IMG/VR virus record: IMGVR_UViG_3300034283_001314
DNA: 64,000 nt
DNA from: a virus
Taxonomy: Duplodnaviria > Heunggongvirae > Uroviricota > Caudoviricetes
Strand: one strand, 5' to 3'
Shown: positions 1 through 64,000 of the stretch, piece by piece
Numbering within the stretch: the stretch's first letter is position 1
Layout of the letters: the number at the start of each line of letters is the position of its first letter
Translations under genes and position numbers: made by a program
The notes under the pieces: generated by a model
What the model saw: only the letters and a program-made list of their open reading frames with translations
What the model was told of the DNA's origin: nothing
The model's database searches: none

Positions 1-2
1 GG

Positions 3-1844
3 CTTAAAAAGCTGTTCTCCACAACCACAATGGTTCGTAGAACAGCAGATGGTAAGATTAAAATAATTGATTTTGATGAAACACAGGCTATCGCTACTAA
101 CCTTAGAGATAGATACACTCGTCTTCACTCATCATCAATGAACTCTACTTATGAAAATTATTTAGCATATCAGCAAATAAGACAAGAATTATTTAGAGAT
201 TATGATTCAATGGATATGGACCCAATTATCGGTGCAGCATTGGATATTTACGCAGATGAATCAACGGCTAGAAATGAGTATGGTAGAGTGGTAGAAATTA
301 AAACTAACAACGAACAAATAAAAGAATTATTAGATAATTTATTTTATGATGTTCTTAATGTTGATTTCAATTTATGGCCTTGGACAAGAAATTTGGTTAA
401 ATATGGTGATTTCTTTTTACATTTAGAAATTGCAGATAAATTGGGTATAATAGGTGTTCAACCATTATCAACTTATGAAATTACAAGAGTAGAAGGATTT
501 GACCCAAATAATTGGCAAGCAGTTAAGTTTGTTCATACTCCATTAGCAACAAAATCTATGTTCGTTGCTGGACAAAAGCAAGAATATGAGAACTATGAAA
601 TGGCACACTTTAGATTATTAAGTGATACCAATTTCTTACCTTACGGAAAATCATTCTTAGAAAGTGCAAGAAGATTGTGGAAACAATTATCTTTAATGGA
701 AGATGCTATGATTATTCATAGAATTGTTAGAGCACCACAAAAGAGAATTTTTAAGATAGATGTAGGTGGTATTCCACCAAATGAAGTTGATCAGTATGTT
801 CAAAGAATTATCAACAAATCTAAAAAAACTCCATACGTTAACTCTACGACTGGTGAATATAACTTAAAGTATAATATTCAAAACTTAATGGAAGATTTCT
901 ATTTACCTGTTAGAGGTAGTGATAGTGGAACTGAAATTACAAACTTAGATGGATTAGAGTATTCACCTATTGAGGATATTGATTACTTAAAGAATAAAAT
1001 GTTTGCAGCTTTAAAAATACCTAAACAACATTTAGGATATATTGAAGATGGTAACTCAAAAGCAACATTAGCCGGACAAGATATGAGATTTGCAAAAACA
1101 ATCGAAAGATTACAAAGAATTGTAGTTGATGGATTAGAAAAGATTGCAATCGCCCATTTATACGCACAAGGTATTGATGATACGGAATTAACTAATTTTG
1201 AATTAAGTTTAACAGTACCATCAGTAATATACGAACAAGAAAAAGTAAATCTTTGGACAGCTAAAATTGAATTAATCCAAAAAATGGATCAATTAAAGAT
1301 TATATCTAAAGATTGGATGTATAAAAATATTCTTAATTTTACATTTGAAGAAGCAGAATTACAAAGAGAAGCATTAAAAGATGATGCTAAATTAACATTT
1401 GTATTAAATAACTTAGAACAAACCGGAACAGAAAAACCACAAGAGCAACAAGGTATGTTAGGACAACAACCTGAATTGGGTACTGATGAAGAAGGTAATC
1501 CTATGGATGTTCAACAAGGTGAGGAACAACCAGAAGAAGAACCACAACCAGAAGGACAACCTTTAGATATTGAAGATCAACTTTCTTCATTAGAAAAAGA
1601 ATTGGGAATGGATGGTGAAGTAGAAGAAAGTGCAAAACCAGTTGGAAGACCATCATCTCATACTACTTATGGAAAGGATAAATCACCATTTGGTAGAGAT
1701 CCGTTGGGTAAAAAAGACTGGAGAAATCAAAGTAAAAACGAAAATTTTATTGATATGATTAAAAAATCTATCAAAAAAGATGGAAAACAGATAATAAGAG
1801 AAGGAAATTCAATGATGGATGAACAAAATATCATAGAAAATTAG
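3..1844 (+). CDS. gp20: Portal vertex protein (T4 gp20-like), 5' end probably outside the window
   Basis: Motifs LMEDAMIIHRIVRAPQKRIFKIDVG and EDFYLPVRG..GTEITNL..IEDIDY. The frame stays open upstream of ATG30 (LKKLFSTTT). Acidic C-terminal tail. Confidence 0.93.
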   Translation, partial: LKKLFSTTTMVRRTADGKIKIIDFDETQAIATNLRDRYTRLHSSSMNSTYENYLAYQQIRQELFRDYDSMDMDPIIGAALDIYADESTARNEYGRVVEIKTNNEQIKELLDNLFYDVLNVDFNLWPWTRNLVKYGDFFLHLEIADKLGIIGVQPLSTYEITRVEGFDPNNWQAVKFVHTPLATKSMFVAGQKQEYENYEMAHFRLLSDTNFLPYGKSFLESARRLWKQLSLMEDAMIIHRIVRAPQKRIFKIDVGGIPPNEVDQYVQRIINKSKKTPYVNSTTGEYNLKYNIQNLMEDFYLPVRGSDSGTEITNLDGLEYSPIEDIDYLKNKMFAALKIPKQHLGYIEDGNSKATLAGQDMRFAKTIERLQRIVVDGLEKIAIAHLYAQGIDDTELTNFELSLTVPSVIYEQEKVNLWTAKIELIQKMDQLKIISKDWMYKNILNFTFEEAELQREALKDDAKLTFVLNNLEQTGTEKPQEQQGMLGQQPELGTDEEGNPMDVQQGEEQPEEEPQPEGQPLDIEDQLSSLEKELGMDGEVEESAKPVGRPSSHTTYGKDKSPFGRDPLGKKDWRNQSKNENFIDMIKKSIKKDGKQIIREGNSMMDEQNIIEN

Positions 1845-1862
1845 TTCTTATTTTAAGAGTAT

Positions 1863-1871
1863 ATATTTATA
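1863..1871 (+). promoter_or_regulatory. Putative late promoter motif ATATTTATA
   Basis: One of about 16 exact copies found just upstream of structural genes. Confidence 0.55.
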
Positions 1872-1890
1872 AATGGAACAATGTATATAA

Positions 1891-2781
1891 ATGAAACAAA
1901 TTAAACATTCAAAATTTAGAAACACAGGCTTCCTTTTCGAATTGCTTGTAAGACAAGTGACCTCAGATATTTTAAATAATAGAAAAGGTATCGCAGAAGG
2001 ATTATTAAAAAAGTATTTTAATTCAAAGACAGAATTGTCTAATGAATTGAAACTTTATCAATTTATTGTATCTGAAAAATATAATAGTGAGAATAGAGCT
2101 GAAAAGTTTGTAGATGCAGTAATTGACAGTAGAGCTAAATTAGACGAAAAGAAAATCTTGAAAGAGAAATATAATCTAATTAAAGAGATTAAAGATAATT
2201 ACTCTATTGATGAGTTTTTACGTTCTCAAATACCAAACTATAAGGTATTAGCATCAGTATATAAAATATTTGAATATAAGGTTAATACTGAACAAAATTA
2301 CGATCCAAAAGATTTTATTAATACAAAATATGCATTAGTAGAACATTTAACTGGAAAGGCTATTAATACAAAAGCAATTACCGAATCAACAATTGAAACT
2401 CAACTTAAAAAAGAAGATGAAGAAATTCGTTTGTTGACTTATAATGTATTAATTGAAAACTTTAATAAGAAATACACAAATCTTAATGAACAACAAAAAG
2501 GTTTATTAAAAGAATATATCAATTCATTTACTAATTCTGACAACTTAAAAAAATATGTTGTTAATGAAGTAAAAGTATTGGTTAAAGATTTTAAACAAAT
2601 TGGTACTAAAATAACCGATAAAGTTACAAAAATTAAATTAGCAGAAACAATTAACCAATTATCAAAAATAGTTAGTAGTAGTAAAATCAAAGATAATCAT
2701 ATCACATCGTTAATTATGTGTTATGAATTACAAAAGGAGTTAAAGGATGTCAAATCAACTATCCGAAGAACAACTATCTAA
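1891..2781 (+). CDS. Hypothetical head-module protein (alpha-helical, Lys-rich)
   Basis: 296-aa ORF directly after the portal, preceded by the late motif. Confidence 0.7.
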   Translation: MKQIKHSKFRNTGFLFELLVRQVTSDILNNRKGIAEGLLKKYFNSKTELSNELKLYQFIVSEKYNSENRAEKFVDAVIDSRAKLDEKKILKEKYNLIKEIKDNYSIDEFLRSQIPNYKVLASVYKIFEYKVNTEQNYDPKDFINTKYALVEHLTGKAINTKAITESTIETQLKKEDEEIRLLTYNVLIENFNKKYTNLNEQQKGLLKEYINSFTNSDNLKKYVVNEVKVLVKDFKQIGTKITDKVTKIKLAETINQLSKIVSSSKIKDNHITSLIMCYELQKELKDVKSTIRRTTI

Positions 2782-3382
2782 ACTGAAAGAAACTATTCGT
2801 AAAAGAATTAGAGAATTTACAGGAACTGCAAATGTAGCAGGATATGATACTCCACATGCTTTTGGTAAAAATACTAAAGGTGATAAAGAACGTAAGGTTA
2901 AATCTACTGGCGACGGTTTTGAATTAGCAGAAAATCGTTGGTTAGAATTAAAAAGAGATGAGACAAGAACTCCATCTCAAAAAGTTTCACATGGTATTAG
3001 AGAATTAAAAAATCAATTAGCAGAAATTGAAAAATTTGTTGGTTGGTATAATAGATTAAGAAGTGAAAACAATTTAGGGAAACATGATTTCTTTAAAAGA
3101 ACTAATACAAATATTTATAGAATCAAAGAAAGAATTATAAAAATAGCTAACTCTATTCAAGAAATTGATAAATCTGAAAATGAGGAAAGTATAGAGGAAG
3201 TTGATTCTAAAAAAGCAGGAGCATTAGAAAAATACGCAGTTACAGCTACACCAAAAGGTAGTAATCCTAATGCAAAGAGAGTAACATTAACAAAACCAGC
3301 ACCTAAAGCAACTGCACAAACACAAGCAGCTAGTTTTAGAAAGATGGATAAATATCAAACAATTAGATTAAAAAAGGCATAA
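2747..3382 (+). CDS. Hypothetical protein, probable internal head protein
   Basis: 211 aa. AAGGAG SD at 2734-2739. [IL]xE sites (IRE, LAE, IEE) and a GTANVAGYDTPHAF module. Confidence 0.6.
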   Translation: MSNQLSEEQLSKLKETIRKRIREFTGTANVAGYDTPHAFGKNTKGDKERKVKSTGDGFELAENRWLELKRDETRTPSQKVSHGIRELKNQLAEIEKFVGWYNRLRSENNLGKHDFFKRTNTNIYRIKERIIKIANSIQEIDKSENEESIEEVDSKKAGALEKYAVTATPKGSNPNAKRVTLTKPAPKATAQTQAASFRKMDKYQTIRLKKA

Positions 3383-3383
3383 A

Positions 3384-4040
3384 ATGATAAGATTAACTTC
3401 ATTGGTATCACCACAAGTATTGGGAAAACCAGTAAATTCAAAAACTTCAGTAGTTAAAGAAAACGAAGAACCTGAACAAAATGTAGCTAACGGATTACCT
3501 CAAACTCAGGGTGATGATAAAATCACTATGACTAGAGAATCTTTAAAAAATATAGTTAGAGAAGTAATGAAAGAGGAAGGTGAGTATCAAAAAATATTTC
3601 ATAAATTATTGAATAAATTTGGTGTAAACTCTCCGGCAGATTTAAGTGATGAACAAAAGAAAAAATTCTTTAGTTTAGCTAAGGGTGTTCAAACTGAATT
3701 AAAAGAAAGAATGAAAATCAAAGAAGCAGAATTAACTGGAAACCAATCTAAATTAGATATGGATAAAGATGGTGATATCGAAGCAGATGATTTAGCTAAA
3801 TTAAGAGCTAGTAAAAACGAATCAAACGATGGTGATAGAAGCATTGGAACACCAACAAAACAAGAAACTGATTTAAAGGGTGATATTGAAAAATTAAAAT
3901 CAAATATGCAAGTTATGACAAAAAACGGTGAATATTTTAAAAAAGCACAACGTGTGATGGCTGGATATCAAAAGGAATTAGTGGCAGCTACAAAAAGAAG
4001 ACAAGAAACTGACAAAAAAAGAGCAGCTAATAAAAAATAA
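3384..4040 (+). CDS. Putative internal head protein with EF-hand-like loop
   Basis: MIRLTSL leader; GNQSKLDMDKDGDIEADDLAKLR (DxDxDG loop). Confidence 0.55.
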   Translation: MIRLTSLVSPQVLGKPVNSKTSVVKENEEPEQNVANGLPQTQGDDKITMTRESLKNIVREVMKEEGEYQKIFHKLLNKFGVNSPADLSDEQKKKFFSLAKGVQTELKERMKIKEAELTGNQSKLDMDKDGDIEADDLAKLRASKNESNDGDRSIGTPTKQETDLKGDIEKLKSNMQVMTKNGEYFKKAQRVMAGYQKELVAATKRRQETDKKRAANKK

Positions 4041-4054
4041 TTAGAGAATAGTAT

Positions 4055-4891
4055 ATGTTGTTAAAGAAAGGTGATAATAACGAAAACGTAAAGTTAATGC
4101 AACAAAAGTTGGGTATCGAACCAGCTGTTACTAACTTTGGTCCAAAAACAGAAGCTGCAGTAAAAGCTTGGCAAGCTGCACATGGTTTGGATGCTGACGG
4201 AATAGTTGGTGATAAAACATGGGCAATGATTATGGCAGAAGGACAATCAGTTCCTGCTCCTGTTCAAACTCCAATAGCACCTATTGCTGGTTTAAAATTA
4301 GACAAACTAAAAGGACATATTCCAGATGCAGTAATCTCTATGATTCCTGATACGGCAGCTAAGTTCCAAATTAATACTCCATTAAGATTAGCACACTTCT
4401 TAGCACAATGTGGACATGAAAGTGGTGGATTCCGTTTAACACAAGAAAACTTAAACTATTCAGCAAAAGGTTTGAATGGTATCTTTAAAAAATATTTCCC
4501 AACAGAAGCAGCTGCAGCACCTTATAATAGAAACCCACAAAAGATTGCAAATAAAGTGTATTCTAATAGAATGGGTAACGGAACTGAAGCAAGTGGTGAT
4601 GGATATAAGTTTAGAGGTAGAGGATATATCCAATTGACCGGTAAAGATAACTACACCGCATTTGGTAAATCTATTGGAATTGATATGACTGTTAATCCAG
4701 ATTTAGTAGCATCTCAATACGCATTATTATCAGCAGCATGGTTCTTTACCAAAAACGGATTACATAAGATGGCTGATGAAGGAGCAAGTGATACAGTTGT
4801 AACAAAAATTACTAAAAGAGTAAATGGTGGAACAATTGGATTAGCAGATAGAATAAAACATTTTAAAGAATATTATCACTTATTATCATAG
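4055..4891 (+). CDS. Endolysin: peptidoglycan-binding domain plus glycoside hydrolase family 19
   Basis: PG_binding_1-like FGPKTEAAVKAWQ..GLDADGIVG. GH19 motifs RLAHFLAQCGHES, FRGRGYIQLTGKDNY, ITKRVNGG. Confidence 0.92.
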   Translation: MLLKKGDNNENVKLMQQKLGIEPAVTNFGPKTEAAVKAWQAAHGLDADGIVGDKTWAMIMAEGQSVPAPVQTPIAPIAGLKLDKLKGHIPDAVISMIPDTAAKFQINTPLRLAHFLAQCGHESGGFRLTQENLNYSAKGLNGIFKKYFPTEAAAAPYNRNPQKIANKVYSNRMGNGTEASGDGYKFRGRGYIQLTGKDNYTAFGKSIGIDMTVNPDLVASQYALLSAAWFFTKNGLHKMADEGASDTVVTKITKRVNGGTIGLADRIKHFKEYYHLLS

Positions 4892-4892
4892 T

Positions 4893-5483
4893 ATGGCAAA
4901 GAATTTAATTATAGAACATAACTTATTTGAAGGAAAAATTAAGGAAGACCAAAATGGTAAATTCTTAGTTAAGGGAGTACTTCAAAGAGCAGATGCAGCA
5001 AATCAAAACAATCGTATTTATCCAATGCATATTTTGCAGAGAGAATCTAAGAAATACGAAACCCTAATCAAAGAAAGAAGAGCATTGGGTGAATTAGACC
5101 ATCCAGAATCTACGGTGATTAACTTAAAGAATGTATCTCATAATATTGTAGAAATGTATTGGGAAGACAAAGATTTATGTGGGGTAGTAGAAGTATTATC
5201 AACACCAGCAGGAAACATCTTAAAAGAATTATTTAAACATAATATTCGTTTAGGTATTAGTAGTAGAGGATTAGGTTCAGTTAAACCAAACAGAGATGAA
5301 ACCGTAATGGTACAAGAAGATTTTGAATTAATTGGATTTGATTTTGTTTCTAATCCATCAACACATGGTGCATTTTTATCACCTACTAATATGAATGAAA
5401 GTGTTAGTAAGGAAGTAGATGTATGTGGAGATTTTTGTAGATCACAAGATTTAATGAGACAAATTATAGAGGAATTAAACTAA
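4893..5483 (+). CDS. gp21: Prohead core protein protease (T4 gp21-like)
   Basis: NxNNRIYP, ALGELDHP, NVSH, GISSRGLGS, FDFVSNPS. Confidence 0.93.
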   Translation: MAKNLIIEHNLFEGKIKEDQNGKFLVKGVLQRADAANQNNRIYPMHILQRESKKYETLIKERRALGELDHPESTVINLKNVSHNIVEMYWEDKDLCGVVEVLSTPAGNILKELFKHNIRLGISSRGLGSVKPNRDETVMVQEDFELIGFDFVSNPSTHGAFLSPTNMNESVSKEVDVCGDFCRSQDLMRQIIEELN

Positions 5484-5782
5484 TGATAAAGTTAAAAGAT
5501 TTATTGGGTGAAGCATATAATCCAGCAGAAGCATTCAACAAAAAGGTTAGTAAAATGACCGATAGAAATGAACATAGTGCAGCGGCAGTTGAATTGGCAA
5601 TCTATATGGATGATAAAGATGCAGTAAGAAAATTACAACAAATCAAAAAAGACCACGATAAAAGAGGTTCATTAACAACCGCAGATCAAAAGGAAAGAGA
5701 TGGTTTAGTTGATAAGTTATTAAAAAAAGCAAAGAAAGAATTATCCGAAAAGGACTATAAGTTAATCAATAGTTCATTTTAA
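5483..5782 (+). CDS. Small putative internal head protein (MIKLK-leader family)
   Basis: TAATG coupling to the protease gene; starts MIKLKDLLGE. Confidence 0.6.
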   Translation: MIKLKDLLGEAYNPAEAFNKKVSKMTDRNEHSAAAVELAIYMDDKDAVRKLQQIKKDHDKRGSLTTADQKERDGLVDKLLKKAKKELSEKDYKLINSSF

Positions 5783-5797
5783 TATATTTATAATAGT

Positions 5798-6433
5798 ATG
5801 ATAAAGTTAAAAAAATTAATGGGTGAAGGTGAAGATAAGAAAGCACCATCTCCAATGCACAACGAAGCAAGAAGACATTTCTTAGAAGTGATTTCAACAT
5901 ATAAAGCATTTGGGCCTAAATTAGCAGCAGAACAAGATTTAGCTAAAATAGCTGAAACATTAGGTGCTATTGTAGATGCAGCTCATACTTTTGCAATGAA
6001 AGAAAGTGGAAACAATTTTGATCCTGCAACGGTTAAAAGAAATATGAATGAATTGAACAAATTATCTGGTCAATTTGAAAAAACTGCAAACGAAGCAAAA
6101 CAACTTCAACAAAGATTAGCTTCTATGTATGAAGATATGGGATATGTATTGGGTAAGTATTTTGAAATAGCAGATATTGATGAAGAAACTGCAATGCATA
6201 GATTAGGACATAGAAAACCAAAGGTAGAACAATCATTAAAAATGAGAAATTTAATGCCTGAAGCAGAAGGACCGTGTTGGAAAGGATATCAACAAGTTGG
6301 AATGAAAATGAAAAACGGTAGAGAAGTTCCAAATTGTGTTCCTAAAAATGAAGCAATAGTTAAAGAAAATAAATCAGATTGTGGATGTAATAAAGTACAT
6401 GACTGTGGTTGTGGTGGACATCATAAACACTAA
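5798..6433 (+). CDS. Putative internal head protein (MIKLK-leader family) with Cys/His-rich modules
   Basis: MIKLKKLMGE; CWKGY..VPNCV module; C-terminal DCGCNKVHDCGCGGHHKH. Confidence 0.6.
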   Translation: MIKLKKLMGEGEDKKAPSPMHNEARRHFLEVISTYKAFGPKLAAEQDLAKIAETLGAIVDAAHTFAMKESGNNFDPATVKRNMNELNKLSGQFEKTANEAKQLQQRLASMYEDMGYVLGKYFEIADIDEETAMHRLGHRKPKVEQSLKMRNLMPEAEGPCWKGYQQVGMKMKNGREVPNCVPKNEAIVKENKSDCGCNKVHDCGCGGHHKH

Positions 6434-6450
6434 TAAAAAAGAATATAGAA

Positions 6451-6675
6451 ATGACAAATTATAGAACAAACAAAGTATTTACAGCAACATCAGGTTCAAC
6501 AATTGTTGCAGCACCTGATAAAAGTTGGGGAGTAATGAGAGGAACAAGTGGAGCTGGTACATTATATCTAACAAGTGGTTCAGTATCTATTGCAGATTTA
6601 CCAGTTGGACAACCTTTTCCTTGTTACCCAAATAGTGCATTAGTTAGTGCTGGTTCATTATATTTCTTATCATAA
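6451..6675 (+). CDS. Small beta-rich hypothetical protein (possible capsid decoration)
   Basis: 74 aa, Gly/Ser/Thr-rich, lies in the head module. Confidence 0.5.
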   Translation: MTNYRTNKVFTATSGSTIVAAPDKSWGVMRGTSGAGTLYLTSGSVSIADLPVGQPFPCYPNSALVSAGSLYFLS

Positions 6676-6698
6676 TAAGTTACAAATAAAAATAAAGA

Positions 6699-6938
6699 AT
6701 GATTATTATCGACAATGTCAACAATGACAATTTACAAAAAGCGTTAAAGGTTTTAAAAAAGAAATGGCAAGATAGTGGTGCAGTTGAAGAACTAAGAGAC
6801 AGAAAATACTTCACAAAACCATCTGCAAAAAAGAGAGTTCAAAACGAAAAAGCAGTTAGAAAGCAATTAAGAACTGCAAAAAACAACTTAGAATTCAAAA
6901 ATATTAAACAAATTCCTAAAAAATATATAGGACTTTAA
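6699..6938 (+). CDS. rpsU: Phage-encoded ribosomal protein bS21
   Basis: LQKALKVLKKK..SG.VEELRDRKYFTKPS.KKR matches the bS21 signature; 79 aa, basic. Confidence 0.9.
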   Translation: MIIIDNVNNDNLQKALKVLKKKWQDSGAVEELRDRKYFTKPSAKKRVQNEKAVRKQLRTAKNNLEFKNIKQIPKKYIGL

Positions 6939-6973
6939 TCGTTTAGTATAAAAAGTATATATGTATATTATAT

Positions 6974-7093
6974 ATTTCCTCTATTATTAGGAAATTTTAT
7001 TTTTACGATACTCGATGAATACTCTATCTTTATATAGAGTTCCGAAAGAATATCAAAATTCTATTTAAGCCGCCTAATCCTATAATGGCTTAA
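6974..7093 (+). promoter_or_regulatory. Structured 5' leader (three hairpins) of the scaffold/capsid operon
   Basis: ATTTCCT/AGGAAAT (6974-6995), ACTCTAT/ATAGAGT (7021-7040), TTAAGCC/GGCTTAA (7065-7093). Confidence 0.45.
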
Positions 7094-7115
7094 CAAATCA
7101 AAAGGACATAAAGAA

Positions 7116-8357
7116 ATGGCAAGTTCAAAATTATTGAAAGAAGCAATCGCTGATGCTAAGGCCGTTCGTGAAACTGCATTAGCAAACGCTAAGATTCAAT
7201 TGGAAGAGGCATTTACTCCAAGATTGAAATCAATGCTTTCTCAAAAGTTAAGAGCTGAAGCTGAAGACATGGAATCTGATGAAGATGAAATGAAAGAAGC
7301 ATACGGTGATGACGAAGAGAAAGAAGAAGAGAAAGTTGAAGAAGAATATTCTTCATCTAATATCGGTGCTGGCGATGGTGGTACAACATCAGGTCAGAAC
7401 AACAAAAAACCATCTTATCATGATGCAGGTGCAGAAGATAAGTTGGGTGCAGCTGGTGTAACATCAACATCTAAAAAACCAGAAGCAGAAGTAGAAGAGT
7501 ATGAATTTACAAAATCTATTACTGAAGCTGATGGTGAAGAAGAAGATTTAGCATCAGGTGACGTTAAATTTGCAACTGAAGGTGACGAATTCGATCAAGA
7601 AAATTCAGGTGATGAGCAATCAGCAATGAATAATGAAATGGACGGAAACGAAGACGAAATGCAAGGTGATGACCAATCAGAAGATGATTTGGATTTAGAA
7701 TCTATCATTAGAGAATTAGAGCAAGAATTGCACTATGGCGATAATGAAATGGAAGAAGAGTCTGATGAAGATAATATCGATTCTGATGAGTTTGATCAAA
7801 TGGGTGAAGAAGCTGACGATGTAGATACTGCAATGGATGCTGATAACCCAAATGCGGTTTACGCAAAAGAAGGTGAAGAAAACGATGAAGAAGAAATGAA
7901 CATCGAAGAAATCATCAAAGAATTAGAAGAAGAAGAAAAGGCTGAAGAAGAAGAAAAAGAGAAAGTAGAAGAAACTAAAGTATTGAAAGCAGAATTAGCA
8001 GAAGCTATTTCAGTAATCAAATCTTTGAAATCTACAATCAATGAAGTAAACTTATTGAATGCTAAATTGTTGTTCTCTAATAAATTGTTTAGAAGCTATA
8101 ACTTAACTAACGAGCAAAAATCTAAAGTAATTGACTCTTTAGACAGAACTACAAACGTTAGAGAAGTAAAATTAGTTTACTCAACATTAGCTGAAAGTAT
8201 GAAATTTTCTAACGCATCTACGAAAAAAGCTGTAAAGCAAATCGCAGAAGGTGCTAGTAGAGTTCAAAAATCAACAAAACCAACTGCACAATCAGTAATT
8301 AGTGAAGGTACATCTTACGCTAATAGATTTAAAGAGTTGGCTGGTATTTTAAAATAA
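7116..8357 (+). CDS. gp22: Prohead core scaffolding protein (gp22-like)
   Basis: Very acidic coiled-coil protein immediately upstream of the MCP; C-terminal RFKELAGI. Confidence 0.8.
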   Translation: MASSKLLKEAIADAKAVRETALANAKIQLEEAFTPRLKSMLSQKLRAEAEDMESDEDEMKEAYGDDEEKEEEKVEEEYSSSNIGAGDGGTTSGQNNKKPSYHDAGAEDKLGAAGVTSTSKKPEAEVEEYEFTKSITEADGEEEDLASGDVKFATEGDEFDQENSGDEQSAMNNEMDGNEDEMQGDDQSEDDLDLESIIRELEQELHYGDNEMEEESDEDNIDSDEFDQMGEEADDVDTAMDADNPNAVYAKEGEENDEEEMNIEEIIKELEEEEKAEEEEKEKVEETKVLKAELAEAISVIKSLKSTINEVNLLNAKLLFSNKLFRSYNLTNEQKSKVIDSLDRTTNVREVKLVYSTLAESMKFSNASTKKAVKQIAEGASRVQKSTKPTAQSVISEGTSYANRFKELAGILK

Positions 8358-8387
8358 TTAACAAAAAACAAATAAGGAAAAAACAAA

Positions 8388-10040
8388 ATGGCAAATTTTG
8401 ATTTAACAAAACTTATGGAAGGCAAGAACCCAACTTCAGTTATGCTTGAGCAAACTAGAGGTTTAAAAAACAAATGGGAAAAAACTGGTCTTTTAGAAGG
8501 AATAGGTGAAAAACCTCAACAACACGCTATGGCTGTATTGTTGGAAAACCAAGCTAAGCAATTGCTTGACGAGGCAACTCAAACTGGTACTTCAGCAGGT
8601 TCTGAAGAATGGTCTGGTGTAGCTTTACCATTAGTAAGAAGAATCTTCGGTGAAATCGCTGCAAAAGAATTCGTTTCTGTACAACCAATGAACTTACCTT
8701 CAGGTTTGATTTTCTACATGGATTTCAAATACGGTTCTGCACAAGCAGGTAACCCATCTTTCAATACTAAATCACTTTACGGTGGTACTGGTAACGGAAA
8801 ATTAGGTTCAACTGATGCTGCAGAAGGTGGTTTATACGGTGCTGGTAGATTCGGATATTCAGTTAACCAACAAGATGCAATCTTAGCTTCAGTAACTACT
8901 GCAAAAGTAACTTCTTTAGCTGATGTAAACTTTGATGGTGATTTATCTGCATCTGTTGCAGCTGGTACTATTTACAAATTGACTTTAACTTCTGCTTCAG
9001 TAGCTGCATTATCAGCTGATGTAAACGCAGTTAGAAGTTTCTATGTATCTGGTTCAACTACAAACGGTACAGTTTCAACATTCAGTAACTACTATCCTGC
9101 ATTGACTACATACTCTTCAAACGGTACTGTATCATTCATCGTAGCTGGTAACGCAATTTCTTCTGGTTCAACAGCATCTACAATTGGTGTAGTTTATTCT
9201 AAGCAACCAACTTCTATTTCTAGAGGTGATTTCGAAGATAGAGATCCAATCACAGGTGGTGATACTGCAGGTGGTACAGATTTAGCTATTCCTCAAATCG
9301 ATTTAGAATTGAAGAGTGAAGCAATCGTTGCTAAAACTCGTAAGTTAAAAGCTGTGTGGACTCCAGAGTTGGCACAAGACTTGAACGCTTACCATTCAAT
9401 TGATGCTGAAGCTGAATTAACTTCTATGTTATCTGAGTACATTTCTTTAGAAATCGACTTAGAAATCTTAGATATGTTAAAAGCTAACGCATTAACTACT
9501 GAATACTGGTCTTTAAAGGTTGGTAATGAGTGGAATGGTTCAAACTTTGAAATCGATTCTGATGTAGCTGCAGCTTCTGCATACACAAGAAACACTTGGT
9601 TCCAAACTTTAGGTACTAAGTTGAACAAAGTTTCAAACAAAATTCATCAATTAACTATGAGAGGTGGTGCTAACTTTATCGTTGCTTCTCCTGACGTATG
9701 TACTATTTTAGAATCAATCCCAGCGTTCACAGTATCAGCTGATAAAGATGCTAAATCATTCGCAGCAGGTGTAACTCAAGTTGGTTCAATCGCAAATAGA
9801 TACACAGTTTACAAGAACCCTTACATGACTGAGAACGTAATGTTGTTAGGTTACAAAGGTAACAACTTCTTAGAGACTGGTGCTGTTTACGCTCCATATG
9901 TACCATTGATTTTAACTCCTTTAGTATACGATCCAGATAACTTCACTCCAAGAAGAGGTGTTATGACTCGTTACGCTAAGAAGTTAGTAAGACCTGAATT
10001 CTTCGGTAAGATTGTAATCGGTGACTTAAACTTATTGTAA
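8388..10040 (+). CDS. gp23: Major capsid protein (T4 gp23-like)
   Basis: LPLVRR, VQPMNLPSGLIF, AKTRKLKAVWTPELAQDLNAYHSIDAEAEL, YAPYVPL, GVMTRY. Confidence 0.97.
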   Translation: MANFDLTKLMEGKNPTSVMLEQTRGLKNKWEKTGLLEGIGEKPQQHAMAVLLENQAKQLLDEATQTGTSAGSEEWSGVALPLVRRIFGEIAAKEFVSVQPMNLPSGLIFYMDFKYGSAQAGNPSFNTKSLYGGTGNGKLGSTDAAEGGLYGAGRFGYSVNQQDAILASVTTAKVTSLADVNFDGDLSASVAAGTIYKLTLTSASVAALSADVNAVRSFYVSGSTTNGTVSTFSNYYPALTTYSSNGTVSFIVAGNAISSGSTASTIGVVYSKQPTSISRGDFEDRDPITGGDTAGGTDLAIPQIDLELKSEAIVAKTRKLKAVWTPELAQDLNAYHSIDAEAELTSMLSEYISLEIDLEILDMLKANALTTEYWSLKVGNEWNGSNFEIDSDVAAASAYTRNTWFQTLGTKLNKVSNKIHQLTMRGGANFIVASPDVCTILESIPAFTVSADKDAKSFAAGVTQVGSIANRYTVYKNPYMTENVMLLGYKGNNFLETGAVYAPYVPLILTPLVYDPDNFTPRRGVMTRYAKKLVRPEFFGKIVIGDLNLL

Positions 10041-10067
10041 TCTCTGTAAGAGTGGAAAATAAATAAG

Positions 10068-10094
10068 AAAGGGGGTAGAAATACCTCCTTTTTT
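10068..10094 (+). terminator. Rho-independent terminator after the MCP
   Basis: AAAGGGGGTA-GAAA-TACCTCCTTT followed by T run. Confidence 0.85.
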
Positions 10095-10109
10095 ATGTCT
10101 AAAACTTTT

Positions 10110-10118
10110 ATATTTATA
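10110..10118 (+). promoter_or_regulatory. Putative late promoter motif
   Basis: ATATTTATA just after the terminator, 16 nt before the ATG. Confidence 0.55.
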
Positions 10119-10134
10119 TTAAATAGAATTTAAA

Positions 10135-11031
10135 ATGTCAAGAGTAAAAAGAGTATTTCCGGATTTACCATTTATAACCGCTTCTACAAATACAAAAATA
10201 ATAGTAACAGATGCAGATAATTACGCATTAGGATATACCCATATCAATACATTAATAGATACAATTGATAGTGGTGGATTAGCTACCGATGGTGCCAACA
10301 TATTTAATGGCAATCAAATAGTAATGGGTGGAGTATTTGCATCAGAATATTCCGAATTTTATAATGGATTAAGTGTAGATGGAAATCTTAATATTAATGG
10401 TGATATTTATGTTAACAATATAATTTCATCATCAATTTTATATCAAAGTGGTTCTACTAAATTTGGTGATTCATTGGATGATACACATACATTTACAGGT
10501 TCAGTTCAAATAACCGGTTCATTACATGTAAATACTCATCCCGTTGTATTAGGACAATTAAGTTGGGCAAGATACGATGATACGCAATATACAACATCAT
10601 CTTTTAGAAGTGTCACCGTTGCAGGTGGTGAAGTAACTATTCCAAATAATGGAGGATATTCGGTAACAACTCATTTACATTCCGATATTCAATTTTACAA
10701 TACGGGTTCACAAAGAATTTATCCGGAAAAAGAAGGTGATGTATATGTTATGACTGTTACATTTAAAGCAAAGACTGCTAATGCAAACGCGGGTTGGATG
10801 AGAATTCAATTAGATAGTACCGGATTGACCCCATATCGTAGAGTTGGTAAGGATTTATTTTTTGGAAAAGGAAATGATGAATGGCACGATTATCACGAAG
10901 TATTTCAATTTTATGCAGATACGGATTTTGTAGCAAATGGTAATCAATGGAAAATTAAAGCAAATGGTGCAACGGTTGATATTGCAAATGTCATTTACTT
11001 TATACAACGAACACAAAATCATCTTATATAA
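10135..11031 (+). CDS. Short fibre/decoration protein
   Basis: Shares SSS..SGSxKFG..DDxHxFTGS with fibre 25079; beta-sandwich-like C terminus. Confidence 0.6.
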   Translation: MSRVKRVFPDLPFITASTNTKIIVTDADNYALGYTHINTLIDTIDSGGLATDGANIFNGNQIVMGGVFASEYSEFYNGLSVDGNLNINGDIYVNNIISSSILYQSGSTKFGDSLDDTHTFTGSVQITGSLHVNTHPVVLGQLSWARYDDTQYTTSSFRSVTVAGGEVTIPNNGGYSVTTHLHSDIQFYNTGSQRIYPEKEGDVYVMTVTFKAKTANANAGWMRIQLDSTGLTPYRRVGKDLFFGKGNDEWHDYHEVFQFYADTDFVANGNQWKIKANGATVDIANVIYFIQRTQNHLI

Positions 11032-11034
11032 ATT

Positions 11035-11064
11035 AAAAAGAGTAGTTTTATCTACTCTTTTTTT
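11035..11064 (+). terminator. Rho-independent terminator
   Basis: AAAAAGAGTAG/CTACTCTTTTT stem followed by T run. Confidence 0.8.
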
Positions 11065-11091
11065 ATATTACATATTTATCTAAAAGTTACT

Positions 11092-12144
11092 ATGGATAAA
11101 ATATATATTATAACAGCTGGGGATTCATTTACGGATTCACATATGCCATACATTACAACGGATAGTAAACATACTTATTTAGGATTAAGTGATAAATTAA
11201 CTGATTATAAAGAATTGTGTCTTCCTGATTATTCATTAAAATATCAATATTTTTTAATAAATGAATTATGGGAAAGTGGTGTAAAATTTGCTTTTTATAA
11301 TGTAGCAAAAGGTTCTGCTGGTAATCATGTAATATTTCATAGATATAAACAAAAAGTTAACGAATTATTGAAAAAAGGGGTTAATCCAAAAAATATATAC
11401 GGAACATTACAATTGAGTGGCTTGGCAAGAGCTACTAATCCGGTATATGAAATTGAATTGAATGTATCAAACATAGAAGGTGCAGAATGGGATTATATAG
11501 ATAACTTAAATCCAACTGTAAATTTATATAAAGATGTATTAGAATCACACATTTCAAATTTAGAAAATATCATTCAATGGAACAAAGATAATGGTATTGA
11601 ACATTTTAATATGTTTTTTGGATGGGCAATTTTTTATGAAAATGAATTAATTGAGTATAATTTAAAAGAAAGATTTGAATTAATTGATAGAAATTATTTT
11701 ACTTATTTTCAATACAAAGAAAGAGTAGATGTAATAAAACATAATTGTGTTGGTGTAAAACAAATTCTTAAAACAATATTTGGAATTAAAGAAGAATACA
11801 TAATTCAAAGTGGAAAATATGGTGGAATGACAGAATTTGTAGCAGATAGAACACATGATAATCAAAAATATTACATGTCTCATTATGATTCCCATTTAAA
11901 TACATATGGTAATTACAAATGGTATGCTGAATATTTTAGAAACTTATATGTTCAATGGGGAATTTTAAATGAAGTTAATTCAATAGAACAAAATCAAAAA
12001 TTAAATAATATCTTACATAAAATATTTAATGTAAATACAGATTATTTTATAGATAGTTATAAATATAGACAAGAAGATAGTATTAGTAACGAATTAAAAG
12101 TAAGAATTAGGGATGAAAAATACAAAAAGTTTTTTATAACTTAA
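11092..12144 (+). CDS. SGNH/GDSL hydrolase-like protein
   Basis: AGDSFT (block I), NVAKGSAGN (block II), DSHLN (block V). Confidence 0.6.
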   Translation: MDKIYIITAGDSFTDSHMPYITTDSKHTYLGLSDKLTDYKELCLPDYSLKYQYFLINELWESGVKFAFYNVAKGSAGNHVIFHRYKQKVNELLKKGVNPKNIYGTLQLSGLARATNPVYEIELNVSNIEGAEWDYIDNLNPTVNLYKDVLESHISNLENIIQWNKDNGIEHFNMFFGWAIFYENELIEYNLKERFELIDRNYFTYFQYKERVDVIKHNCVGVKQILKTIFGIKEEYIIQSGKYGGMTEFVADRTHDNQKYYMSHYDSHLNTYGNYKWYAEYFRNLYVQWGILNEVNSIEQNQKLNNILHKIFNVNTDYFIDSYKYRQEDSISNELKVRIRDEKYKKFFIT

Positions 12145-12151
12145 CATATTG

Positions 12152-12160
12152 ATATTTATA
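12152..12160 (+). promoter_or_regulatory. Putative late promoter motif
   Basis: ATATTTATA upstream of the neck genes. Confidence 0.55.
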
Positions 12161-12173
12161 CAAAAGGATTATA

Positions 12174-13439
12174 ATGGCAGCAGATTTAGTAACATCAATT
12201 AATTGGCCGGGTAGTTCATCCTTTGAAACAGGATCAACACCATTTGGTTTATATGATAGTGAAAGTTTATTCAGACAACACGCCGATAAAGTAGGTGATT
12301 GGGTAGCTAAAAGATTAGGGTATCCTGTACAAAATGTAGAGTTATTACCTGATAATATTTATGCATGTTTTGAAGAATCTATTTCAGAGTATTCAGCACA
12401 AGTAAATGCATTTAATATTCGTAACAACCTATACAATATGTTAGGTCAGCAACAAAATGAAAATACTAATCATACAGGTAATTATGTTGAAGGTGCAAAT
12501 ACAAACCAAGTTATTACGATAGCTAACTCATATGGTATAGAAGCGAATGTAGGTGGAAATAGAGGTGCAACGGTTCATAAAGGTTCATTGAGATTGATTG
12601 GTGGAGTTCAAAGGTATGATTTGGGTGCATTGAGTCCAACATCACAAAGTTATATTGAAAGTAATGGTGGTGCAAAATTAGCAACCGTACCATCAGGTTC
12701 ATTAGAAAGTGGTTCACACTATGGTCAAGATATTATTATCACAAAAGTTTTCTACGAAGGAGTTCCGGCCATTAGCAGATTCTTTGACCCTTATGCAGTT
12801 TCGGCAAAAGGTACATTGAACTTATTAGATGAGTTTGGATTTAGTTCATTTTCTCCGGCGGCACAATTCGTATTAATGCCAGTTTATGAAGATTTATTAA
12901 GAATATCTGCAATTGAATTTAATGACCAGGTTCGTAGAAGTACATATAGTTTTAATATTAACAATAACATATTAGAAATATTCCCAATTCCTGGAACATC
13001 TACTTATAATCCAGATTTGGTTTGGTTTGAATATGTGTTATCGGATGAAAGAACAGCATCATCAATTGTAAATAAGAGTGGTGTAAATGGTTCTATTATT
13101 AGTGATTACGCTAATATAAAATATGATAGTATGACTTATACCTCTATCAATTCAGTTGGTAAACAATGGATATGGAAATATACATTAGCATTATCAAAAG
13201 AATTATTAGGTGGTATTAGAGAGAAATATGCAACTATTCCTATACCTGATGGTGAAGTATCATTAGATGGTGCATCGTTGAGAGCAGAAGCACAAAACGA
13301 TAAAGATAGATTATACGAACAATTAAGACAGGATTTAGAGGAATTAAGTAGACCTAAACAAATGGAGTATAAAGCACAAGAAGCTGAGCAAGTACAAAAG
13401 ATGTTGAAAAATATTCCGTTACCATTTTATATAGGATAA
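12174..13439 (+). CDS. gp13: Neck protein (T4 gp13-like)
   Basis: RLGYPVQNVEL; WIWKYTLALSKELLG..REKY..IPIP.GEVSLDG; C-terminal FYIG. Confidence 0.85.
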   Translation: MAADLVTSINWPGSSSFETGSTPFGLYDSESLFRQHADKVGDWVAKRLGYPVQNVELLPDNIYACFEESISEYSAQVNAFNIRNNLYNMLGQQQNENTNHTGNYVEGANTNQVITIANSYGIEANVGGNRGATVHKGSLRLIGGVQRYDLGALSPTSQSYIESNGGAKLATVPSGSLESGSHYGQDIIITKVFYEGVPAISRFFDPYAVSAKGTLNLLDEFGFSSFSPAAQFVLMPVYEDLLRISAIEFNDQVRRSTYSFNINNNILEIFPIPGTSTYNPDLVWFEYVLSDERTASSIVNKSGVNGSIISDYANIKYDSMTYTSINSVGKQWIWKYTLALSKELLGGIREKYATIPIPDGEVSLDGASLRAEAQNDKDRLYEQLRQDLEELSRPKQMEYKAQEAEQVQKMLKNIPLPFYIG

Positions 13440-13444
13440 GATAG

Positions 13445-13903
13445 ATGCCAAGATTTGTAGCACCGAGAGATTATAATTTTTTCCAAAATATCAGTAGAGA
13501 ATTGGTAGATGCAGTTGTGCAAACTCAAGTGTTTGTATTTAAACTTATAGCACAAAATAGTAAAGTTAATTTATATGGAGAATCATTAGATAAATCTTAT
13601 TATGATGGTGTTTCAATATTTGCTATGGTTGAATATAATGATGAAAATGTAGATTATGAAAGTGGTTTAGGACAAGATACAGTTCAAGAAGTAACATTTA
13701 GATTTAACCAAGATACCTGTATTGTAAAAGATATAATGCCTGAAATTGGAGATGTTATACAATTCGTAGATGGCTATTATGAAATTACAAATACAAATGC
13801 ATCTCAATTAGTAGGTGGACAAGCATCAAATAATTTTGGTATAACTTGTAATACTTTCTTAATGAGAAAATCACAATTAAACATAGAACCTAGGAATATA
13901 TAA
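13445..13903 (+). CDS. gp14: Head closure/neck protein (gp14-like)
   Basis: NLYGE and PEIGDVI..YYEI motifs; follows gp13. Confidence 0.7.
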   Translation: MPRFVAPRDYNFFQNISRELVDAVVQTQVFVFKLIAQNSKVNLYGESLDKSYYDGVSIFAMVEYNDENVDYESGLGQDTVQEVTFRFNQDTCIVKDIMPEIGDVIQFVDGYYEITNTNASQLVGGQASNNFGITCNTFLMRKSQLNIEPRNI

Positions 13904-14982
13904 TGGCAGAAAATCCACTTAGAAAACCACTAAATAGAGCGGAGCAGTTACCAAGACAGGGTGAAACCTTACATAAAGGAATTAAACTTTATGATATTGA
14001 TACTGCTATATTTGAGTATATGAATGATGTGGTTGTTCCAAAACTTACATTAGATGGTAGTGAGATAAAAATTCCTATTATGTATGGTAATGCAGAAAGA
14101 TGGAAATCTGCACAAGTTGATGGTGTGTATAGAGATAAAAGAGGTAAATTACAATTACCTTTAATAATGTATAAAAGAACAACTTTAGAAAGAAACGATG
14201 CAATGGAAATGCCAAATCGTTTATTGAGTTACCCTACATACAGAACATATAGTGCAAAAAATAGGTATGATAAATTTTCTATTTTAAACAACTTTAAACC
14301 TAGAAAAGAATTGTATGATATAACAATGCCAGATTATGTAGATATTAGTTATGAAGTAATGGTATGGACGAACTATACTGAACATATGAATACGGTGGTA
14401 GAAGCATTCAAATGGGCCGGTGATGAATATTGGGGAGATAAAAATAAGTTTAAATTTAAAGTAATTATAGATTCGTTTGAACCAACTCAAGAATTAACTG
14501 ATACAAATGAAAGATTGATTAGAACAACTTTTACAATGTTGGTTAAAGCATATTTACTTCCTGAAAGATTTGATAATGAGAGTACAATCAAAAAATCTAT
14601 TTCAACAAGAGCTGTTATTACAACTTTAGAAACGGATGTGAGTGGTGGTGCAAGTAGCACTATATCTACGAATGATTATAATGCAAATAGAATATTGTAT
14701 GATTATTTAGAAATTAATAATACAAAAGTAGAATCTAATCCAATTGGGTATGTGGTTACATTTAGTAATGTAAAAGTGATACAACCACCGGCGGAATTAG
14801 AATTATTAGTACAAGATACTATTAAAGTATATGTAAATGGTGTTAAATATTCTAAAAATTATTATGCACTAACATATACTGCAACCACAATAACGATAAC
14901 ATTTAATAATAATATGAATCCAACTACACCATTAGATAATGATGATGAAGTTCATATTGCAGGTAAATTTCAATTATTATAA
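13903..14982 (+). CDS. gp15: Tail terminator/sheath stabiliser (gp15-like) with extra C-terminal Ig-like domain
   Basis: IPIMYGNAERW, LPLIM, PDYVDISYE; C-terminal IKVYVNG extension. Confidence 0.75.
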   Translation: MAENPLRKPLNRAEQLPRQGETLHKGIKLYDIDTAIFEYMNDVVVPKLTLDGSEIKIPIMYGNAERWKSAQVDGVYRDKRGKLQLPLIMYKRTTLERNDAMEMPNRLLSYPTYRTYSAKNRYDKFSILNNFKPRKELYDITMPDYVDISYEVMVWTNYTEHMNTVVEAFKWAGDEYWGDKNKFKFKVIIDSFEPTQELTDTNERLIRTTFTMLVKAYLLPERFDNESTIKKSISTRAVITTLETDVSGGASSTISTNDYNANRILYDYLEINNTKVESNPIGYVVTFSNVKVIQPPAELELLVQDTIKVYVNGVKYSKNYYALTYTATTITITFNNNMNPTTPLDNDDEVHIAGKFQLL

Positions 14983-15341
14983 TGGGAATATTACAACATA
15001 TATTACCATACGTTTCAGTAAGAAATGCAAAACTAGAATATGTAGAAACTACTGCAACGGATTATATTTATGAACTTAAGGGATATAAATTACCAAAAGA
15101 TATCATCGATAAAAATATGAAGAAAGTTGTGAAAGCAAGAACATCCAGTATTCAGTTAGATATAAACCAACAAAACATTGGTAGTTACGATTATAGTGTT
15201 AGTAATTATGGCAATTCAGTAAGATTTACATTACCTAGAGAAAATTTTCCAATTTTATATGCCGATGAAGCACGCACAATAATTGTTCCATATATTGATG
15301 AAAACGATGATTTACAAGTAACAGGAACTTTTAGTAAATAA
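14982..15341 (+). CDS. Hypothetical neck/collar-associated protein
   Basis: TAATG-coupled; C terminus IDENDDLQVTGTF resembles the gp15 end LDNDDEVHIAGKF. Confidence 0.55.
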   Translation: MGILQHILPYVSVRNAKLEYVETTATDYIYELKGYKLPKDIIDKNMKKVVKARTSSIQLDINQQNIGSYDYSVSNYGNSVRFTLPRENFPILYADEARTIIVPYIDENDDLQVTGTFSK

Positions 15342-15985
15342 TGAAACAAAGACCTAATATATCAGTTCTTAAAAACCAAAAACTAATAAATTACGTTAGA
15401 GAAAAAGTACTGTCTGATATAAGTGGTAGCACACCTATTTCTGGAACATTAGAACAACGTAGTATTGAAAGACAAACTGATTTAACATTTCATACTAATT
15501 TAGTAAGATTTAATACTAAACCAGAAACACCAAAAATTACATCTAAAACAAAATCTAAACCAATTGTAAATGTTCAAAAAAGAGATATTGGTAAAGTAAA
15601 TGATTTTAGAATACAAATGATGAACTTCGCAAATAATGAATTAGGAATACATCCTAATTTATTAAAAGATGATATTCCTAATAATCAATATATTTTAACA
15701 ATAACATCTTATAAAATATTAAGTGGTATAGAAACACCAACTGCAAAAGATTTTGATATTTATTGTAACGGATTGAAAGTAGATGTAGATACATATAGTG
15801 TTAATTTAGGTGAAAATATCATAATTACTATTCAAAAAAGTGAAGCAGTAGATGATAATTTTGATGAAAATAATTTTGAAATAGTTTCAAAATTTGATCC
15901 AATATTATTGGGAGCAGGTGATGTAGATGGAGATGGTGAAGAAGATTGGTTAATAACAGAAAACGGAAAGGATATAATAAACTAA
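15341..15985 (+). CDS. Hypothetical neck/collar protein with C-terminal LITENG motif
   Basis: TAATG-coupled; FDIYCNG Ig-like segment; ends DWLITENGKDIIN. Confidence 0.55.
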   Translation: MKQRPNISVLKNQKLINYVREKVLSDISGSTPISGTLEQRSIERQTDLTFHTNLVRFNTKPETPKITSKTKSKPIVNVQKRDIGKVNDFRIQMMNFANNELGIHPNLLKDDIPNNQYILTITSYKILSGIETPTAKDFDIYCNGLKVDVDTYSVNLGENIIITIQKSEAVDDNFDENNFEIVSKFDPILLGAGDVDGDGEEDWLITENGKDIIN

Positions 15986-15986
15986 A

Positions 15987-17468
15987 ATGGCAAGAATTAA
16001 AATTTCAGAATTACCTGAGTTAGATATAGCAACATTAGATACAACGTATGTAGCAGGTGTATATGATAATACTACTTTTAAAATTCCTATCAATAGATTA
16101 ACTTCTTCATTAGATACAACATTTGCATCTGATTTAGTTGTTAACGCAGTAAGTGATACAATTAATACATTAGCTACAACAGCATCTTTTAATGCATTAT
16201 CAACTTCGGTAGATAGTAGATTAGATGGATTAGAAAGTTTTAGTAGTTCAGCAGATAATAGATATGTTTTGAGTGGTTCAATAACACAAACAACTTGGGA
16301 TAATATTGCAAATAAACCAAACAATATTGTAAGTTCATCAACGCAAATTTCAGATTTAGGATTTGTAACAGGTTCATACACTACTATAACTTCATTCAAT
16401 AGTTTAACACAATCTTTCAATTCAATATCACAATCATTTAGTGTTATTAGTGGTAGTGTTGGAACAATTGATTTTAGTACATTAGCAACAACGGCTTCAA
16501 ATACTTTTATAGGAAATCAAACAATTAGTGGTTCTACATATATTAGTGGTGGATTGGATATTAAAAATAATGGATATTCTTGGAGTTTTGATTCAAATGG
16601 TAAGACTAGAATACCAAACATTACCTTTAATTCAGACAGAGGAACTGGTATGGTTGGTATTAAACCTGTGGCGGGTAGAGAATTTCAAATTGAAACATCA
16701 ACTGAGGTTAGTAGTGCAGGTCCTTGGGTTTTTGGATTAGATGGTACTTTAAGTGCACCTAATGGAGCTAATATACTGAGAGTTGGTAATTTAGTAACAA
16801 CCGAATCTTTTAATTCATTTACACAAAGTTATTATAGTGCAAGTGCATCATTTGATAGTAGAATAGATGGTTTAGAAAACGCAACATCATCTTACTTAAC
16901 TTCATTAAACGGAGCAATAAGTTCTTCGGCACAAGTATTAAATGGTAGTGGGATTTATAGTAGTTCGACACAATTACCGGATGGATTAGTTAGTGGTTCA
17001 TCTCAATTAACATCCTCATTTGATACAAGATACGCATTAAGTAGTAGTATTTCCACAACACCAACTCTTTATTTACTTGAAGCATACGCAAATGTTACTT
17101 ATACCTTACCGGATTCATTTATTGAAGACCCTTGTAGATATAGTGTTGTGAATAATACGGTTAATGTATCAAGTAGTTGGTTTAATACTTCAACTTATAC
17201 ATTTACTCCGCAGAAGGCTGGTTATTGGGAAATTACTGCAGCCTATGATGTATATAGAAATAGTGAAGCGGCTATGGCAATTAAGAAAAATAATGGAATT
17301 GTTGTTACTGCTGGTGCTTTTGGTGCGGTGTCTCAACAGGTAACAAAAATTGTGTATCTAAATGGTTCAACTGATTTCATAAACGTTGTAAATGTTGGTG
17401 GAGCGGCTAATTCAAGATCGCAATACGAAGGAAGGTCTTGGTTTCAAGCAAGATGGGTAGGTGAATAA
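15987..17468 (+). CDS. Fibre protein with C1q-like C-terminal head
   Basis: N-terminal IKISELP; Ser-rich stalk; FNTSTYTFTPQKAGYW and VYLNGSTDFI are C1q/TNF-like motifs. Confidence 0.65.
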   Translation: MARIKISELPELDIATLDTTYVAGVYDNTTFKIPINRLTSSLDTTFASDLVVNAVSDTINTLATTASFNALSTSVDSRLDGLESFSSSADNRYVLSGSITQTTWDNIANKPNNIVSSSTQISDLGFVTGSYTTITSFNSLTQSFNSISQSFSVISGSVGTIDFSTLATTASNTFIGNQTISGSTYISGGLDIKNNGYSWSFDSNGKTRIPNITFNSDRGTGMVGIKPVAGREFQIETSTEVSSAGPWVFGLDGTLSAPNGANILRVGNLVTTESFNSFTQSYYSASASFDSRIDGLENATSSYLTSLNGAISSSAQVLNGSGIYSSSTQLPDGLVSGSSQLTSSFDTRYALSSSISTTPTLYLLEAYANVTYTLPDSFIEDPCRYSVVNNTVNVSSSWFNTSTYTFTPQKAGYWEITAAYDVYRNSEAAMAIKKNNGIVVTAGAFGAVSQQVTKIVYLNGSTDFINVVNVGGAANSRSQYEGRSWFQARWVGE

Positions 17469-17517
17469 ACAATAAAATGATTTCAATAGAAAGATTATAT
17501 TAAGATATTTATAAATA

Positions 17518-17970
17518 ATGGCAAGTTTAATAAGATTAAAACAAATAGAGAGTGGTTCATCGTTGGAATTAGCAGCGGGAGTTGGTGCTGATTTTTCACA
17601 ATCGGTAATTGATATAATACAAGATAATGTAGCAGGAACTTTACCAGAAGGTGTAGTATCATCATCTATACAGGTTAATCTAAATGATGCAAGTGGATAT
17701 GATGCATTTGTAGTTCAATTAGATACTTCAATGAGTAGTGATTTAGAAAGACATGTAGTAAGTGCATCATTAGCACAAACAATTGGAATACTTTCTCAAA
17801 CATATGTAACTACCGGTTCATTCAATTCATATACACAATCAGTATCTCAATCATTTAGTGCAAGTTCAACAACATTTAATCAATTTAGTTCTTCATTAAA
17901 CGATATATACGCAACAGATTACGAAGTTTATATTACTTCTTCTCAAATAATTGATCAAGGGGAATTTTAA
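17518..17970 (+). CDS. Short fibre adaptor (ends IDQGEF)
   Basis: 150 aa; shares ATDYEV..TSS..DxGE[FW] with ORF 20024. Confidence 0.6.
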   Translation: MASLIRLKQIESGSSLELAAGVGADFSQSVIDIIQDNVAGTLPEGVVSSSIQVNLNDASGYDAFVVQLDTSMSSDLERHVVSASLAQTIGILSQTYVTTGSFNSYTQSVSQSFSASSTTFNQFSSSLNDIYATDYEVYITSSQIIDQGEF

Positions 17971-18010
17971 TACTTATATATAATACCTTAATAATAACAT
18001 AGATACATAG

Positions 18011-20008
18011 ATGAGTCAAATATTAAAATTAAAGCGTGGTAGTTTAGAAAGACTATCTACTATAACTGGTTCTTTACAAAAAGGTGAGGTTATATTTGCA
18101 TCAGGTTCATCGAATATCTCAGCAAATAATGGTTCTTCTATTACATTTGTAACCGTTGAAAGTGGTTCTATACAAGCGGTTAATAGAGTAATGAAAGGTG
18201 ATGTTGCACCACAATTAACGGCATCACAATATATTGGTATAATAGATGGTATTCCATTTTATGCAAGTGGTTCAAACTCATTAGTATTATTAAATAGTAG
18301 TGGTAACGAAGTAATAAATTTAGAAGGTAACATTTCTAATTTTAGTGCATCGGTAGCGTTGGCATTTAGTGCAAGTAACGCAAGTATAACAAGTGTAACT
18401 GGAGATTTTAGTAGTAGTGTAGCAACTTCGTTTAGTGCAAGTGCAGCGGCATTAGCAGCATTAAGTGCATCGGTTAGTGGAACAATAAATATATTAAGTA
18501 GTTCAGTAGCAACTTCATTTAGTGCAAGTACGGCAGCATTAGAAGCATTTAGTGCTTCATTGGATGCAACATTTGCAACTGATATAGCAGTATCAGCCGT
18601 AAGCCAAGCAATATCAGCATCGGAATCATATTTAAGTGCATCTATTAGTTCTTCGTTAGCAAGTGGATTTGAAAATTTAAGTTCATCATTTGCAACAACA
18701 ATTACAAATTTAAGTACATCAGTAGATAGTAGATTGGATTTGACCGAAGCTACATCATCTTATTTAAATACAACATTTAGTACTTCGGTAGATAGTAGAT
18801 TAGATGCATTGGAAGAATTTAGTTCTTCATTAGATGATACATTTGCAACAGATATAGCAGTTAGTGTAATTAGTCAATCTATATCAGCATCACAATCATT
18901 TATAAGTTCTTCAATAGCAACATCATTAGCAGCATTATCTCAAAGTAGTGGTTTTATTAATTATGTAACTAATAGTATTGAGCAATTAACAGGAATTGAG
19001 GTTGCGGATTTTGATAATAATACAGCAGTAACATTTACAAATGGAGTTCTTAAATTTATTTTTGGAACACCAACACAACCATCTTCAGTAGCAGCATCTT
19101 TAACTGGATTTGTAACTGATAGATTTAATAAAGTAACCGATAACTATACGGTTAATGGTACTTGGAATAATCAAGGATATACATTAATAAGTGCATCTTT
19201 ATATGAGGGTTCTACATTATTAACGGAAGTTGGTAGTGGAACATCATTATCATATAATACAACAACGAGTGGTTCACATACTTATCAATTACAATATACA
19301 GCAAGTTCACCATTAGATGGAACATTGTATAAAACATCAACTACAACAACTGGTACACTTTCTAAAACTAATCCAGCAGCACCAACAACTGAACGTTCCG
19401 TAGTAGTACAATTAGGTTCAACATCAAATCAAATTGAACAAGGTGCAACTGGTAGTATTACATTCACATCATCATCTGCAAATCCTTCTAATAGTTGGAA
19501 TTTGACAAGTGTGACATCAAATGTACCATCACCTTATTATATAACGGGTTCTGCAACAGGTTCTACTTCTATTAGTATAACTGCAACTGCAAACTATGCA
19601 TCTCCAACGGGTGATAATAGTCCTGATTTAACAACAACATCAACTGCAACTACTACATATACAAAGATTAGAAGTTTAAGACACGGAGCGAGTGCAGCAG
19701 ACTCATTTACTGCAACTGAATTAGAAAACATTGGTGCATGGGATACTACAATAGGTGGAACAATAGGAACGATTGTAAAAGGAACAACAACTGCAAGTGG
19801 ACAAACTCTAACAATTAGTTGGACAGGTGATAAGTATCTTTATATAGTATTTGATTCGGCAAGACCAAATCTAACGGGTATTACGACAAGTGGGTTTGCA
19901 GTATTGGGACAATTTACACTAACAACGGTTGGTCAATATAAAGTTTATAGAACAACTCTTTTGAATGCAGGTGGTGCAGGAAGTAGTATAACATATATTT
20001 TAACATAA
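18011..20008 (+). CDS. Ser/Thr-rich fibre protein with C-terminal Ig-like domains
   Basis: N terminus KLKRGS..LQKGE is paralogous to 20513; SAS coiled-coil repeats; Thr-rich beta C terminus. Confidence 0.7.
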   Translation: MSQILKLKRGSLERLSTITGSLQKGEVIFASGSSNISANNGSSITFVTVESGSIQAVNRVMKGDVAPQLTASQYIGIIDGIPFYASGSNSLVLLNSSGNEVINLEGNISNFSASVALAFSASNASITSVTGDFSSSVATSFSASAAALAALSASVSGTINILSSSVATSFSASTAALEAFSASLDATFATDIAVSAVSQAISASESYLSASISSSLASGFENLSSSFATTITNLSTSVDSRLDLTEATSSYLNTTFSTSVDSRLDALEEFSSSLDDTFATDIAVSVISQSISASQSFISSSIATSLAALSQSSGFINYVTNSIEQLTGIEVADFDNNTAVTFTNGVLKFIFGTPTQPSSVAASLTGFVTDRFNKVTDNYTVNGTWNNQGYTLISASLYEGSTLLTEVGSGTSLSYNTTTSGSHTYQLQYTASSPLDGTLYKTSTTTTGTLSKTNPAAPTTERSVVVQLGSTSNQIEQGATGSITFTSSSANPSNSWNLTSVTSNVPSPYYITGSATGSTSISITATANYASPTGDNSPDLTTTSTATTTYTKIRSLRHGASAADSFTATELENIGAWDTTIGGTIGTIVKGTTTASGQTLTISWTGDKYLYIVFDSARPNLTGITTSGFAVLGQFTLTTVGQYKVYRTTLLNAGGAGSSITYILT

Positions 20009-20023
20009 ATAGAAAGATAAGAA

Positions 20024-20413
20024 ATGGCAATTATATTACCTGGTGGTTTTAACATAACGAATAGTGAGCCTGTTGATGCAAGATTTGCATTAGCTAATCA
20101 ATCGGCCCGTTATGGCTTATCTTTAGCAAATGTATATAAGGGATTAATTGTTTTCCAACAAGATGATTCTACAATGTGGGTATTAACAGATACGGCAAAT
20201 GTAGGAAATCCAAATGGTTGGACACAATTACAAATCGGTGCAGTAACTTCAAACTTACCAGCCGGTGTAATATCATCTTCACAACAAGTTATTGATATAT
20301 TTAACGCAAACTTCACATCAGGTTCTTCAATGGCAACAACGGTAGATACTGAATTTGCAACCGATTATGAGGTGTTTGTAACGTCATCAGTAGCGGATGG
20401 TGGAGAGTGGTAG
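20024..20413 (+). CDS. Short fibre adaptor (ends DGGEW)
   Basis: N-terminal F..PVDAR..YKGLIV..W domain; C-terminal DGGEW. Confidence 0.6.
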   Translation: MAIILPGGFNITNSEPVDARFALANQSARYGLSLANVYKGLIVFQQDDSTMWVLTDTANVGNPNGWTQLQIGAVTSNLPAGVISSSQQVIDIFNANFTSGSSMATTVDTEFATDYEVFVTSSVADGGEW

Positions 20414-20512
20414 AATTAATTCAAAAAAAACAAAAAAATATTCAAAAAACTTTATGATTAATAGTAAATTTTACTATTTATTATCAGTAAAGGAGTAACC
20501 CCAATATAAATT

Positions 20513-23500
20513 ATGGCACAAATCATTAAAAATAGACGTGGTAGTTTAGACAGACTATCTTCAGCAACCGGCTCACTTCAGAAAGGTGAGATATTAATAG
20601 CTACCGGTTCAAGTAAATTAACAGATGTAACTAACGGACAAGGCTTAGTATTTGCAGCAGTAGAGAGTGGTTCAGTAGTAGCTGCAAACAGAGTATTACA
20701 AGGTGCAGTAGCTCCTATATTCTCAGCTTCATCTTATGGTAATTTAATGGATGGTGTTCCTTTCTATGCAAGTAGTAGTAACACATTATTCTTATTAGGT
20801 GCCGATGGTAATACAACTCCTGATTTAACAGGTAACATTAGTACATTTAGTGCATCAGTTGCGACTTCTTTTAGTGCAAGTAATGCAAGTATAGCAAGTG
20901 TAACTGGTGATTTTAGTAGTAGTGTAGCAACTTCATTTAGTGCAAGTGCATTTACGGTTTCTCAATTAAGTGCAAGTGTAGCAAGTGATTTAAATTCATT
21001 AAGTGGTAGTTTGACATCATCTATTGGTGAAACACAAACATCAATCACAAATTTAAGTTCAAGTGTATCTAATATTAGTGGTGCTTTTGCAACATCTACT
21101 TCTGCAAGTAACGCAAGTATTGCAAGTTTAAGTGCAAGTGTAGCAAGTGTGACTGGTGACTTTAGTTCTTCAGTAGCTACTTCATTTAGTGCAAGTGCAG
21201 CATCACAAACTGAATTAAGTTCTTCAGTAGCAAGTACAATTTCAAATTTAAGTTCTTCATTAGCAACAACTGATTCAGCTTCTAAAGCAGAATACACATC
21301 ATTTAGTGCGAGTGCAGCAACACAATTTAATTCTTTCAGTTCTTCACAAGCTGCAGTAAATGCAACTTACGCAACAACTGGTTCAAATACATTCTTTGGA
21401 ACTCAAGTTATTACTGGATCAATGTATATTACAAATGATTTAGTAGTACAAGGTTCTTCTTCACTACAAAATATTACAGCTAGTGCAGTATCAATTGGTA
21501 CAAACACCGTAATTTTAAACACAGCAACTCCAGCAGTTAGATTTGGTGGTGTAAGTGTACAAGATAGTGGTAGTGGAGCTGGTGCAAGTGGTTCATTATG
21601 GTGGGATTCATTAAATAATAGATGGATTTACGAACATCCTAATGCGGGTGGAGAAGGATACAATTCAGCAATATTAATAGCAGGTCCTAAAAACACCGGT
21701 TCGTTAGGTGATGAAGCAACTTTAACCGCTGGAAAAATTATGGTTGCGGTTGGAGAAGATCATATTGGTGATTCTATAATGGAACAAAGTGCATCTACAA
21801 TTATCGTAAGTGGTGATTTAGATGTAAGTGGTGAGATTAGTTCTTCAACAATAGCAGGTATAGGTAATGTAACTTTATATTCTCAATCAGTAGATAGTAG
21901 AGTTGCAACATTAGAAACATCTTTAGGTGGTGGTGGTTCAATAGGAACTAGAGTAGCAAATTTAGAAACTATTTCTTCTTCTTATTTATCTTTCACACAA
22001 TCATATTATAGTGATTCTTCTTCATTTGATACTAGAATTAGTTCATCTAAAGCAGAATACACATCATTTAGTGCAAGTGCAGCAACTTCATTTAGTGCAA
22101 GTGCTTTCACAGCAACGGTAAATTCAGCAAGTGCAGCTTCAGATTTAAACTCTGTAAGTGGTGCATTTGCAACATCAACTTCAGCATCTAAAGCAGAATA
22201 CACATTATTTAGTGCTAGTGCAGCTTCAGAATTAAACTCTGTAAGTGGTGCAGTTGCAACTTCTTTAAGTGCAAGTAAATTTGAATATACTTCATTCTCT
22301 GCAAGTGCTGCTTCTGATTTAAATTCAGTAAGTGGTGCATTTGCTACTTCAATTAGTGCAAGTGATGCAAGAGAATTAGCATTATCTACATCAGTTGATA
22401 GTAGATTAGATACTTTAGAAGCTTCATTAGGTGGTGGTGGTGAAATTGGTACAAGAGTAGCAAATTTAGAAACTATTTCAGCTTCTTATTTAGCATTCAC
22501 ACAATCTTATTATTCAGATTCATCTTCATTTGCAACCGCAATATCGGCTAGTGATGCAGAATATACATCATTTAGTGCAAGTGCAGCAACGGCAATATCA
22601 GCAAGTAACGCATCACAATTAGCATTATCAACATCAGTAGATAGTAGATTAGATGCAGAAGAATTTAAATCTACAACATTTGCAACAACTGGTTCAAATT
22701 CATTCACTGGTTCACAAGGTATATTGGGTGATGTAACCGTAAGTGGCTCAGTATATATTCAATTTGGTCAAGATTTAGTAACAAATCATATATCTGGAAA
22801 CCAAGGTAAAATTGAATTAGGAAATATAGATAATAACGTTAATATCATAGCTGAAAACGAATTAAGATTAACAGCGACTGGTAGTGGTGTTCATATTCAC
22901 AATGCAAATTTCTCAGTATCACCTGATGGTATAAATAATAACGTATTAGTAGTTTCTGCTAGTATAACAACAGTAACTAACGAATTTAGTGCATCTAACA
23001 TAAGTGGTGTAGGAAACATTGGAGCATTTTCTCAATCAGTAGATAGTAGATTTAGTGCAAGTGCATATACCGTTTCACAATTGAGTGCAAGTGTAGCAAG
23101 TGTAACTGGTGACTTTAGTTCTTCAGTAGCAACTTCATTTAGTGCATCTAAAGCTGAATATACTTCATTCTCTGCAAGTGCAGCTTCTGATTTAAATTCA
23201 GTAAGTGGTGCATTCGCAACTTCTACTTCTGCAAGTAATGCAGCAATTACTTCATTATCTGCAAGCGTAGCAAGTGTGACTGGTGACTTTAGTTCTTCAG
23301 TAGCTACTTCATTTAGTGCAAGTGCATTTTCTGTATCAAATTTAAGTGCAAGTATTTACTTAACTGATAGTAATCAAACTGATAGAATTGTAGTTTTAGA
23401 AGCATCTCAATCAGCATTTGATGCAGCGTTTGAATTAACAGGTTCTTCAGTAACAATTTTAGGTGATTTAAGAGTAATAGGTACACAATCAGTTGTTAAT

Positions 23501-24247
23501 TCAACTACAATTGATTTAGGTGATAATATTCTTTCATTAAATGGAACAGCGGGAGCATTTGCTGGATTAATCGTAAAAGATCCAACTGCACCTTCAACAA
23601 TTAGTGGTTCATTATTATGGGATACAACTAATGATTACTGGATAGCGGGTAAGAGTGGTAGTGAAGCAAAAGTATTATTAGCAGTAGGTGATAGTGTAGT
23701 AAGTAGTTCATCACAAATTACTTTAAGTTCTACAACAGGATTTAGTTCATTTGACACTGCAATTTCTACTTCATTCTCTGCAAGTAACGCAAGTATTGCA
23801 AGTTTAAGTGCAAGTGTAGCAAGTGTGACCGGTGACTTTAGTTCTTCAGTAGCAACTTCATTCTCTGCAAGTAATGCATATATATCTTCAGTAAGTGCAA
23901 GTTTAAGTGAAGTAAGTGGAGCATTTGCAACTTCAACAAGTGCTAGTAATTTTACTATCGTTGATAATAGTTCTTCATTTGCAACTTCATTATCTGCATC
24001 AAATGCAAGTATAAGTTCTTTAAGTGCAAGCGTAGCGAGTGTAACTGGTGACTTTAGTTCTTCAGTAGCAACTTCATTTAGTGCAAGTGCAGCAAGTTTG
24101 ACAGCATTAAGTGCTTCAATATACTTAACTGATGCAACTCAAAGTACTGATATTACTAACAATAGTAGTTCATTTGCAACATCAGTAAGTGCAAGTAATT
24201 ATAGAATAACAGTATTAGAAACAACAATAGATGGTGGTTCATTCTAA
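20513..24247 (+). CDS. Long serine-rich repeat fibre protein (1244 aa)
   Basis: N-terminal KNRRGS..LQKGE; multiple SVTGDFSSSVATSFSAS repeats; ends IDGGSF. Confidence 0.75.
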   Translation: MAQIIKNRRGSLDRLSSATGSLQKGEILIATGSSKLTDVTNGQGLVFAAVESGSVVAANRVLQGAVAPIFSASSYGNLMDGVPFYASSSNTLFLLGADGNTTPDLTGNISTFSASVATSFSASNASIASVTGDFSSSVATSFSASAFTVSQLSASVASDLNSLSGSLTSSIGETQTSITNLSSSVSNISGAFATSTSASNASIASLSASVASVTGDFSSSVATSFSASAASQTELSSSVASTISNLSSSLATTDSASKAEYTSFSASAATQFNSFSSSQAAVNATYATTGSNTFFGTQVITGSMYITNDLVVQGSSSLQNITASAVSIGTNTVILNTATPAVRFGGVSVQDSGSGAGASGSLWWDSLNNRWIYEHPNAGGEGYNSAILIAGPKNTGSLGDEATLTAGKIMVAVGEDHIGDSIMEQSASTIIVSGDLDVSGEISSSTIAGIGNVTLYSQSVDSRVATLETSLGGGGSIGTRVANLETISSSYLSFTQSYYSDSSSFDTRISSSKAEYTSFSASAATSFSASAFTATVNSASAASDLNSVSGAFATSTSASKAEYTLFSASAASELNSVSGAVATSLSASKFEYTSFSASAASDLNSVSGAFATSISASDARELALSTSVDSRLDTLEASLGGGGEIGTRVANLETISASYLAFTQSYYSDSSSFATAISASDAEYTSFSASAATAISASNASQLALSTSVDSRLDAEEFKSTTFATTGSNSFTGSQGILGDVTVSGSVYIQFGQDLVTNHISGNQGKIELGNIDNNVNIIAENELRLTATGSGVHIHNANFSVSPDGINNNVLVVSASITTVTNEFSASNISGVGNIGAFSQSVDSRFSASAYTVSQLSASVASVTGDFSSSVATSFSASKAEYTSFSASAASDLNSVSGAFATSTSASNAAITSLSASVASVTGDFSSSVATSFSASAFSVSNLSASIYLTDSNQTDRIVVLEASQSAFDAAFELTGSSVTILGDLRVIGTQSVVNSTTIDLGDNILSLNGTAGAFAGLIVKDPTAPSTISGSLLWDTTNDYWIAGKSGSEAKVLLAVGDSVVSSSSQITLSSTTGFSSFDTAISTSFSASNASIASLSASVASVTGDFSSSVATSFSASNAYISSVSASLSEVSGAFATSTSASNFTIVDNSSSFATSLSASNASISSLSASVASVTGDFSSSVATSFSASAASLTALSASIYLTDATQSTDITNNSSSFATSVSASNYRITVLETTIDGGSF
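20890..24090 (+). repeat. Six dispersed in-frame repeats encoding SVTGDFSSSVATSFSAS
   Basis: Copies near 20900, 21150, 23105, 23280, 23830 and 24045; a seventh copy near 18400 in ORF 18011. Confidence 0.8.
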
Positions 24248-24259
24248 TAAAAAATAATT

Positions 24260-24285
24260 AATCCCCCTGAAATATGGGGGATTTT
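24260..24285 (+). terminator. Rho-independent terminator
   Basis: AATCCCCC/GGGGGATT stem followed by T. Confidence 0.7.
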
Positions 24286-24315
24286 AAAAAGAAAAGTAAA
24301 AGGGAAAACAAATAT

Positions 24316-24921
24316 ATGGCAACAGCAGTAACACAATCAGTACTCTTAAGACGTTCAAATTTAGCGGCAAAAGTACCTACAACCGACCAATTACAACTTG
24401 GTGAATTGGGTGTAAACACCACAGATGGTAGAGTATTTCTTAAAAAAGATAATGCTGGGACAGTAACGATTGAACAACTTGTTGTAACCGGTGCGGAAGT
24501 AACTGGTTCAATTAATATCTTAGGAACAGGTTCGTTTGGACAATTAGAAATCAATGGTGATGCAAACTTTGATGGTAACACATACTTTGCAGGTCCAGTA
24601 AGTGGTGCATTTACAGGTTCATTTAGTGGTGATGGTAGCAACTTAACAGGTGTAACCGCATCAATGAGACCGGATGATTTTGATTTCAACTCTGACCCAT
24701 TTGCAGGAACAATTGGATTTATTCAAGGTAGTGGTTCTCTTTACAAAGTAGCAACTGATGCAGATGCAATTGATTTCAGATACAATGATTTAACTATTGC
24801 AACTATCACAGCAGAAGATGGGTTTAGTGGTAGTGTATATGGTATCGGTGATGTATTATCATTCAGTTCTTCAATTTATACTCAATTTGCAGCAGGTCCT
24901 GATGCAGGTGTTTGGGCATAA
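24316..24921 (+). CDS. Short fibre adaptor (ends DAGVWA)
   Basis: Start moved to MATAVT because ATG24274 lies inside the terminator hairpin; LLRRS..VP..LQLGELGVNTTDG N-terminal domain. Confidence 0.65.
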   Translation: MATAVTQSVLLRRSNLAAKVPTTDQLQLGELGVNTTDGRVFLKKDNAGTVTIEQLVVTGAEVTGSINILGTGSFGQLEINGDANFDGNTYFAGPVSGAFTGSFSGDGSNLTGVTASMRPDDFDFNSDPFAGTIGFIQGSGSLYKVATDADAIDFRYNDLTIATITAEDGFSGSVYGIGDVLSFSSSIYTQFAAGPDAGVWA

Positions 24922-24944
24922 TAAAATTATAAAATAAAATATAT

Positions 24945-24975
24945 AAATTCCCTCACCTTAAAAGTGGGGGATTTT
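24945..24975 (+). terminator. Rho-independent terminator
   Basis: TCCCTCAC/GTGGGGGA stem followed by TTTT. Confidence 0.65.
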
Positions 24976-25018
24976 AATATTTATATTATTTCGTTTTATT
25001 TTAATTTAACATATTTAT

Positions 25019-25040
25019 AAAGGTACTATATAGTACCTTT
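25019..25040. promoter_or_regulatory. Perfect 22-bp palindrome adjoining the late motif
   Basis: AAAGGTACTATATAGTACCTTT directly after ATATTTATA (25011-25019). Confidence 0.45.
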
Positions 25041-25078
25041 TTTCGTTGTTAGATAACACATAAAACGTTTCCATACAT

Positions 25079-27847
25079 ATGGCTCAAAACATTATACTAA
25101 AACGCTCAGCCGTTCCTGGTAGGGTTCCTGATACGGGTTCAATTAACTTAGGTGAAGTAGCAATTAATACCTTTGATGGTAAATTATATTTTAAGAAATC
25201 CGGCTCAGTAGAGTCAGTAGAAACAATAGTAACAACGGATTCAATTACATCTGGTTCATTATTCGTTAGTGATGATATTACAATACAAAGAGATTTATAT
25301 GTAGTTAGAGATGTAATTACAGATGGTGATATCGATGCAAGTGGTTCATTAAGTGGTAGTGGTTTATCAATTAACGATACTTTAAACATTACACACAACA
25401 ATTTTCAATTAAGTGGAAGTGCGGCAATCACCGGTAGTTTAACAGTAATGGGTGCGATTAATGCAACTCAATTCAATATTAACATAATTTCATCATCGGT
25501 TATATTTGAAAGTGGTAGTTCTAAATTTGGTAATACATCCGATGATATACACCAATTCACAGGTTCAGTAAACGTAACTGGTTCATTTTATTTGAATGGG
25601 GCAGATTTAAGTCAAGGAAATAATAGTGGAAGTTTTAGTGGTTCTTTTCAAGGTGATGGTAGTGGATTAAGAGGTGTAGTAAGTGATGATATACCGAGAG
25701 ATGGTTGGGATTATGATTCAAATAGTTCAGCATCTATAAGTGAATTTAACGTAACATCATCTAAATATTTAATAGATTTTCAATGGGAACAAGAAGTAGG
25801 TTCACCGGTTGGTTATAAAGGATTTTTAGCAAATACAACTGGAAGTTCTCAAATTGTTCCTACAACCGAAGGTATTAAGTTTATTGTAGGAAATCAATTA
25901 GTAGCAACGGTTGGTGCAGAAGGTATTAACGCAACTTTACCAAATGGAGTAGTAAGTAGTTCGGCACAATTGACAAGTTCATATGATAGTAGATATGTGT
26001 TAAGTGGTAGTATCACACAAACAACGTGGGATAACATTGAAAATAAACCAAATAACATTATTAGTTCTTCAACGCAAATTTCTAATTTAGGATATGCTGT
26101 AACGGGTTCTAATACGTTTGTAGGAACTCAAACAATGAGTGGTTCAATTATACCTGCAACGGATAATACATACGATTTAGGTAGTGCAACGTATCAATGG
26201 AGAGATATATACGTTTCATCTGGTTCACTTTATATAGATGGAACAAAGGTATTGGGTTCAACTGGAAATGAGTTACAAATTACAACTGATGTAGGACAAT
26301 CAATTAAGATTTTAGAAGCAGGAAGTGATAGTATTATTTTACAATCTGCAGATGGTGATATTCAATTAAAATCATCAGGTGGTGGTAACTTATTATTTGA
26401 TCCAACAACTGGTTTAATTGATGTAAGAGGAACACTACAAATACAAAATGGTAATAAAATAACATCTTCTGATGGCAATGCAATTCAATTTGGTAATAAC
26501 ATTGGTATCACCGGTTCTATTGTATCAACAACAACTCCATTAGTAAGTGGTTCTTCACAAATTGATTTAACACAAACAACTGGATATTCAACATTTAGTT
26601 CATCCGTTAATAGTAGAGTAGTAAATTTTGAAAGTAATAGTGGAACATATGCAACAACTGGTAGCAATACATTTATAGGAACACAAACTATTACAGGTTC
26701 ACTTTTCGTAAGTTCAAATTTAATAGTACAAGGTAGTTCATCTCTACAAAATATTACAGCATCGGCAGTATCAATCGGTACTAACATTGTAAATTTAAAC
26801 ACAGCAACTCCGGCAATTAGATATGCTGGTTTGGTAATAGGTGATAGTGGTTCGGTGGGTGGTTCTGGTTCATTTTTGTATGATTCAGTACAAGATGAAA
26901 TGTTATTTATTCATAGAGGAGATAGTAGTGTTGTAACATCTTCCGTTGCTTTAATGGGTCCTGAAACATATGATAATTTAGGAAACGAAACATATCTTAC
27001 AAATAATAGATTACCAAAAGGAACAGGTAAAGAACATTTAGTTGATTCAAATATTAGTGATGATGGTACTAAAGTAACTATTACAAATGGTTTAGATGTA
27101 ACCGGTGCTTTAAGTGCTTCTACAATTACTGGATTTGGTAATGTAACAACATATAGTTCATCGGTAGAAACATCAATAAGTGCATCTAACTATAATATTA
27201 CAATAAACTCAGCAAGTGTAAGTTCATTAAGTACATCAGTAGATAGTAGATTAAGAAGTGAAGAATTTAAATCAACTACGTTTGCAACAACCGGTTCTAA
27301 TACATTTACTGGAACAATTTCAATTAATAGTGGTACTACGGGATTTTTAACATTAGGAGCAAGTAATTCTTATGGTAGTGTATCTAGTGGAGGTGGAGGA
27401 GCTACAATTTATTTAAATGGTGCAACGAGAGGAGGAACAACCTATGCGGCCTCTAACACATTAGTAGTTGCAACAGACGGTGAGTTTTACATAACAAATG
27501 GTGCAGCTAATTCTACTAAATTTTTATTAGCAAGTAATGGCAACGCCACTATATCTGGTACTTTTACAGAAACTTCTTCATTACGATATAAAGAAAATGT
27601 TGAAACTATTAAATATGGTTTAGATAAAGTTCTTCAAATGAGGGGTGTTACTTATAATAAAAAAGATAATGGTGTTAAAGAAGTCGGTGTGATTGCAGAA
27701 GAAATTTATGAAGTTTTACCTGAAGTAGTTTTAAAAAGTGAAGAAGGTGAAATAGATTCAGTTTCATATAGTAGAATTACCGCAGTTTTAATCGAGGCAA
27801 TAAAAGATTTAAAAAAAGAAATTGAAGATTTAAAAGCAAATAGATAA
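25079..27847 (+). CDS. Tail fibre protein with C-terminal peptidase S74 intramolecular chaperone
   Basis: N-terminal ILKRS.VPG..P..LGEVAIN; C-terminal TSSLRYKENV..GVIAEE..LPEVV..VSYSRI.AVLIEAIK. Confidence 0.85.
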   Translation: MAQNIILKRSAVPGRVPDTGSINLGEVAINTFDGKLYFKKSGSVESVETIVTTDSITSGSLFVSDDITIQRDLYVVRDVITDGDIDASGSLSGSGLSINDTLNITHNNFQLSGSAAITGSLTVMGAINATQFNINIISSSVIFESGSSKFGNTSDDIHQFTGSVNVTGSFYLNGADLSQGNNSGSFSGSFQGDGSGLRGVVSDDIPRDGWDYDSNSSASISEFNVTSSKYLIDFQWEQEVGSPVGYKGFLANTTGSSQIVPTTEGIKFIVGNQLVATVGAEGINATLPNGVVSSSAQLTSSYDSRYVLSGSITQTTWDNIENKPNNIISSSTQISNLGYAVTGSNTFVGTQTMSGSIIPATDNTYDLGSATYQWRDIYVSSGSLYIDGTKVLGSTGNELQITTDVGQSIKILEAGSDSIILQSADGDIQLKSSGGGNLLFDPTTGLIDVRGTLQIQNGNKITSSDGNAIQFGNNIGITGSIVSTTTPLVSGSSQIDLTQTTGYSTFSSSVNSRVVNFESNSGTYATTGSNTFIGTQTITGSLFVSSNLIVQGSSSLQNITASAVSIGTNIVNLNTATPAIRYAGLVIGDSGSVGGSGSFLYDSVQDEMLFIHRGDSSVVTSSVALMGPETYDNLGNETYLTNNRLPKGTGKEHLVDSNISDDGTKVTITNGLDVTGALSASTITGFGNVTTYSSSVETSISASNYNITINSASVSSLSTSVDSRLRSEEFKSTTFATTGSNTFTGTISINSGTTGFLTLGASNSYGSVSSGGGGATIYLNGATRGGTTYAASNTLVVATDGEFYITNGAANSTKFLLASNGNATISGTFTETSSLRYKENVETIKYGLDKVLQMRGVTYNKKDNGVKEVGVIAEEIYEVLPEVVLKSEEGEIDSVSYSRITAVLIEAIKDLKKEIEDLKANR

Positions 27848-28710
27848 TGGCAAATCTTACAAATCTTACTATAAACGATACTGGTCATATAACATTACCA
27901 TCGGGAACAACAACCCAAAGACCGGCATCACCAGCTACAGGATATATTAGATTCAATACTACATTGGGTATTATAGAATATTATAATGGTAGTTATTGGT
28001 TAGACTATACAACTGGTAAAATTTCAGAAAATGCTATTGTAACTTCAAATTTATTACTTCATTTAGATAGTAGTAAACCAACAAGTTATCGAGGTGGTAA
28101 TATATGGTATGATATTAGTTCACAATGTGCACATGGAATATTTGTAAACGGACCAACCCATTCACCAACAGAGAGTTCGGGTGGAGCTGTTTCATTTGAT
28201 GGAACTAACGATTATGTTAGAATTTCTACATTAAATACATTACCAACATCACAAATAACATGTGAGGCATGGATAAAGCCAACAAGAACGGTAAGTACTG
28301 GTACGGTACGAGGTGGAGTAATTTCAGCAACAAACACAATGTATTTGGGTTTATTTAATTCTGCAGATGGTGGTAGTACACACTCACTACATTGGGCAAA
28401 TACCACTAATAGTAGTAGACCATATAGTGCAGATGGTAATATTCCTAATAATGTTTGGTCTCATATTGTAGGTACGTGGGATGGTTCAACAAGTAGAGCT
28501 TATGTAAATGGTAGTCAAGTTTGGTCATCAGCACAAACCGGAACAATTGCCGCAGCAACATATGTAGTTGGAACATATGGTAGTGGATTGACCGATGCTC
28601 TTCATAATTTTCAAGGACAAATTGCAATTGCAAGAATGTATAGTATAGGATTAAGTGGGGCACAAGTTTTACAAAATTATAACGCACAAAAATATAGATT
28701 CGGACTATAA
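27847..28710 (+). CDS. Fibre tip adhesin, LamG/ConA-like lectin domain
   Basis: LPSGTTTQRP..GYIRFN anchor; FDGTNDYV, WSHIVGTWDG, YVNG, VLQNYNAQKYRFGL. Confidence 0.8.
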   Translation: MANLTNLTINDTGHITLPSGTTTQRPASPATGYIRFNTTLGIIEYYNGSYWLDYTTGKISENAIVTSNLLLHLDSSKPTSYRGGNIWYDISSQCAHGIFVNGPTHSPTESSGGAVSFDGTNDYVRISTLNTLPTSQITCEAWIKPTRTVSTGTVRGGVISATNTMYLGLFNSADGGSTHSLHWANTTNSSRPYSADGNIPNNVWSHIVGTWDGSTSRAYVNGSQVWSSAQTGTIAAATYVVGTYGSGLTDALHNFQGQIAIARMYSIGLSGAQVLQNYNAQKYRFGL

Positions 28711-29423
28711 TGGCAAGCTTAAAAAATTTAACAATCAATGATACTGGGTTTATCGGATTACCAACCGGTACTACTGGTGAAAGACCATCCGCATCAAATG
28801 GATATCTAAGATATAATAGTACATTAGGTAGACCCGAAGTTTATATCAGTAGTTGGTTAAATCCATATGCTAGAACGGAAGGTTATTTACATTATTATGA
28901 AGGCAGAGATGCAAATTTATATACCGGAAATTGGAATAATAGTACAACCTATTCAATGTTAAATTTCGGTGGATTGGGACACATTACAGCACACGGTTGG
29001 ACAACAGGCCCGGCAACATATACATTAACATTGGGTTCGATTCCAACACATACACAAGTTCGTTATGTAGTATTTTGGCATTTAGTAGATTCCGTAGATA
29101 CTGAAACTAATAATTTATTTTTAATGAATTCTACTGGAACTGAAACTGAATTTTTAAGATTTACAAAAACATGGAATGCAGTTCCATCAATATCTGTTTT
29201 ACAATCCGGTGCAACTGCAACATGGAGTGGGTCAAAAACATATACACATACACCGTGGACAACTGCTACTGGTAACCCAACTATACATGGATATTATGTT
29301 TTTGATAGTGGTTATTATGACCACACATCAACTTCATTTACTGCAAGACATGTATTGGGAGCAGACCAAGCTCAAGCGGATGAGGCAATGTATCTTTCAC
29401 ACGTTCAATTATGGATAAGATAA
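28710..29423 (+). CDS. Fibre tip adhesin, different C-terminal beta domain
   Basis: Same LPTGTTGERP..GYLRYN N-terminal anchor as its neighbours. Confidence 0.65.
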   Translation: MASLKNLTINDTGFIGLPTGTTGERPSASNGYLRYNSTLGRPEVYISSWLNPYARTEGYLHYYEGRDANLYTGNWNNSTTYSMLNFGGLGHITAHGWTTGPATYTLTLGSIPTHTQVRYVVFWHLVDSVDTETNNLFLMNSTGTETEFLRFTKTWNAVPSISVLQSGATATWSGSKTYTHTPWTTATGNPTIHGYYVFDSGYYDHTSTSFTARHVLGADQAQADEAMYLSHVQLWIR

Positions 29424-29424
29424 T

Positions 29425-31086
29425 ATGGCAAGTTTAAAAAATACAACAATAACAAGTTCTACGGGATATTTGGGATTACCATCCGGAACAGGAACACAAA
29501 GACCATCACCAACAACTGGAATGATGAGATATAATTCAAGTCGTACTGAGGTTGAAGTATATGATGGAACTAAATGGATGAGTGCACAAAAAAGAAAAGA
29601 AAATTATAGTACATCTGGTTTAGTTTGTTATATAGATGCAGGTGACCCTCAATGTTATAGTGGTAATGGTAGTACACTAACTGATTTATCAGGAAATTCA
29701 AATAATTTAACTCTACCTGGTTCCGGCGTAACATTTAACACAACCGGAGGAGGTTCTTTATATTTCGATGGAACTGCAAGAGCAAATGTTGCACATCATA
29801 GTTCATTAGATTTTACAAGTACACAACAATATACTGTTTTAATTTGGGTAAATCCATCATTGGGAGGAACAACTTGGCATGGATTAATAAGTAAAGGAAA
29901 CTCACAACAATATGCTGCAACATTAAGAAGTGCATTTGGATATATTCATTATGAAACAAACTATTCATTAGGCGCGATAGATACACCAACAAATTCAATA
30001 GTAGGGAGTAAATGGCAACAAGTTGTTATTAGAAGTGATGGTTCGTCAAAAGCAACATTCATTGATACAATACGATGTGCATATGTAACGGGAGCAGTTA
30101 GTTCAACTACAAATACCGAAACATTAAGATTTGGTGAAGGAAATGATGGTGAACTACTTATTGGGTATATAGGTGGTGTAATGATATATAATAGAGCATT
30201 AAGTGATGAAGAAATTGGAACTATATTTAATGAACAAAGAGGTAGATACGGAGTAGATGCTCCATTGGGTTCAGCATTTAATCCAGCAGATTCGGCGCAA
30301 ACAATAAAAACCTTAAATTCAAATGCACCAAATGGTGTATATTATATAAATTTACCCAGCATCGGCCCTAGAAAAACATTTTGTATAATGGATAGTGCAT
30401 TTGATGGTGGAGGGTGGATGATGGTAATGAAAGCCACAAGAGGAACTACTTTTAATTATGGGGCAAGTTATTGGACTACACAAAATGTATTAAATCAAAA
30501 TAACTTAAATCAAGATGATGGTGATGCTAAATATGATGCATTCAATTATTTCGAAGGTACGGATTTAATGGCTAGATGGCCTGATATTGCAACAAGCGGA
30601 GGTAGTATTGCTGGAACAGGAACTTGGACATGGATGGAAAAAGGTTTTAATGGTGGTAGAGCTAGTACACGAACAAATTTAGTAGATTTTTTTACTAATG
30701 CAGGAACATACGAAAGTGGAGATGGTGGTACTTATGGTGGATATTTTTTAAGAGATGCAAAAACTTTTACTGGTTGGGCTAGTGGTATATTTTCAAGCCA
30801 GGTGGATATTAGATTTTACGGATTTAATTTTAGAAATAACCCAACATATTTTGGTGTAACCGATGCAAAAGTTAGATGGGGGTTTGGTTGGAATGAGAAT
30901 GGAGAAGGATTATATACATCTCCAGCCACTTTGGCTATTGGCCCATACAGAGGTTCGGACGATGTAAGTGGTGGAATTGGTATGGATAGTAGATACGGAA
31001 ACTATTCAGGTGGAGATATGATTGGGTGTTGTCAAGATACGACTGGTATAAATAGAAGTGCAAGAGTAGAAGTTTATATTAGATAA
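29425..31086 (+). CDS. Fibre tip adhesin: LamG plus fibrinogen-C-like domain
   Basis: Anchor LPSGTGTQRP; LamG IYNRALSDEEI; NGVYYI..TFCIMD..GGGWMMV fibrinogen-like start. Confidence 0.75.
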   Translation: MASLKNTTITSSTGYLGLPSGTGTQRPSPTTGMMRYNSSRTEVEVYDGTKWMSAQKRKENYSTSGLVCYIDAGDPQCYSGNGSTLTDLSGNSNNLTLPGSGVTFNTTGGGSLYFDGTARANVAHHSSLDFTSTQQYTVLIWVNPSLGGTTWHGLISKGNSQQYAATLRSAFGYIHYETNYSLGAIDTPTNSIVGSKWQQVVIRSDGSSKATFIDTIRCAYVTGAVSSTTNTETLRFGEGNDGELLIGYIGGVMIYNRALSDEEIGTIFNEQRGRYGVDAPLGSAFNPADSAQTIKTLNSNAPNGVYYINLPSIGPRKTFCIMDSAFDGGGWMMVMKATRGTTFNYGASYWTTQNVLNQNNLNQDDGDAKYDAFNYFEGTDLMARWPDIATSGGSIAGTGTWTWMEKGFNGGRASTRTNLVDFFTNAGTYESGDGGTYGGYFLRDAKTFTGWASGIFSSQVDIRFYGFNFRNNPTYFGVTDAKVRWGFGWNENGEGLYTSPATLAIGPYRGSDDVSGGIGMDSRYGNYSGGDMIGCCQDTTGINRSARVEVYIR

Positions 31087-31135
31087 TTAAACAAAATATT
31101 AATTTAAGATATTTATAAAAAACATATAAGATTAA

Positions 31136-33940
31136 ATGGCATCATTATTTCAAATTAGGAGAGGAGAATCACTTACCGGTTCATTAGAAAGTGGTGAATT
31201 ATATTATGATATTGAATCTCAATCATTAGCATTAGGTACTGATATTGGTACTAATGTACAATTAGCAAAAATCGGTGGAATTAATAGTGGTAGTTTTAAC
31301 GTAAGTGGAGATATTACATTAGGTGGTACTATTACAATTGGTGATAATACAAATGATAGTGTTATTTTTAATGCAGATTTAAGTTCTTCAATTATACCTG
31401 ATGCAACTAATATATACGATTTGGGTTCTACATCTAAAGTATATAGAAATGTTTATGCAACATCTGGTTCATTTACACAATTAACGGGCACTCTAAGTGG
31501 TTCGATTAATGGTATTGGTAATATAACAACATATAGTACATCCGTAGATAATAGGATAATTATAAATTCTCAAAGTGCATGGGGAGCATTCCAAAGTGCA
31601 TCTTCATATAGTAGTAGTTTTTATACCACAATTAATAATACAACAGAAAGTGTATTAATAAATTCTCAAAGTGCATGGGGAGCATTCCAAAGTGCAAGTG
31701 CATATAGTGCAAGTTTCTATACAACTATAAACACTAATATTGATAATATTGCTTCGAATAGTGCATCAGCATGGGGAGCATTCCAAAGTGCAAGTTCTTA
31801 TAGTAGTTCATTTAGTTCATCCTTAAGTTCAGTAAGTTCTTCTATTAGTGGAACAATAGCAACATTATCACAAAGTGTATCTACTTCATTAAGTTTAGTA
31901 AGTGAATCAATTTATACAAGAGATTATAATCAAGATATAAATATTACCGTAAACTCTGCATCAGCATGGGGAGCATTCCAAAGTGCTTCAGCATATAGTG
32001 CAAGTGCGGTAGCTATATTTGCAACAACTGGTTCAAATACATTTAATGGTTCTCAAATTATAAGTGGTAATGTAGATATTACAGGAACAATTACCGCATT
32101 TGAAATTCATACAATATACCAAAGTTCCTCAGTAATATTCAGTAGTGGTTCTCAAACTTTCGGTGATCAACAAAGTGATAAAGTAAGTATTACAGGTTCA
32201 TTAGAAGTAACTGGTTCAACTAACTTTACAGAATTAAGTGGTAGTTTAGCAACATACTCGCAATCAGTAGATAGTAGGATTAGTGCAAGTAATGCTATAA
32301 CAAATTTATATAGTAGCAGTTTTTATACCACAATTAATAATGCAACTCAAAGTATATTAATAAATTCTCAAAGTGCATGGGGAGCATTCCAAAGTGCATC
32401 TTCGTATAGTGCAAGTTTACAAAGTTCAATATTAATAGTAAGTGAAAGTGCATGGGGAGCATTTCAAAGTGCATCTTCGTATAGTTCTTCGTTTAGTTCA
32501 TCTTTAAGTGCAACTAGTGGAGCATTACAAACTTCAATTTTAAATATAAGTACATCCGTTTCCAATCTAAGTATTGCAGCGGGAGCAAACACTTCAACAA
32601 ATAATACATTTACAGGATATAATACATTTACACAATATATAACTGGTTCTATAAGTGGTGCAGTGGATGGTATAGATGTAAGAGATATATCTTCATCATT
32701 TAATAGTAGAATTAGTATAAGTGTAGCTAATGTAACAGAATTAAGTGCATCTATATATCAAACAGATGCAACACAATCTACTAATATTTCTATAAACTCC
32801 GCAAGTGCATGGGGAGCATTCCAAAGTGCATCTTCGTATAGTAGTTCATTTGCAACATCTATTAGTGAAAGTAATGCAGCAAGAATTGATTTAAGTTCAA
32901 GTATAGCAACAACTGATACAAACCAACAATTACAGATAACTTCTTTAATCACAAATTATGTATCAGCTTCAGTAGTAACATCATTATCAACATCAGTAGA
33001 TAGTAGATTAGATTCATTGGAATTTAACGATACAACATATGCAACAACCGGTTCAAATACATTTAAAGCAAACCAAATTATTAGTGGTTCATTAAATGTA
33101 ACAAATGATATTACAGCAAGTGGAAATTTATTTGTTAGTGGAACTATATACGCAACTGAATTACATACAATCATACAAAGTTCATCTGTAATATTTAGTA
33201 GTGGTTCAAACCAAATTGGAGATCAACAAAGTGATATACTGACTATAACAGGTTCATTAAATCAAACTGGTTCAACTTCGTTTAGTGAGTTAAGTGGTAG
33301 TTTATTTGCATTTAGTGCATCATTAAATAGTAGATTTGGTAATATTGGTACTGATGTAAATACATTAAGTGCATCTATATATCAAACAGATGCAACACAA
33401 TCTACTAATATTTCTATAAACTCCGCAAGTGCATGGGGAGCATTCCAAAGTGCATCTTCGTATAGTGCAAGTGCGGCAACGGTAGCAATTACAAATGCAA
33501 ATTCAGCAGCAGGTGCTTTAGCAAGTGCTTCGGCATACTCTGCAAGTGCAGTAACAACTTATGCTAAATTAGCGGTAGCAAATACATTTACACAAAACCA
33601 AATCATAAGTGGTTCGTTAAATGTAACCGGAGATGTAGTAGCATACTCAACATCGGATGAAAGATTAAAAGATAACATTCAATTAATTTCTAATCCAATC
33701 CACAAAGTACAACAATTAAGAGGTGTCGAATTTGATTGGAATGATAAATCTATATTTAAAGCAGGTAAACATGATTATGGTGTGATAGCTCAAGATGTTG
33801 AAAAAGTATTGCCTGAGTTAGTAAAAGAATCATCTACTGGTTATTTAGGTGTTGATTATGATAAGATTATAGGTTTATTAATTGAAGTTGCAAAAGAACA
33901 AGAAAAACGAATAAAAGATTTAGAAAATAAGATAGTTTAG
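31136..33940 (+). CDS. Ser-rich tail fibre with peptidase S74 chaperone
   Basis: N-terminal QIRRG..LESGEL; SAWGAFQSAS repeats; C-terminal SDERLKDNI..GVIAQDVEKVLPELV. Confidence 0.85.
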   Translation: MASLFQIRRGESLTGSLESGELYYDIESQSLALGTDIGTNVQLAKIGGINSGSFNVSGDITLGGTITIGDNTNDSVIFNADLSSSIIPDATNIYDLGSTSKVYRNVYATSGSFTQLTGTLSGSINGIGNITTYSTSVDNRIIINSQSAWGAFQSASSYSSSFYTTINNTTESVLINSQSAWGAFQSASAYSASFYTTINTNIDNIASNSASAWGAFQSASSYSSSFSSSLSSVSSSISGTIATLSQSVSTSLSLVSESIYTRDYNQDINITVNSASAWGAFQSASAYSASAVAIFATTGSNTFNGSQIISGNVDITGTITAFEIHTIYQSSSVIFSSGSQTFGDQQSDKVSITGSLEVTGSTNFTELSGSLATYSQSVDSRISASNAITNLYSSSFYTTINNATQSILINSQSAWGAFQSASSYSASLQSSILIVSESAWGAFQSASSYSSSFSSSLSATSGALQTSILNISTSVSNLSIAAGANTSTNNTFTGYNTFTQYITGSISGAVDGIDVRDISSSFNSRISISVANVTELSASIYQTDATQSTNISINSASAWGAFQSASSYSSSFATSISESNAARIDLSSSIATTDTNQQLQITSLITNYVSASVVTSLSTSVDSRLDSLEFNDTTYATTGSNTFKANQIISGSLNVTNDITASGNLFVSGTIYATELHTIIQSSSVIFSSGSNQIGDQQSDILTITGSLNQTGSTSFSELSGSLFAFSASLNSRFGNIGTDVNTLSASIYQTDATQSTNISINSASAWGAFQSASSYSASAATVAITNANSAAGALASASAYSASAVTTYAKLAVANTFTQNQIISGSLNVTGDVVAYSTSDERLKDNIQLISNPIHKVQQLRGVEFDWNDKSIFKAGKHDYGVIAQDVEKVLPELVKESSTGYLGVDYDKIIGLLIEVAKEQEKRIKDLENKIV
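31577..33453 (+). repeat. Eight in-frame copies of 23-bp GCATGGGGAGCATTCCAAAGTGC (AWGAFQSA)
   Basis: Starts at 31577, 31673, 31769, 31964, 32375, 32450 (1 mismatch), 32807, 33431. All spacings are multiples of 3. Confidence 0.9.
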
Positions 33941-33997
33941 TATTAAGATTTATATATTTATAGACTAATAACAAACTAAAAAAAAGAGTAAACTCAA

Positions 33998-35704
33998 ATG
34001 GGACTTAAATTTAGACGTGGTACGACCGCACAACAATCAGGTTCGTTAGCATTCGGTGAACCATATGTAAACACTACATTGGGAACATTAGTAATTGGTG
34101 GAGCAACAGGTGATATCGTTTTATCATCAACTGGTACAGGAAGTACTGGAACATTCGGAGCTATTTCAGGTTCTGGATTAGATATCACAGGTAACGCAAA
34201 TATTGCGGGTAATTTAACTTTAGGTGGACAATTAACAATCGGTGATAATACATCCGATACAGTTAATGTAGTTGCATCATTAAGTTCATCACTTATTCCA
34301 TCTGTGGATAACGTATTTGATTTGGGTTCTCAAACTAAAATTTGGAGAGACCTTTATATTTCAACTGGTTCAATTAATGTTGTTGCAGCCGGTGCAATAT
34401 TATCATCTATTACAACAAATGCAGATGGTTCTCAAACTTTCCCTAATGGTTTATACTCTCAGGCAAATATAATAATTGGTAGTGGTTCTTATGTTAATAT
34501 AGGTAAATTCGAAATTGGTAGAAGAGGAGATACTCCTGATAATAATACTGTTTTAGGTATTGATGTAATGCCTGATTTAACAACTGGTGAATTTAATACT
34601 GGTATTGGTAGAGGTACATTATATAATTTAACAACCGGTGGTAATAATATTGCAATGGGTGACCAAGCAGGTTATTCAATGGTAAATGGTGTAGGAAATA
34701 TCACAATCGGTAAAAGTGCAGCATTTACTTTAGCAGACCCAGGTGGTGTGAATGGACAACCTGTATCAAATACATTCGTAGGTGATGGTGTAGGAGGTTA
34801 TGTAAATAGTGGATTTTATACAACAGCAATTGGTGGTAATGCATTAAAAGGTAAAAGTGATGAAACGGATAGATTTATTAAAAATACAGCAATTGGATAC
34901 GGTGCAGGTAGTTATCTAACCGGTATCGCAACGAATAACTTATATTTGGGTGCAAATGCAGGACCTTCTTCATATACGAATGAAAGTTATAAATTTTATG
35001 TTTCAAATGGTGAAGTGGGTGATCAACCATTTATGTATGGTGATATGACAAATAGTAGCAGAACATTGGATATCAATGCATCTACAACTATATCTGGTTC
35101 ATTAAGTGTTTCAACCTTAACCGGAATTGGTAATGTAACAACATATTCAACATCAGTAGATAGTAGAATTGTAACCAACTTAAATTCTGCAGCTGGTGCT
35201 TTTGCAAGTGCTTCAGCATATAGTGCAAGTGCAGCAACTTCATTTAGTGCAAGTTTAGCTTCTCAAACAGCATTATCTGCAAGTGCATTTACATCTTATG
35301 CTAAATTAGCAGGAGCAAATACATTTACAGCTAATCAAATCGTAAGTGGTTCTATCACAGCAACTGGTGATGTAGTAGCATATTCAACTTCAGATAAAAG
35401 ACATAAGAACAACATTGTAAATATTACAGATGCATTAGCAAAAGTAACTAAATTAAATGGTGTAACTTGGGAATGGAATGATGATGTTGATACAGCAACT
35501 AAAGAAACACCTAAGACTGGTTTAATTGCACAAGAAGTACAAGAAGTTTTACCAGAAGTGGTGAAAGAAAGAGGAGATGGTTTCTTAGCATTAGATTATT
35601 CTAAAACAATAGGTTTATTGGTAGAAGCAATCAAAGAACAACAAACACAAATACATTCTTTAACTTTAGAAATCGAAAAATTAAAGAAGAATAATAGCTT
35701 ATAA
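33998..35704 (+). CDS. Tail fibre with YadA-head-like Gly repeats and peptidase S74 chaperone
   Basis: N-terminal KFRRG..LAFGEP; NTxIG/NIAMG repeats; SDKRHKNNI..GLIAQEVQEVLPEVV. Confidence 0.85.
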   Translation: MGLKFRRGTTAQQSGSLAFGEPYVNTTLGTLVIGGATGDIVLSSTGTGSTGTFGAISGSGLDITGNANIAGNLTLGGQLTIGDNTSDTVNVVASLSSSLIPSVDNVFDLGSQTKIWRDLYISTGSINVVAAGAILSSITTNADGSQTFPNGLYSQANIIIGSGSYVNIGKFEIGRRGDTPDNNTVLGIDVMPDLTTGEFNTGIGRGTLYNLTTGGNNIAMGDQAGYSMVNGVGNITIGKSAAFTLADPGGVNGQPVSNTFVGDGVGGYVNSGFYTTAIGGNALKGKSDETDRFIKNTAIGYGAGSYLTGIATNNLYLGANAGPSSYTNESYKFYVSNGEVGDQPFMYGDMTNSSRTLDINASTTISGSLSVSTLTGIGNVTTYSTSVDSRIVTNLNSAAGAFASASAYSASAATSFSASLASQTALSASAFTSYAKLAGANTFTANQIVSGSITATGDVVAYSTSDKRHKNNIVNITDALAKVTKLNGVTWEWNDDVDTATKETPKTGLIAQEVQEVLPEVVKERGDGFLALDYSKTIGLLVEAIKEQQTQIHSLTLEIEKLKKNNSL

Positions 35705-35706
35705 GA

Positions 35707-36711
35707 ATGTATGATGTATATTATACAACAGGTTTCGGAAATAAAGTAGGTGCTGGTAGTGATGTTTGGGTGAACAATTTTGTAGAATATGTTGTTCCTC
35801 ATTTAAAAGTAAAACCTATCCTACTTATACATAGAAAAAGACCAGATGATTTTGAGGGGGACAAGTTCCCCCTTGAAATTTATTGGCAAGTGGATGATAA
35901 AGATAAGTTCGATGAACTTATAAATAGTGCTCGGCGAATACACATACTACACGGACACTATTACCCTAACTCAGCAATCCTAAACAATTTGGACAAGATA
36001 GAGAGTTATGTAATGCATAATTCAATAGATATGTCTCTCAAAGCTGGCTTATTTTCAGATGCACCTGGTATGCAACACTATGGTACAGATCCGGAATGGG
36101 AACTGAATATTATAGAAAAAGCTAAAAAGAGAATATGGATTGGATTATTTCAAACTCCTACTCACGCAAAATATGAGTTCATAGATATTCCAAATTATTA
36201 TGATTTTCAACATAATTTAGAATTAAATGATAGTACAAAGGTAGGTTTTGCATCTAGAACGGAAACAAGAAAGAGAGTGTGGTATTTAGAAAACATAGAT
36301 TGTTATTTATTTACAACATTAAAAGTTTTAAATAATATATGGGAGAAGGGATATGGGGTGAATTTCAAAAGAGCTAAACGATATATGTTTGATTATAGTA
36401 AATTAGATTGGTTTTATCGTTTAGAATGGGGGATTTCACATAGTTGTTTTAATTATGAACCATTTGGATATTCAATATTTCAAGCGGTTGATTATGGAAA
36501 ACTACCTATATTGAGTAAAGATTGGTTAAAAGATTTTAGTTATCCATTTAGAGCAGAAAGTAAAACAGAGTTTGAAGGAACGGTGCAGTGGATTAAAAAT
36601 AGTGATTACGAATATAAAAAACATTGGTTCAATAAATTAAAAGAAAAAATGTTAGAGTATTCAAATAAAGATAAATGGGTTAATAGTTTATTAGATATTT
36701 ATAATAGTTAA
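35707..36711 (+). CDS. Glycosyltransferase (GT-B fold, GT4-like)
   Basis: N-terminal GAGSDVWV; VGFASR..RK; EPFGYSIFQAVDYGKLPIL (EPFG..EA-like motif). Confidence 0.7.
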   Translation: MYDVYYTTGFGNKVGAGSDVWVNNFVEYVVPHLKVKPILLIHRKRPDDFEGDKFPLEIYWQVDDKDKFDELINSARRIHILHGHYYPNSAILNNLDKIESYVMHNSIDMSLKAGLFSDAPGMQHYGTDPEWELNIIEKAKKRIWIGLFQTPTHAKYEFIDIPNYYDFQHNLELNDSTKVGFASRTETRKRVWYLENIDCYLFTTLKVLNNIWEKGYGVNFKRAKRYMFDYSKLDWFYRLEWGISHSCFNYEPFGYSIFQAVDYGKLPILSKDWLKDFSYPFRAESKTEFEGTVQWIKNSDYEYKKHWFNKLKEKMLEYSNKDKWVNSLLDIYNS

Positions 36712-36732
36712 AGAAAATAAAAAGGAAATAAT

Positions 36733-38418
36733 ATGCCAAAATCAAATTTAAGTTTAAGTAACTTATACAGATCGTGGAGTGGAACCGGTAGAACTTCACA
36801 ATCATCATCATTAAACGCGGCAAATGGAATGGCGGGTACGCCGGTATCTATGAGTTCATTCTCAATAGATGGTGTAACGGCAACACTACCATTTACATAT
36901 ATTGTAGAAAACACATCCGAAAATGTAACATTTGCATTTACAGGAGCAGGTTTAGCATTTAACAATAGAGTTAGAACACAAGGTAATAACTATCAGTTTT
37001 TGCTAGATTTTAATATGACACAATATGATTTTGAGGTTGGTACACGTGGTCAAACAACTGCTATTAATGCATTGAATTTGGCAAATTCACCATCTTACAC
37101 AGGTAGTGCTAATGGAAACCGATTAAGTGTATATTTTGAAGATGGTTACAACTCAGGTTCAACTGGAAACTATGGGTTTGAAAATAGAGCAGAAAAACAG
37201 ATATATAGAGTAGATAGTTATAACTCTATTAACTCCGATATTTTATGTGTTGCAACTGATACTCAAATTTTATTAGCAGATGGAACATCAGTTGAAGCTG
37301 GTGATTTATATGTTGGTGATAGTATTAAAACATTTGTACCAGAAGGAATGCCATCATGGTTACCTGAAAACGATTTGGGTGAATGGTATTGGTGGTATCA
37401 TACATCAGCTAGTGCTGGTGAAGTAGTAGATGCACAAGTTAGTAATATCTATTTCTCATTTATTGATCAATATGTATCAATTAATGATGGTGCAATTAAA
37501 ACAACACACGCTCATCCTTTCTATGCTTGGGATGCAATTACAAATACATACCAATTTACAAGAGCAGAGGATGTAGCAGAAGGTGATAAATTAATTAAAT
37601 ATAATAATCTAACTGGATTAATTGAAGAAATCGATGTTATAAATGTTGAATTCCATAATAGAAATTTAGAAATTGCAACAATTACCGTAGATGTAGCACA
37701 TACTTTCTTAGCAAACGGATTTGTTTCACATAATAAAGGAGCAGCAAGTGCACCAATCCCATGGCAAAATTTAACATGTTATTTAGATCCACAATTCGCA
37801 AATTCATACAACGTATCAGGTCAAAGAGATTTAAATGATTTAAGTGGAAATACAACTGGTTTTAACCTACTTGGTGGTAATTCAAATCCCGCAAAGGTAG
37901 CACCTGTATTTAATACATCAACTCCAAAATCATTAACATTTGCAGCTAATAAATTAGGTGTTAAACAACCTGGAAACCCAACCGGTACTAATCATACATT
38001 GTTTAACTCAACAACTGCAAATGGATATACTATTATTGCATTTGTAAAAAATAGTGCTGGTACTTTTTTTAGAAGAGATCCAGACTTTTTATTTGGTACC
38101 GCAACCGAGGGTGGTTTAGTAGCCTTCTGGCATACAACTGCAAATATAATTATAAATGTAGGATCACAAACTACTAGTGGTTGGAGAATGTATGCAGTAA
38201 CAACAGGAGCAGGTACAACTAAAATATATAATAATAATGTAGAGATATATACGGCATCAGATGCTAAAGCTACTCACGCTAACACTTCAACGGGTGATAT
38301 AGAATTAATGAATGGTAACACTGGTGAATTAGGTTCATTCTTCTTCTATCAAAGAGCATTGAGTGCAACTGAAATTGGAGTAATTTGGAATAACTTAAAA
38401 GGTAGATACGGATTATAA
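36733..38418 (+). CDS. Fibre-tip adhesin with internal Hint (BIL-like) domain and C-terminal LamG-like domain
   Basis: CVATDTQILLADG..TTHAHPF..FLANGFVSHN; C-terminal FYQRALSATEI..RYGL. Confidence 0.8.
   Translation: MPKSNLSLSNLYRSWSGTGRTSQSSSLNAANGMAGTPVSMSSFSIDGVTATLPFTYIVENTSENVTFAFTGAGLAFNNRVRTQGNNYQFLLDFNMTQYDFEVGTRGQTTAINALNLANSPSYTGSANGNRLSVYFEDGYNSGSTGNYGFENRAEKQIYRVDSYNSINSDILCVATDTQILLADGTSVEAGDLYVGDSIKTFVPEGMPSWLPENDLGEWYWWYHTSASAGEVVDAQVSNIYFSFIDQYVSINDGAIKTTHAHPFYAWDAITNTYQFTRAEDVAEGDKLIKYNNLTGLIEEIDVINVEFHNRNLEIATITVDVAHTFLANGFVSHNKGAASAPIPWQNLTCYLDPQFANSYNVSGQRDLNDLSGNTTGFNLLGGNSNPAKVAPVFNTSTPKSLTFAANKLGVKQPGNPTGTNHTLFNSTTANGYTIIAFVKNSAGTFFRRDPDFLFGTATEGGLVAFWHTTANIIINVGSQTTSGWRMYAVTTGAGTTKIYNNNVEIYTASDAKATHANTSTGDIELMNGNTGELGSFFFYQRALSATEIGVIWNNLKGRYGL
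37246..37734 (+). other. Hint/BIL autoprocessing domain (163 aa, residues 172-334)
   Basis: Cys1, TxxH block B, terminal His-Asn; the +1 residue is Lys; no homing endonuclease. Confidence 0.85.
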
Positions 38419-38472
38419 TATCGTTTGAGTAAAAAAATATATATTTATATATAGAACAAATAAATAAAGATT

Positions 38473-38721
38473 ATGGCAAAAATTAAAGATGAGCAGTTAC
38501 AAAAAATGAACGAATTGAGAGGGAAATATAATGAGCTAGTGTTTATTATAGGACAAAATCAAATCAGACAAAAAGAGTTAAAATTAGAAGAAGAAAGTAT
38601 GTATGTTGAATTAGAAAAACTAAATTCAGAAGAACAACTATTTTTCGCTGATTTACAAAAAGAATACGGTGATGGTAATCTAGACACAACAACTGGAGAA
38701 TTTACACCTAAAGAACAATAA
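38473..38721 (+). CDS. Small coiled-coil protein (possible fibre chaperone)
   Basis: 82 aa; ends LQKEYGDGNLDTTTGEF. Confidence 0.6.
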   Translation: MAKIKDEQLQKMNELRGKYNELVFIIGQNQIRQKELKLEEESMYVELEKLNSEEQLFFADLQKEYGDGNLDTTTGEFTPKEQ

Positions 38722-38747
38722 TAATATATTTTTACAACAATGTTTGT

Positions 38748-38756
38748 ATATTTATA
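38748..38756 (+). promoter_or_regulatory. Putative late promoter motif for the sheath gene
   Basis: ATATTTATA; TAAGGAG SD at 38780-38786. Confidence 0.55.
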
Positions 38757-38796
38757 TTAGAATATTATAACATAATTTATAAGGAGAAACAATAAA

Positions 38797-41052
38797 ATGG
38801 CTGAAAAATTAGTATCACCTGGTGTGTTTACAAGAGAAAACGATTTATCATTCATAGCACAAGGAGTTGGAGCTATTGGTGGAGCAATCGTAGGACCTTT
38901 CAAACAAGGACCAGCGTTTAAACCAACAATCATCACATCACCTTCAGAGTTAGAAGACATCTTTGGTGCAGCTGATGGTACATATTACACAGAATTAACC
39001 GCTCAAAACTATTTAAGAGAGACTGGTTTAGTAACTATTTGTAGAGTAGCAGGTATCGGTGGTTATACTGAAACAGCTCCTATTATATTAACAGCAACAA
39101 GTGGTGCAGTATCTGCATCAATTGGTATTGTATTTAATGCAAGTAGTGCTTCTAATGCAGGATTTACCGGAACAGTATTAACAACAAATACTAGTGGTGA
39201 TTTCTTCATTTCAGGTTCAATTATCGGACAATATAGTGCATCAGTTGATCCAGCGGATAATATGGATATAGAAGATGTATTCGGAACATCACCATTCGGT
39301 TCTAAAAAAGCATATGTATATGGTTTATTTAAGAATCATGGTATTACATTTGATGCAAATACAACTGTAACAGCATCAGTAATTGCAAATCAAGACTTTA
39401 CAAATGATGCAACTTACGCTTCTACACCATGGATTCAATCTCAATTGATTGGTGATAGTAGATTTAATTTAGTTAAGTTTCATACTTTAGCTGATGGTAA
39501 TGTAGAAAATACAAGATTTAAAATTACAATTAGTAATGTTAAAGCAGCTGGTGATATCAATGGTTCTGATTTCGGAACATTCACCGTAGTTGTAAGAGAT
39601 TTTAACGATACAGATAAAAGAAAAACAATTTTAGAGCAATTTAATAATGTAAATTTAGATCCATCATCAACTAATTTTATTGGTAGAGTAATCGGTGATA
39701 GTTATACAACAATTGCATCTGATGGAAAGGTAACACAATTAGGTGATTGGGCAAATAAATCTAAATATGTAAGAGTAGAAGTTGATGGAGCAGCTCCAAT
39801 TGTAGCAGTTCCATTCGGACATGATGCTTATACATTACCAATTGCAACAACAAGTACAATTTCTAATAGAATTCCAGCAGTTACTTATACAACAGCTTCA
39901 TTGAGTTCTTCAGTATATGCAAGTGGTATTGATTTAGAAGGAAATACTGATAATAGTATTTATTTAAAACCATTACCTGAAAGTGCTTTGACTGGTGCAA
40001 ATGTTGCATTCGGTTTAGATTCACAAGTTGGTTTATCATTAACATCTTTAGCAAGTGCAGCTCAAATTTCTTATAGAACATTTACGGTAGCATTTCAAGG
40101 TGGATTTGATGGTATGAGTGCAGCAACACCAATTTATAAAGGTGCAGATATTAGTTCAACAAATGTTCAAGGATTTAACTTATCAACTTCTGCAGCAAGT
40201 GGTTCAATAGCATACAAAAAATGTTTAGATGCATTATCAAACACAGATGAGTATGATATTAACTTATTAGTATTACCGGGTGTTAATCATAACAATCACT
40301 CAGCGATAACACAATACGCAATGGATATTTGTGAAAATAGAGCAGATACTTTTTATATTATGGATCCTGCAGGACAAGAAGCATCAATTGGTGATGTAAC
40401 AGCAGTTGCAGAATCATTAGATACTAACTATGCAGCAGTTTACTATCCTTGGTTAAAAACAATCGATACTAATACTGGTAGATTAATTACAGTTCCACCT
40501 TCAGTTTTATTACCTAGAGTTTATGCAGCAAATGATGCAACAGCAGCAGAGTGGTTCGCACCAGCTGGTTTGAATAGAGGTGGTGTAATTGGTGCAGCAG
40601 CTGTATTAAATAGATTAACACACGCTGAAAGAGATGAATTATACGAAGCAAAAGTAAATCCAATCGCACAATTTCCTGGACAAGGTATTAGTGCATTCGG
40701 ACAAAAAACTTTACAGAGTAGACCATCTGCATTAGATAGAATCAACGTAAGAAGATTGTTAATCACAGTTAAGAAGTTTATCGCATCTACATCTCGTTTC
40801 TTAATATTTGAACAAAATACTACTGATACAAGAAATAGCTTCTTAAACACAGTTAACCCTTATTTAGAATCTATTCAACAAAGACAAGGTTTATACGCTT
40901 TCAGAGTTGTAATGGATGATACAAACAACACTCCAGATGTAATTGATAGAAACATATTAAAAGGTGCTATCTTCTTACAACCAACTAAAACTGCAGAATT
41001 CATTCAAATTGATTTCAATGTTTTACCAACTGGGGCAAGTTTTAACGCATAA
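38797..41052 (+). CDS. gp18: Tail sheath protein (gp18-like)
   Basis: SPGVFTRENDLS, WFAPAGLNRG, GQKTLQ..SALDRINVRRL, LQPTKTAEFI. Confidence 0.96.
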   Translation: MAEKLVSPGVFTRENDLSFIAQGVGAIGGAIVGPFKQGPAFKPTIITSPSELEDIFGAADGTYYTELTAQNYLRETGLVTICRVAGIGGYTETAPIILTATSGAVSASIGIVFNASSASNAGFTGTVLTTNTSGDFFISGSIIGQYSASVDPADNMDIEDVFGTSPFGSKKAYVYGLFKNHGITFDANTTVTASVIANQDFTNDATYASTPWIQSQLIGDSRFNLVKFHTLADGNVENTRFKITISNVKAAGDINGSDFGTFTVVVRDFNDTDKRKTILEQFNNVNLDPSSTNFIGRVIGDSYTTIASDGKVTQLGDWANKSKYVRVEVDGAAPIVAVPFGHDAYTLPIATTSTISNRIPAVTYTTASLSSSVYASGIDLEGNTDNSIYLKPLPESALTGANVAFGLDSQVGLSLTSLASAAQISYRTFTVAFQGGFDGMSAATPIYKGADISSTNVQGFNLSTSAASGSIAYKKCLDALSNTDEYDINLLVLPGVNHNNHSAITQYAMDICENRADTFYIMDPAGQEASIGDVTAVAESLDTNYAAVYYPWLKTIDTNTGRLITVPPSVLLPRVYAANDATAAEWFAPAGLNRGGVIGAAAVLNRLTHAERDELYEAKVNPIAQFPGQGISAFGQKTLQSRPSALDRINVRRLLITVKKFIASTSRFLIFEQNTTDTRNSFLNTVNPYLESIQQRQGLYAFRVVMDDTNNTPDVIDRNILKGAIFLQPTKTAEFIQIDFNVLPTGASFNA

Positions 41053-41095
41053 TTAAAAAAAGATATACTTATAATAAGTAAAGGAGAAATAAACA

Positions 41096-41584
41096 ATGGC
41101 TGACGTATTATCATTTGATAAGATATTCTATACAAACTTTGAACCTAAGTTACAAAACCGTTTTATTATGGAAATCGATGGTATTCCATCTTTCATGGTA
41201 AAATCGGCAAACAGACCAAAGATTGAAAGTGAAGTAGTAGAATTAGATCATATCAACTTAAAGAGAAAAATTAAGGGTAAATCTAATTGGACTGACATTA
41301 CAATCACTATGTACGATCCAATTGTACCGAGTGGTGCACAATCAGTAATGGAGTGGATTAGAACATCACATGAATCTATTACTGGTAGAGATGGATACGC
41401 AGATTTCTATAAAAAGAATATTGATTTCTACGCTTTAGGACCTGTGGGTGATAAAGTTGAACAATGGAAATTAGTAGGTGCGTTTATTAGTAATGCAGAG
41501 TTTGGTGATTTTAACTGGAATACGAGTGATCCGGTAGAAATTACATTAACAATTACTTACGATTACGCAATCTTAGAATTCTAA
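41096..41584 (+). CDS. gp19: Tail tube protein (gp19-like)
   Basis: FEPKLQNRF, W.DITITMYDP, W.LVGAF, LTITYDY; follows the sheath. Confidence 0.92.
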   Translation: MADVLSFDKIFYTNFEPKLQNRFIMEIDGIPSFMVKSANRPKIESEVVELDHINLKRKIKGKSNWTDITITMYDPIVPSGAQSVMEWIRTSHESITGRDGYADFYKKNIDFYALGPVGDKVEQWKLVGAFISNAEFGDFNWNTSDPVEITLTITYDYAILEF

Positions 41585-41605
41585 TCTAAAGAAAGATATA
41601 AAAAG

Positions 41606-41636
41606 AAAAGGGAGACATTATTTGTTTCCCTTTTTT
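41606..41636 (+). terminator. Rho-independent terminator
   Basis: AAAAGGGAGACA/TGTTTCCCTTTT followed by T run. Confidence 0.85.
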
Positions 41637-41672
41637 ATTTTCATTATATTTATATATACAAATATATAAGTT

Positions 41673-42074
41673 ATGACATCAAAAGAATTCGTTATTTGGT
41701 TAAAAGGATTTACAGAAGGAGTGCATGAATTTAATATCACTCCAAAGCAATGGGATTTATTAAAAGAAAAATTAGCAGAAGTAAAGGATGATAGTACATT
41801 ATCATCATTTCCATTTGGAGTTCCAAATACTGCACCAATACAAACATTACCACATATTACACCAGCTCCAACAAATCCATATAGACCGTATGAAATTTAT
41901 TGTGGAGATACTAATGGTACAACAATTACAACAACACCTGGGAGTGGTTCTATAACAATAGCTAATCCACCATTTGGATTTGGAACAACATCAACTGCCT
42001 ATGGGTATCCTAGTGGTAGTACGTGGAGTTATACAACTACACAAACAGATGATGATTTAAAACCAAAAAAATAA
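41673..42074 (+). CDS. Hypothetical protein, Pro/Thr-rich
   Basis: 133 aa; own ATATTTATA motif at 41646. Confidence 0.6.
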   Translation: MTSKEFVIWLKGFTEGVHEFNITPKQWDLLKEKLAEVKDDSTLSSFPFGVPNTAPIQTLPHITPAPTNPYRPYEIYCGDTNGTTITTTPGSGSITIANPPFGFGTTSTAYGYPSGSTWSYTTTQTDDDLKPKK

Positions 42075-42108
42075 AAAATAAATAGTTATATAAAACAAAG
42101 AAGTTATT

Positions 42109-42930
42109 ATGGAAGAAAACATACAAATACAAAGAGGTGGAACACCAACTACACCACCACAAATTCAACACAAAGGATTTGATTTCCCAACACAGGTAAT
42201 ATCTCTACCATCAGAAGGTAAGGTATATCCACAATCAAACCCATTAAGTAGTGGTAAAGTTGAAATTAAATATTTAACTGCAAAAGAAGAGGATATTTTA
42301 GCTGATAGAAACCTTATTAATAAAGGGATTGTATTAGATAAGTTATTAGAATCAATTGTAGTTCAACAAGGTGTAAATTCGGATGATTTAGTTGTTGGTG
42401 ATAAAAACGCAATATACTTAGCTGCTAGAGTTTTAGGATATGGTCCTGGATATGATGTTGAAATTACAGATCCTTTTAGTGGTGAAAGACAAAAAGTTAC
42501 AATTGATTTAACAGCTGTTCAAACTAAAGATATTGATTTTTCATTACTAAGTCCTGAAAATAGATATTCATTTGAATTACCATCAGGAACTAAAATTGTG
42601 TTTAAGTTACTTACTCACAAAGATGAAAAAGATATTAATAATGAAATCAAAGCATTAGAAAGATTAACGAAAGGAAAGGCAGTATCATCAGAAGTTACAA
42701 CAAGATTGAAATATATGATTGTTTCTGTTAATGATAATTCTGATAGAGGATATGTAAACGGATGGGTATCAAACCAATTCTTAGCAAAAGATGTAAAAGC
42801 ATTCAGAAGTTACATTAAAGAGATATCACCGGATTTAGATATGAAATTTGAATTCACATCAGACATAACGGGTGAAACGGAGGCACTTGATATTCCTTTT
42901 GGAATCGACTTTTTTTACCCTTCCAACTGA
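42109..42930 (+). CDS. Baseplate hub/tail assembly chaperone (T4 gp26-like)
   Basis: LPSEGKVY, YLTAKEEDIL, L.VGDKNAI..AAR..GYG; ends GIDFFYP. Confidence 0.8.
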   Translation: MEENIQIQRGGTPTTPPQIQHKGFDFPTQVISLPSEGKVYPQSNPLSSGKVEIKYLTAKEEDILADRNLINKGIVLDKLLESIVVQQGVNSDDLVVGDKNAIYLAARVLGYGPGYDVEITDPFSGERQKVTIDLTAVQTKDIDFSLLSPENRYSFELPSGTKIVFKLLTHKDEKDINNEIKALERLTKGKAVSSEVTTRLKYMIVSVNDNSDRGYVNGWVSNQFLAKDVKAFRSYIKEISPDLDMKFEFTSDITGETEALDIPFGIDFFYPSN

Positions 42931-43117
42931 TTATAAGAAACAATTATACGATGAAATTTTCTTTTTGGTATTTCAAGGTGGTGGAGGATTTACGTTCTCT
43001 GATGTTTGGTGTTTACCGATTCATATTAGAAGGATGTACGCAAATCAATTATATGAGATAAAGAAAAAAGAAAACGAAGAAATTAATAAAGCAAATAGTA
43101 AAGTTAGGAGACGATAA
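42872..43117 (+). CDS. gp51-like chaperone extension, probably expressed by frameshift from 42109
   Basis: Overlaps in the +1 frame across a T7 run (42910-42916); F.FSDVWCLPIHIRRMY motif; terminator directly after. Confidence 0.6.
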   Translation: MKRRHLIFLLESTFFTLPTDYKKQLYDEIFFLVFQGGGGFTFSDVWCLPIHIRRMYANQLYEIKKKENEEINKANSKVRRR

Positions 43118-43131
43118 ACTCCTAACTTTTT
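43100..43131 (+). terminator. Rho-independent terminator
   Basis: AAAGTTAGGAG/CTCCTAACTTT followed by TT. Confidence 0.8.
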
Positions 43132-43157
43132 GTTTTATATGATATTTATATAAAATC

Positions 43158-43373
43158 ATGTATATGGCTAAACAATACGAAAAACTAAATGAAGGAATTT
43201 TAACTTCATTAGTTGATAATTTTTTCAAATCTTTACAAAAAGGTGCAACTGATGCATTTTTATCTAAGGTTAAAAAAGCAGATGTTCATCCTGAAGTACT
43301 TGCTAGTATGAAAAAGGTAGCAAATGAAACTGAGGAACTTAATAAAAAATTAAGAAAATATCATTTATTATAA
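43158..43373 (+). CDS. Small hypothetical protein
   Basis: 71 aa after the late motif at 43142; contains an LNE site. Confidence 0.55.
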   Translation: MYMAKQYEKLNEGILTSLVDNFFKSLQKGATDAFLSKVKKADVHPEVLASMKKVANETEELNKKLRKYHLL

Positions 43374-43377
43374 CTAA

Positions 43378-45993
43378 ATGGCAAAAAGCACCTCTAATAC
43401 ATCTGGATTTTTACCAAACGAAGATGCGGTAAAAAGAATTAAAAATCTGTTAGAAGATATTTACAAATTAGAAAAAAATCTAACTAAAGAAGATACTGTC
43501 CAAAAAGAAATAATTGAAGAAAAACAAAAAAAATTAGCTGCATTACGAAAAGATTTAATTGCAAATAGAGGCATTGTAAAAAGTACAAATGTTTTAGAAG
43601 AACAACGATTGGAATCAATTGAAAGTTTATCTGCTAAAATAAAGGAAATGCCTAAAATATATGATGATTTTTCAAAAAAATTAAAAACATCAACATCGTT
43701 TGTAAACAAATTTTCAGAATATGCAAAAGATATTAATCATCAGTTTGGACAAGATGCATTTAATAATGCATCCAAATCATTACAAACAGGTGTATCATTA
43801 ATTTCAGATATGGCATTATTGAGTAAAGAAGATACCGATGCAATTATTAAAAAGAATTTTGAAATTGATAATAGTATAAAAGCAATAGAAAAAGAAAAAG
43901 AACAACTTGCATATGCCGGTATGTTAACAACTGAGATGGCCAATAAATTTGATGAAGCTACTGGTTTTTTAAATAATATGAGAGTTGAGGCAGGTAAATT
44001 TGCAGCACAATCAAAAGAATTTAAAGAATTATATGGAACATTAGTTGATGATTTAGATGGTACAAATAAGGCATTCAAAAAAATAACAACAACTATTGAA
44101 TTAATGTTAAGTAATGGTAGAGTAGCAGCCGCTGCTTTATTATATGGTATTGGTAAAATCGTAGATGAATTTGGAGAATTAGGAAAAGAAATTGGAGTAG
44201 GTGTTACTCAAATGATAGGGTTAAAACTTCAGGCACTTACATTTAGTAAAATATTTGGTGAAACTTCAAAAGATGCAGTATTAGAATTACAGGCAGCATT
44301 AGGTGATACGAGAGCTACAACATTTGGATTAAATTTAGATGCAGCAACTTTAGCAGCAAACTATAAATTAACCGGAGATCAGGCGGCATATATAGCAACT
44401 GCATTTGGTAAAGTGAGTGGAAATAGTGATGAGGTTGGTAAAAATACATTAGCATTTACAAAACAATTAGCACTAAGTAATGGTATAATGCCAACTAGAG
44501 CATTTGAGGATATTGCTAATAGTAGTGAATTTGTTGCAAAATTTACAAATGAAAGTGGTAAAAATATTGGAACAGCAGCGGTAGCAGCAGGTAAATTGGG
44601 TGTAAACCTTAAAACAGCATCAACTATTGCAAATCATTTATTAGATTATCAAACATCAGTTGATAAAGAAATGGAAGCTAGTGTATTGTTAGGTAGAGAA
44701 TTTAACCTACAAAAAGCTAGACAATTGGCATATGAAGGTGATATAGCAGGTTCAATGAAAGAAGCTTTAAATGCGGCAGGTGGTATAGATGAATTTATGA
44801 GTTTAGACCCAATCAGAAGGCAAGCTGTTGCAGATGCATTGGGTGTATCAGTAAATGAACTTCAAAAAATGGCATCACAACAAAAGGATTTAAATGGAAT
44901 GAATGGTGTGGGTGCACAAATATATAGTAGAATAGAAGAAACATTACAGGCATTAGGTAACTCATTAGGTGGAAAAATATTTAATGGTTTGGCAGCATTT
45001 GTAATGTTTGCAGGTCAATTAAATATGGCACTTATGGGCCCAAATAATATTTTAAAAAATATGGTTATGGGAATATGGAATGGTGTAAAGGCAATGGGTT
45101 CATTTATAGTTCAGTTAGGAAAAGCAGCTGCAATGAAAATGGGATTGATGGGTCCTGAAATGGTAATGAGTAAGGCAGGTGATATGTATAGAGCAGATTC
45201 ACCACAAGGTAAAGTAATTAAAACAGCAGCCAAAGAAAGAGCAAAAAAGGCAGCAATTACATCCGTAGCAGATAATATTACACCACCCTCAAAACCAATT
45301 CCAACACCAACAGCTGGCAAAGCAGTAGGTACAACAAATTCATTAGGTGGAATAAATACTACTGGATTATTAAAAGGTGCAGCTGCAATATTAATAATGG
45401 CTGGAGCATTATATGTTTTAGGAGCAGCATTACAACAATTTAATTTAGTAGAACCTTCTTCATTATTAAAAATGGCAGGTGCATTAATAATTGTAGGAGC
45501 AGCAATGGTAGGATTATCCGCTATATTTGCAAACCCAATATTAGCGGCAGGTTTAGGTATCGCTACATTAGGAATATTAGGATTTGGTGCGGCAATTTAT
45601 ATGGTAGGTGGTGGTATAAAATTATTTAGTGAAGGAGTATCTATATTATCAGCGGCATTACCTATGTTAGCAACTAATTTAGCACCTTTAGTTTCTATGA
45701 TATTACCTATATTTGGATTAGCAGCGGCAATAACGGCATTGAGTATATCATTAGCAGCGTTATCGGTAAGTGGAACATTGGCACTTCCTGTATTAGCAGC
45801 AGTAGGATTAGCAGCAGGTGCAGCAACGGCAATATTCGGTAGTGAAAATGGTGGTGGTAATAATAACTCAGAACTATTAGCAGAAATAAAAGCATTAAGA
45901 GCAGATTTAAATAGTGGAAAAGTAGCAGTGAATATGGATGGTAAAAAAGTAAATACAGCATTGGCAATCAACAATAGAAGACAGGTAATGTAA
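43378..45993 (+). CDS. Tape measure protein
   Basis: 871 aa helical and Ala-rich, hydrophobic C-terminal segments, VNMDGKKV end; follows the chaperones. Confidence 0.85.
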   Translation: MAKSTSNTSGFLPNEDAVKRIKNLLEDIYKLEKNLTKEDTVQKEIIEEKQKKLAALRKDLIANRGIVKSTNVLEEQRLESIESLSAKIKEMPKIYDDFSKKLKTSTSFVNKFSEYAKDINHQFGQDAFNNASKSLQTGVSLISDMALLSKEDTDAIIKKNFEIDNSIKAIEKEKEQLAYAGMLTTEMANKFDEATGFLNNMRVEAGKFAAQSKEFKELYGTLVDDLDGTNKAFKKITTTIELMLSNGRVAAAALLYGIGKIVDEFGELGKEIGVGVTQMIGLKLQALTFSKIFGETSKDAVLELQAALGDTRATTFGLNLDAATLAANYKLTGDQAAYIATAFGKVSGNSDEVGKNTLAFTKQLALSNGIMPTRAFEDIANSSEFVAKFTNESGKNIGTAAVAAGKLGVNLKTASTIANHLLDYQTSVDKEMEASVLLGREFNLQKARQLAYEGDIAGSMKEALNAAGGIDEFMSLDPIRRQAVADALGVSVNELQKMASQQKDLNGMNGVGAQIYSRIEETLQALGNSLGGKIFNGLAAFVMFAGQLNMALMGPNNILKNMVMGIWNGVKAMGSFIVQLGKAAAMKMGLMGPEMVMSKAGDMYRADSPQGKVIKTAAKERAKKAAITSVADNITPPSKPIPTPTAGKAVGTTNSLGGINTTGLLKGAAAILIMAGALYVLGAALQQFNLVEPSSLLKMAGALIIVGAAMVGLSAIFANPILAAGLGIATLGILGFGAAIYMVGGGIKLFSEGVSILSAALPMLATNLAPLVSMILPIFGLAAAITALSISLAALSVSGTLALPVLAAVGLAAGAATAIFGSENGGGNNNSELLAEIKALRADLNSGKVAVNMDGKKVNTALAINNRRQVM

Positions 45994-45994
45994 C

Positions 45995-48202
45995 ATGGGA
46001 AAATCTTTATTAGAATTATTAGGAGAAAGAAACGCTAGTACACCGGAAATTGTAAAACCTAAACCTGTCATTCCTTCAGTATTTGGTGATGTTATAAAAA
46101 AATATGCTGGAGATGAAATTTATACAAGAGAGGAAAAAAATGCAGCTCAAACTATAAATTTTATAAAGAATGTTCCAAAAATTTATGGATTAGATGCAAA
46201 ACGAATTTTATTACAAAGAGACCCGCATGCAGATAAAGTATTAATTAAAAAAGCGGCCGGTGCAGTGGGTGGTTTATTAGGACCTATTGGAGCAGGTGTT
46301 GGTAATTTTTTAGCAGATTTTAATCCAAAATATCCTGATGATTTTTTAGAAGGAGAAGCAACTGAACTTAAATTTAGTTTGTATTCTAAATTAATTAGTA
46401 GTGATTATGCTGGTGGTAAATATTATAATGGTGGTGTAAAAAATAAAAAATCTAAATTAGGTTCGTTTTTACAAGGAAATAGAACACCACAACAAATAAA
46501 AGATAATGCAGTAGCAGCAGCTAAAACAATGATAATTGGAGCAGCTATTGCAGGTGCTAAATCTTTATTAACGAGGAAAAAAAGGAGAAAGGACCCATCA
46601 AAAAGACCACCACCACCTGAGCCATTTTTTCCATCTACATTTGTATTAAATTCTAGTCCTAATGACGGTGAATTAGTTGCATTTAATCAATCACAACAAA
46701 GAAGAAATCGACAATTTCCTTTTAAATTTGGAAAAGAATTAGGTGTAACTAGTACAATAGTAATAGAGGCAGTAGATAGCGAGAAAAGAAAAGATGAATT
46801 AGCTAGTTTAAATACGTTATATTCAGATCATTTTAATAAAAATTTAGATGTAAATAAAGATACAGATACTTTTTTGATGTATGATGCTAGTGCATATTAT
46901 TCAGCATTACATTGGAGAGGACGTAAGAATAAATTCGGAGGTACAGTAGATCCATACGAAAGAATAGGTACTTATAGTAAAGATGTATTAAGAATATTCG
47001 AAGCATCAAAAACAAATCCACAAACAGGTGAATTTACACCAGAAGAATGGACAAGATATGATACTATTAAACAATATGAAGATGCTAATCCTATTTGGGA
47101 TAATATAATTCCTGATACTGGTTTATTACGATTTGGAACACAAAATGTAAGTAGTTTAGAATTAGGTGGACAAATTAATTTAGAAACAAATAATTTAAGT
47201 AATTGGTTGAGTTATTGGCCAATTGGTGGTAGTGGTAGTGTAGATTATTCTAAATATTGGATTAAACCAGTTAGATGGAATAGTAAAGAAGCTAAATATA
47301 GTGATCAGGTTAATGGTAATAATCTTAATAAAATCTTAGACCAGGATTATTATTTTGTTTCAGGTTCATTCCAAGCACAATCAAATACATTTGATAAAAA
47401 ATATAATCCATATTTACAACAAAAAAGAGATGTTTTAGATACATCAAAATTTGGTGGTTCTAAAAATGATAAAGCAACTGATAGAATTAAATTTAAAATA
47501 GGTGGTGTATTATTAATCGGAACACTAACGGGTTTAACAGATGCAACTACACCAAATTGGAGCTCTATAAAAGGAGTTGGTAGTGGATTCCATTTTTATG
47601 GATACGATAATTGGGAAAGAGAAATTAGTTTTAGAATAAGATTATATGCAGAATCCGAAAGTGATTTAAAAAATATATGGACAAAGGCAAATATAATAAA
47701 AGGATATACACTTCCAATTTCACGAAAGAATTTAGGTGTATTTGGTAACATTATTAAATTACAAATTGGTGATTTAATAAATGAAGATTATGGATTTTTA
47801 ACACAATGTGAAATGAATGTATTAGATGAATCACCTTGGGAAATCACAAATGGTTTACAAAAACCATTTATATTTGATATAAATATTGCATATAAGGTAG
47901 TAAAGAATAAGGATGTTTTCCCACATTATCCGGTTCAACAAAAAGATTTAAAAGCATACGAAATCCAAACAAAACCAGAAACAGCGCAACCAGTTGTTAT
48001 TGGTGCACCACCTCAATTTGAAAAAACACAAACAGATGATCAATTAGATAGTTCACAATTACGTTCAACTGATACATCACCAATATTTAGAACTCGAGGA
48101 ATACCAAGTGCACCAAATGTTCAACCAACTACTTTAGGTGGAACTACGAGAGTAGAACCAGATTCAATGCAGGCTTGGACTAGAGCAAGAAGTGTTGATT
48201 AA
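45995..48202 (+). CDS. Baseplate/tube-initiator-like protein
   Basis: C-terminal LTGLTD..PNW..G..Y..WEREISF tube-like domain; follows the tape measure gene. Confidence 0.55.
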   Translation: MGKSLLELLGERNASTPEIVKPKPVIPSVFGDVIKKYAGDEIYTREEKNAAQTINFIKNVPKIYGLDAKRILLQRDPHADKVLIKKAAGAVGGLLGPIGAGVGNFLADFNPKYPDDFLEGEATELKFSLYSKLISSDYAGGKYYNGGVKNKKSKLGSFLQGNRTPQQIKDNAVAAAKTMIIGAAIAGAKSLLTRKKRRKDPSKRPPPPEPFFPSTFVLNSSPNDGELVAFNQSQQRRNRQFPFKFGKELGVTSTIVIEAVDSEKRKDELASLNTLYSDHFNKNLDVNKDTDTFLMYDASAYYSALHWRGRKNKFGGTVDPYERIGTYSKDVLRIFEASKTNPQTGEFTPEEWTRYDTIKQYEDANPIWDNIIPDTGLLRFGTQNVSSLELGGQINLETNNLSNWLSYWPIGGSGSVDYSKYWIKPVRWNSKEAKYSDQVNGNNLNKILDQDYYFVSGSFQAQSNTFDKKYNPYLQQKRDVLDTSKFGGSKNDKATDRIKFKIGGVLLIGTLTGLTDATTPNWSSIKGVGSGFHFYGYDNWEREISFRIRLYAESESDLKNIWTKANIIKGYTLPISRKNLGVFGNIIKLQIGDLINEDYGFLTQCEMNVLDESPWEITNGLQKPFIFDINIAYKVVKNKDVFPHYPVQQKDLKAYEIQTKPETAQPVVIGAPPQFEKTQTDDQLDSSQLRSTDTSPIFRTRGIPSAPNVQPTTLGGTTRVEPDSMQAWTRARSVD

Positions 48203-48218
48203 TAATTAAAGATAAGAT

Positions 48219-48500
48219 ATGAGATACGATAAGTTAGAAATAGAAAACAAAAAAGGCAAAGGTAATGTATATGTACCCCAAGCGTTACCATATATTCCAC
48301 CGAGTGATGGTGATATTTTAATTTATACAACAGCGGAAGATAGATTAGATTTATTAGCATTATCATATTATAATGACTCAAATCTATGGTGGGTAATTGC
48401 AATGGCTAATAATTTAACTGATATTGATTTAAAACTTAATCCAGGAACTCAACTTAGAATTCCAATGAGAGCAAGTGAAATAACACAATATTTAGGATAA
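48219..48500 (+). CDS. LysM-like baseplate protein (gp53/gpX-like)
   Basis: DRLDLLA..YY.D..LWWVIAMAN..PGTQLRIP. Confidence 0.85.
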   Translation: MRYDKLEIENKKGKGNVYVPQALPYIPPSDGDILIYTTAEDRLDLLALSYYNDSNLWWVIAMANNLTDIDLKLNPGTQLRIPMRASEITQYLG

Positions 48501-48515
48501 TAAAAAAATAAAGTT

Positions 48516-50678
48516 ATGTCTAGATTTCCATATATTACAGGTATCAAACAATCGATAGTTGATCAAATTCAAAACACATCAAAAATTGAAGCAGCTGGTG
48601 AAAAACCATTTATTCAATTTACTAATTTTATTGATGGTGATAATCAAATTTCATACAATAGTTATTTAACATATAAGTTAGATGAAGCAGTTTATGGTGC
48701 AAATAAGAAGCTTCAGAGATTTCCACCCGTTATAACAGGTTTAAGTGTAACTGCAGCCGGTAGTTTAGGTTCACTTAGAAAAGCAAAGGTAACTGTTAAA
48801 TTTGCATCTACTCAGGATTTATTAGAACATAAGAATCATTTTAGAGTAGGAAACACACAATTAGTAACTTGGGGATGGCTTAATAAAAATCAAAATTTTA
48901 GTGGAGATGGGCCACAAAGTAGAGCAATAGCAGAAAAAATTGTAAATAACATAAATGGATATATTGAATATACAAATGAATTTAAAAATAATGTAGATTT
49001 TTTAGCAGGTATCCTTACTAATTTTAATATGGTAATAAATTCCGATGCAAGTGTAAATGTTGAATTTGAAATATCATCTCCATCAGAATTAGTAGCATAT
49101 TTAGAAATACATAAACAAGGAAAAACATCAAGTGTAGAAGCAAAAACCGAAGAAAAGGGAATGGTAGAAGTGCTTCAGGCATTGGATATAGAAGGAAGAT
49201 TGATAGAATCTAAAGATAAAGAAATTCGTAATTATGTAATTAATTTAAAAGAAGATAGAGAAAGTAACTTGACTACATTTGGTCAAACGGATGATAGCTA
49301 TATTCAAATGGGATATGCAATAAACTCAATCGTTAATAAATTTAGGCAAACTACTGGTGATGCATATGGTGTTTTAGTAAATGTAGATATAGAAGAAAGT
49401 ATTGCAAATTGTCATCCAAATATGATAAGTGTTACCGATAATGTTATATTTCCCAATAAAACAACAATGGGTTTTAAAGATTCAGTAGATTATGAGGGAG
49501 CAAGAGTAATTGAATGGGATTTAAAAAATACACAACCATTAGGTCCATTTAATTTTCAAAGAGATAATGTTGGTGATATATTTCCAAGTGACCAATCTAT
49601 TACTATATCGAATAATTTTTTCCAACCATTTAAAGCTGGATATATTAAAAACATATATTTAAAAACCCAATTTTTAAAAGAAATTGCAAAGGGTTCAAAT
49701 ACGGTACATGAATATTTAGAAAAAATAGTATCAGAGTTAAATATTGCAGGTGCGGGAATATATGAATTAGTAGTTAGAGAAAGTTTTAAAGAAAAAACAG
49801 GACAACACATTTATAGTATAGTAGATTTAACATTAGAACGAGATACAAACAACGACAAAGTATCTATTCCAAGTTTAGAATTATTTAGAGATACAAGTAG
49901 ATTAATTGAATTTAGAGCTAATGCAGATTTACCAAAAGAATTAGCAACTATAATGATGATGGGTGGTGTAAATGCAAATACAACTACAACAAGTAGAAAT
50001 AGGGAAATGGCAAAATATATGTTTGAAACCAAAAGTCCAGATCCTATTTTAAATTCAGTAAGAATTAATAATAATACAGTACAAGCAACTTTAACGGATA
50101 GTAGTGCTGATAGGCAACAAACATCAGTAACAACAGCTACGGAAGCAGGTGGCACAACACAACCAACAACTACAACAGATCCAAAATCTAGTAATCCTAA
50201 TTTTAAAGAAATATGGGAGGGATTTAAACGTGCAAATCCCAATCTAAGGCCAATAACAAGTCCAATAGAATCTACAAGAAAATTAGTTACAGAGGCAGCA
50301 ATATATTTGAAACTACCAGGTGCAAATAGAGTTAAATTATGTGCAAGTAAAAAATATGGAAAAGCTGGACAGCCATATTTCGCAGTATTTACAGATGTTA
50401 GTTGTGTAAAAACCGTATATTTCGGAGAGAATTATAAAAGAAAAGATGCATTAGTTCCAATATCAGTAACAATGACAATATTAGGATTATCAGGAATAAC
50501 AATAGGACAAGCATTAGAATTAAATCCAACTCCGGTTCCTTGGTTAGATAGTGATATGGGATATTGGCAAGTAACAAATGTAGAACATGAGGTAGATGAT
50601 ACAAGATGGACTACTGATGTAGAATTAAAATTTAGAGTTAGAGATAACAAAAAAAGAGATGAGGCTAGAAATAAATAA
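48516..50678 (+). CDS. Baseplate hub protein (gp27/gpD-like)
   Basis: GSLRKAKV; C-terminal TILGLSGI.IG..WQVTNVEHEV..WTT. Confidence 0.6.
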   Translation: MSRFPYITGIKQSIVDQIQNTSKIEAAGEKPFIQFTNFIDGDNQISYNSYLTYKLDEAVYGANKKLQRFPPVITGLSVTAAGSLGSLRKAKVTVKFASTQDLLEHKNHFRVGNTQLVTWGWLNKNQNFSGDGPQSRAIAEKIVNNINGYIEYTNEFKNNVDFLAGILTNFNMVINSDASVNVEFEISSPSELVAYLEIHKQGKTSSVEAKTEEKGMVEVLQALDIEGRLIESKDKEIRNYVINLKEDRESNLTTFGQTDDSYIQMGYAINSIVNKFRQTTGDAYGVLVNVDIEESIANCHPNMISVTDNVIFPNKTTMGFKDSVDYEGARVIEWDLKNTQPLGPFNFQRDNVGDIFPSDQSITISNNFFQPFKAGYIKNIYLKTQFLKEIAKGSNTVHEYLEKIVSELNIAGAGIYELVVRESFKEKTGQHIYSIVDLTLERDTNNDKVSIPSLELFRDTSRLIEFRANADLPKELATIMMMGGVNANTTTTSRNREMAKYMFETKSPDPILNSVRINNNTVQATLTDSSADRQQTSVTTATEAGGTTQPTTTTDPKSSNPNFKEIWEGFKRANPNLRPITSPIESTRKLVTEAAIYLKLPGANRVKLCASKKYGKAGQPYFAVFTDVSCVKTVYFGENYKRKDALVPISVTMTILGLSGITIGQALELNPTPVPWLDSDMGYWQVTNVEHEVDDTRWTTDVELKFRVRDNKKRDEARNK

Positions 50679-50680
50679 TT

Positions 50681-51037
50681 ATGGAAGAGTCAATAATAAA
50701 AAATTACTTACAACTAAATACTAATGTAATATTTACAGATAATTTTAGTGCATTTCAACCAACTCCAAATGAACAGGATTATAAAAACGAATTTATTTAT
50801 CGTTATTTTATAAGAAAAAGAAATCAGGACAATGGTTTAATATATGAAGTAAGTGCAGATACTTTTAAAGATTTTCAAAATAATCAATTATACTTTGGAA
50901 CCAAAATTAAATGGAAAATAACAGGACAAATTGATGAAGTAAGTAAATTAAATCAACGTTCAATTGCATTTGGAAAACAAACACTTTCTAATTTAGATAC
51001 TCATATAAAAAACTATACTAAGTTTTGGAAAGGGTGA
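50681..51037 (+). CDS. Hypothetical baseplate-associated protein
   Basis: 118 aa; PTPNEQDY..IYRYF..WKITG. Confidence 0.55.
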   Translation: MEESIIKNYLQLNTNVIFTDNFSAFQPTPNEQDYKNEFIYRYFIRKRNQDNGLIYEVSADTFKDFQNNQLYFGTKIKWKITGQIDEVSKLNQRSIAFGKQTLSNLDTHIKNYTKFWKG

Positions 51038-51106
51038 TAAAAGTCATACTATTATTTGGAAAGTAAAAAATAATAACATATATTTATAATAAATAAACAA
51101 AGTTAT

Positions 51107-51916
51107 ATGAGCAATTTCAAACATCTAACCGATTTAGAAGTACAACAAATTACATTCGATTGGAGATACAGAGGATTCACCGTATTAGAATTATTAACCG
51201 AAGAAGAGGTTGATGAAGTAAACGCTGAATTAGAAAGATTAAGACAAGAAAGAATTGGTACAACTACCGAAGATGGCAAAGAGTGGGGTGAGTGGGATCC
51301 ATTTGCATATCCACATAAACTATCACCTAAATTAGAAAAAATGTTTTGTCATCCAAAGATTTTGGAAGCATGTGAATTTTTAATGGAAGGTGAAGTACAA
51401 GGAATGCAAACTTGGTGTTACTTTAAACCACCAGGACAATTAGGTAGAGACCAACATCAAAACGCATTTTATACAGGATGTGGACACAATGAAATTATCA
51501 ACACTGCATTGGCGTTAGATAATCACGACCCTGAAAATGGTGCAGTATGGAACTACGAAGGTTCACATAGATTACAAACTTTACCAATTGAAGTAGATGA
51601 AGATAGAACAAAAACAAATCCTACATTTTGGAGAAACGAAAGAGGTAAACCTTGTGTAATGCCTGAAGGACATGATTTTAGAAAGGTAGAAGGTTATTTA
51701 AGAAAAGGACAAGTAGTATTGTTACACTCACATTGTGTACATGGTTCTGAAGCAAATAACTCAAATAGATTCCGTAGAAACTTATTAGGTGGTTATCTTA
51801 AAAAAGGAGCAATCTTTAATAAAGGTGGGCATATGAAAAGAGAACCAATTGATTTGCACGCATTAAAAGTAAAACATTGGACAGAATCAGATGAAAAGAA
51901 TTTCGGTGGATTTTAA
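51107..51916 (+). CDS. PhyH-family Fe(II)/2-oxoglutarate dioxygenase (HxN variant)
   Basis: RGF.VL, FKPPG..HQN, ALD..ENGA..GSH, HGS.AN.S.R.RR. Confidence 0.85.
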   Translation: MSNFKHLTDLEVQQITFDWRYRGFTVLELLTEEEVDEVNAELERLRQERIGTTTEDGKEWGEWDPFAYPHKLSPKLEKMFCHPKILEACEFLMEGEVQGMQTWCYFKPPGQLGRDQHQNAFYTGCGHNEIINTALALDNHDPENGAVWNYEGSHRLQTLPIEVDEDRTKTNPTFWRNERGKPCVMPEGHDFRKVEGYLRKGQVVLLHSHCVHGSEANNSNRFRRNLLGGYLKKGAIFNKGGHMKREPIDLHALKVKHWTESDEKNFGGF

Positions 51917-51919
51917 TAT

Positions 51920-51946
51920 AAAGGGAGTTTAAATACTCCCTTTTTT
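51920..51946 (+). terminator. Rho-independent terminator
   Basis: AAAGGGAGT/ACTCCCTTT followed by T run. Confidence 0.85.
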
Positions 51947-51948
51947 AT

Positions 51949-51979
51949 TTTGATTTGTAACGAAAATAGATTATATTTG
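51949..51979 (+). promoter_or_regulatory. Bacteroidota sigma-A-type promoter (-33 TTTG / -7 TAnnTTTG)
   Basis: TTTG 51949-51952, 19-nt spacer, TATATTTG 51972-51979; ATG follows at 51984. Confidence 0.65.
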
Positions 51980-51983
51980 TTAC

Positions 51984-53330
51984 ATGAGATTTGTAGAGGA
52001 TAAATTTGATTTTGAAGATTTCTTACGAGAGTATAGAAAAGGTAGCAATAAAATATATGTTAGATTATCAGATGATGAAAAACATTCAATGAATAATCGT
52101 ATATCATTTATTTATATCCTTTCAGAAAATAATGAATATGTCATAAATGTAAACAATGGTGATGGGTTAGGAATTAAAGTAGAAGCACTATCACAATTAT
52201 TAGATACAAAACATAGACAATTAGTATTCAATCTTAAATCAGTTCAACATCTATTACCTTTTAAAAATGCATTTGATATGGATTTAGGTAGATTTGTTGG
52301 GTATGGTTATCATGATATTGAATTAGGTGATACTCAACTCAATCAATTTTACAAATCAAAGTTTAAAAATGAATCATATTTGAACGATAGTATTCCAATG
52401 ATGAAACAATTGGAACTAATAGGACAATATGTTAAAAAATGTTCAACTACAACTACATCAAACACCGATAAATTTATAATCGATGCAACTGAAGCATTTA
52501 ATTATATTGAACATAGTGGTTTGAAAGTAGATGAAGAATATCGTTTAACACTAAATCCAGTTCATTTAACGAAGGATAACATAATTTATACTGAATATAA
52601 CCTAATGACATCTACACTCCGACCATCGAACCGACATGGGGGTGTAAACTATGCAGCACTAAAAAAAGATACTGGTGTAAGAAAAGCATTTGTTAGTAGA
52701 TTTGAGGGTGGAGAATTAATTAGTTGTGATTTTGAAGCATATCACCCTAGATTATTAATGGATATTATCTATCAAACCAAACTTAATTCAAAGGTAGATA
52801 TAAAACAAATGAAATGGATTAGTGATTTTTATGGTTGTGGATTAGATTTCTATACATGGATTGGTAAACAAATGGGTATTGATGACAGAAGTGAAGTAAA
52901 AACTTTAATATTCCAAAACCTGTATGGTGGAATTAGAAGTGAATTATTACATATTCCATATTTTAAAGAGATACAACATCTTACTGATTTATTATATGAT
53001 ACGGTTACTAAAAATAAATGCATGTTTACACACTTATACCACATTCAGTTTAATGAAGATAGATTTGAACCTATAACTCCTGCAAAAGTTTTAAATTATT
53101 ACATTCAATCATACGAAACTGAACGAAATATACAGAAAATTTTAGATATTAAGGACATATTGAAAGGAAAATTAACAAAATTGATATTATATACTTACGA
53201 TGCATTTGTTTTTGATGTGCATCCACTAGAAAAACAATATTTATATAGTGATATCATCCCATTATTAAGAGGTGGACATGGTAGGTATGAAGTAAAAACA
53301 ACAACTGGCAAAAATTATGATGAACTTTAG
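51984..53330 (+). CDS. Divergent family A DNA polymerase
   Basis: T.RPS, RKAF, motif A CDFEAYHPR, motif B K..IF..LYG, motif C YTYDA. Confidence 0.8.
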   Translation: MRFVEDKFDFEDFLREYRKGSNKIYVRLSDDEKHSMNNRISFIYILSENNEYVINVNNGDGLGIKVEALSQLLDTKHRQLVFNLKSVQHLLPFKNAFDMDLGRFVGYGYHDIELGDTQLNQFYKSKFKNESYLNDSIPMMKQLELIGQYVKKCSTTTTSNTDKFIIDATEAFNYIEHSGLKVDEEYRLTLNPVHLTKDNIIYTEYNLMTSTLRPSNRHGGVNYAALKKDTGVRKAFVSRFEGGELISCDFEAYHPRLLMDIIYQTKLNSKVDIKQMKWISDFYGCGLDFYTWIGKQMGIDDRSEVKTLIFQNLYGGIRSELLHIPYFKEIQHLTDLLYDTVTKNKCMFTHLYHIQFNEDRFEPITPAKVLNYYIQSYETERNIQKILDIKDILKGKLTKLILYTYDAFVFDVHPLEKQYLYSDIIPLLRGGHGRYEVKTTTGKNYDEL

Positions 53331-55539
53331 TTTAGAAAATCTTAACGAAATTATTGATGATGTTTTATTGGAATTTTGTGTTACATATCCAATTCCTGAT
53401 TTCCAAAATGAGGAACAATTGTTACATTTAAAAACAATATTAGAACAATTTGGTGTAACAATACTAGATGATGCAGAATTAATGGAAGCTATATCATTAG
53501 CACCAAAGAAATTTACATTAGAAGCACCTATAAAAAACAAAGCAGTTAATCCAAAAGATAAAGTTAGAGTAGATGCACATAAAAAAGGATTAGAAGGTAA
53601 AGGTGGTAAAGCATATGGACCTAAAGGTAAAGATTTAATTACACACAGAAACCAAAATGGTAAATTAGTAGCAGTAAATCCACCAGTTAAAATAGGAAAG
53701 GCAGCACAACAACAAAAAGTTGCAGCACAACAAAAGAAAGTAGTAGCACAACCAAAGGCTACAACTAAACCAACTACTAAACCAACTGATAAATTAAAAA
53801 CTAAACTCCCACAACAAACTGCACCACAAGTACAACAAGGTGCACCTACTAGTGGTAAGAAGGTTAAAAAGGTAAATGATTCTATTAGAAAAAAGGATAG
53901 TTTCAATACCGATAAATCAATGACAATTGGTTTAGATGATAAGACAAGTGAAGCAAGAGCAAAAGCAAACAAAGCTAAAAAAATAAATTCAAAGCCATTA
54001 TTTTCAACAAAAGATACACAAACTATATTTGATGGTAAACCAAAATTCCCTAAAAAGTATTTAAAGGTTTTAGAAAGAATGATGCAGTATGGTAAAGAGA
54101 ATATTACAATTACAACTCTTACCGATAAAGCAGGAGCAGGAACATTAGAATCAACTTGTGGTGAGATTGTGGGGATGATAGGATTGAGTATTCAAGATGC
54201 TAGTAAAAGAGCAATGTTCTTTAGATTATTAAAAGCTAGAGCAGAACAAAATGGAAAGGCCGGCATATTAGATGCTAGTTGGGTTACAGCAGGTGAAGCA
54301 CATTGTATTGCAAATGAAAGAAAATTAAAAAGAGATTTTCCAAATGGATATACAATTTTAAATACGTTTTGGGATGTAGCAGATGAGGCAGCGGCAATTG
54401 GTGTTGAAGGATATAGGCAAAACAAAGGATTTTCTACTGATGTTAATATGTTGGTAATGGATAATAAAACCAAACAAACTAAGTGGATAGAACCTTCATT
54501 AAAGAAAGATGAGGTTGTAAACTTATTAAACGGAACTACAAATAGAATCCGTTCAATTGCAGTATTGGCATCAAAGAAAGTAAGTAATAAAGAGAAGGAT
54601 CAATACGAATCAGCAACAAAGGAATTAGAAGGAATGGGTGAGGTTAAGAAAGGAAAAACTCCGGAGTATGCTAGAAAAGAACAACTTCAAAAATATATAA
54701 CAGGATTAGAGGAAAGAGTAAAAGCTGAAATTCCAAAAAATGCAAATGCAGAATATGCATATTCAGTACAAGAAAAGTTACATTCAACCGCTTGGGAAAA
54801 TAAAGATGTAGTTAAACAAAGTAAATTATTGTTAAATGCATGGGCTAAATTAACTCCAAAACAAAAACAAGAAAGAGCTTTATCTATTATTGAAGAAATG
54901 GGGCAAAATGATAAAGGTGGATTAAGAGCTGAAATCGTAGATACTATTAATAAACTTTATAAAAATAAAGATTCAATTAATGGATTAGATAGCATTGGAC
55001 AAATCATAGGTGATAATACATCTAGAGGAAAACAAAAAGCATCTATGATTTTATTAAATTTAGGAAGTTCTACTGGTAAAGCAAATTCACTATCGACAGT
55101 AAGAGATAAAATATATAAAAATACATACGCACACTCAAAGGCAGCATCAGAATATCTATTATCTACAAATGAAACTAAAACCGCATTATTAAGAAGTATT
55201 AGGGATGCATTTCCTGTAAAATCTTTATTAGAAGGTGAGGAAAATATGTTATTAGGTGATTTCAAAAAAGGAAAAACACCGGGTACAAACATAGATCAAT
55301 ATGTATTACAGAGAGTATTTAACATTAAATCAGCTGAAGAATTCCAAAGTGGATTAAAAGTATTAGATACACCACCACCACCACATATTAGTTTTATAGG
55401 TAAAGGTAAAAACTCAAAACCTATTGAAATTGCAGAAATAAAATCTCGTTCCGATGGTAAAGGATATGGTGGTACATGGAAATTGGAAATGAGTTTATCA
55501 AAAAAATTCGTTGAATTGTGTAAACAATACGATACATAA
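53317..55539 (+). CDS. Large basic hypothetical protein (possible internal/ejected protein)
   Basis: 740 aa; acidic N terminus, Lys/Gln/Pro linker, STDV..SLKK segment. Confidence 0.6.
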   Translation: MMNFSLENLNEIIDDVLLEFCVTYPIPDFQNEEQLLHLKTILEQFGVTILDDAELMEAISLAPKKFTLEAPIKNKAVNPKDKVRVDAHKKGLEGKGGKAYGPKGKDLITHRNQNGKLVAVNPPVKIGKAAQQQKVAAQQKKVVAQPKATTKPTTKPTDKLKTKLPQQTAPQVQQGAPTSGKKVKKVNDSIRKKDSFNTDKSMTIGLDDKTSEARAKANKAKKINSKPLFSTKDTQTIFDGKPKFPKKYLKVLERMMQYGKENITITTLTDKAGAGTLESTCGEIVGMIGLSIQDASKRAMFFRLLKARAEQNGKAGILDASWVTAGEAHCIANERKLKRDFPNGYTILNTFWDVADEAAAIGVEGYRQNKGFSTDVNMLVMDNKTKQTKWIEPSLKKDEVVNLLNGTTNRIRSIAVLASKKVSNKEKDQYESATKELEGMGEVKKGKTPEYARKEQLQKYITGLEERVKAEIPKNANAEYAYSVQEKLHSTAWENKDVVKQSKLLLNAWAKLTPKQKQERALSIIEEMGQNDKGGLRAEIVDTINKLYKNKDSINGLDSIGQIIGDNTSRGKQKASMILLNLGSSTGKANSLSTVRDKIYKNTYAHSKAASEYLLSTNETKTALLRSIRDAFPVKSLLEGEENMLLGDFKKGKTPGTNIDQYVLQRVFNIKSAEEFQSGLKVLDTPPPPHISFIGKGKNSKPIEIAEIKSRSDGKGYGGTWKLEMSLSKKFVELCKQYDT

Positions 55540-55555
55540 TTAAGGAAACAAAAAA

Positions 55556-55954
55556 ATGAAAACACAGTTATTATGTACATTTAGTACAAAAACCGATGTA
55601 GATAAACATATAGAAATAATAAAAAGTAATTATACTTTGGCATATAATTACATTTATATTTTACAAAACAAAAACATTCCAAATGAATTGTTTGTAACTT
55701 ATAATGTAGTAGTAGAAAATGAACAACCAAACTTAGAAATGAAAACTATTTTGGTTCATAGAAAAAAACAAAGTAATACATTGTATACAATCAATGCATT
55801 GAACAATGTTATTATGGAAGCTACGGGTGGGCAATTAGATAACAAATTTGAAGTAGATTGGGAACATTATAGAAATTGTATTTTAGTTACAAATACAGAA
55901 GGTGTAAAGAAAATTTATACTAGAGTATTTGATGTAATAGATTTAAATAAATAA
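55556..55954 (+). CDS. Hypothetical protein
   Basis: 132 aa; LLCTF, HRKKQSNTLYTINALN; TAAGGA upstream. Confidence 0.65.
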   Translation: MKTQLLCTFSTKTDVDKHIEIIKSNYTLAYNYIYILQNKNIPNELFVTYNVVVENEQPNLEMKTILVHRKKQSNTLYTINALNNVIMEATGGQLDNKFEVDWEHYRNCILVTNTEGVKKIYTRVFDVIDLNK

Positions 55955-55955
55955 T

Positions 55956-56288
55956 ATGATTAAGTTAAAAAGTTTATTAAAAGAAGTAAAAGAAACATTT
56001 GAAAGTTTTGCAACCACTAGAGGTAAGGGTGCATCTAAGATTGCATCAACTGCAGAAGAAAAGGGTGGTTTATCCTTATTAACTTATGAACATTTTAAAG
56101 TTAAAGCACCTTACTACAAAAACGCAGTTGAAGGTAAATTCAATAAAGAATCAGCTATTAAAGAATATTGGGAAACATTTGGTAAAATATCATTAGATAT
56201 GGAACAAATGGAATTTCAAAGAGAAGTAGGTCGTTTAGAAGTATTAGGTGAATTATTAATTAGAGATAAGAATAATAAAAATGATTAG
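55956..56288 (+). CDS. MIKLK-leader family protein
   Basis: Starts MIKLKSLLKE. Confidence 0.6.
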   Translation: MIKLKSLLKEVKETFESFATTRGKGASKIASTAEEKGGLSLLTYEHFKVKAPYYKNAVEGKFNKESAIKEYWETFGKISLDMEQMEFQREVGRLEVLGELLIRDKNNKND

Positions 56289-56778
56289 ATTAAAAAATTT
56301 ATTATCCGAAGACCTTCGTAAATGGTTTGGTAAAGGACCAGAAGGTTCAACTACCGGTGGTGGTTGGGATAGATACAATACTAAAGGTGAAAAAGTTGGT
56401 AAGTGTGGTGATAGTAAAGAGGGTGATGCATACGCAGCTTGTTTATCAAAAGAGAAAGCGGCTAAATTAGGTAAGGATGGAATAGCATCATTTGTAAAAA
56501 GAAAGAGAGCAGCACAATCCGATGCAGGAGATGCAAAAAAAGGTGGTGAACAAAAAAAAGGACAAAAACCTACATTTGTAAAAACAGGTGCTAGTGAAGG
56601 ATTGGAAGAAAAGATAAATTTATTCTTAGAAAAAAATGTACCAACTGACCCCGCAAAATGGGCAGCATCTAAAGCAGCAGCTAAAAGAAAGTTTGATGTT
56701 TATCCTTCAGCATACGCAAACGGATGGGCTGCAAAAAATTACAAAGCTAAGGGTGGTGGTTGGAAAACTGAAAAATAA
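56281..56778 (+). CDS. MIKLK-leader family basic protein (DUF5872-like C terminus)
   Basis: MIRLKNLLSEDLRKWF; AKRKFDVYPSAYANGW..YK.KGGGW. Confidence 0.6.
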   Translation: MIRLKNLLSEDLRKWFGKGPEGSTTGGGWDRYNTKGEKVGKCGDSKEGDAYAACLSKEKAAKLGKDGIASFVKRKRAAQSDAGDAKKGGEQKKGQKPTFVKTGASEGLEEKINLFLEKNVPTDPAKWAASKAAAKRKFDVYPSAYANGWAAKNYKAKGGGWKTEK

Positions 56779-56783
56779 ATAAT

Positions 56784-57230
56784 ATGATTATATGGTTAAC
56801 CGGACAACCTGGTAGTGGTAAGACAGTATTAGCAGGTTGGTTAAGAAGTATTAGTAGTTTAAATAGTAGAATTGAAGTAATTGATGGTGATGATATACGA
56901 GAAATATTTGAAAACAAAGATTATAGTGAAGCAGGTAGAAGACGTAACATAGAGCTAGCACAGAATCTAGCATTATTTCTACATAAAAAGAAATATAATG
57001 TTATAGTTTCATTAGTATCTCCTTATAGGGATCAAAGAGAAGCATTCAAAGAAACATTAGGAAAGGATTTAAAAGAGTTATATGTTCATTGTTCGGATGA
57101 TAGAGGTAGAACTCATTTTCACGTAGAAAACTACGAACCACCTTTAGAAAATTTCATTGATGTAGACACTACGGATGAAAGACCGTTTGAAACTTATGAG
57201 AAAATCAAAGAAAAATTAGGTTTATATTAA
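56784..57230 (+). CDS. cysC: Adenylylsulfate kinase-like protein
   Basis: IWLTGQPGSGKT, IDGDDIR, R.RNI, VSLVSPY..QR, YEPP. Confidence 0.85.
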   Translation: MIIWLTGQPGSGKTVLAGWLRSISSLNSRIEVIDGDDIREIFENKDYSEAGRRRNIELAQNLALFLHKKKYNVIVSLVSPYRDQREAFKETLGKDLKELYVHCSDDRGRTHFHVENYEPPLENFIDVDTTDERPFETYEKIKEKLGLY

Positions 57231-57251
57231 AATAAATTGTAAATTAGAGTT

Positions 57252-57629
57252 ATGAAAAGAAAATACGCAATGTTCATCGGAAGATGGCAAACTTGGCACG
57301 CAGGACACGAATGGTTAATTCGTCAACAATTAGACAAAGGAAAGGATGTTTGGGTAGCAATTAGAGATGTACCAGAAGATGAAAGTAATCCTAAATCAGC
57401 TTACAAAGTTATGATGGATTTAATGGAAGAACCATTTTTTCAAGAAAATATAGATAAAATTTTAGTAAGTATTATTCCTGATATTGAATCAGTAAACTAT
57501 GGTAGAGGTGTAGGGTATGAGGTTATTAATCATCCACCACCTGCAGATGTTGAATTGATTAGTGGAACTAAAATTAGAAAAGGTTATATGGATTCCAACG
57601 GAGATGTTATAGAATATGCCGTTGATTAA
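57252..57629 (+). CDS. HIGH-family nucleotidyltransferase
   Basis: FIGRWQTWHAGH and ISGTKIR. Confidence 0.75.
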   Translation: MKRKYAMFIGRWQTWHAGHEWLIRQQLDKGKDVWVAIRDVPEDESNPKSAYKVMMDLMEEPFFQENIDKILVSIIPDIESVNYGRGVGYEVINHPPPADVELISGTKIRKGYMDSNGDVIEYAVD

Positions 57630-57822
57630 GAGACATATTGCCAAAACCATCTCATATCGAATTGTAAGTACCTTAGTTGGATTCTTATTAATGTGGTGGA
57701 TAAGTGGTTCAATAAAAGTAGGTGCCGCATTTGGTGTAGCAGAATTGATTTACAAACCAATTCAGTATTATCTACATGAAAGAGTTTGGTATAAATGGAT
57801 TAAGTACGGACTTAAAAAATAA
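57616..57822 (+). CDS. DUF2061-like small membrane protein
   Basis: RHIAKTISYRI..YYLHERVW. Confidence 0.8.
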   Translation: MPLIKRHIAKTISYRIVSTLVGFLLMWWISGSIKVGAAFGVAELIYKPIQYYLHERVWYKWIKYGLKK

Positions 57823-57835
57823 AAACATTATTATA

Positions 57836-58396
57836 ATGATAAACTATACTACTATACCAAATTTTCTATCAAAAAAAGAATGTGAAGATTTGTTACAATT
57901 TTCATTAACCAAAGAATTGAAACCAGCATTGGTAGGTGGGGACAATGGTTTGAATCTAAAAAGTAGAAAATCAAATATATTTTTCTATGATTATAGTTTA
58001 GATTTTCCAAATTTAAATGAAAAATTAATTAATATTTTTAAAAAAGAAGTAAATGTAAAAGGTTATAATATTGATTTTACGAATAATCAATTTCAATTTA
58101 CAGAATACACAACAGACGGATATTATAATTGGCACGAAGATTCTGCAGAGGGAATCTATCAAGAAAGATATTGTTCAATGGTTATACAATTAAATGAAGA
58201 ATATACAGGAGGTGAATTACAAATAAAAGATAAAGATGATAATGAAATAACATTAGAAAAGGGATTGGGTAATCTATTTATTTTTTATTCACACTTAACA
58301 CATAGAGTAAAACCGGTAATATCAGGAACTAGATACTCATTGGTTAATTGGTTTAGGCTAACACCAATAGAAAATTTTAAAAAAACATTAATATAA
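57836..58396 (+). CDS. 2OG-Fe(II) oxygenase (prolyl hydroxylase-like)
   Basis: PNFLS..EC, YNWHED, YTGGEL, HRVKPV.SGTRYSLVNW; start moved from 57776 to remove the overlap. Confidence 0.88.
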   Translation: MINYTTIPNFLSKKECEDLLQFSLTKELKPALVGGDNGLNLKSRKSNIFFYDYSLDFPNLNEKLINIFKKEVNVKGYNIDFTNNQFQFTEYTTDGYYNWHEDSAEGIYQERYCSMVIQLNEEYTGGELQIKDKDDNEITLEKGLGNLFIFYSHLTHRVKPVISGTRYSLVNWFRLTPIENFKKTLI

Positions 58397-58427
58397 TCTA
58401 TAAATACAGATTAAAAAAATAAGTTAT

Positions 58428-58736
58428 ATGCCAGCAAAACCAAAAATTAGTAAAGAAGAATACTCATTTTCAGGAACACCCGAATACACAATACCAATTC
58501 GTAAAGAAACGGAGATGGTCAATGGCCCTAAACATTACGGAGGAGTAGACAATCCATACGAAGTAATTAAAGTATGTGAAGCATGGGGATTAGACAAGGA
58601 TGCATACCTATTTAATGTAGCAAAATATATAGCAAGAGCAGGTAAAAAAGACCCTCAAAAAGAACTAGAGGATTTGAAGAAAGCGGTATTTTATTTAGAA
58701 AGAAAGATAAAAAATTTACAAAATGAAACTAATTAA
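58428..58736 (+). CDS. DUF3310 family protein
   Basis: VN.PKHY, NVAKYIARAGKK, EDLKKAVFYL. Confidence 0.85.
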   Translation: MPAKPKISKEEYSFSGTPEYTIPIRKETEMVNGPKHYGGVDNPYEVIKVCEAWGLDKDAYLFNVAKYIARAGKKDPQKELEDLKKAVFYLERKIKNLQNETN

Positions 58737-58971
58737 ATCAGAAAAATTATTAGAATTATTAGAAGGAATAGGTGTTGTTATGCGAATAATGGCATTTGGT
58801 ATGTTATCTATAATGGGAAAGGATACTCCATTCTTTTGGATGTGGGTATGGAATAGTATTGATGCACTAATATTAACTTATTGTGCATGGGAAAGAGATA
58901 ATAGACCTTATATTTTACTCAATATCTTTTGGCTAATCGTTGGAGTCATTGGCATATATAATTCCCTATAA
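58723..58971 (+). CDS. Small membrane protein
   Basis: About three hydrophobic segments; LLNIFW..GI. Confidence 0.6.
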   Translation: MKLIKSEKLLELLEGIGVVMRIMAFGMLSIMGKDTPFFWMWVWNSIDALILTYCAWERDNRPYILLNIFWLIVGVIGIYNSL

Positions 58972-58973
58972 TA

Positions 58974-59005
58974 TTTGGTAGTTTCAAATAATTATCGTAT
59001 CTTTA
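58974..59005 (+). promoter_or_regulatory. Bacteroidota-like promoter variant upstream of gp32
   Basis: TTTG 58974-58977, 20-nt spacer, TATCTTTA 58998-59005. Confidence 0.45.
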
Positions 59006-59060
59006 TTGTATAGGAATTAAGAAAATCGATATTTATACGTGAGATTAAATCGCGATAATC

Positions 59061-59100
59061 TTAAAACTTAAAACAAACAATTTTTAAAACTTAAAACAAA
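59061..59100 (+). repeat. 17-bp direct repeat TTAAAACTTAAAACAAA x2 in the gp32 leader
   Basis: 59061-59077 and 59084-59100, ending 6 nt before the ATG. Confidence 0.8.
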
Positions 59101-59106
59101 AACAGC

Positions 59107-59964
59107 ATGAACATTAATGCAATCAAGCAACGTCTTAATTCGTTGCAAAACACTTCGAAGAAAACGGACTCATTGTGGAAAACCAAACCTGGTAAATACC
59201 AAGTTCGTATCGTACCTTACAAATTCAATAAAGAAAATCCTTTCATTGAATTGTTATTTCACTACAACATTAACAACAAAACTTATTTGAGTCCAGCTTC
59301 TTTTGGAAGACCTGACCCAATTTTAGAGTTCGCAGAGAAACTTAAGAAATTAGGTGATACTGAGAATTGGAAAGCGGGTAAGAAAATGGAACCAAAGTTA
59401 AGAACATTCGCACCGATTATCGTAAGAGGTCAAGAAAATGAGGGTGTTAAATTTTGGGGATTTGGTAAGACTGTGTATCAAGAAATTTTAGCTATCGTAG
59501 CTGATCCTGATTACGGTGATATTACTGATGAAACAAATGGTAGAGATATTGTTATTGAAATTGTAGAAGAAGCAGGTAAAACATATCCTGAAACTCGAAT
59601 CAGAGTAAAACCAAATGTATCTTTATTACATGATAATTCTGCAATCGCATCTAAATTATTAGATGAACAAACTGATATTACAGATATCTATTCGGAATTA
59701 TCTTATGCAGAATTAAAGACTGTGTTAGAAAATTGGTTAAATCCAACTGCAGTAGTTGAAGATGAAAACCCAACTCCTTCAGTATCTCAACAAACATTAG
59801 CTCCTCAACCAAAGAAAGTTGAAGAACAATTGGTAAGTAAAGATGCGGCACCTGAAATTGGTGGTACCGGTATCATTAACGATTTACCTTGGGATGAAGA
59901 AACACCTGCACCAGCACCTAAAGTAGATGTGGCAGCAGCATTTGATGATTTATTTAATTCATAA
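59107..59964 (+). CDS. gp32: Single-stranded DNA-binding protein (gp32-like)
   Basis: VRIVP, GVKFWGFGKTVY, DITD..GRD; acidic tail AFDDLF. Confidence 0.88.
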   Translation: MNINAIKQRLNSLQNTSKKTDSLWKTKPGKYQVRIVPYKFNKENPFIELLFHYNINNKTYLSPASFGRPDPILEFAEKLKKLGDTENWKAGKKMEPKLRTFAPIIVRGQENEGVKFWGFGKTVYQEILAIVADPDYGDITDETNGRDIVIEIVEEAGKTYPETRIRVKPNVSLLHDNSAIASKLLDEQTDITDIYSELSYAELKTVLENWLNPTAVVEDENPTPSVSQQTLAPQPKKVEEQLVSKDAAPEIGGTGIINDLPWDEETPAPAPKVDVAAAFDDLFNS

Positions 59965-59969
59965 TTATT

Positions 59970-61091
59970 ATGGCTAAAATTGACTTAGCACAAGAAATAG
60001 CCGACAGTTTAAACAAAAAGTGGAAAGACCAAAAGGTTGCCTTCTTTTTGGATGATGATTCTGATGGAGCCCCAACCAATGTACCAGGTTGGGTTTCCAC
60101 CGGAACAGCAATGTTAGATGTTGCTATTTCTAATAGACCTTATGGGGGTTTACCCGTAGGAAGAATCACGGAAATTACCGGATTAGAACAAAGTGGTAAA
60201 TCACTTTTATCAGCTCACTTATTAGCTGAAACTCAAAAGCAAGGTGGGGTAGCAGTATTGATTGATACCGAAACCGCAGTAAGTAGAGAATTCTTTGATG
60301 CAATTGGAGTAGATGTTTCTAAATTGTTATACGTTTCAGTAGACACAGTTGAAGATATTTTTGAAACAATTGATACAATCATAGAGAAAGTTCGTAAGGG
60401 TGATAAAGATAGATTAGTTACAATCGTAGTCGATTCAGTAGCCGCAGCATCAACTAAAAAGGAGATGGATGCGGATTATGATAAAGATGGTTACGCAACT
60501 GACAAAGCTATTATCATTTCAAAAGCAATGAGAAAGATTACTAATGTAATTGGTAGACAAAAAATATCAGTTATCTTTACTAATCAGTTACGACAAAAGT
60601 TAGGTGTTATGTTCGGAGATCCTTGGACTACATCAGGTGGTAAAGCATTAGCATTCCACGCTTCGGTTCGTATTCGTTTAAAGAATATGGGACAGATTAA
60701 AGCAGGTGAGAGAATCATTGGTATCAAAGTAAGAGCACAGGTTATTAAGAATAGATTAGGACCACCATTACGTTCAGCAGATTTTGATATATTCTTTGAT
60801 AGAGGTATTGATAATTTCGGTGGATGGTTAAAGGTGATGAAAGATAACAAATTAGTTAAGCAAGGTGGGGCATGGTACGAATACATTGACACTGATACTG
60901 GTGAAGTTATTAAATTCCAATCAAAAGATTTTATTCAGATGATGGGAGTTAGAGATGAATTAAGAGACCAAATTTATAGAAAGATTTGTGAATCAACAAT
61001 CTTACAATATAAGAAGGAAGGAATTGATCCGGATGAAATTACATATGATAGTGGTGGTGAAATACCAGAACCAGATATCGAAACAGAATAA
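59970..61091 (+). CDS. uvsX: RecA/UvsX recombinase
   Basis: STG..LD, GRITEITGLEQSGKS, IVVDSVAA, FTNQLR, GGKALAFHAS. Confidence 0.95.
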   Translation: MAKIDLAQEIADSLNKKWKDQKVAFFLDDDSDGAPTNVPGWVSTGTAMLDVAISNRPYGGLPVGRITEITGLEQSGKSLLSAHLLAETQKQGGVAVLIDTETAVSREFFDAIGVDVSKLLYVSVDTVEDIFETIDTIIEKVRKGDKDRLVTIVVDSVAAASTKKEMDADYDKDGYATDKAIIISKAMRKITNVIGRQKISVIFTNQLRQKLGVMFGDPWTTSGGKALAFHASVRIRLKNMGQIKAGERIIGIKVRAQVIKNRLGPPLRSADFDIFFDRGIDNFGGWLKVMKDNKLVKQGGAWYEYIDTDTGEVIKFQSKDFIQMMGVRDELRDQIYRKICESTILQYKKEGIDPDEITYDSGGEIPEPDIETE

Positions 61092-61097
61092 AGGTTT

Positions 61098-62126
61098 ATG
61101 AACGAAACATACAAAAAGTTACTAAACGAGGTAGAGAAAGACCATCAGCAATTAGGAAAAGAAAAGGTATTAATTGTTGATGGTCTTAATACCTTTATAA
61201 GAAGTTGGACAGTAAATCCTACTATGGATGATAACGGAGACCACATTGGTGGTATCGTTGGATTCTTAAAAGGAATTGGGTTTGCTATTAGAGAACAAAA
61301 TGCAACTCGTTGTATTATTGTATTTGATGGTAAAGGTGGTTCTAAAAGTAGAAAGGATTTATTTAGTGGTTACAAAGAGAATAGAGGTAACAATCGTTTT
61401 AGAGTGAATAGAGCATACTCAGATTTGATGAATAAAGAAGAAGAGGGTGTATCTATGAAACGACAAATGATTGGTTTAATCGAACTGCTAGAGTACCTAC
61501 CGGTGGAAATAATGTTATACGATAACATTGAAGCAGATGATGTTATGGGCTATATTGCATCACAACTTTTAAAAGAGGATGAATTGGCAGTTATTATGAG
61601 TGCCGATAAAGATTTCCTACAATTAGTAAATGAAAGAGTCACAGTTTATTCCCCAACAAAAAAGAAAGTTTACGATACGAAATTGGTTTTGGATGAGTAT
61701 GGTGTTCATCCCTCAAATTTTATGGTTTATCGTACTCTTGATGGTGATAAGTCCGATAACATTGATGGTATTTCTGGGTGTGGGCTTAAGACTATTGTTA
61801 AGAGATTTCCAGAGGTGGTTGAGGAAACAGAACTTACGATAGATAAAATGTTTGAACTATGTGAAGAACGCAGAAGTGAAAACAAAATCTATGACAAAAT
61901 ATTAGATGGTAAAAAATTAGTAGAAAGAAATTTTAAACTAATGCAATTATCCGATCCAGATATACCTTCTAATAAGAAATTAACAATTAACCAAAAATAT
62001 TTGGATAATTCAGCAAAATTGGATAAATTAGGATTCATTAAAAAGGCAATGGGAATGCGAACTATTAATTCATTCGGTGATGTTAATAGTTGGATTCAAA
62101 GTACATTCGCCAAATTACATAAATAA
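61098..62126 (+). CDS. rnh: 5'-3' exonuclease/RNase H (T4 rnh/FEN family)
   Basis: IVDGLN, FDG, YKENR, EADD, SADKDFLQL, GDKSDNIDGI.G.G.KT. Confidence 0.92.
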   Translation: MNETYKKLLNEVEKDHQQLGKEKVLIVDGLNTFIRSWTVNPTMDDNGDHIGGIVGFLKGIGFAIREQNATRCIIVFDGKGGSKSRKDLFSGYKENRGNNRFRVNRAYSDLMNKEEEGVSMKRQMIGLIELLEYLPVEIMLYDNIEADDVMGYIASQLLKEDELAVIMSADKDFLQLVNERVTVYSPTKKKVYDTKLVLDEYGVHPSNFMVYRTLDGDKSDNIDGISGCGLKTIVKRFPEVVEETELTIDKMFELCEERRSENKIYDKILDGKKLVERNFKLMQLSDPDIPSNKKLTINQKYLDNSAKLDKLGFIKKAMGMRTINSFGDVNSWIQSTFAKLHK

Positions 62127-62152
62127 AAAAAATACATGGAGGAAACAAACCT

Positions 62153-62305
62153 ATGAAATGTTTAAAAAGTACAAAGACTGGTAAAATTATCAGAGTATCA
62201 AACAAAGAAGCTTACAACGCAACAAGTGAATGGAAATTCATTCCTAAGAGTGAATGGAAAGCAGAAGTAAGACCATCTAAAAAAGAAGAAAAAGAAAGTA
62301 AATAA
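62153..62305 (+). CDS. Small basic protein, 50 aa (not in the ORF track)
   Basis: MKCLKSTKTGKIIRVSNKEAYNATSEWKFIPKSEWK...; GGAGGA SD at 62138-62143; TAATG overlap with the helicase. Confidence 0.7.
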   Translation: MKCLKSTKTGKIIRVSNKEAYNATSEWKFIPKSEWKAEVRPSKKEEKESK

Positions 62306-63663
62306 TGCAAGCAGTAGACACATTAGAAAAATTTGGACAATCGTACCAATCTAAAGTCATAGCTGCATTATTATCCGACCTACCATTTCTTAACCAAGTT
62401 TCAGAAATTACTAGTAAGGATTATTTTGAGAGTGAACAGGATAAGTGGATTATTGAATCTATTTTGGATTACCAAAGTAAACAATTCGCTGCACCTACTC
62501 TTGATGTATTCAAAGTAAAGTTATCATCTCTAAGTTCCGAATCACAAAAGAAACAAATCGTAGATAGAATCAAACAAATCTATGATGTATTCGGTGCAGA
62601 GGATATGGAGTTTGTAAAACAAGAATTCATTAAATTCTCAAAGTTTCAGAAACTAAAAGCCGCAATATTTCAATCAGTAGACCTAATCAAATCCGAAAAA
62701 AGTTGGGATGAGATAGGAGTTGTAGTTCAGAACGCATTAAGGGCGGGAATGGAAAACAATTTAGGACATGATTACTATAAGGATATTGCAATGAGAATGG
62801 AAGTTACAAAGAGAAGTTCAGTACCAACTGGATGGAAACCTATCAATGAATTAATGGATGGAGGTTTAGGACCAGGTGAATTGGGAGTAATTGTAGCACC
62901 GAGTGGTGTGGGTAAGACTTGGGTATTGTGCAAAATTGCAGCCGATGCGGTAAGAGCAGGTTACAATGTGATGCATTATACTTTAGAGCTATCCGAAATC
63001 TATGCGGGAACAAGATACGACACTATTATGACTGGTATTCCATCTAACGAATTAAGAGATAGAAAGGAAGAAGTTGTAGCTAAACTTAAAAACCACAAAG
63101 CAAATCTAATGGTGAAATATTATCCACCGAGAGGAGCAAGTACTAAAACAATCAAAGCACATTTAGATAAGTACAAAGGATTTGGATTTAAACCAGATTT
63201 AATTATCATAGATTATGCGGATTTATTAAAGCCGGTAAACAAAAGAGATAGTACATACGCAGAATTAGGTGGTGTGTATGAAGAAATTAGAGGATTGAGT
63301 GGTGAGTTAGGTGTTCCAATTTGGACAGCATCACAAACAAATCGTTCAGCAATTGATTTCGAAGTTATTCAAGCTGATTCAATTGCCGATTCTTATGCAA
63401 AAGTAATGACAGCAGATTTCATTATGAGTGTAAGTAGAAAAGCAAAAGATAAATTAAGTAACACAGCAAGGTTTCACGTTATGAAAAATCGTTTTGGAGC
63501 AGATGGATTAACATTCCCTGCGAAAATGGATACTATGGTTGGATTGATAGATGTATTTGAACCACAATCATCGGATGGTGTGATGGCCCAAAAGGAATCT
63601 AATAATGGAAGTAACTTAGAAAAGAAACTTTTGCATAAAAAATATATTGAAAATATGGGTTAA
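62305..63663 (+). CDS. gp41: Replicative DNA helicase (gp41/DnaB-like)
   Basis: PTGW, APSGVGKT, HYTLELS, IIDYADLL, WTASQTNR, KNRFG. Confidence 0.95.
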   Translation: MQAVDTLEKFGQSYQSKVIAALLSDLPFLNQVSEITSKDYFESEQDKWIIESILDYQSKQFAAPTLDVFKVKLSSLSSESQKKQIVDRIKQIYDVFGAEDMEFVKQEFIKFSKFQKLKAAIFQSVDLIKSEKSWDEIGVVVQNALRAGMENNLGHDYYKDIAMRMEVTKRSSVPTGWKPINELMDGGLGPGELGVIVAPSGVGKTWVLCKIAADAVRAGYNVMHYTLELSEIYAGTRYDTIMTGIPSNELRDRKEEVVAKLKNHKANLMVKYYPPRGASTKTIKAHLDKYKGFGFKPDLIIIDYADLLKPVNKRDSTYAELGGVYEEIRGLSGELGVPIWTASQTNRSAIDFEVIQADSIADSYAKVMTADFIMSVSRKAKDKLSNTARFHVMKNRFGADGLTFPAKMDTMVGLIDVFEPQSSDGVMAQKESNNGSNLEKKLLHKKYIENMG

Positions 63664-63819
63664 TAAGTATAAAACAATGTGAAAAAAAATATGAAAAAAA
63701 GTAGGTTTTTTTTATCCAAAATTGGTATCTATATATGAATATACCGATAGTTATAATTACTTTTCACACTTTTATCGAAAAAAGTTTTATTTATTAATCT
63801 TACAAAAAATTACAAAAAA

Positions 63820-64000
63820 ATGGACATTTCACAAAGAATCCTTTCGGACATTACGGTGTATATGAAATACGCAAAATATCAACCGGAATTAAAAAGGAGA
63901 GAAACATGGGACGAATTGGTTACTAGAAATATGAATATGCATATTAAAACGTATCCAAATTTAGAGCAAGAAATTAGAGAAACGTATAAATTCGTTTATG
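63820..64000 (+). CDS. Ribonucleotide reductase, probably class II; N terminus only, truncated by the window
   Basis: MDISQRILSDITVYMKYAKYQPELKRRETWDELVTRNMNMH; the KYA..RRETW.E.V.R motif. Confidence 0.75.
   Translation, partial: MDISQRILSDITVYMKYAKYQPELKRRETWDELVTRNMNMHIKTYPNLEQEIRETYKFVY

What the first reader, a model, noticed from the sequence alone, without database searches (positions are those of the whole stretch)
6699..6938. bS21 lacking the anti-SD-sequestering Tyr, with SD motifs on high-copy late genes: a possible ribosome specificity switch
Established: Bacteroidota ribosomes hold the anti-SD in a pocket of bS21/bS18/bS6 involving a C-terminal bS21 Tyr (KAAY-type context, recalled from Flavobacterium), and host mRNAs mostly lack SDs. 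Phage bS21 genes next to capsid genes are already known. Seen: this bS21 reads KPSAKKRVQNEKAVR, with Arg at that position. SD-like motifs lie 9-10 nt before scaffold (AAGGA 7102), MCP (TAAGGA 8373), sheath (TAAGGAG 38780) and tube (AAGGAG 41081). bS21 itself, gp32, UvsX, PolA, PhyH, CysC and RNR have none. Inference: phage bS21 frees the anti-SD so late ribosomes favour SD-led structural mRNAs.
Basis: partly seen in the sequence, partly recalled or inferred. Interest (0 to 1): 0.8.

Follow-up and report, generated by a model that had tools for sequence, protein, structure and literature searches.

The report
Phage bS21 beside Shine-Dalgarno late genes
An uncultured T4-like phage, probably of Bacteroidota, carries its own ribosomal protein bS21 without the tyrosine that hides the ribosome's Shine-Dalgarno reader and puts Shine-Dalgarno sites on its most abundant virion genes, but related phages show that the lost tyrosine is not what decides this.

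Summary
ORF 6699-6938 is a true bS21. Arg sits at the ungapped equivalent of F. johnsoniae Tyr54, followed by a 25-residue basic tail. AAGGA(G) motifs lie 9-10 nt before the scaffold, capsid, sheath and tube genes at the stated coordinates. They are conserved in relatives and enriched about fourfold over shuffled leaders. In this clade, structural genes carry them three times as often as other genes (12/43 against 12/132, p=0.004). Intergenic promoters of Bacteroidota type (TTTG/TAnnTTT[AG]) point to a Shine-Dalgarno-blind host.

The proposed cause does not hold. A complete relative with Arg54 bS21 (G008) has no such motifs (9/207 leaders, none of the four major genes). A complete relative with Tyr54 bS21 (G013) has the strongest late enrichment (14/36 against 22/147, all four major genes). 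Over 22 bS21 clusters, residue 54 and motif use are unrelated.

Four of five bS21-carrying lineages (four whole genomes plus this clade's window and fragment) show late enrichment, and bS21-free Flavobacterium phage immuto shows none. Ribosome retuning by phage bS21 therefore stays plausible but unproven.

This scan noted the same theme on at least five other genomes. I rate it a new variant of the known phage bS21 kind.

The parts
6699..6938 (+). Phage bS21 gene (79 aa). Its leader is A-rich with no SD.
   Evidence: Pfam PF01165 at 46.9 bits and TIGR00030 at 46.6 bits. Leader pairing energy is +0.8 kcal/mol.
6858..6860 (+). Codon 54 (AGA, Arg), the position of Tyr54 in F. johnsoniae bS21.
   Evidence: Ungapped HMMER alignment to 7JIL chain z and 9I5V. 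Conserved across the clade.
6861..6935 (+). C-terminal extension of 25 residues, net charge +6, ending in the conserved IPKK[YF]IGL.
   Evidence: Bacteroidota bacterial bS21 ends 9-10 residues after Tyr54 with an acidic tail. The model predicts helix 43-70.
5784..5792 (+). Late-promoter-like ATATTTATA before the block orf211-orf74-bS21.
   Evidence: 21 copies in the window against 6.35 expected, 18 of them on the + strand. The same motif precedes late genes of immuto.
7102..7106 (+). SD-like AAGGA, 9 nt before the scaffold ATG (gene 7116-8357).
   Evidence: Invariant in 10 relatives whose scaffold proteins are 72-92% identical.
8373..8378 (+). SD-like TAAGGA, 9 nt before the major capsid protein ATG (gene 8388-10040; Pfam Gp23, E 1.7e-77).
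12164..12168 (+). SD-like AAGGA, 5 nt before the neck/head-completion gene 12174-13439.
38780..38786 (+). SD-like TAAGGAG, 10 nt before the tail sheath ATG (gene 38797-41052).
   Evidence: Conserved in clade relatives L177 and L179.
41081..41086 (+). SD-like AAGGAG, 9 nt before the tail tube ATG (gene 41096-41584).
51949..51979 (+). Bacteroidota-type promoter TTTG-N19-TATATTTG before the family A polymerase gene (51984).
   Evidence: Consensus taken from Baez 2019, PMC6847099.
58974..59005 (+). Bacteroidota-type promoter TTTGGTAG...TCGTATCTTTA before the gp32-like gene (59107).
   Evidence: The same consensus recurs about a dozen times in intergenic DNA of clade relative G415.

Best explanation
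The ORF is a late-expressed phage copy of ribosomal protein bS21 of Bacteroidota type. It most likely replaces host bS21 on 30S subunits late in infection.

The phage's AAGGA(G) motifs are true ribosome-binding sites. They are concentrated on late genes, above all the most abundant virion genes, in a phage whose early genes and promoters fit a Shine-Dalgarno-blind Bacteroidota host.

The most likely link is that phage bS21, through its divergent C-terminal half as a whole, holds the 16S 3' tail less tightly than host bS21. Late ribosomes could then read SD sites. In this clade that half carries Arg54 plus a basic 25-residue extension where the host has a short acidic end.

Loss of Tyr54 is neither necessary nor sufficient for this.

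Shown: identity of the protein, Arg54, the tail, the reality, conservation and late bias of the motifs, and the promoter type. Inferred: late expression, entry into the ribosome, and any effect on the anti-SD.
For: Identity and Arg54.

Late setting: the gene lies in the head module behind an ATATTTATA late-type motif.

SD motifs are real. Leaders carry them at 23.7% against 6.4% after shuffling. There is a positional peak at -12. Guanines are raised at -12 to -10, exactly where immuto and G008 have adenines and where adenines help translation in F. johnsoniae (PMC6847099). The motifs are invariant in relatives.

Late bias, structural block against rest: window clade 12/43 against 12/132, p=0.004; G010 9/30 against 19/229, p=0.0017; G013 14/36 against 22/147, p=0.004.

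bS21-free immuto has about 4% and none of the four major genes.

Host type: promoter architecture and the nearest solved bS21 structures, both Bacteroidota.

No bS18 or bS6 homologue was found in five related records, so in them bS21 is the only anti-SD pocket protein found.

Published experiment: Y54A or C-terminal deletion of F. johnsoniae bS21 raises translation of strong-SD reporters 3- to 5-fold and leaves SD-less reporters unchanged for Y54A (PMC9976891).
Against: - G008 carries an Arg54 bS21 in the same head-module position, yet its genome is SD-free (9/207 leaders).
- G013 keeps Tyr54 and a short tail, yet has the strongest late SD enrichment. No single bS21 feature tracks SD use.
- G416 has the tailed Arg54 form but shows no significant late bias (9/60 against 16/161). 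Three of its four major genes do carry the motif.
- The phage motifs are moderate in strength (-5 to -9.6 kcal/mol). In F. johnsoniae only strong SDs gained from mutant bS21, and a weak-SD mRNA did worse.
- Arg can stack on adenine, and the tail holds a conserved aromatic residue. The pocket may therefore be kept.
- No expression, incorporation or structural data exist. The host is inferred, not known.
- Only about five independent lineages were compared.
Confidence: 0.35

Rival explanations
1. Supply or maintenance role. Phage bS21 only keeps host 30S subunits replete and active after host gene expression is shut off, or blunts the host rpsU feedback. It does not change mRNA choice. The SD-like leaders work independently of it. 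They might be read by the natural bS21-free ribosome subpopulation, or by hosts whose ribosomes are only partly SD-blind.
For: bS21 type and SD use vary independently. SD-rich loci make up 3 of 9 aromatic-54 clusters and 4 of 13 non-aromatic clusters. G008 has bS21 without SDs, and G013 has Tyr54 with SDs. A bS21-free ribosome pool that prefers SD mRNAs exists in F. johnsoniae (PMC9976891).
Against: This does not explain why SD sites are confined to late genes, while the gp32-like gene, presumably highly expressed, and other replication genes lack them. If the phage relied on bS21-free ribosomes, making more bS21 late would work against it.
Confidence: 0.28
2. The Tyr54-to-Arg change is itself the switch that frees the anti-SD, and the SD-led late genes evolved to exploit it.
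For: Arg54 is confirmed and conserved. Y54A alone gives a 3-fold gain on rpsU'-gfp in vivo and in vitro. This clade does combine Arg54 with SD-led major virion genes.
Against: The Arg54 phage G008 and its group have no SDs on any of the four major genes, and 4.3% genome-wide. The Tyr54 phages G013, L056 and L217/218 are SD-rich. Arg and Tyr alternate inside one SD-poor phage bS21 clade with 96% branch support.
Confidence: 0.08
3. The host reads SD sites normally, either because it is not a Bacteroidia-type organism or because it is a lineage with an open anti-SD. SD sites on highly expressed genes would then be ordinary and unrelated to bS21.
For: The host is unknown. The MCP is as close to a Microcystis phage (52.5%) as to immuto (50.4%). 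No CRISPR-like match was found in 401 genomes of the class of a Flavobacteriales genome (G001). The bS21 tree does not resolve the origin of the clade.
Against: Outside the structural block only 9% of leaders carry the motif, against 5% after shuffling. That is far below SD-using organisms. The promoters are of -33 TTTG / -7 TAnnTTT[AG] type and no sigma-70 consensus was found. The nearest solved bS21 structures are both Bacteroidota. Accessory genes are shared with Flavobacterium phage immuto at 55-70% identity.
Confidence: 0.12
4. The AAGGA(G) motifs are not anti-SD pairing sites. They would be purine-rich enhancers or binding or processing sites for a phage late-gene RNA factor.
For: Whole leaders are conserved, not only the GGA core. 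The motifs are short.
Against: The motifs keep a fixed 9-10 nt distance from the ATG, peak at -12, are complementary to CCUCCUUU, and exceed composition-matched shuffles about fourfold.
Confidence: 0.05

Closest known systems
Phage-encoded bS21 of freshwater Bacteroidetes myoviruses (Chen et al. 2022, ISME Commun, PMC9723584)
   Same: The bS21 gene lies inside the conserved head module beside the protease and MCP. Late expression is proposed, with substitution into host ribosomes. Hosts are inferred to be Bacteroidota.
   Different: In those phages all 61 proteins keep an aromatic residue at position 54, and the gene lies on the opposite strand. Here the residue is Arg54, there is a 25-residue basic tail, the gene is on the same strand, and the phage is a T4-like relative of immuto. 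That paper did not analyse ribosome-binding sites of phage genes.
F. johnsoniae bS21 Y54A and C-terminal deletion mutants; bS21-free specialised ribosomes (McNutt et al. 2023, PMC9976891; Jha et al. 2021, PMC7797042)
   Same: This is what the phage protein would 'work like': a bS21 without Tyr54 that lets ribosomes read SD sites while still translating SD-less mRNAs.
   Different: Those are engineered host mutants, and the gain was seen with very strong SDs (rpsU, below -13 kcal/mol). The phage motifs are at -5 to -9.6 kcal/mol. Arg is not Ala. The phage gene has no SD of its own, unlike Flavobacteriales rpsU.
Pelagibacter phage HTVC008M bS21 (Mizuno et al. 2019, PMC6375957)
   Same: A T4-like myovirus encoding bS21. 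That protein was shown to enter E. coli ribosomes (as cited). It is 49% identical to the first 45 residues here.
   Different: Its host is alphaproteobacterial (SAR11). No anti-SD sequestration question arises.
Francisella tularensis bS21 paralogues (Trautmann et al. 2022, PMC9578407)
   Same: Exchange of bS21 variants changes which mRNAs ribosomes translate. This is the known precedent for bS21-based ribosome specialisation.
   Different: The paralogues are cellular, not viral. I know this only from the abstract.
Flavobacterium phage vB_FspM_immuto (MW353175)
   Same: Same gene order in the head, tail and replication modules. The MCP is 50% identical in protein, with 73% identity over its aligned DNA segments. 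It shares the late-promoter motif and several accessory genes.
   Different: It has no bS21. No SD precedes its scaffold, MCP, sheath or tube genes, and 1-6% of leaders carry the motif overall.

Membership tests
Ribosomal protein bS21 (PF01165 / TIGR00030) | Profile score above the curated cut-off | tested here: met
   46.9 bits against 27, and 46.6 bits against 28.95.
Ribosomal protein bS21 (PF01165 / TIGR00030) | Conserved core residues (ALK...K.K, R33, R35, KPS, R46, A52) | tested here: met
   These columns are invariant in alignments A2 and A3.
Ribosomal protein bS21 (PF01165 / TIGR00030) | Helical bS21 fold | tested here: inconclusive
   The AF2 model (pLDDT 72.9) has helices 9-26, 28-36 and 43-70. 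Foldseek found only weak hits (E>1), all of them mitoribosomal bS21 chains.
Ribosomal protein bS21 (PF01165 / TIGR00030) | Incorporation into the 30S subunit | not testable with these tools
   Needs biochemistry.
Bacteroidia-type anti-SD-sequestering bS21 (Jha 2021) | Signature Tyr (aromatic) at position 54, stacking on A1534 | tested here: not met
   Arg54 in an ungapped alignment to 7JIL and 9I5V.
Bacteroidia-type anti-SD-sequestering bS21 (Jha 2021) | Short, weakly basic or acidic C-terminus | tested here: not met
   25 residues after position 54 with net charge +6. Bacterial examples have 9-10 residues ending in acidic EE or EEA.
Bacteroidia-type anti-SD-sequestering bS21 (Jha 2021) | Closest relatives are Bacteroidota bS21 | tested here: inconclusive
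   The two best solved-structure hits are P. gingivalis and F. johnsoniae, by 8-13 bits. The tree leaves the clade's position unresolved. The genome scan used a pattern biased towards Bacteroidota.
Phage bS21 clades of Chen et al. 2022 | Gene inside the head-protein module | tested here: met
   It lies between the prohead protease (4893-5483) and the scaffold and MCP genes.
Phage bS21 clades of Chen et al. 2022 | Encoded on the strand opposite to the head genes | tested here: not met
   Same strand as all neighbours.
Phage bS21 clades of Chen et al. 2022 | Aromatic residue at position 54 | tested here: not met
   Arg.
Phage bS21 clades of Chen et al. 2022 | Bacteroidota host | tested here: inconclusive
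   Bacteroidota-type promoters are concentrated in intergenic DNA. No CRISPR or isolate evidence was obtained.
Shine-Dalgarno ribosome-binding site | At least 5 nt complementary to the 16S 3' tail, 5-10 nt before the start codon | tested here: met
   AAGGA, TAAGGA, TAAGGAG and AAGGAG with 9-10 nt spacers.
Shine-Dalgarno ribosome-binding site | Enrichment and fixed position relative to chance | tested here: met
   23.7% against 6.4% shuffled, with a peak at -12.
Shine-Dalgarno ribosome-binding site | Actual pairing with the anti-SD during initiation | not testable with these tools
   Needs reporters with compensatory mutations, or toeprinting.

The most novel reading that the evidence does not exclude
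Phage bS21 acts as a late-infection ribosome converter. It displaces host bS21 on SD-blind Bacteroidota ribosomes and, through its divergent C-terminal half, leaves the 16S 3' tail free. The SD-led mRNAs for capsid, scaffold, sheath and tube then gain priority over host and early mRNAs. The effect would belong to phage bS21 in general, not to residue 54.
Probability: 0.3. Interest if true: 0.85.

Novelty: new variant of a known kind. Interest (0 to 1): 0.55.

Why it matters
Why phages so often carry bS21, and little else of the ribosome, is an open question. Bacteroidota ribosomes hide their anti-SD behind bS21.

A family of Bacteroidota-type phages puts SD sites almost only on late virion genes and encodes bS21 in the same late module. 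This gives the question a concrete experiment in an existing genetic system: the F. johnsoniae rpsU strains and reporters.

The comparison made here also prevents a wrong turn. It shows that the obvious candidate residue, Tyr54, does not explain the pattern. Experiments should therefore compare whole phage proteins and their C-terminal halves, with natural controls: G008-type (Arg54, no SDs), G013-type (Tyr54, SDs) and immuto (no bS21).

Tried and rejected
The 224-kb contig holding homologue P0015 could not be read.
- PHROGs left most structural genes unnamed.
- Searching 401 genomes of the class of a Flavobacteriales genome (G001) with window 1-20000 gave no CRISPR-spacer-like hit. It returned only low-complexity matches and weak rpsU similarity.
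- The genome-contig scan for bS21 used a pattern derived from Bacteroidota-like rows, so its all-Bacteroidota result is biased and is not used as host evidence.
- MCP similarity does not fix the host: a Microcystis phage is as close as immuto.
- The strict TTTG...TAnnTTTG promoter scan of the window alone was weak. It became clear only when the last base was relaxed to A or G and matches were counted in intergenic DNA. Immuto, the intended positive control, shows no enrichment.
- The 6936-7125 intergenic fold is not unusual (z=-0.68). The consensus terminator scan found nothing.
- The AF2 model and Foldseek search added nothing beyond helices.
- The phylogenetically independent pairs test had only 3 pairs and no power.
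- I considered that the long basic tail, rather than Arg54, tracks SD use. I rejected this as a general rule because G013 is SD-rich with a short tail.

Full report
**What is there.** The window is part of an uncultured T4-like myovirus. It has 31.8% G+C and every called gene lies on the + strand. The order is portal, prohead protease (4893-5483), three small ORFs, ORF 6699-6938, an acidic scaffold protein (7116-8357) and a gp23-type major capsid protein (8388-10040; Pfam E 1.7e-77). Neck, fibre, sheath, tube and baseplate genes follow. A replication block starts at 51984.

ORF 6699-6938 is a true bS21. It scores 46.9 bits on PF01165 and 46.6 bits on TIGR00030, both well above the curated cut-offs. 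An exhaustive search found only a small family of close relatives. All other bS21 proteins are below about 55% identity.

**The Tyr54 position.** HMMER aligns residues 1-54 without a gap to the bS21 of F. johnsoniae (7JIL) and P. gingivalis (9I5V). These are the two best solved-structure hits, at 41.2 and 36.6 bits. The next best hit, from a firmicute, scores 28.3 bits. Phage Arg54 falls on their Tyr54.

Jha et al. describe Tyr54 as a Bacteroidetes signature that stacks on A1534 where the 16S 3' tail turns towards bS18 and bS6 (PMC7797042). Arg54 is kept in every full-length close homologue, together with a 25-residue basic tail ending IPKK[YF]IGL. Bacterial Bacteroidota bS21 proteins end 9-10 residues after Tyr54 with an acidic stretch.

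Chen et al. reported an aromatic residue at position 54 in all 61 phage bS21 proteins of their freshwater Bacteroidetes phages, and placed the gene on the opposite strand (PMC9723584). This protein is therefore a different variant of a known kind.

- Frequency: across the window, 14 of 60 leaders carry AGGA, GGAG or GAGG at -18 to -5. Only 6.4% of shuffled versions of the same leaders do (p=2e-5).
- Pairing energy: with a duplex-energy measure, 18 of 61 leaders reach -5 kcal/mol or lower, against 9.3% of shuffles.
- Position: the first G of GGA peaks at -12. Guanines are raised at -12 to -10. Immuto and G008 have adenines there, and adenines at those positions promote initiation in F. johnsoniae (PMC6847099).
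- Conservation: the motifs are invariant in ten IMG/VR relatives whose scaffold proteins are only 72-92% identical. They are also kept before sheath and tube in two further records.
- Gene class: the four most abundant virion proteins rank 1, 5, 10 and 14 of 59 by pairing energy (p=0.004).

**Late against early.** Inside the window the difference is not significant: 12/44 against 2/15, p=0.48. A helicase-based scan found G415, a 126-kb fragment of a clade relative. It is 68-94% identical in DNA over the segments of window 17.8-64 kb that align, and runs 84 kb beyond the window's end. With its 132 genes outside the structural block as the comparison set, late genes carry the motif three times as often: 12/43 against 12/132, p=0.004. 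The non-structural genes are only slightly above the shuffled expectation (9% against 5%).

**Host.** No genome is held for the window and no CRISPR-like match was found. MCP similarity does not decide the host phylum, because a Microcystis phage is as close as Flavobacterium phage immuto.

Promoter architecture does point to Bacteroidota. The published consensus is -33 TTTG and -7 TANNTTTG (PMC6847099). I searched for TTTG-N17-21-TAnnTTT[AG] on the sense strand and counted how many matches end in intergenic DNA.

| Record | Matches in intergenic DNA | Intergenic share of sequence | p |
|---|---|---|---|
| Window | 4 of 6 | 3.6% | 2.5e-5 |
| G415 | 20 of 28 | 7.4% | 4e-17 |
| G416 | 22 of 34 | 8.6% | 7e-16 |
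| G010 | 22 of 42 | 6.6% | 1e-15 |
| G013 | 9 of 13 | 6.6% | 1e-8 |

The clade consensus is TTTGGTAG...TCGTATCTTTA. Examples in the window lie before the polymerase gene (51949-51979) and the gp32-like gene (58974-59005). Together with the bS21 affinities and the accessory genes shared with immuto, I put a Bacteroidota host at roughly 80%.

**Test of the proposed cause.** A scan with an MCP alignment and a second bS21 scan gave about 50 related loci with bS21, nearly all 1.2-2.7 kb upstream of the MCP gene. Residue 54 is Arg, Tyr, His, Leu or Lys among them. Four whole related genomes were also read. The motif counts are below.

| Genome | bS21 | Structural block | Rest of genome | p | Major genes with motif |
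|---|---|---|---|---|---|
| G008 (202 kb) | Arg54, short tail, head module | 2/40 | 7/167 | 0.69 | 0 of 4 |
| G416 (195 kb) | Arg54, tailed | 9/60 | 16/161 | 0.34 | 3 of 4 |
| G010 (253 kb) | Arg54, gene elsewhere in the genome | 9/30 | 19/229 | 0.0017 | 2 of 4 |
| G013 (157 kb) | Tyr at an ungapped position 54 | 14/36 | 22/147 | 0.004 | 4 of 4 |
| Immuto | none | about 4% overall | | | 0 of 4 |

A phage bS21 clade with 96% branch support mixes Arg54 and Tyr54 members, and all of them are SD-poor. Among 22 bS21 clusters, SD-rich loci make up 3 of 9 with an aromatic residue at 54 and 4 of 13 without. Residue 54 therefore does not track SD use. A long basic tail does not track it either, because G013 is SD-rich with a short tail.

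**What remains plausible.** Four of five bS21-carrying lineages show late SD enrichment or SD sites on most major virion genes. These are the four whole genomes plus this clade's window and fragment. The bS21-free relative shows none. No bS18 or bS6 homologue was found in the five related records searched, so in them bS21 is the only pocket protein found.

Published experiments show that F. johnsoniae ribosomes with bS21 Y54A, or with bS21 lacking its C-terminal region, translate strong-SD reporters 3- to 5-fold better. For Y54A, SD-less reporters were unaffected (PMC9976891). The same paper found no gain for a weak-SD mRNA, and the phage motifs are moderate in strength.

A retuning role for phage bS21 is thus a reasonable and testable hypothesis. 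I give it about 0.3-0.35. Nothing here shows it, and G008 is a clear exception.

**Prior notes and tools.** Earlier notes of this scan describe the same theme on at least five other genomes. One states that the lost tyrosine is not the explanation. I reached that conclusion from my own comparisons before reading those notes, and they are not independent evidence.

**Verdict.** This is a new variant of the known phage bS21 kind, of moderate to good interest. Its main value is as a concrete experimental lead that comes with natural controls.

Noticed in passing
window 1863-59037 (21 copies, e.g. 5784, 10110, 12152, 38748): ATATTTATA occurs 21 times against 6.35 expected. 18 copies are on the + strand, mostly just upstream of late genes. 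The same motif precedes late genes of Flavobacterium phage immuto and is the top intergenic 8-mer in G008. It is likely the late promoter of this phage family.
   Followed up: partly
window 51949-51984: The Bacteroidota-type promoter before the family A polymerase gene ends only 4 nt before the ATG. That mRNA would be leaderless or nearly so. The same layout (4-5 nt) is seen in G415 and at three sites in G416.
   Followed up: no
window 62153-62305: A 50-codon ORF between the exonuclease and helicase genes has the most canonical SD in the window (GGAGGA, -9.3 kcal/mol). This is unusual for the SD-poor replication block.
   Followed up: no
window 6939-7115: This 177-nt gap after bS21 is unusually long. 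It holds a weak terminator-like hairpin (TTTCCT...AGGAAA followed by a T run), a TATCTTTA box at 7025, and a conserved hairpin TTAAGCC...GGCTTAA just before the scaffold leader. The overall fold is not unusual (z=-0.68).
   Followed up: partly
L015:2028-4393 and L017:3315-4459; window 5483, 5798: Runs of consecutive head-module genes all start MIKLK..L..E (five in a row in L015), just upstream of bS21. This fits a shared capsid-targeting N-terminal peptide, as another note on this genome suggests.
   Followed up: no
L197 (G010:C1:209657-212815): In the 253-kb relative G010 the bS21 gene lies about 105 kb from the MCP gene, not in the head module. It has a long lysine-rich tail. The gene has therefore moved within this phage family.
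   Followed up: no
G415 and G416 intergenic DNA (L307-L323): The top intergenic 8-mers include tRNA T-loop words (GGTTCGAATC). This fits the large tRNA arrays in these genomes that other notes report beyond the window's end.
   Followed up: no
window 6699-6935, residues 72-79: The bS21 tail keeps a conserved aromatic residue (IPKK[YF]IGL; IPKKF or IPTKY in more distant tailed forms). This residue could contact rRNA in place of Tyr54. It is a caveat to the reading that the sequestering aromatic is missing.
   Followed up: no

What the first reader, a model, noticed from the sequence alone, without database searches (positions are those of the whole stretch)
17518..27847. Daisy-chain fibre system: each D-x-G-x-F/W C terminus is followed by a gene with a KR[GS]..GE docking N terminus
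Seen: four ORFs end in a related motif (17518 IDQGEF, 20024 DGGEW, 20513 IDGGSF, 24316 DAGVWA). In all four cases the next gene begins with the same kind of N-terminal domain (18011 KLKRGS..LQKGE, 20513 KNRRGS..LQKGE, 24316 LLRRS..LQLGE, 25079 ILKRS..INLGE). The one link without that ending (18011, beta-sandwich end) is followed by a different N-domain (20024 PVDAR). The chain finishes in an S74-chaperone fibre. Inference: these are plug-and-socket pairs, and gene order mirrors assembly of one segmented fibre of about 3,300 aa per chain, possibly longer than the tail set by the 871-aa tape measure. Fibres 31136 and 33998 carry the same socket and could be alternative distal segments.
Basis: partly seen in the sequence, partly recalled or inferred. 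Interest (0 to 1): 0.82.

Follow-up and report, generated by a model that had tools for sequence, protein, structure and literature searches.

The report
Phage fibres chained by T4-type joints
An uncultured T4-related phage encodes its long host-binding fibres as separate protein pieces. These most likely clip together end to end through the joint that phage T4 uses once (gp36 to gp37), used here four times. It is a modular variant of a known design, not a new kind of machine.

Summary
Four ORFs (17518, 20024, 20513, 24316) end in D-x-G-x-F/W, optionally followed by A. Each is followed by a gene whose first ~45 residues form one N-terminal domain.

The pairing is not chance and is not peculiar to this phage:
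- In 80 related viral contigs, 106 of 106 plug genes precede a socket gene.
- In bacterial genomes fetched by the socket pattern alone, 48 of 55 upstream ORFs end in D-G-G-x-F/Y.

Phage T4 has the same pair. gp36 ends in DFGYY, and the gp37 N-terminus matches my socket profile (E 5.9e-11). The literature states that the gp36 C-terminus binds the gp37 N-terminus.

Relatives build the same fibres from one, two, three, four or five proteins. The head of 20024 and the distal part of 25079 occur fused in a single protein elsewhere.

A complex prediction for 17518 with 18011 gave only weak support (0.58; best control 0.01).

The window holds two runs, 17518→18011 and 20024→20513→24316→25079. They may be coupled through a second, strictly conserved pair (18011 C-terminal domain, 20024 head). 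Whether this makes one 3,300-residue fibre or two fibres is about even.

The scan has reported the same joint on other DNA.

Verdict: a new variant of a known kind, of moderate interest.

The parts
17518..17970 (+). 150-aa head/adaptor protein of run A; no socket; ends in the plug IDQGEF
   Evidence: C-terminal profile E 1.9e-16. Homologues in about 35 loci all precede an 18011-type socket gene.
18011..20008 (+). 665-aa protein with an N-terminal socket (residues 1-46) and a shaft. The conserved C-terminal region (about 290-665) is predicted as tandem Ig/FnIII-like sandwiches. It has no plug.
   Evidence: E 3.8e-18. The C-terminal region is 55-82% identical across loci. Model pLDDT is 66.5, with weak Ig-like matches.
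20024..20413 (+). 129-aa head protein of run B. It has a conserved ~93-residue N-terminal head that is always encoded 1-21 nt after an 18011-type C-terminal domain. It ends in the plug DGGEW.
   Evidence: The head is 74% identical to the N-terminus of a single-protein S74 fibre in L005.
20513..24247 (+). 1244-aa extension link; socket at residues 1-44; ends in the plug IDGGSF
   Evidence: N-terminal E 8.5e-20; C-terminal E 2.7e-9.
24316..24921 (+). 201-aa short connector with a gp37-N-type socket; ends in the plug DAGVWA. It plays the positional role of T4 gp36.
   Evidence: N-terminal E 1.5e-15. It is 51% identical to the L005 216-aa connector. It is not detectably homologous to gp36. The start at 24316 is preferred.
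25079..27847 (+). 922-aa distal fibre with a gp37-N-type socket and a C-terminal S74 intramolecular chaperone
   Evidence: E 1.5e-21; BLASTP to the T4 gp37 N-terminus E 5e-5; PF13884 E 3.7e-13 at 833-885.
31136..33940 (+). 934-aa S74 fibre with a socket but no plug gene upstream. Its socket type does follow plugs in relatives.
33998..35704 (+). 568-aa S74 fibre with an Mtd_N-like socket. This socket type never follows a plug in relatives.
   Evidence: Mtd_N E 6.8e-5, 23.1 bits, below the cutoff of 26.3.
24260..24283 (.). Terminator-like hairpin between the 1244-aa link and the 201-aa connector
24949..25040 (+). Two terminator-like hairpins and an ATATTTATA promoter-like motif (25011) ahead of 25079

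Best explanation
These genes encode multi-protein tail fibres. Each link is presumably a trimer, as in T4, and is joined non-covalently to the next by the type of joint that links T4 gp36 to gp37.

**Proposed mechanism.** The last five residues of one link (D-x-G-x-aromatic, free carboxyl end) dock onto the small N-terminal cap domain of the next link. That domain has the pattern K/R-R/K-G/S ... G-E and resembles the gp37 N-terminus and Mtd_N. Gene order gives assembly order.

**Layout in the window.** There are four such joints in two runs:
- 17518 then 18011;
- 20024, then 20513, then 24316, then 25079, ending in a self-cleaving S74 chaperone.

Extra links act as length extenders that can be inserted, removed or moved between fibres.

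**What is shown:** the motifs, their adjacency, their recurrence in unrelated phages, homology of the socket to the gp37 N-terminus, and variable segmentation of the same fibres.

**What is inferred:** physical docking and its geometry. Whether the two runs are themselves joined through the conserved pair (18011 C-terminal domain, 20024 head) is open, at about 50:50.
For: 1. **Adjacency in relatives.** Across 80 viral loci plus the window, plug-to-socket occurs 106 times and plug-to-non-socket 0 times. Non-plug-to-socket occurs 60 times and non-plug-to-non-socket 827 times. The socket is never internal (0 of 170).
2. **Independent sample.** 57 loci were fetched from bacterial genomes by the socket pattern alone. 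They are mostly Alphaproteobacteria, with some Saccharibacteria, Sulfuricurvum, Synechococcus and Haloferula. In 48 of 55, the same-strand upstream ORF ends in D-G-G-x-F/Y. Only 44 of 331 ORFs in those loci end that way.
3. **T4 precedent.**
   - gp36 ends DFGYY, and gp37 residues 7-48 match the socket profile at E 5.9e-11.
   - 118 of 120 gp36 homologues end D-[FY]-G-x-[YF]; the other two appear truncated.
   - The literature states that the gp36 C-terminus binds the gp37 N-terminus (PMC9603124; PMC3004832).
4. **Variable segmentation.**
   - The L005 531-aa protein combines the 20024 head (74% identity) with the 25079 distal part (37%) in one chain.
   - The run from a 17518-like head to an 18011-like tip has 1 protein in L002, 2 in the window and 5 in L005.
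   - The link cassette sits in run A in L005 and in run B in the window.
5. **Partial pairing code among distinct pairs.**
   - D-[QM]-G-E-[FW] goes to the 18011-type socket in 21 of 21.
   - D-G-G-[ST]-[FY] goes to the gp37-type or 31136-type socket in 23 of 23.
6. **Complex prediction.** 17518 residues 91-150 (three copies) were folded with 18011 residues 1-110 (three copies). The verdict was weak support.
   - ipSAE median 0.58 (runs 0.70, 0.39, 0.58); best of 3 controls 0.01.
   - The mark was reached by 58 of 80 solved complexes and 2 of 110 mismatched pairs. At 0.60 or under, only 7 of those 80 solved complexes reached it, and so did both passing mismatches.
   - Runs agree in at least 87% of contacts; partner pLDDT is at least 65.
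   - No solved gp36 or gp37 N-terminal structure was found by sequence, so the pass is unlikely to come from memory of a solved complex.
Against: - No direct binding data exist, and the single complex prediction is only a weak pass.
- The plug is a 5-residue motif. My C-terminal profile does not match gp36 beyond that motif, and the 201-aa connector is not detectably homologous to gp36.
- Sockets also occur without an upstream plug (60 of 166). These include 31136 and 33998 in the window, so the socket can have other partners.
- Loci within the viral family are related, so the counts there are not independent events.
- A variant ending (I-D-G-G-S-I) in L002 and L025 is followed by a non-socket N-terminus.
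- The closest cultured relative by capsid, Flavobacterium phage immuto, has no such system.
Confidence: 0.72

Rival explanations
1. One continuous six-protein fibre. The conserved C-terminal domain of 18011 binds the conserved head of 20024. All six proteins, 3,311 residues per chain before S74 cleavage, then form a single fibre with two joint types.
For: - The pair is obligate. An 18011-type C-terminus is followed by a 20024-type head in 46 of 46 loci, with gaps of 2-21 nt.
- In loci fetched from the head side, every recognised head has that C-terminal domain ending 1-20 nt upstream.
- These two ends are the conserved parts of otherwise very variable proteins. The head protein can be as small as 173 aa, too small to be a fibre on its own.
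- Run A spans 689-3005 aa and run B 513-2939 aa, but their sum stays at 2825-3628.
- From my own knowledge, by analogy: gp38 and Tfa proteins are encoded just after the fibre whose tip they bind.
Against: - No fusion of the two ends appears among 109 longer homologues.
- The 18011 C-terminal region models as a string of Ig-like sandwiches, typical of terminal adhesion modules (moderate confidence).
- Most 20024-type heads sit on ordinary complete S74 fibres of 440-790 aa.
- Lengths are bimodal (one short, one long), which also fits two separate fibres.
Confidence: 0.45
2. The terminal motif is only a folding or trimer-capping element of its own protein. Its adjacency to socket genes reflects conserved synteny in fibre clusters. 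Each protein is a separate fibre attached directly to the virion through its N-terminal domain.
For: - Sockets occur without plugs (60 of 166).
- N-terminal domains of this kind are generally described as virion- or fibre-attachment domains (PMC12143355).
- Relatedness among the loci inflates the counts.
Against: - Plug-bearing proteins of 75-150 aa (17518, 20024, the L064 75-aa protein) are too short to be fibres.
- Adjacency holds in unrelated prophages of other phyla.
- The same fibre occurs fused or split at these points.
- T4 gp36 and gp37 are known to bind at exactly these ends.
Confidence: 0.12
3. The conserved gene ends are mainly DNA-level recombination linkers that let fibre cassettes be exchanged. 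They have no docking role.
For: Cassettes clearly have moved between fibres at these boundaries. From my own knowledge, conserved boxes that promote exchange are known in T-even fibre genes.
Against: - Conservation is at the protein level, at the exact C-terminus and N-terminus.
- It holds across genomes of very different base composition: about 31% GC in the window and alphaproteobacterial genomes.
- Intergenic spacers between the two motifs vary from 2 to 160 nt.
- This explanation does not exclude docking.
Confidence: 0.08

Closest known systems
Phage T4 long tail fibre, distal half: gp36 C-terminus joined to gp37 N-terminus
   Same: - The upstream protein ends in D-x-G-x-aromatic (DFGYY in T4).
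- The next gene starts with a homologous N-terminal domain (profile E 5.9e-11).
- The genes are collinear with assembly order.
- The distal protein in many T-even relatives also ends in an S74 chaperone (PMC12143355).
   Different: - T4 uses the joint once; the window uses it four times, and relatives up to four times in one run.
- The connector proteins here are not detectably homologous to gp36 (PF03903 not hit).
- No gp34 or gp35 homologue was detected among the fibre proteins.
- Some links carry both a socket and a plug, so they can be inserted serially.
Mtd_N (PF18454), N-terminal domain of the Bordetella phage BPP-1 major tropism determinant; also found in streptococcal prophage HylP fibres
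   Same: It is a small N-terminal domain of trimeric receptor-binding proteins. 33998 matches at E 6.8e-5, and 2 of 12 gp37-type sockets match weakly.
   Different: All scores are below Pfam's cutoff. Most sockets here are not recognised by the Pfam model. No C-terminal partner peptide is described for Mtd in the papers I could search.
Branched receptor-binding-protein complexes of CBA120, G7C and Klebsiella jumbo phages (from my own knowledge)
   Same: Several separately encoded fibre or spike proteins assemble onto one another through N-terminal adaptor domains.
   Different: Those systems dock sideways onto gp10-like branching domains. Here the evidence points to end-to-end joints through the extreme C-terminus.
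Tail-fibre assembly/adhesin proteins encoded just downstream of the fibre gene (T2 gp38, Mu Tfa; from my own knowledge)
   Same: This is a possible analogue of the 18011 C-terminal domain and 20024 head pair. The gene lies immediately downstream, and its conserved N-terminal part is paired with the fibre's conserved C-terminal part.
   Different: No sequence similarity was tested or found. Here the downstream protein can carry a 2,400-residue fibre extension.

Membership tests
T4 gp36-gp37 type fibre joint | Downstream protein begins with a domain homologous to the gp37 N-terminus | tested here: met
   The profile of 170 N-termini hits T4 gp37 residues 7-48 at E 5.9e-11. BLASTP of the 25079 N-terminus against the gp37 N-terminus gives E 5e-5.
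T4 gp36-gp37 type fibre joint | Upstream protein ends in D-x-G-x-aromatic at the free C-terminus | tested here: met
   Four window ORFs end this way. T4 gp36 ends DFGYY. 118 of 120 gp36 homologues end this way.
T4 gp36-gp37 type fibre joint | Upstream protein is a gp36 homologue (Pfam PF03903) | tested here: not met
   Pfam gives no hit for 17518, 20024, 20513 or 24274. BLASTP of the 24316 protein against gp36 gives E 0.17. The C-terminal profile does not hit gp36.
T4 gp36-gp37 type fibre joint | The two ends physically bind | tested here: inconclusive
   Complex prediction for 17518 and 18011 gave weak support: 0.58 against a best control of 0.01 (with the calibration counts given there). This is a prediction, not a binding measurement, and the other three junctions were not tested.
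T4 long tail fibre as a whole (gp34-gp35-gp36-gp37) | gp34-like proximal rod and gp35-like kneecap present | tested here: not met
   None of the nine fibre proteins hits a gp34 or gp35 family in Pfam or PHROGs. Distant homology is not excluded.
Mtd_N (PF18454) | Match to the Pfam model above the gathering score | tested here: inconclusive
   33998 scores 23.1 bits against a cutoff of 26.3 (E 6.8e-5). Of 12 gp37-type sockets, 2 match, with a best E of 0.0017.
Peptidase_S74 intramolecular chaperone fibres (PF13884) | C-terminal S74 domain above the gathering score | tested here: met
   25079 scores 50 bits, 31136 scores 60.9 bits and 33998 scores 65.2 bits, against a cutoff of 22.

The most novel reading that the evidence does not exclude
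The plug and socket form a portable docking code with at least two specificity classes: endings in G-E-F/W pair with the 18011-type socket, and endings in G-G-S/T-F/Y pair with the gp37-type and 31136-type sockets.

With such a code, phages could:
- insert or move length-extender links between fibres;
- attach alternative distal segments to one stalk. For example, 31136 could compete with 24316 for the IDGGSF end of 20513, giving mixed or branched fibres.

Together with a third joint (18011 C-terminal domain to 20024 head), the window's six proteins would form one fibre of roughly 180 nm, longer than the tail.
Probability: 0.3. Interest if true: 0.75.

Novelty: new variant of a known kind. Interest (0 to 1): 0.55.

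Why it matters
- **A testable prediction for T4.** If the joint works as inferred, a five-residue C-terminal tag and a ~45-residue N-terminal cap specify which fibre pieces connect. No solved structure of the gp36-gp37 junction turned up in the PDB copy by sequence.
- **Better annotation.** The rule lets one read fibre architecture (number of links, order, rough length) directly from metagenomic sequence. Many small "hypothetical" proteins next to fibre genes can be annotated as connectors.
- **A simple evolutionary route.** Fibre length and tip could be changed by moving whole links.

None of this changes the known principle that multi-protein fibres assemble collinearly with gene order.

Tried and rejected
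- **Public phage records.** A DNA search of 17000-28000 and a protein search of 20513 found nothing. No whole genome is held for this window.
- **Family searches.** PHROGs and Pfam give no family for 17518, 18011, 20024 or 20513 beyond sub-threshold noise.
- **Nearest cultured relatives.** Flavobacterium phage immuto has no plug or socket. Microcystis phage Mel-JY01 lacks the fibre cluster between its neck genes and the sheath gene.
- **Solved structures by sequence.**
  - Nothing was found for the sockets or for a roseobacter socket protein.
  - Nothing was found for T4 gp36. For the first 200 residues of gp37 the only hit was a shared repeat in a gp34-like chain.
- **ESM Atlas look-alikes.** For the 18011 C-terminal region and for 20024 these gave only unnamed viral clusters.
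- **Fold searches.**
  - The 18011 C-terminal model (pLDDT 66.5) gave only generic Ig/FnIII matches at low TM.
  - The 20024 model (pLDDT 60.7) gave Z of at most 4.8, which is within the range of common arrangements.
  - Neither result decides between one fibre and two.
- **Fusion search.** I looked for a protein fusing the 18011 tip with the 20024 head and found none in 109 homologues.
- **Single-sequence search with the 20024 head.** This returned only the contigs already held.
- **Literature.** Searches for the motif string and for a described gp36-gp37 interface found no paper on the terminal peptide.
- **Rejected reading.** I considered that the ORF start at 24274 is real. I rejected it because that ATG lies in a hairpin stem and relatives start later.
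Full report
**Context**

The window is from an uncultured myovirus with about 31% GC.
- It has a T4-type major capsid protein (8388-10040) and a sheath (38797-41052).
- By capsid, the closest cultured relatives are Microcystis phage Mel-JY01 (52%), Flavobacterium phage immuto (50%) and Rhodothermus phage RM378 (39%).
- The fibre cluster lies between neck-type genes and the sheath gene. 13903 weakly matches T4 gp15.
- Neither the region's DNA nor the 20513 protein matches deposited phage records.

**Observation**

Translations confirm the four endings: IDQGEF, DGGEW, IDGGSF and DAGVWA.
- The pattern D.G.[FWY] occurs at 5.4e-4 per residue in the window's proteins, so four of 61 ORFs ending with it is far above chance.
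- I built a profile from the six N-termini and refined it on relatives. It recognises 18011, 20513, 24316, 25079, 31136 and 33998 at residues 1-46 (E 1e-11 to 1e-21) and nothing else in the window.
- All four plug genes are followed by a socket gene.
- The last 47 residues of the two small plug proteins, 17518 and 20024, are 38% identical.
- The ATG at 24274 lies inside a terminator-like hairpin, so 24316 is the better start.

**Relatives**

A search with 18011 brought 80 viral contigs from environmental metagenomes.
- Across them and the window, 106 plug genes with a close downstream neighbour are all followed by a socket gene. Only 60 of 887 non-plug genes are.
- The socket is never internal (0 of 170 hits).
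- These contigs are related, so the counts are not independent events. The architectures do differ, though.

**Independent sample**

I fetched loci from bacterial genomes using only the socket pattern.
- The 57 loci come mostly from Alphaproteobacteria, with some from Saccharibacteria, Sulfuricurvum, Synechococcus, Haloferula and others.
- In 48 of 55 usable loci, the same-strand ORF ending just upstream terminates in D-G-G-x-F/Y.
- In those loci only 44 of 331 ORFs end that way.
- The pairing is therefore a general feature of tailed phages and prophages, not a quirk of this lineage.

**The known prototype**

In T4, gp36 ends in DFGYY. The next gene, gp37, begins with a domain that my socket profile hits at residues 7-48 with E 5.9e-11. 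BLASTP of the 25079 N-terminus against gp37 gives E 5e-5.
- Of 120 gp36 homologues, 118 end in D-[FY]-G-x-[YF]. This includes the most distant ones, which end in forms close to those in the window.
- The literature states that trimeric gp36 binds the N-terminal region of gp37 (PMC3004832). More specifically, the C-terminal end of gp36 binds the N-terminal end of gp37 (PMC9603124).
- The connector proteins here are not detectably gp36 homologues, so what is shared is the joint, not the whole protein.
- I found no paper describing the terminal peptide itself.
- I found no solved structure of gp36 or of the gp37 N-terminus by sequence.

**Segmentation varies while the ends stay**

- The head of 20024 (residues 1-93) is 74% identical to the N-terminus of a 531-aa protein in L005. 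The rest of that protein aligns with residues 530-919 of 25079, including the S74 domain. The first and last pieces of the window's four-protein run thus occur as one polypeptide.
- The run from a 17518-like head to an 18011-like C-terminal domain is one protein in L002 (869 aa), two in the window (815 aa) and five in L005 (3,005 aa).
- Homologues of 20513, 24316 and the N-terminal part of 25079 sit in run A in L005 and in run B in the window. Whole links have moved between fibres at these joints.
- Among distinct plug/socket pairs there is a partial code:
  - endings D-[QM]-G-E-[FW] go only with the 18011-type socket (21 of 21);
  - D-G-G-[ST]-[FY] goes with the gp37-type or 31136-type socket (23 of 23);
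  - the 33998-type socket never follows a plug (0 of 6);
  - the 18011-type socket always does (37 of 37).

**Structure prediction**

The single complex job folded 17518 residues 91-150 (three copies) with 18011 residues 1-110 (three copies), using my own alignments. It returned weak support.
- The ipSAE median was 0.58 (runs 0.70, 0.39, 0.58), and the best of three controls was 0.01.
- The mark was reached by 58 of 80 solved complexes and 2 of 110 mismatched pairs. At 0.60 or under, only 7 of those 80 solved complexes reached it, and so did both passing mismatches.
- The runs agree in at least 87% of contacts, and partner pLDDT is at least 65.
- This moves my odds up slightly and no more.

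**One fibre or two**

18011 has no plug and 20024 has no socket, so the T4-type joints give two runs. But these two ends form a second pair that is even more strictly conserved.
- Every 18011-type C-terminal domain is followed within 2-21 nt by a 20024-type head (46 of 46).
- In loci fetched from the head side, every recognised head has that domain ending 1-20 nt upstream.
- These ends are the conserved parts of otherwise variable proteins. The head protein can be as small as 173 aa.
- Run lengths are strongly complementary: A spans 689-3005 aa and B 513-2939 aa, with a sum of 2825-3628.

All of this fits a joint. The evidence against is as follows.
- The lengths are bimodal, which also fits one long and one short fibre.
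- No fusion of the two ends exists among 109 homologues.
- The 18011 C-terminal region models as tandem Ig-like sandwiches.
- Most heads of this type sit on ordinary complete S74 fibres.
- The 20024 head model has only weak matches (Z at most 4.8) to trimerisation and N-proximal tailspike domains and to the Mtd N-terminus.

I rate one continuous fibre and two fibres as about equally likely.

**Length**

This part is inference.
- T4's long fibre is about 145 nm (PMC9603124) for 2,536 residues per chain (lengths), or about 0.057 nm per residue.
- A single chain of about 3,200 residues would then be about 180 nm.
- At about 0.15 nm per tape-measure residue (my own knowledge), 871 residues give about 130 nm.
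- The 871-aa ORF matched no tape-measure family. It is assigned by position only.

**Earlier notes of this scan**

Earlier notes of this scan report the same kind of joint on other DNA and name the same T4 precedent (e1-5645176, e1-5467559, e1-5467582, among others). I reached the T4 link before reading them and tested it myself. They are not independent evidence.

**Verdict**

- The plug-and-socket reading is well supported by comparison but unproven biochemically.
- The single 3,300-residue fibre is open.
- The system is a reiterated, modular variant of the T4 gp36/gp37 joint.

Noticed in passing
window 17505, 25011, 31109, 33954, 38748 and 16 other sites: ATATTTATA occurs 21 times against 6.35 expected (no shuffle reaches 21). 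Eighteen copies are on the + strand, mostly 10-70 nt upstream of structural genes. It is a candidate late-promoter motif.
   Followed up: partly
window 19000-20413; loci L046-L080, L111-L186: The C-terminal domain of 18011-type proteins is always followed within 1-21 nt by a gene with the 20024-type head. This holds across more than 100 contigs, including distant ones where the head protein is only 173-196 aa. It may be a second joint type or a Tfa/gp38-like tip protein.
   Followed up: partly
L187-L243 (bacterial genomes): Many alphaproteobacterial prophage-like loci carry the same joint: an ORF ending in DGGTF followed by a gp37-N-type socket gene. Several genomes hold three or four such junctions (for example Pseudogemmobacter and Aestuariivirga).
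   Followed up: partly
L002 18758-20999; L025 14506-17562: A 214-aa socket protein ending in I-D-G-G-S-I is followed by a fibre with a different N-terminus (starts M-I-I-H-S-P). This may be another socket type for the same kind of plug.
   Followed up: no
window 27847-31086: Three consecutive paralogous genes share an N-terminus. Two carry Laminin_G_3 domains (E 7e-22 and 1e-12). Similar LamG genes flank the fibre runs in relatives.
   Followed up: partly
window 36733-38418: A 561-aa protein has a sub-threshold PT-HINT match (E 3.8e-5) followed by a LamG-like domain, in line with another note of this scan.
   Followed up: no
window 13903-14982: This ORF weakly matches the T4 gp15 tail sheath stabiliser (PF16724, 23.9 bits, cutoff 25). 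The fibre cluster therefore follows neck and tail-completion genes, which leaves open a neck rather than baseplate attachment.
   Followed up: no
window 24260-24283, 24949-24971, 25019-25040: Terminator-like hairpins follow the 1244-aa link and the 201-aa connector. This suggests the links are expressed in separate transcription units.
   Followed up: no
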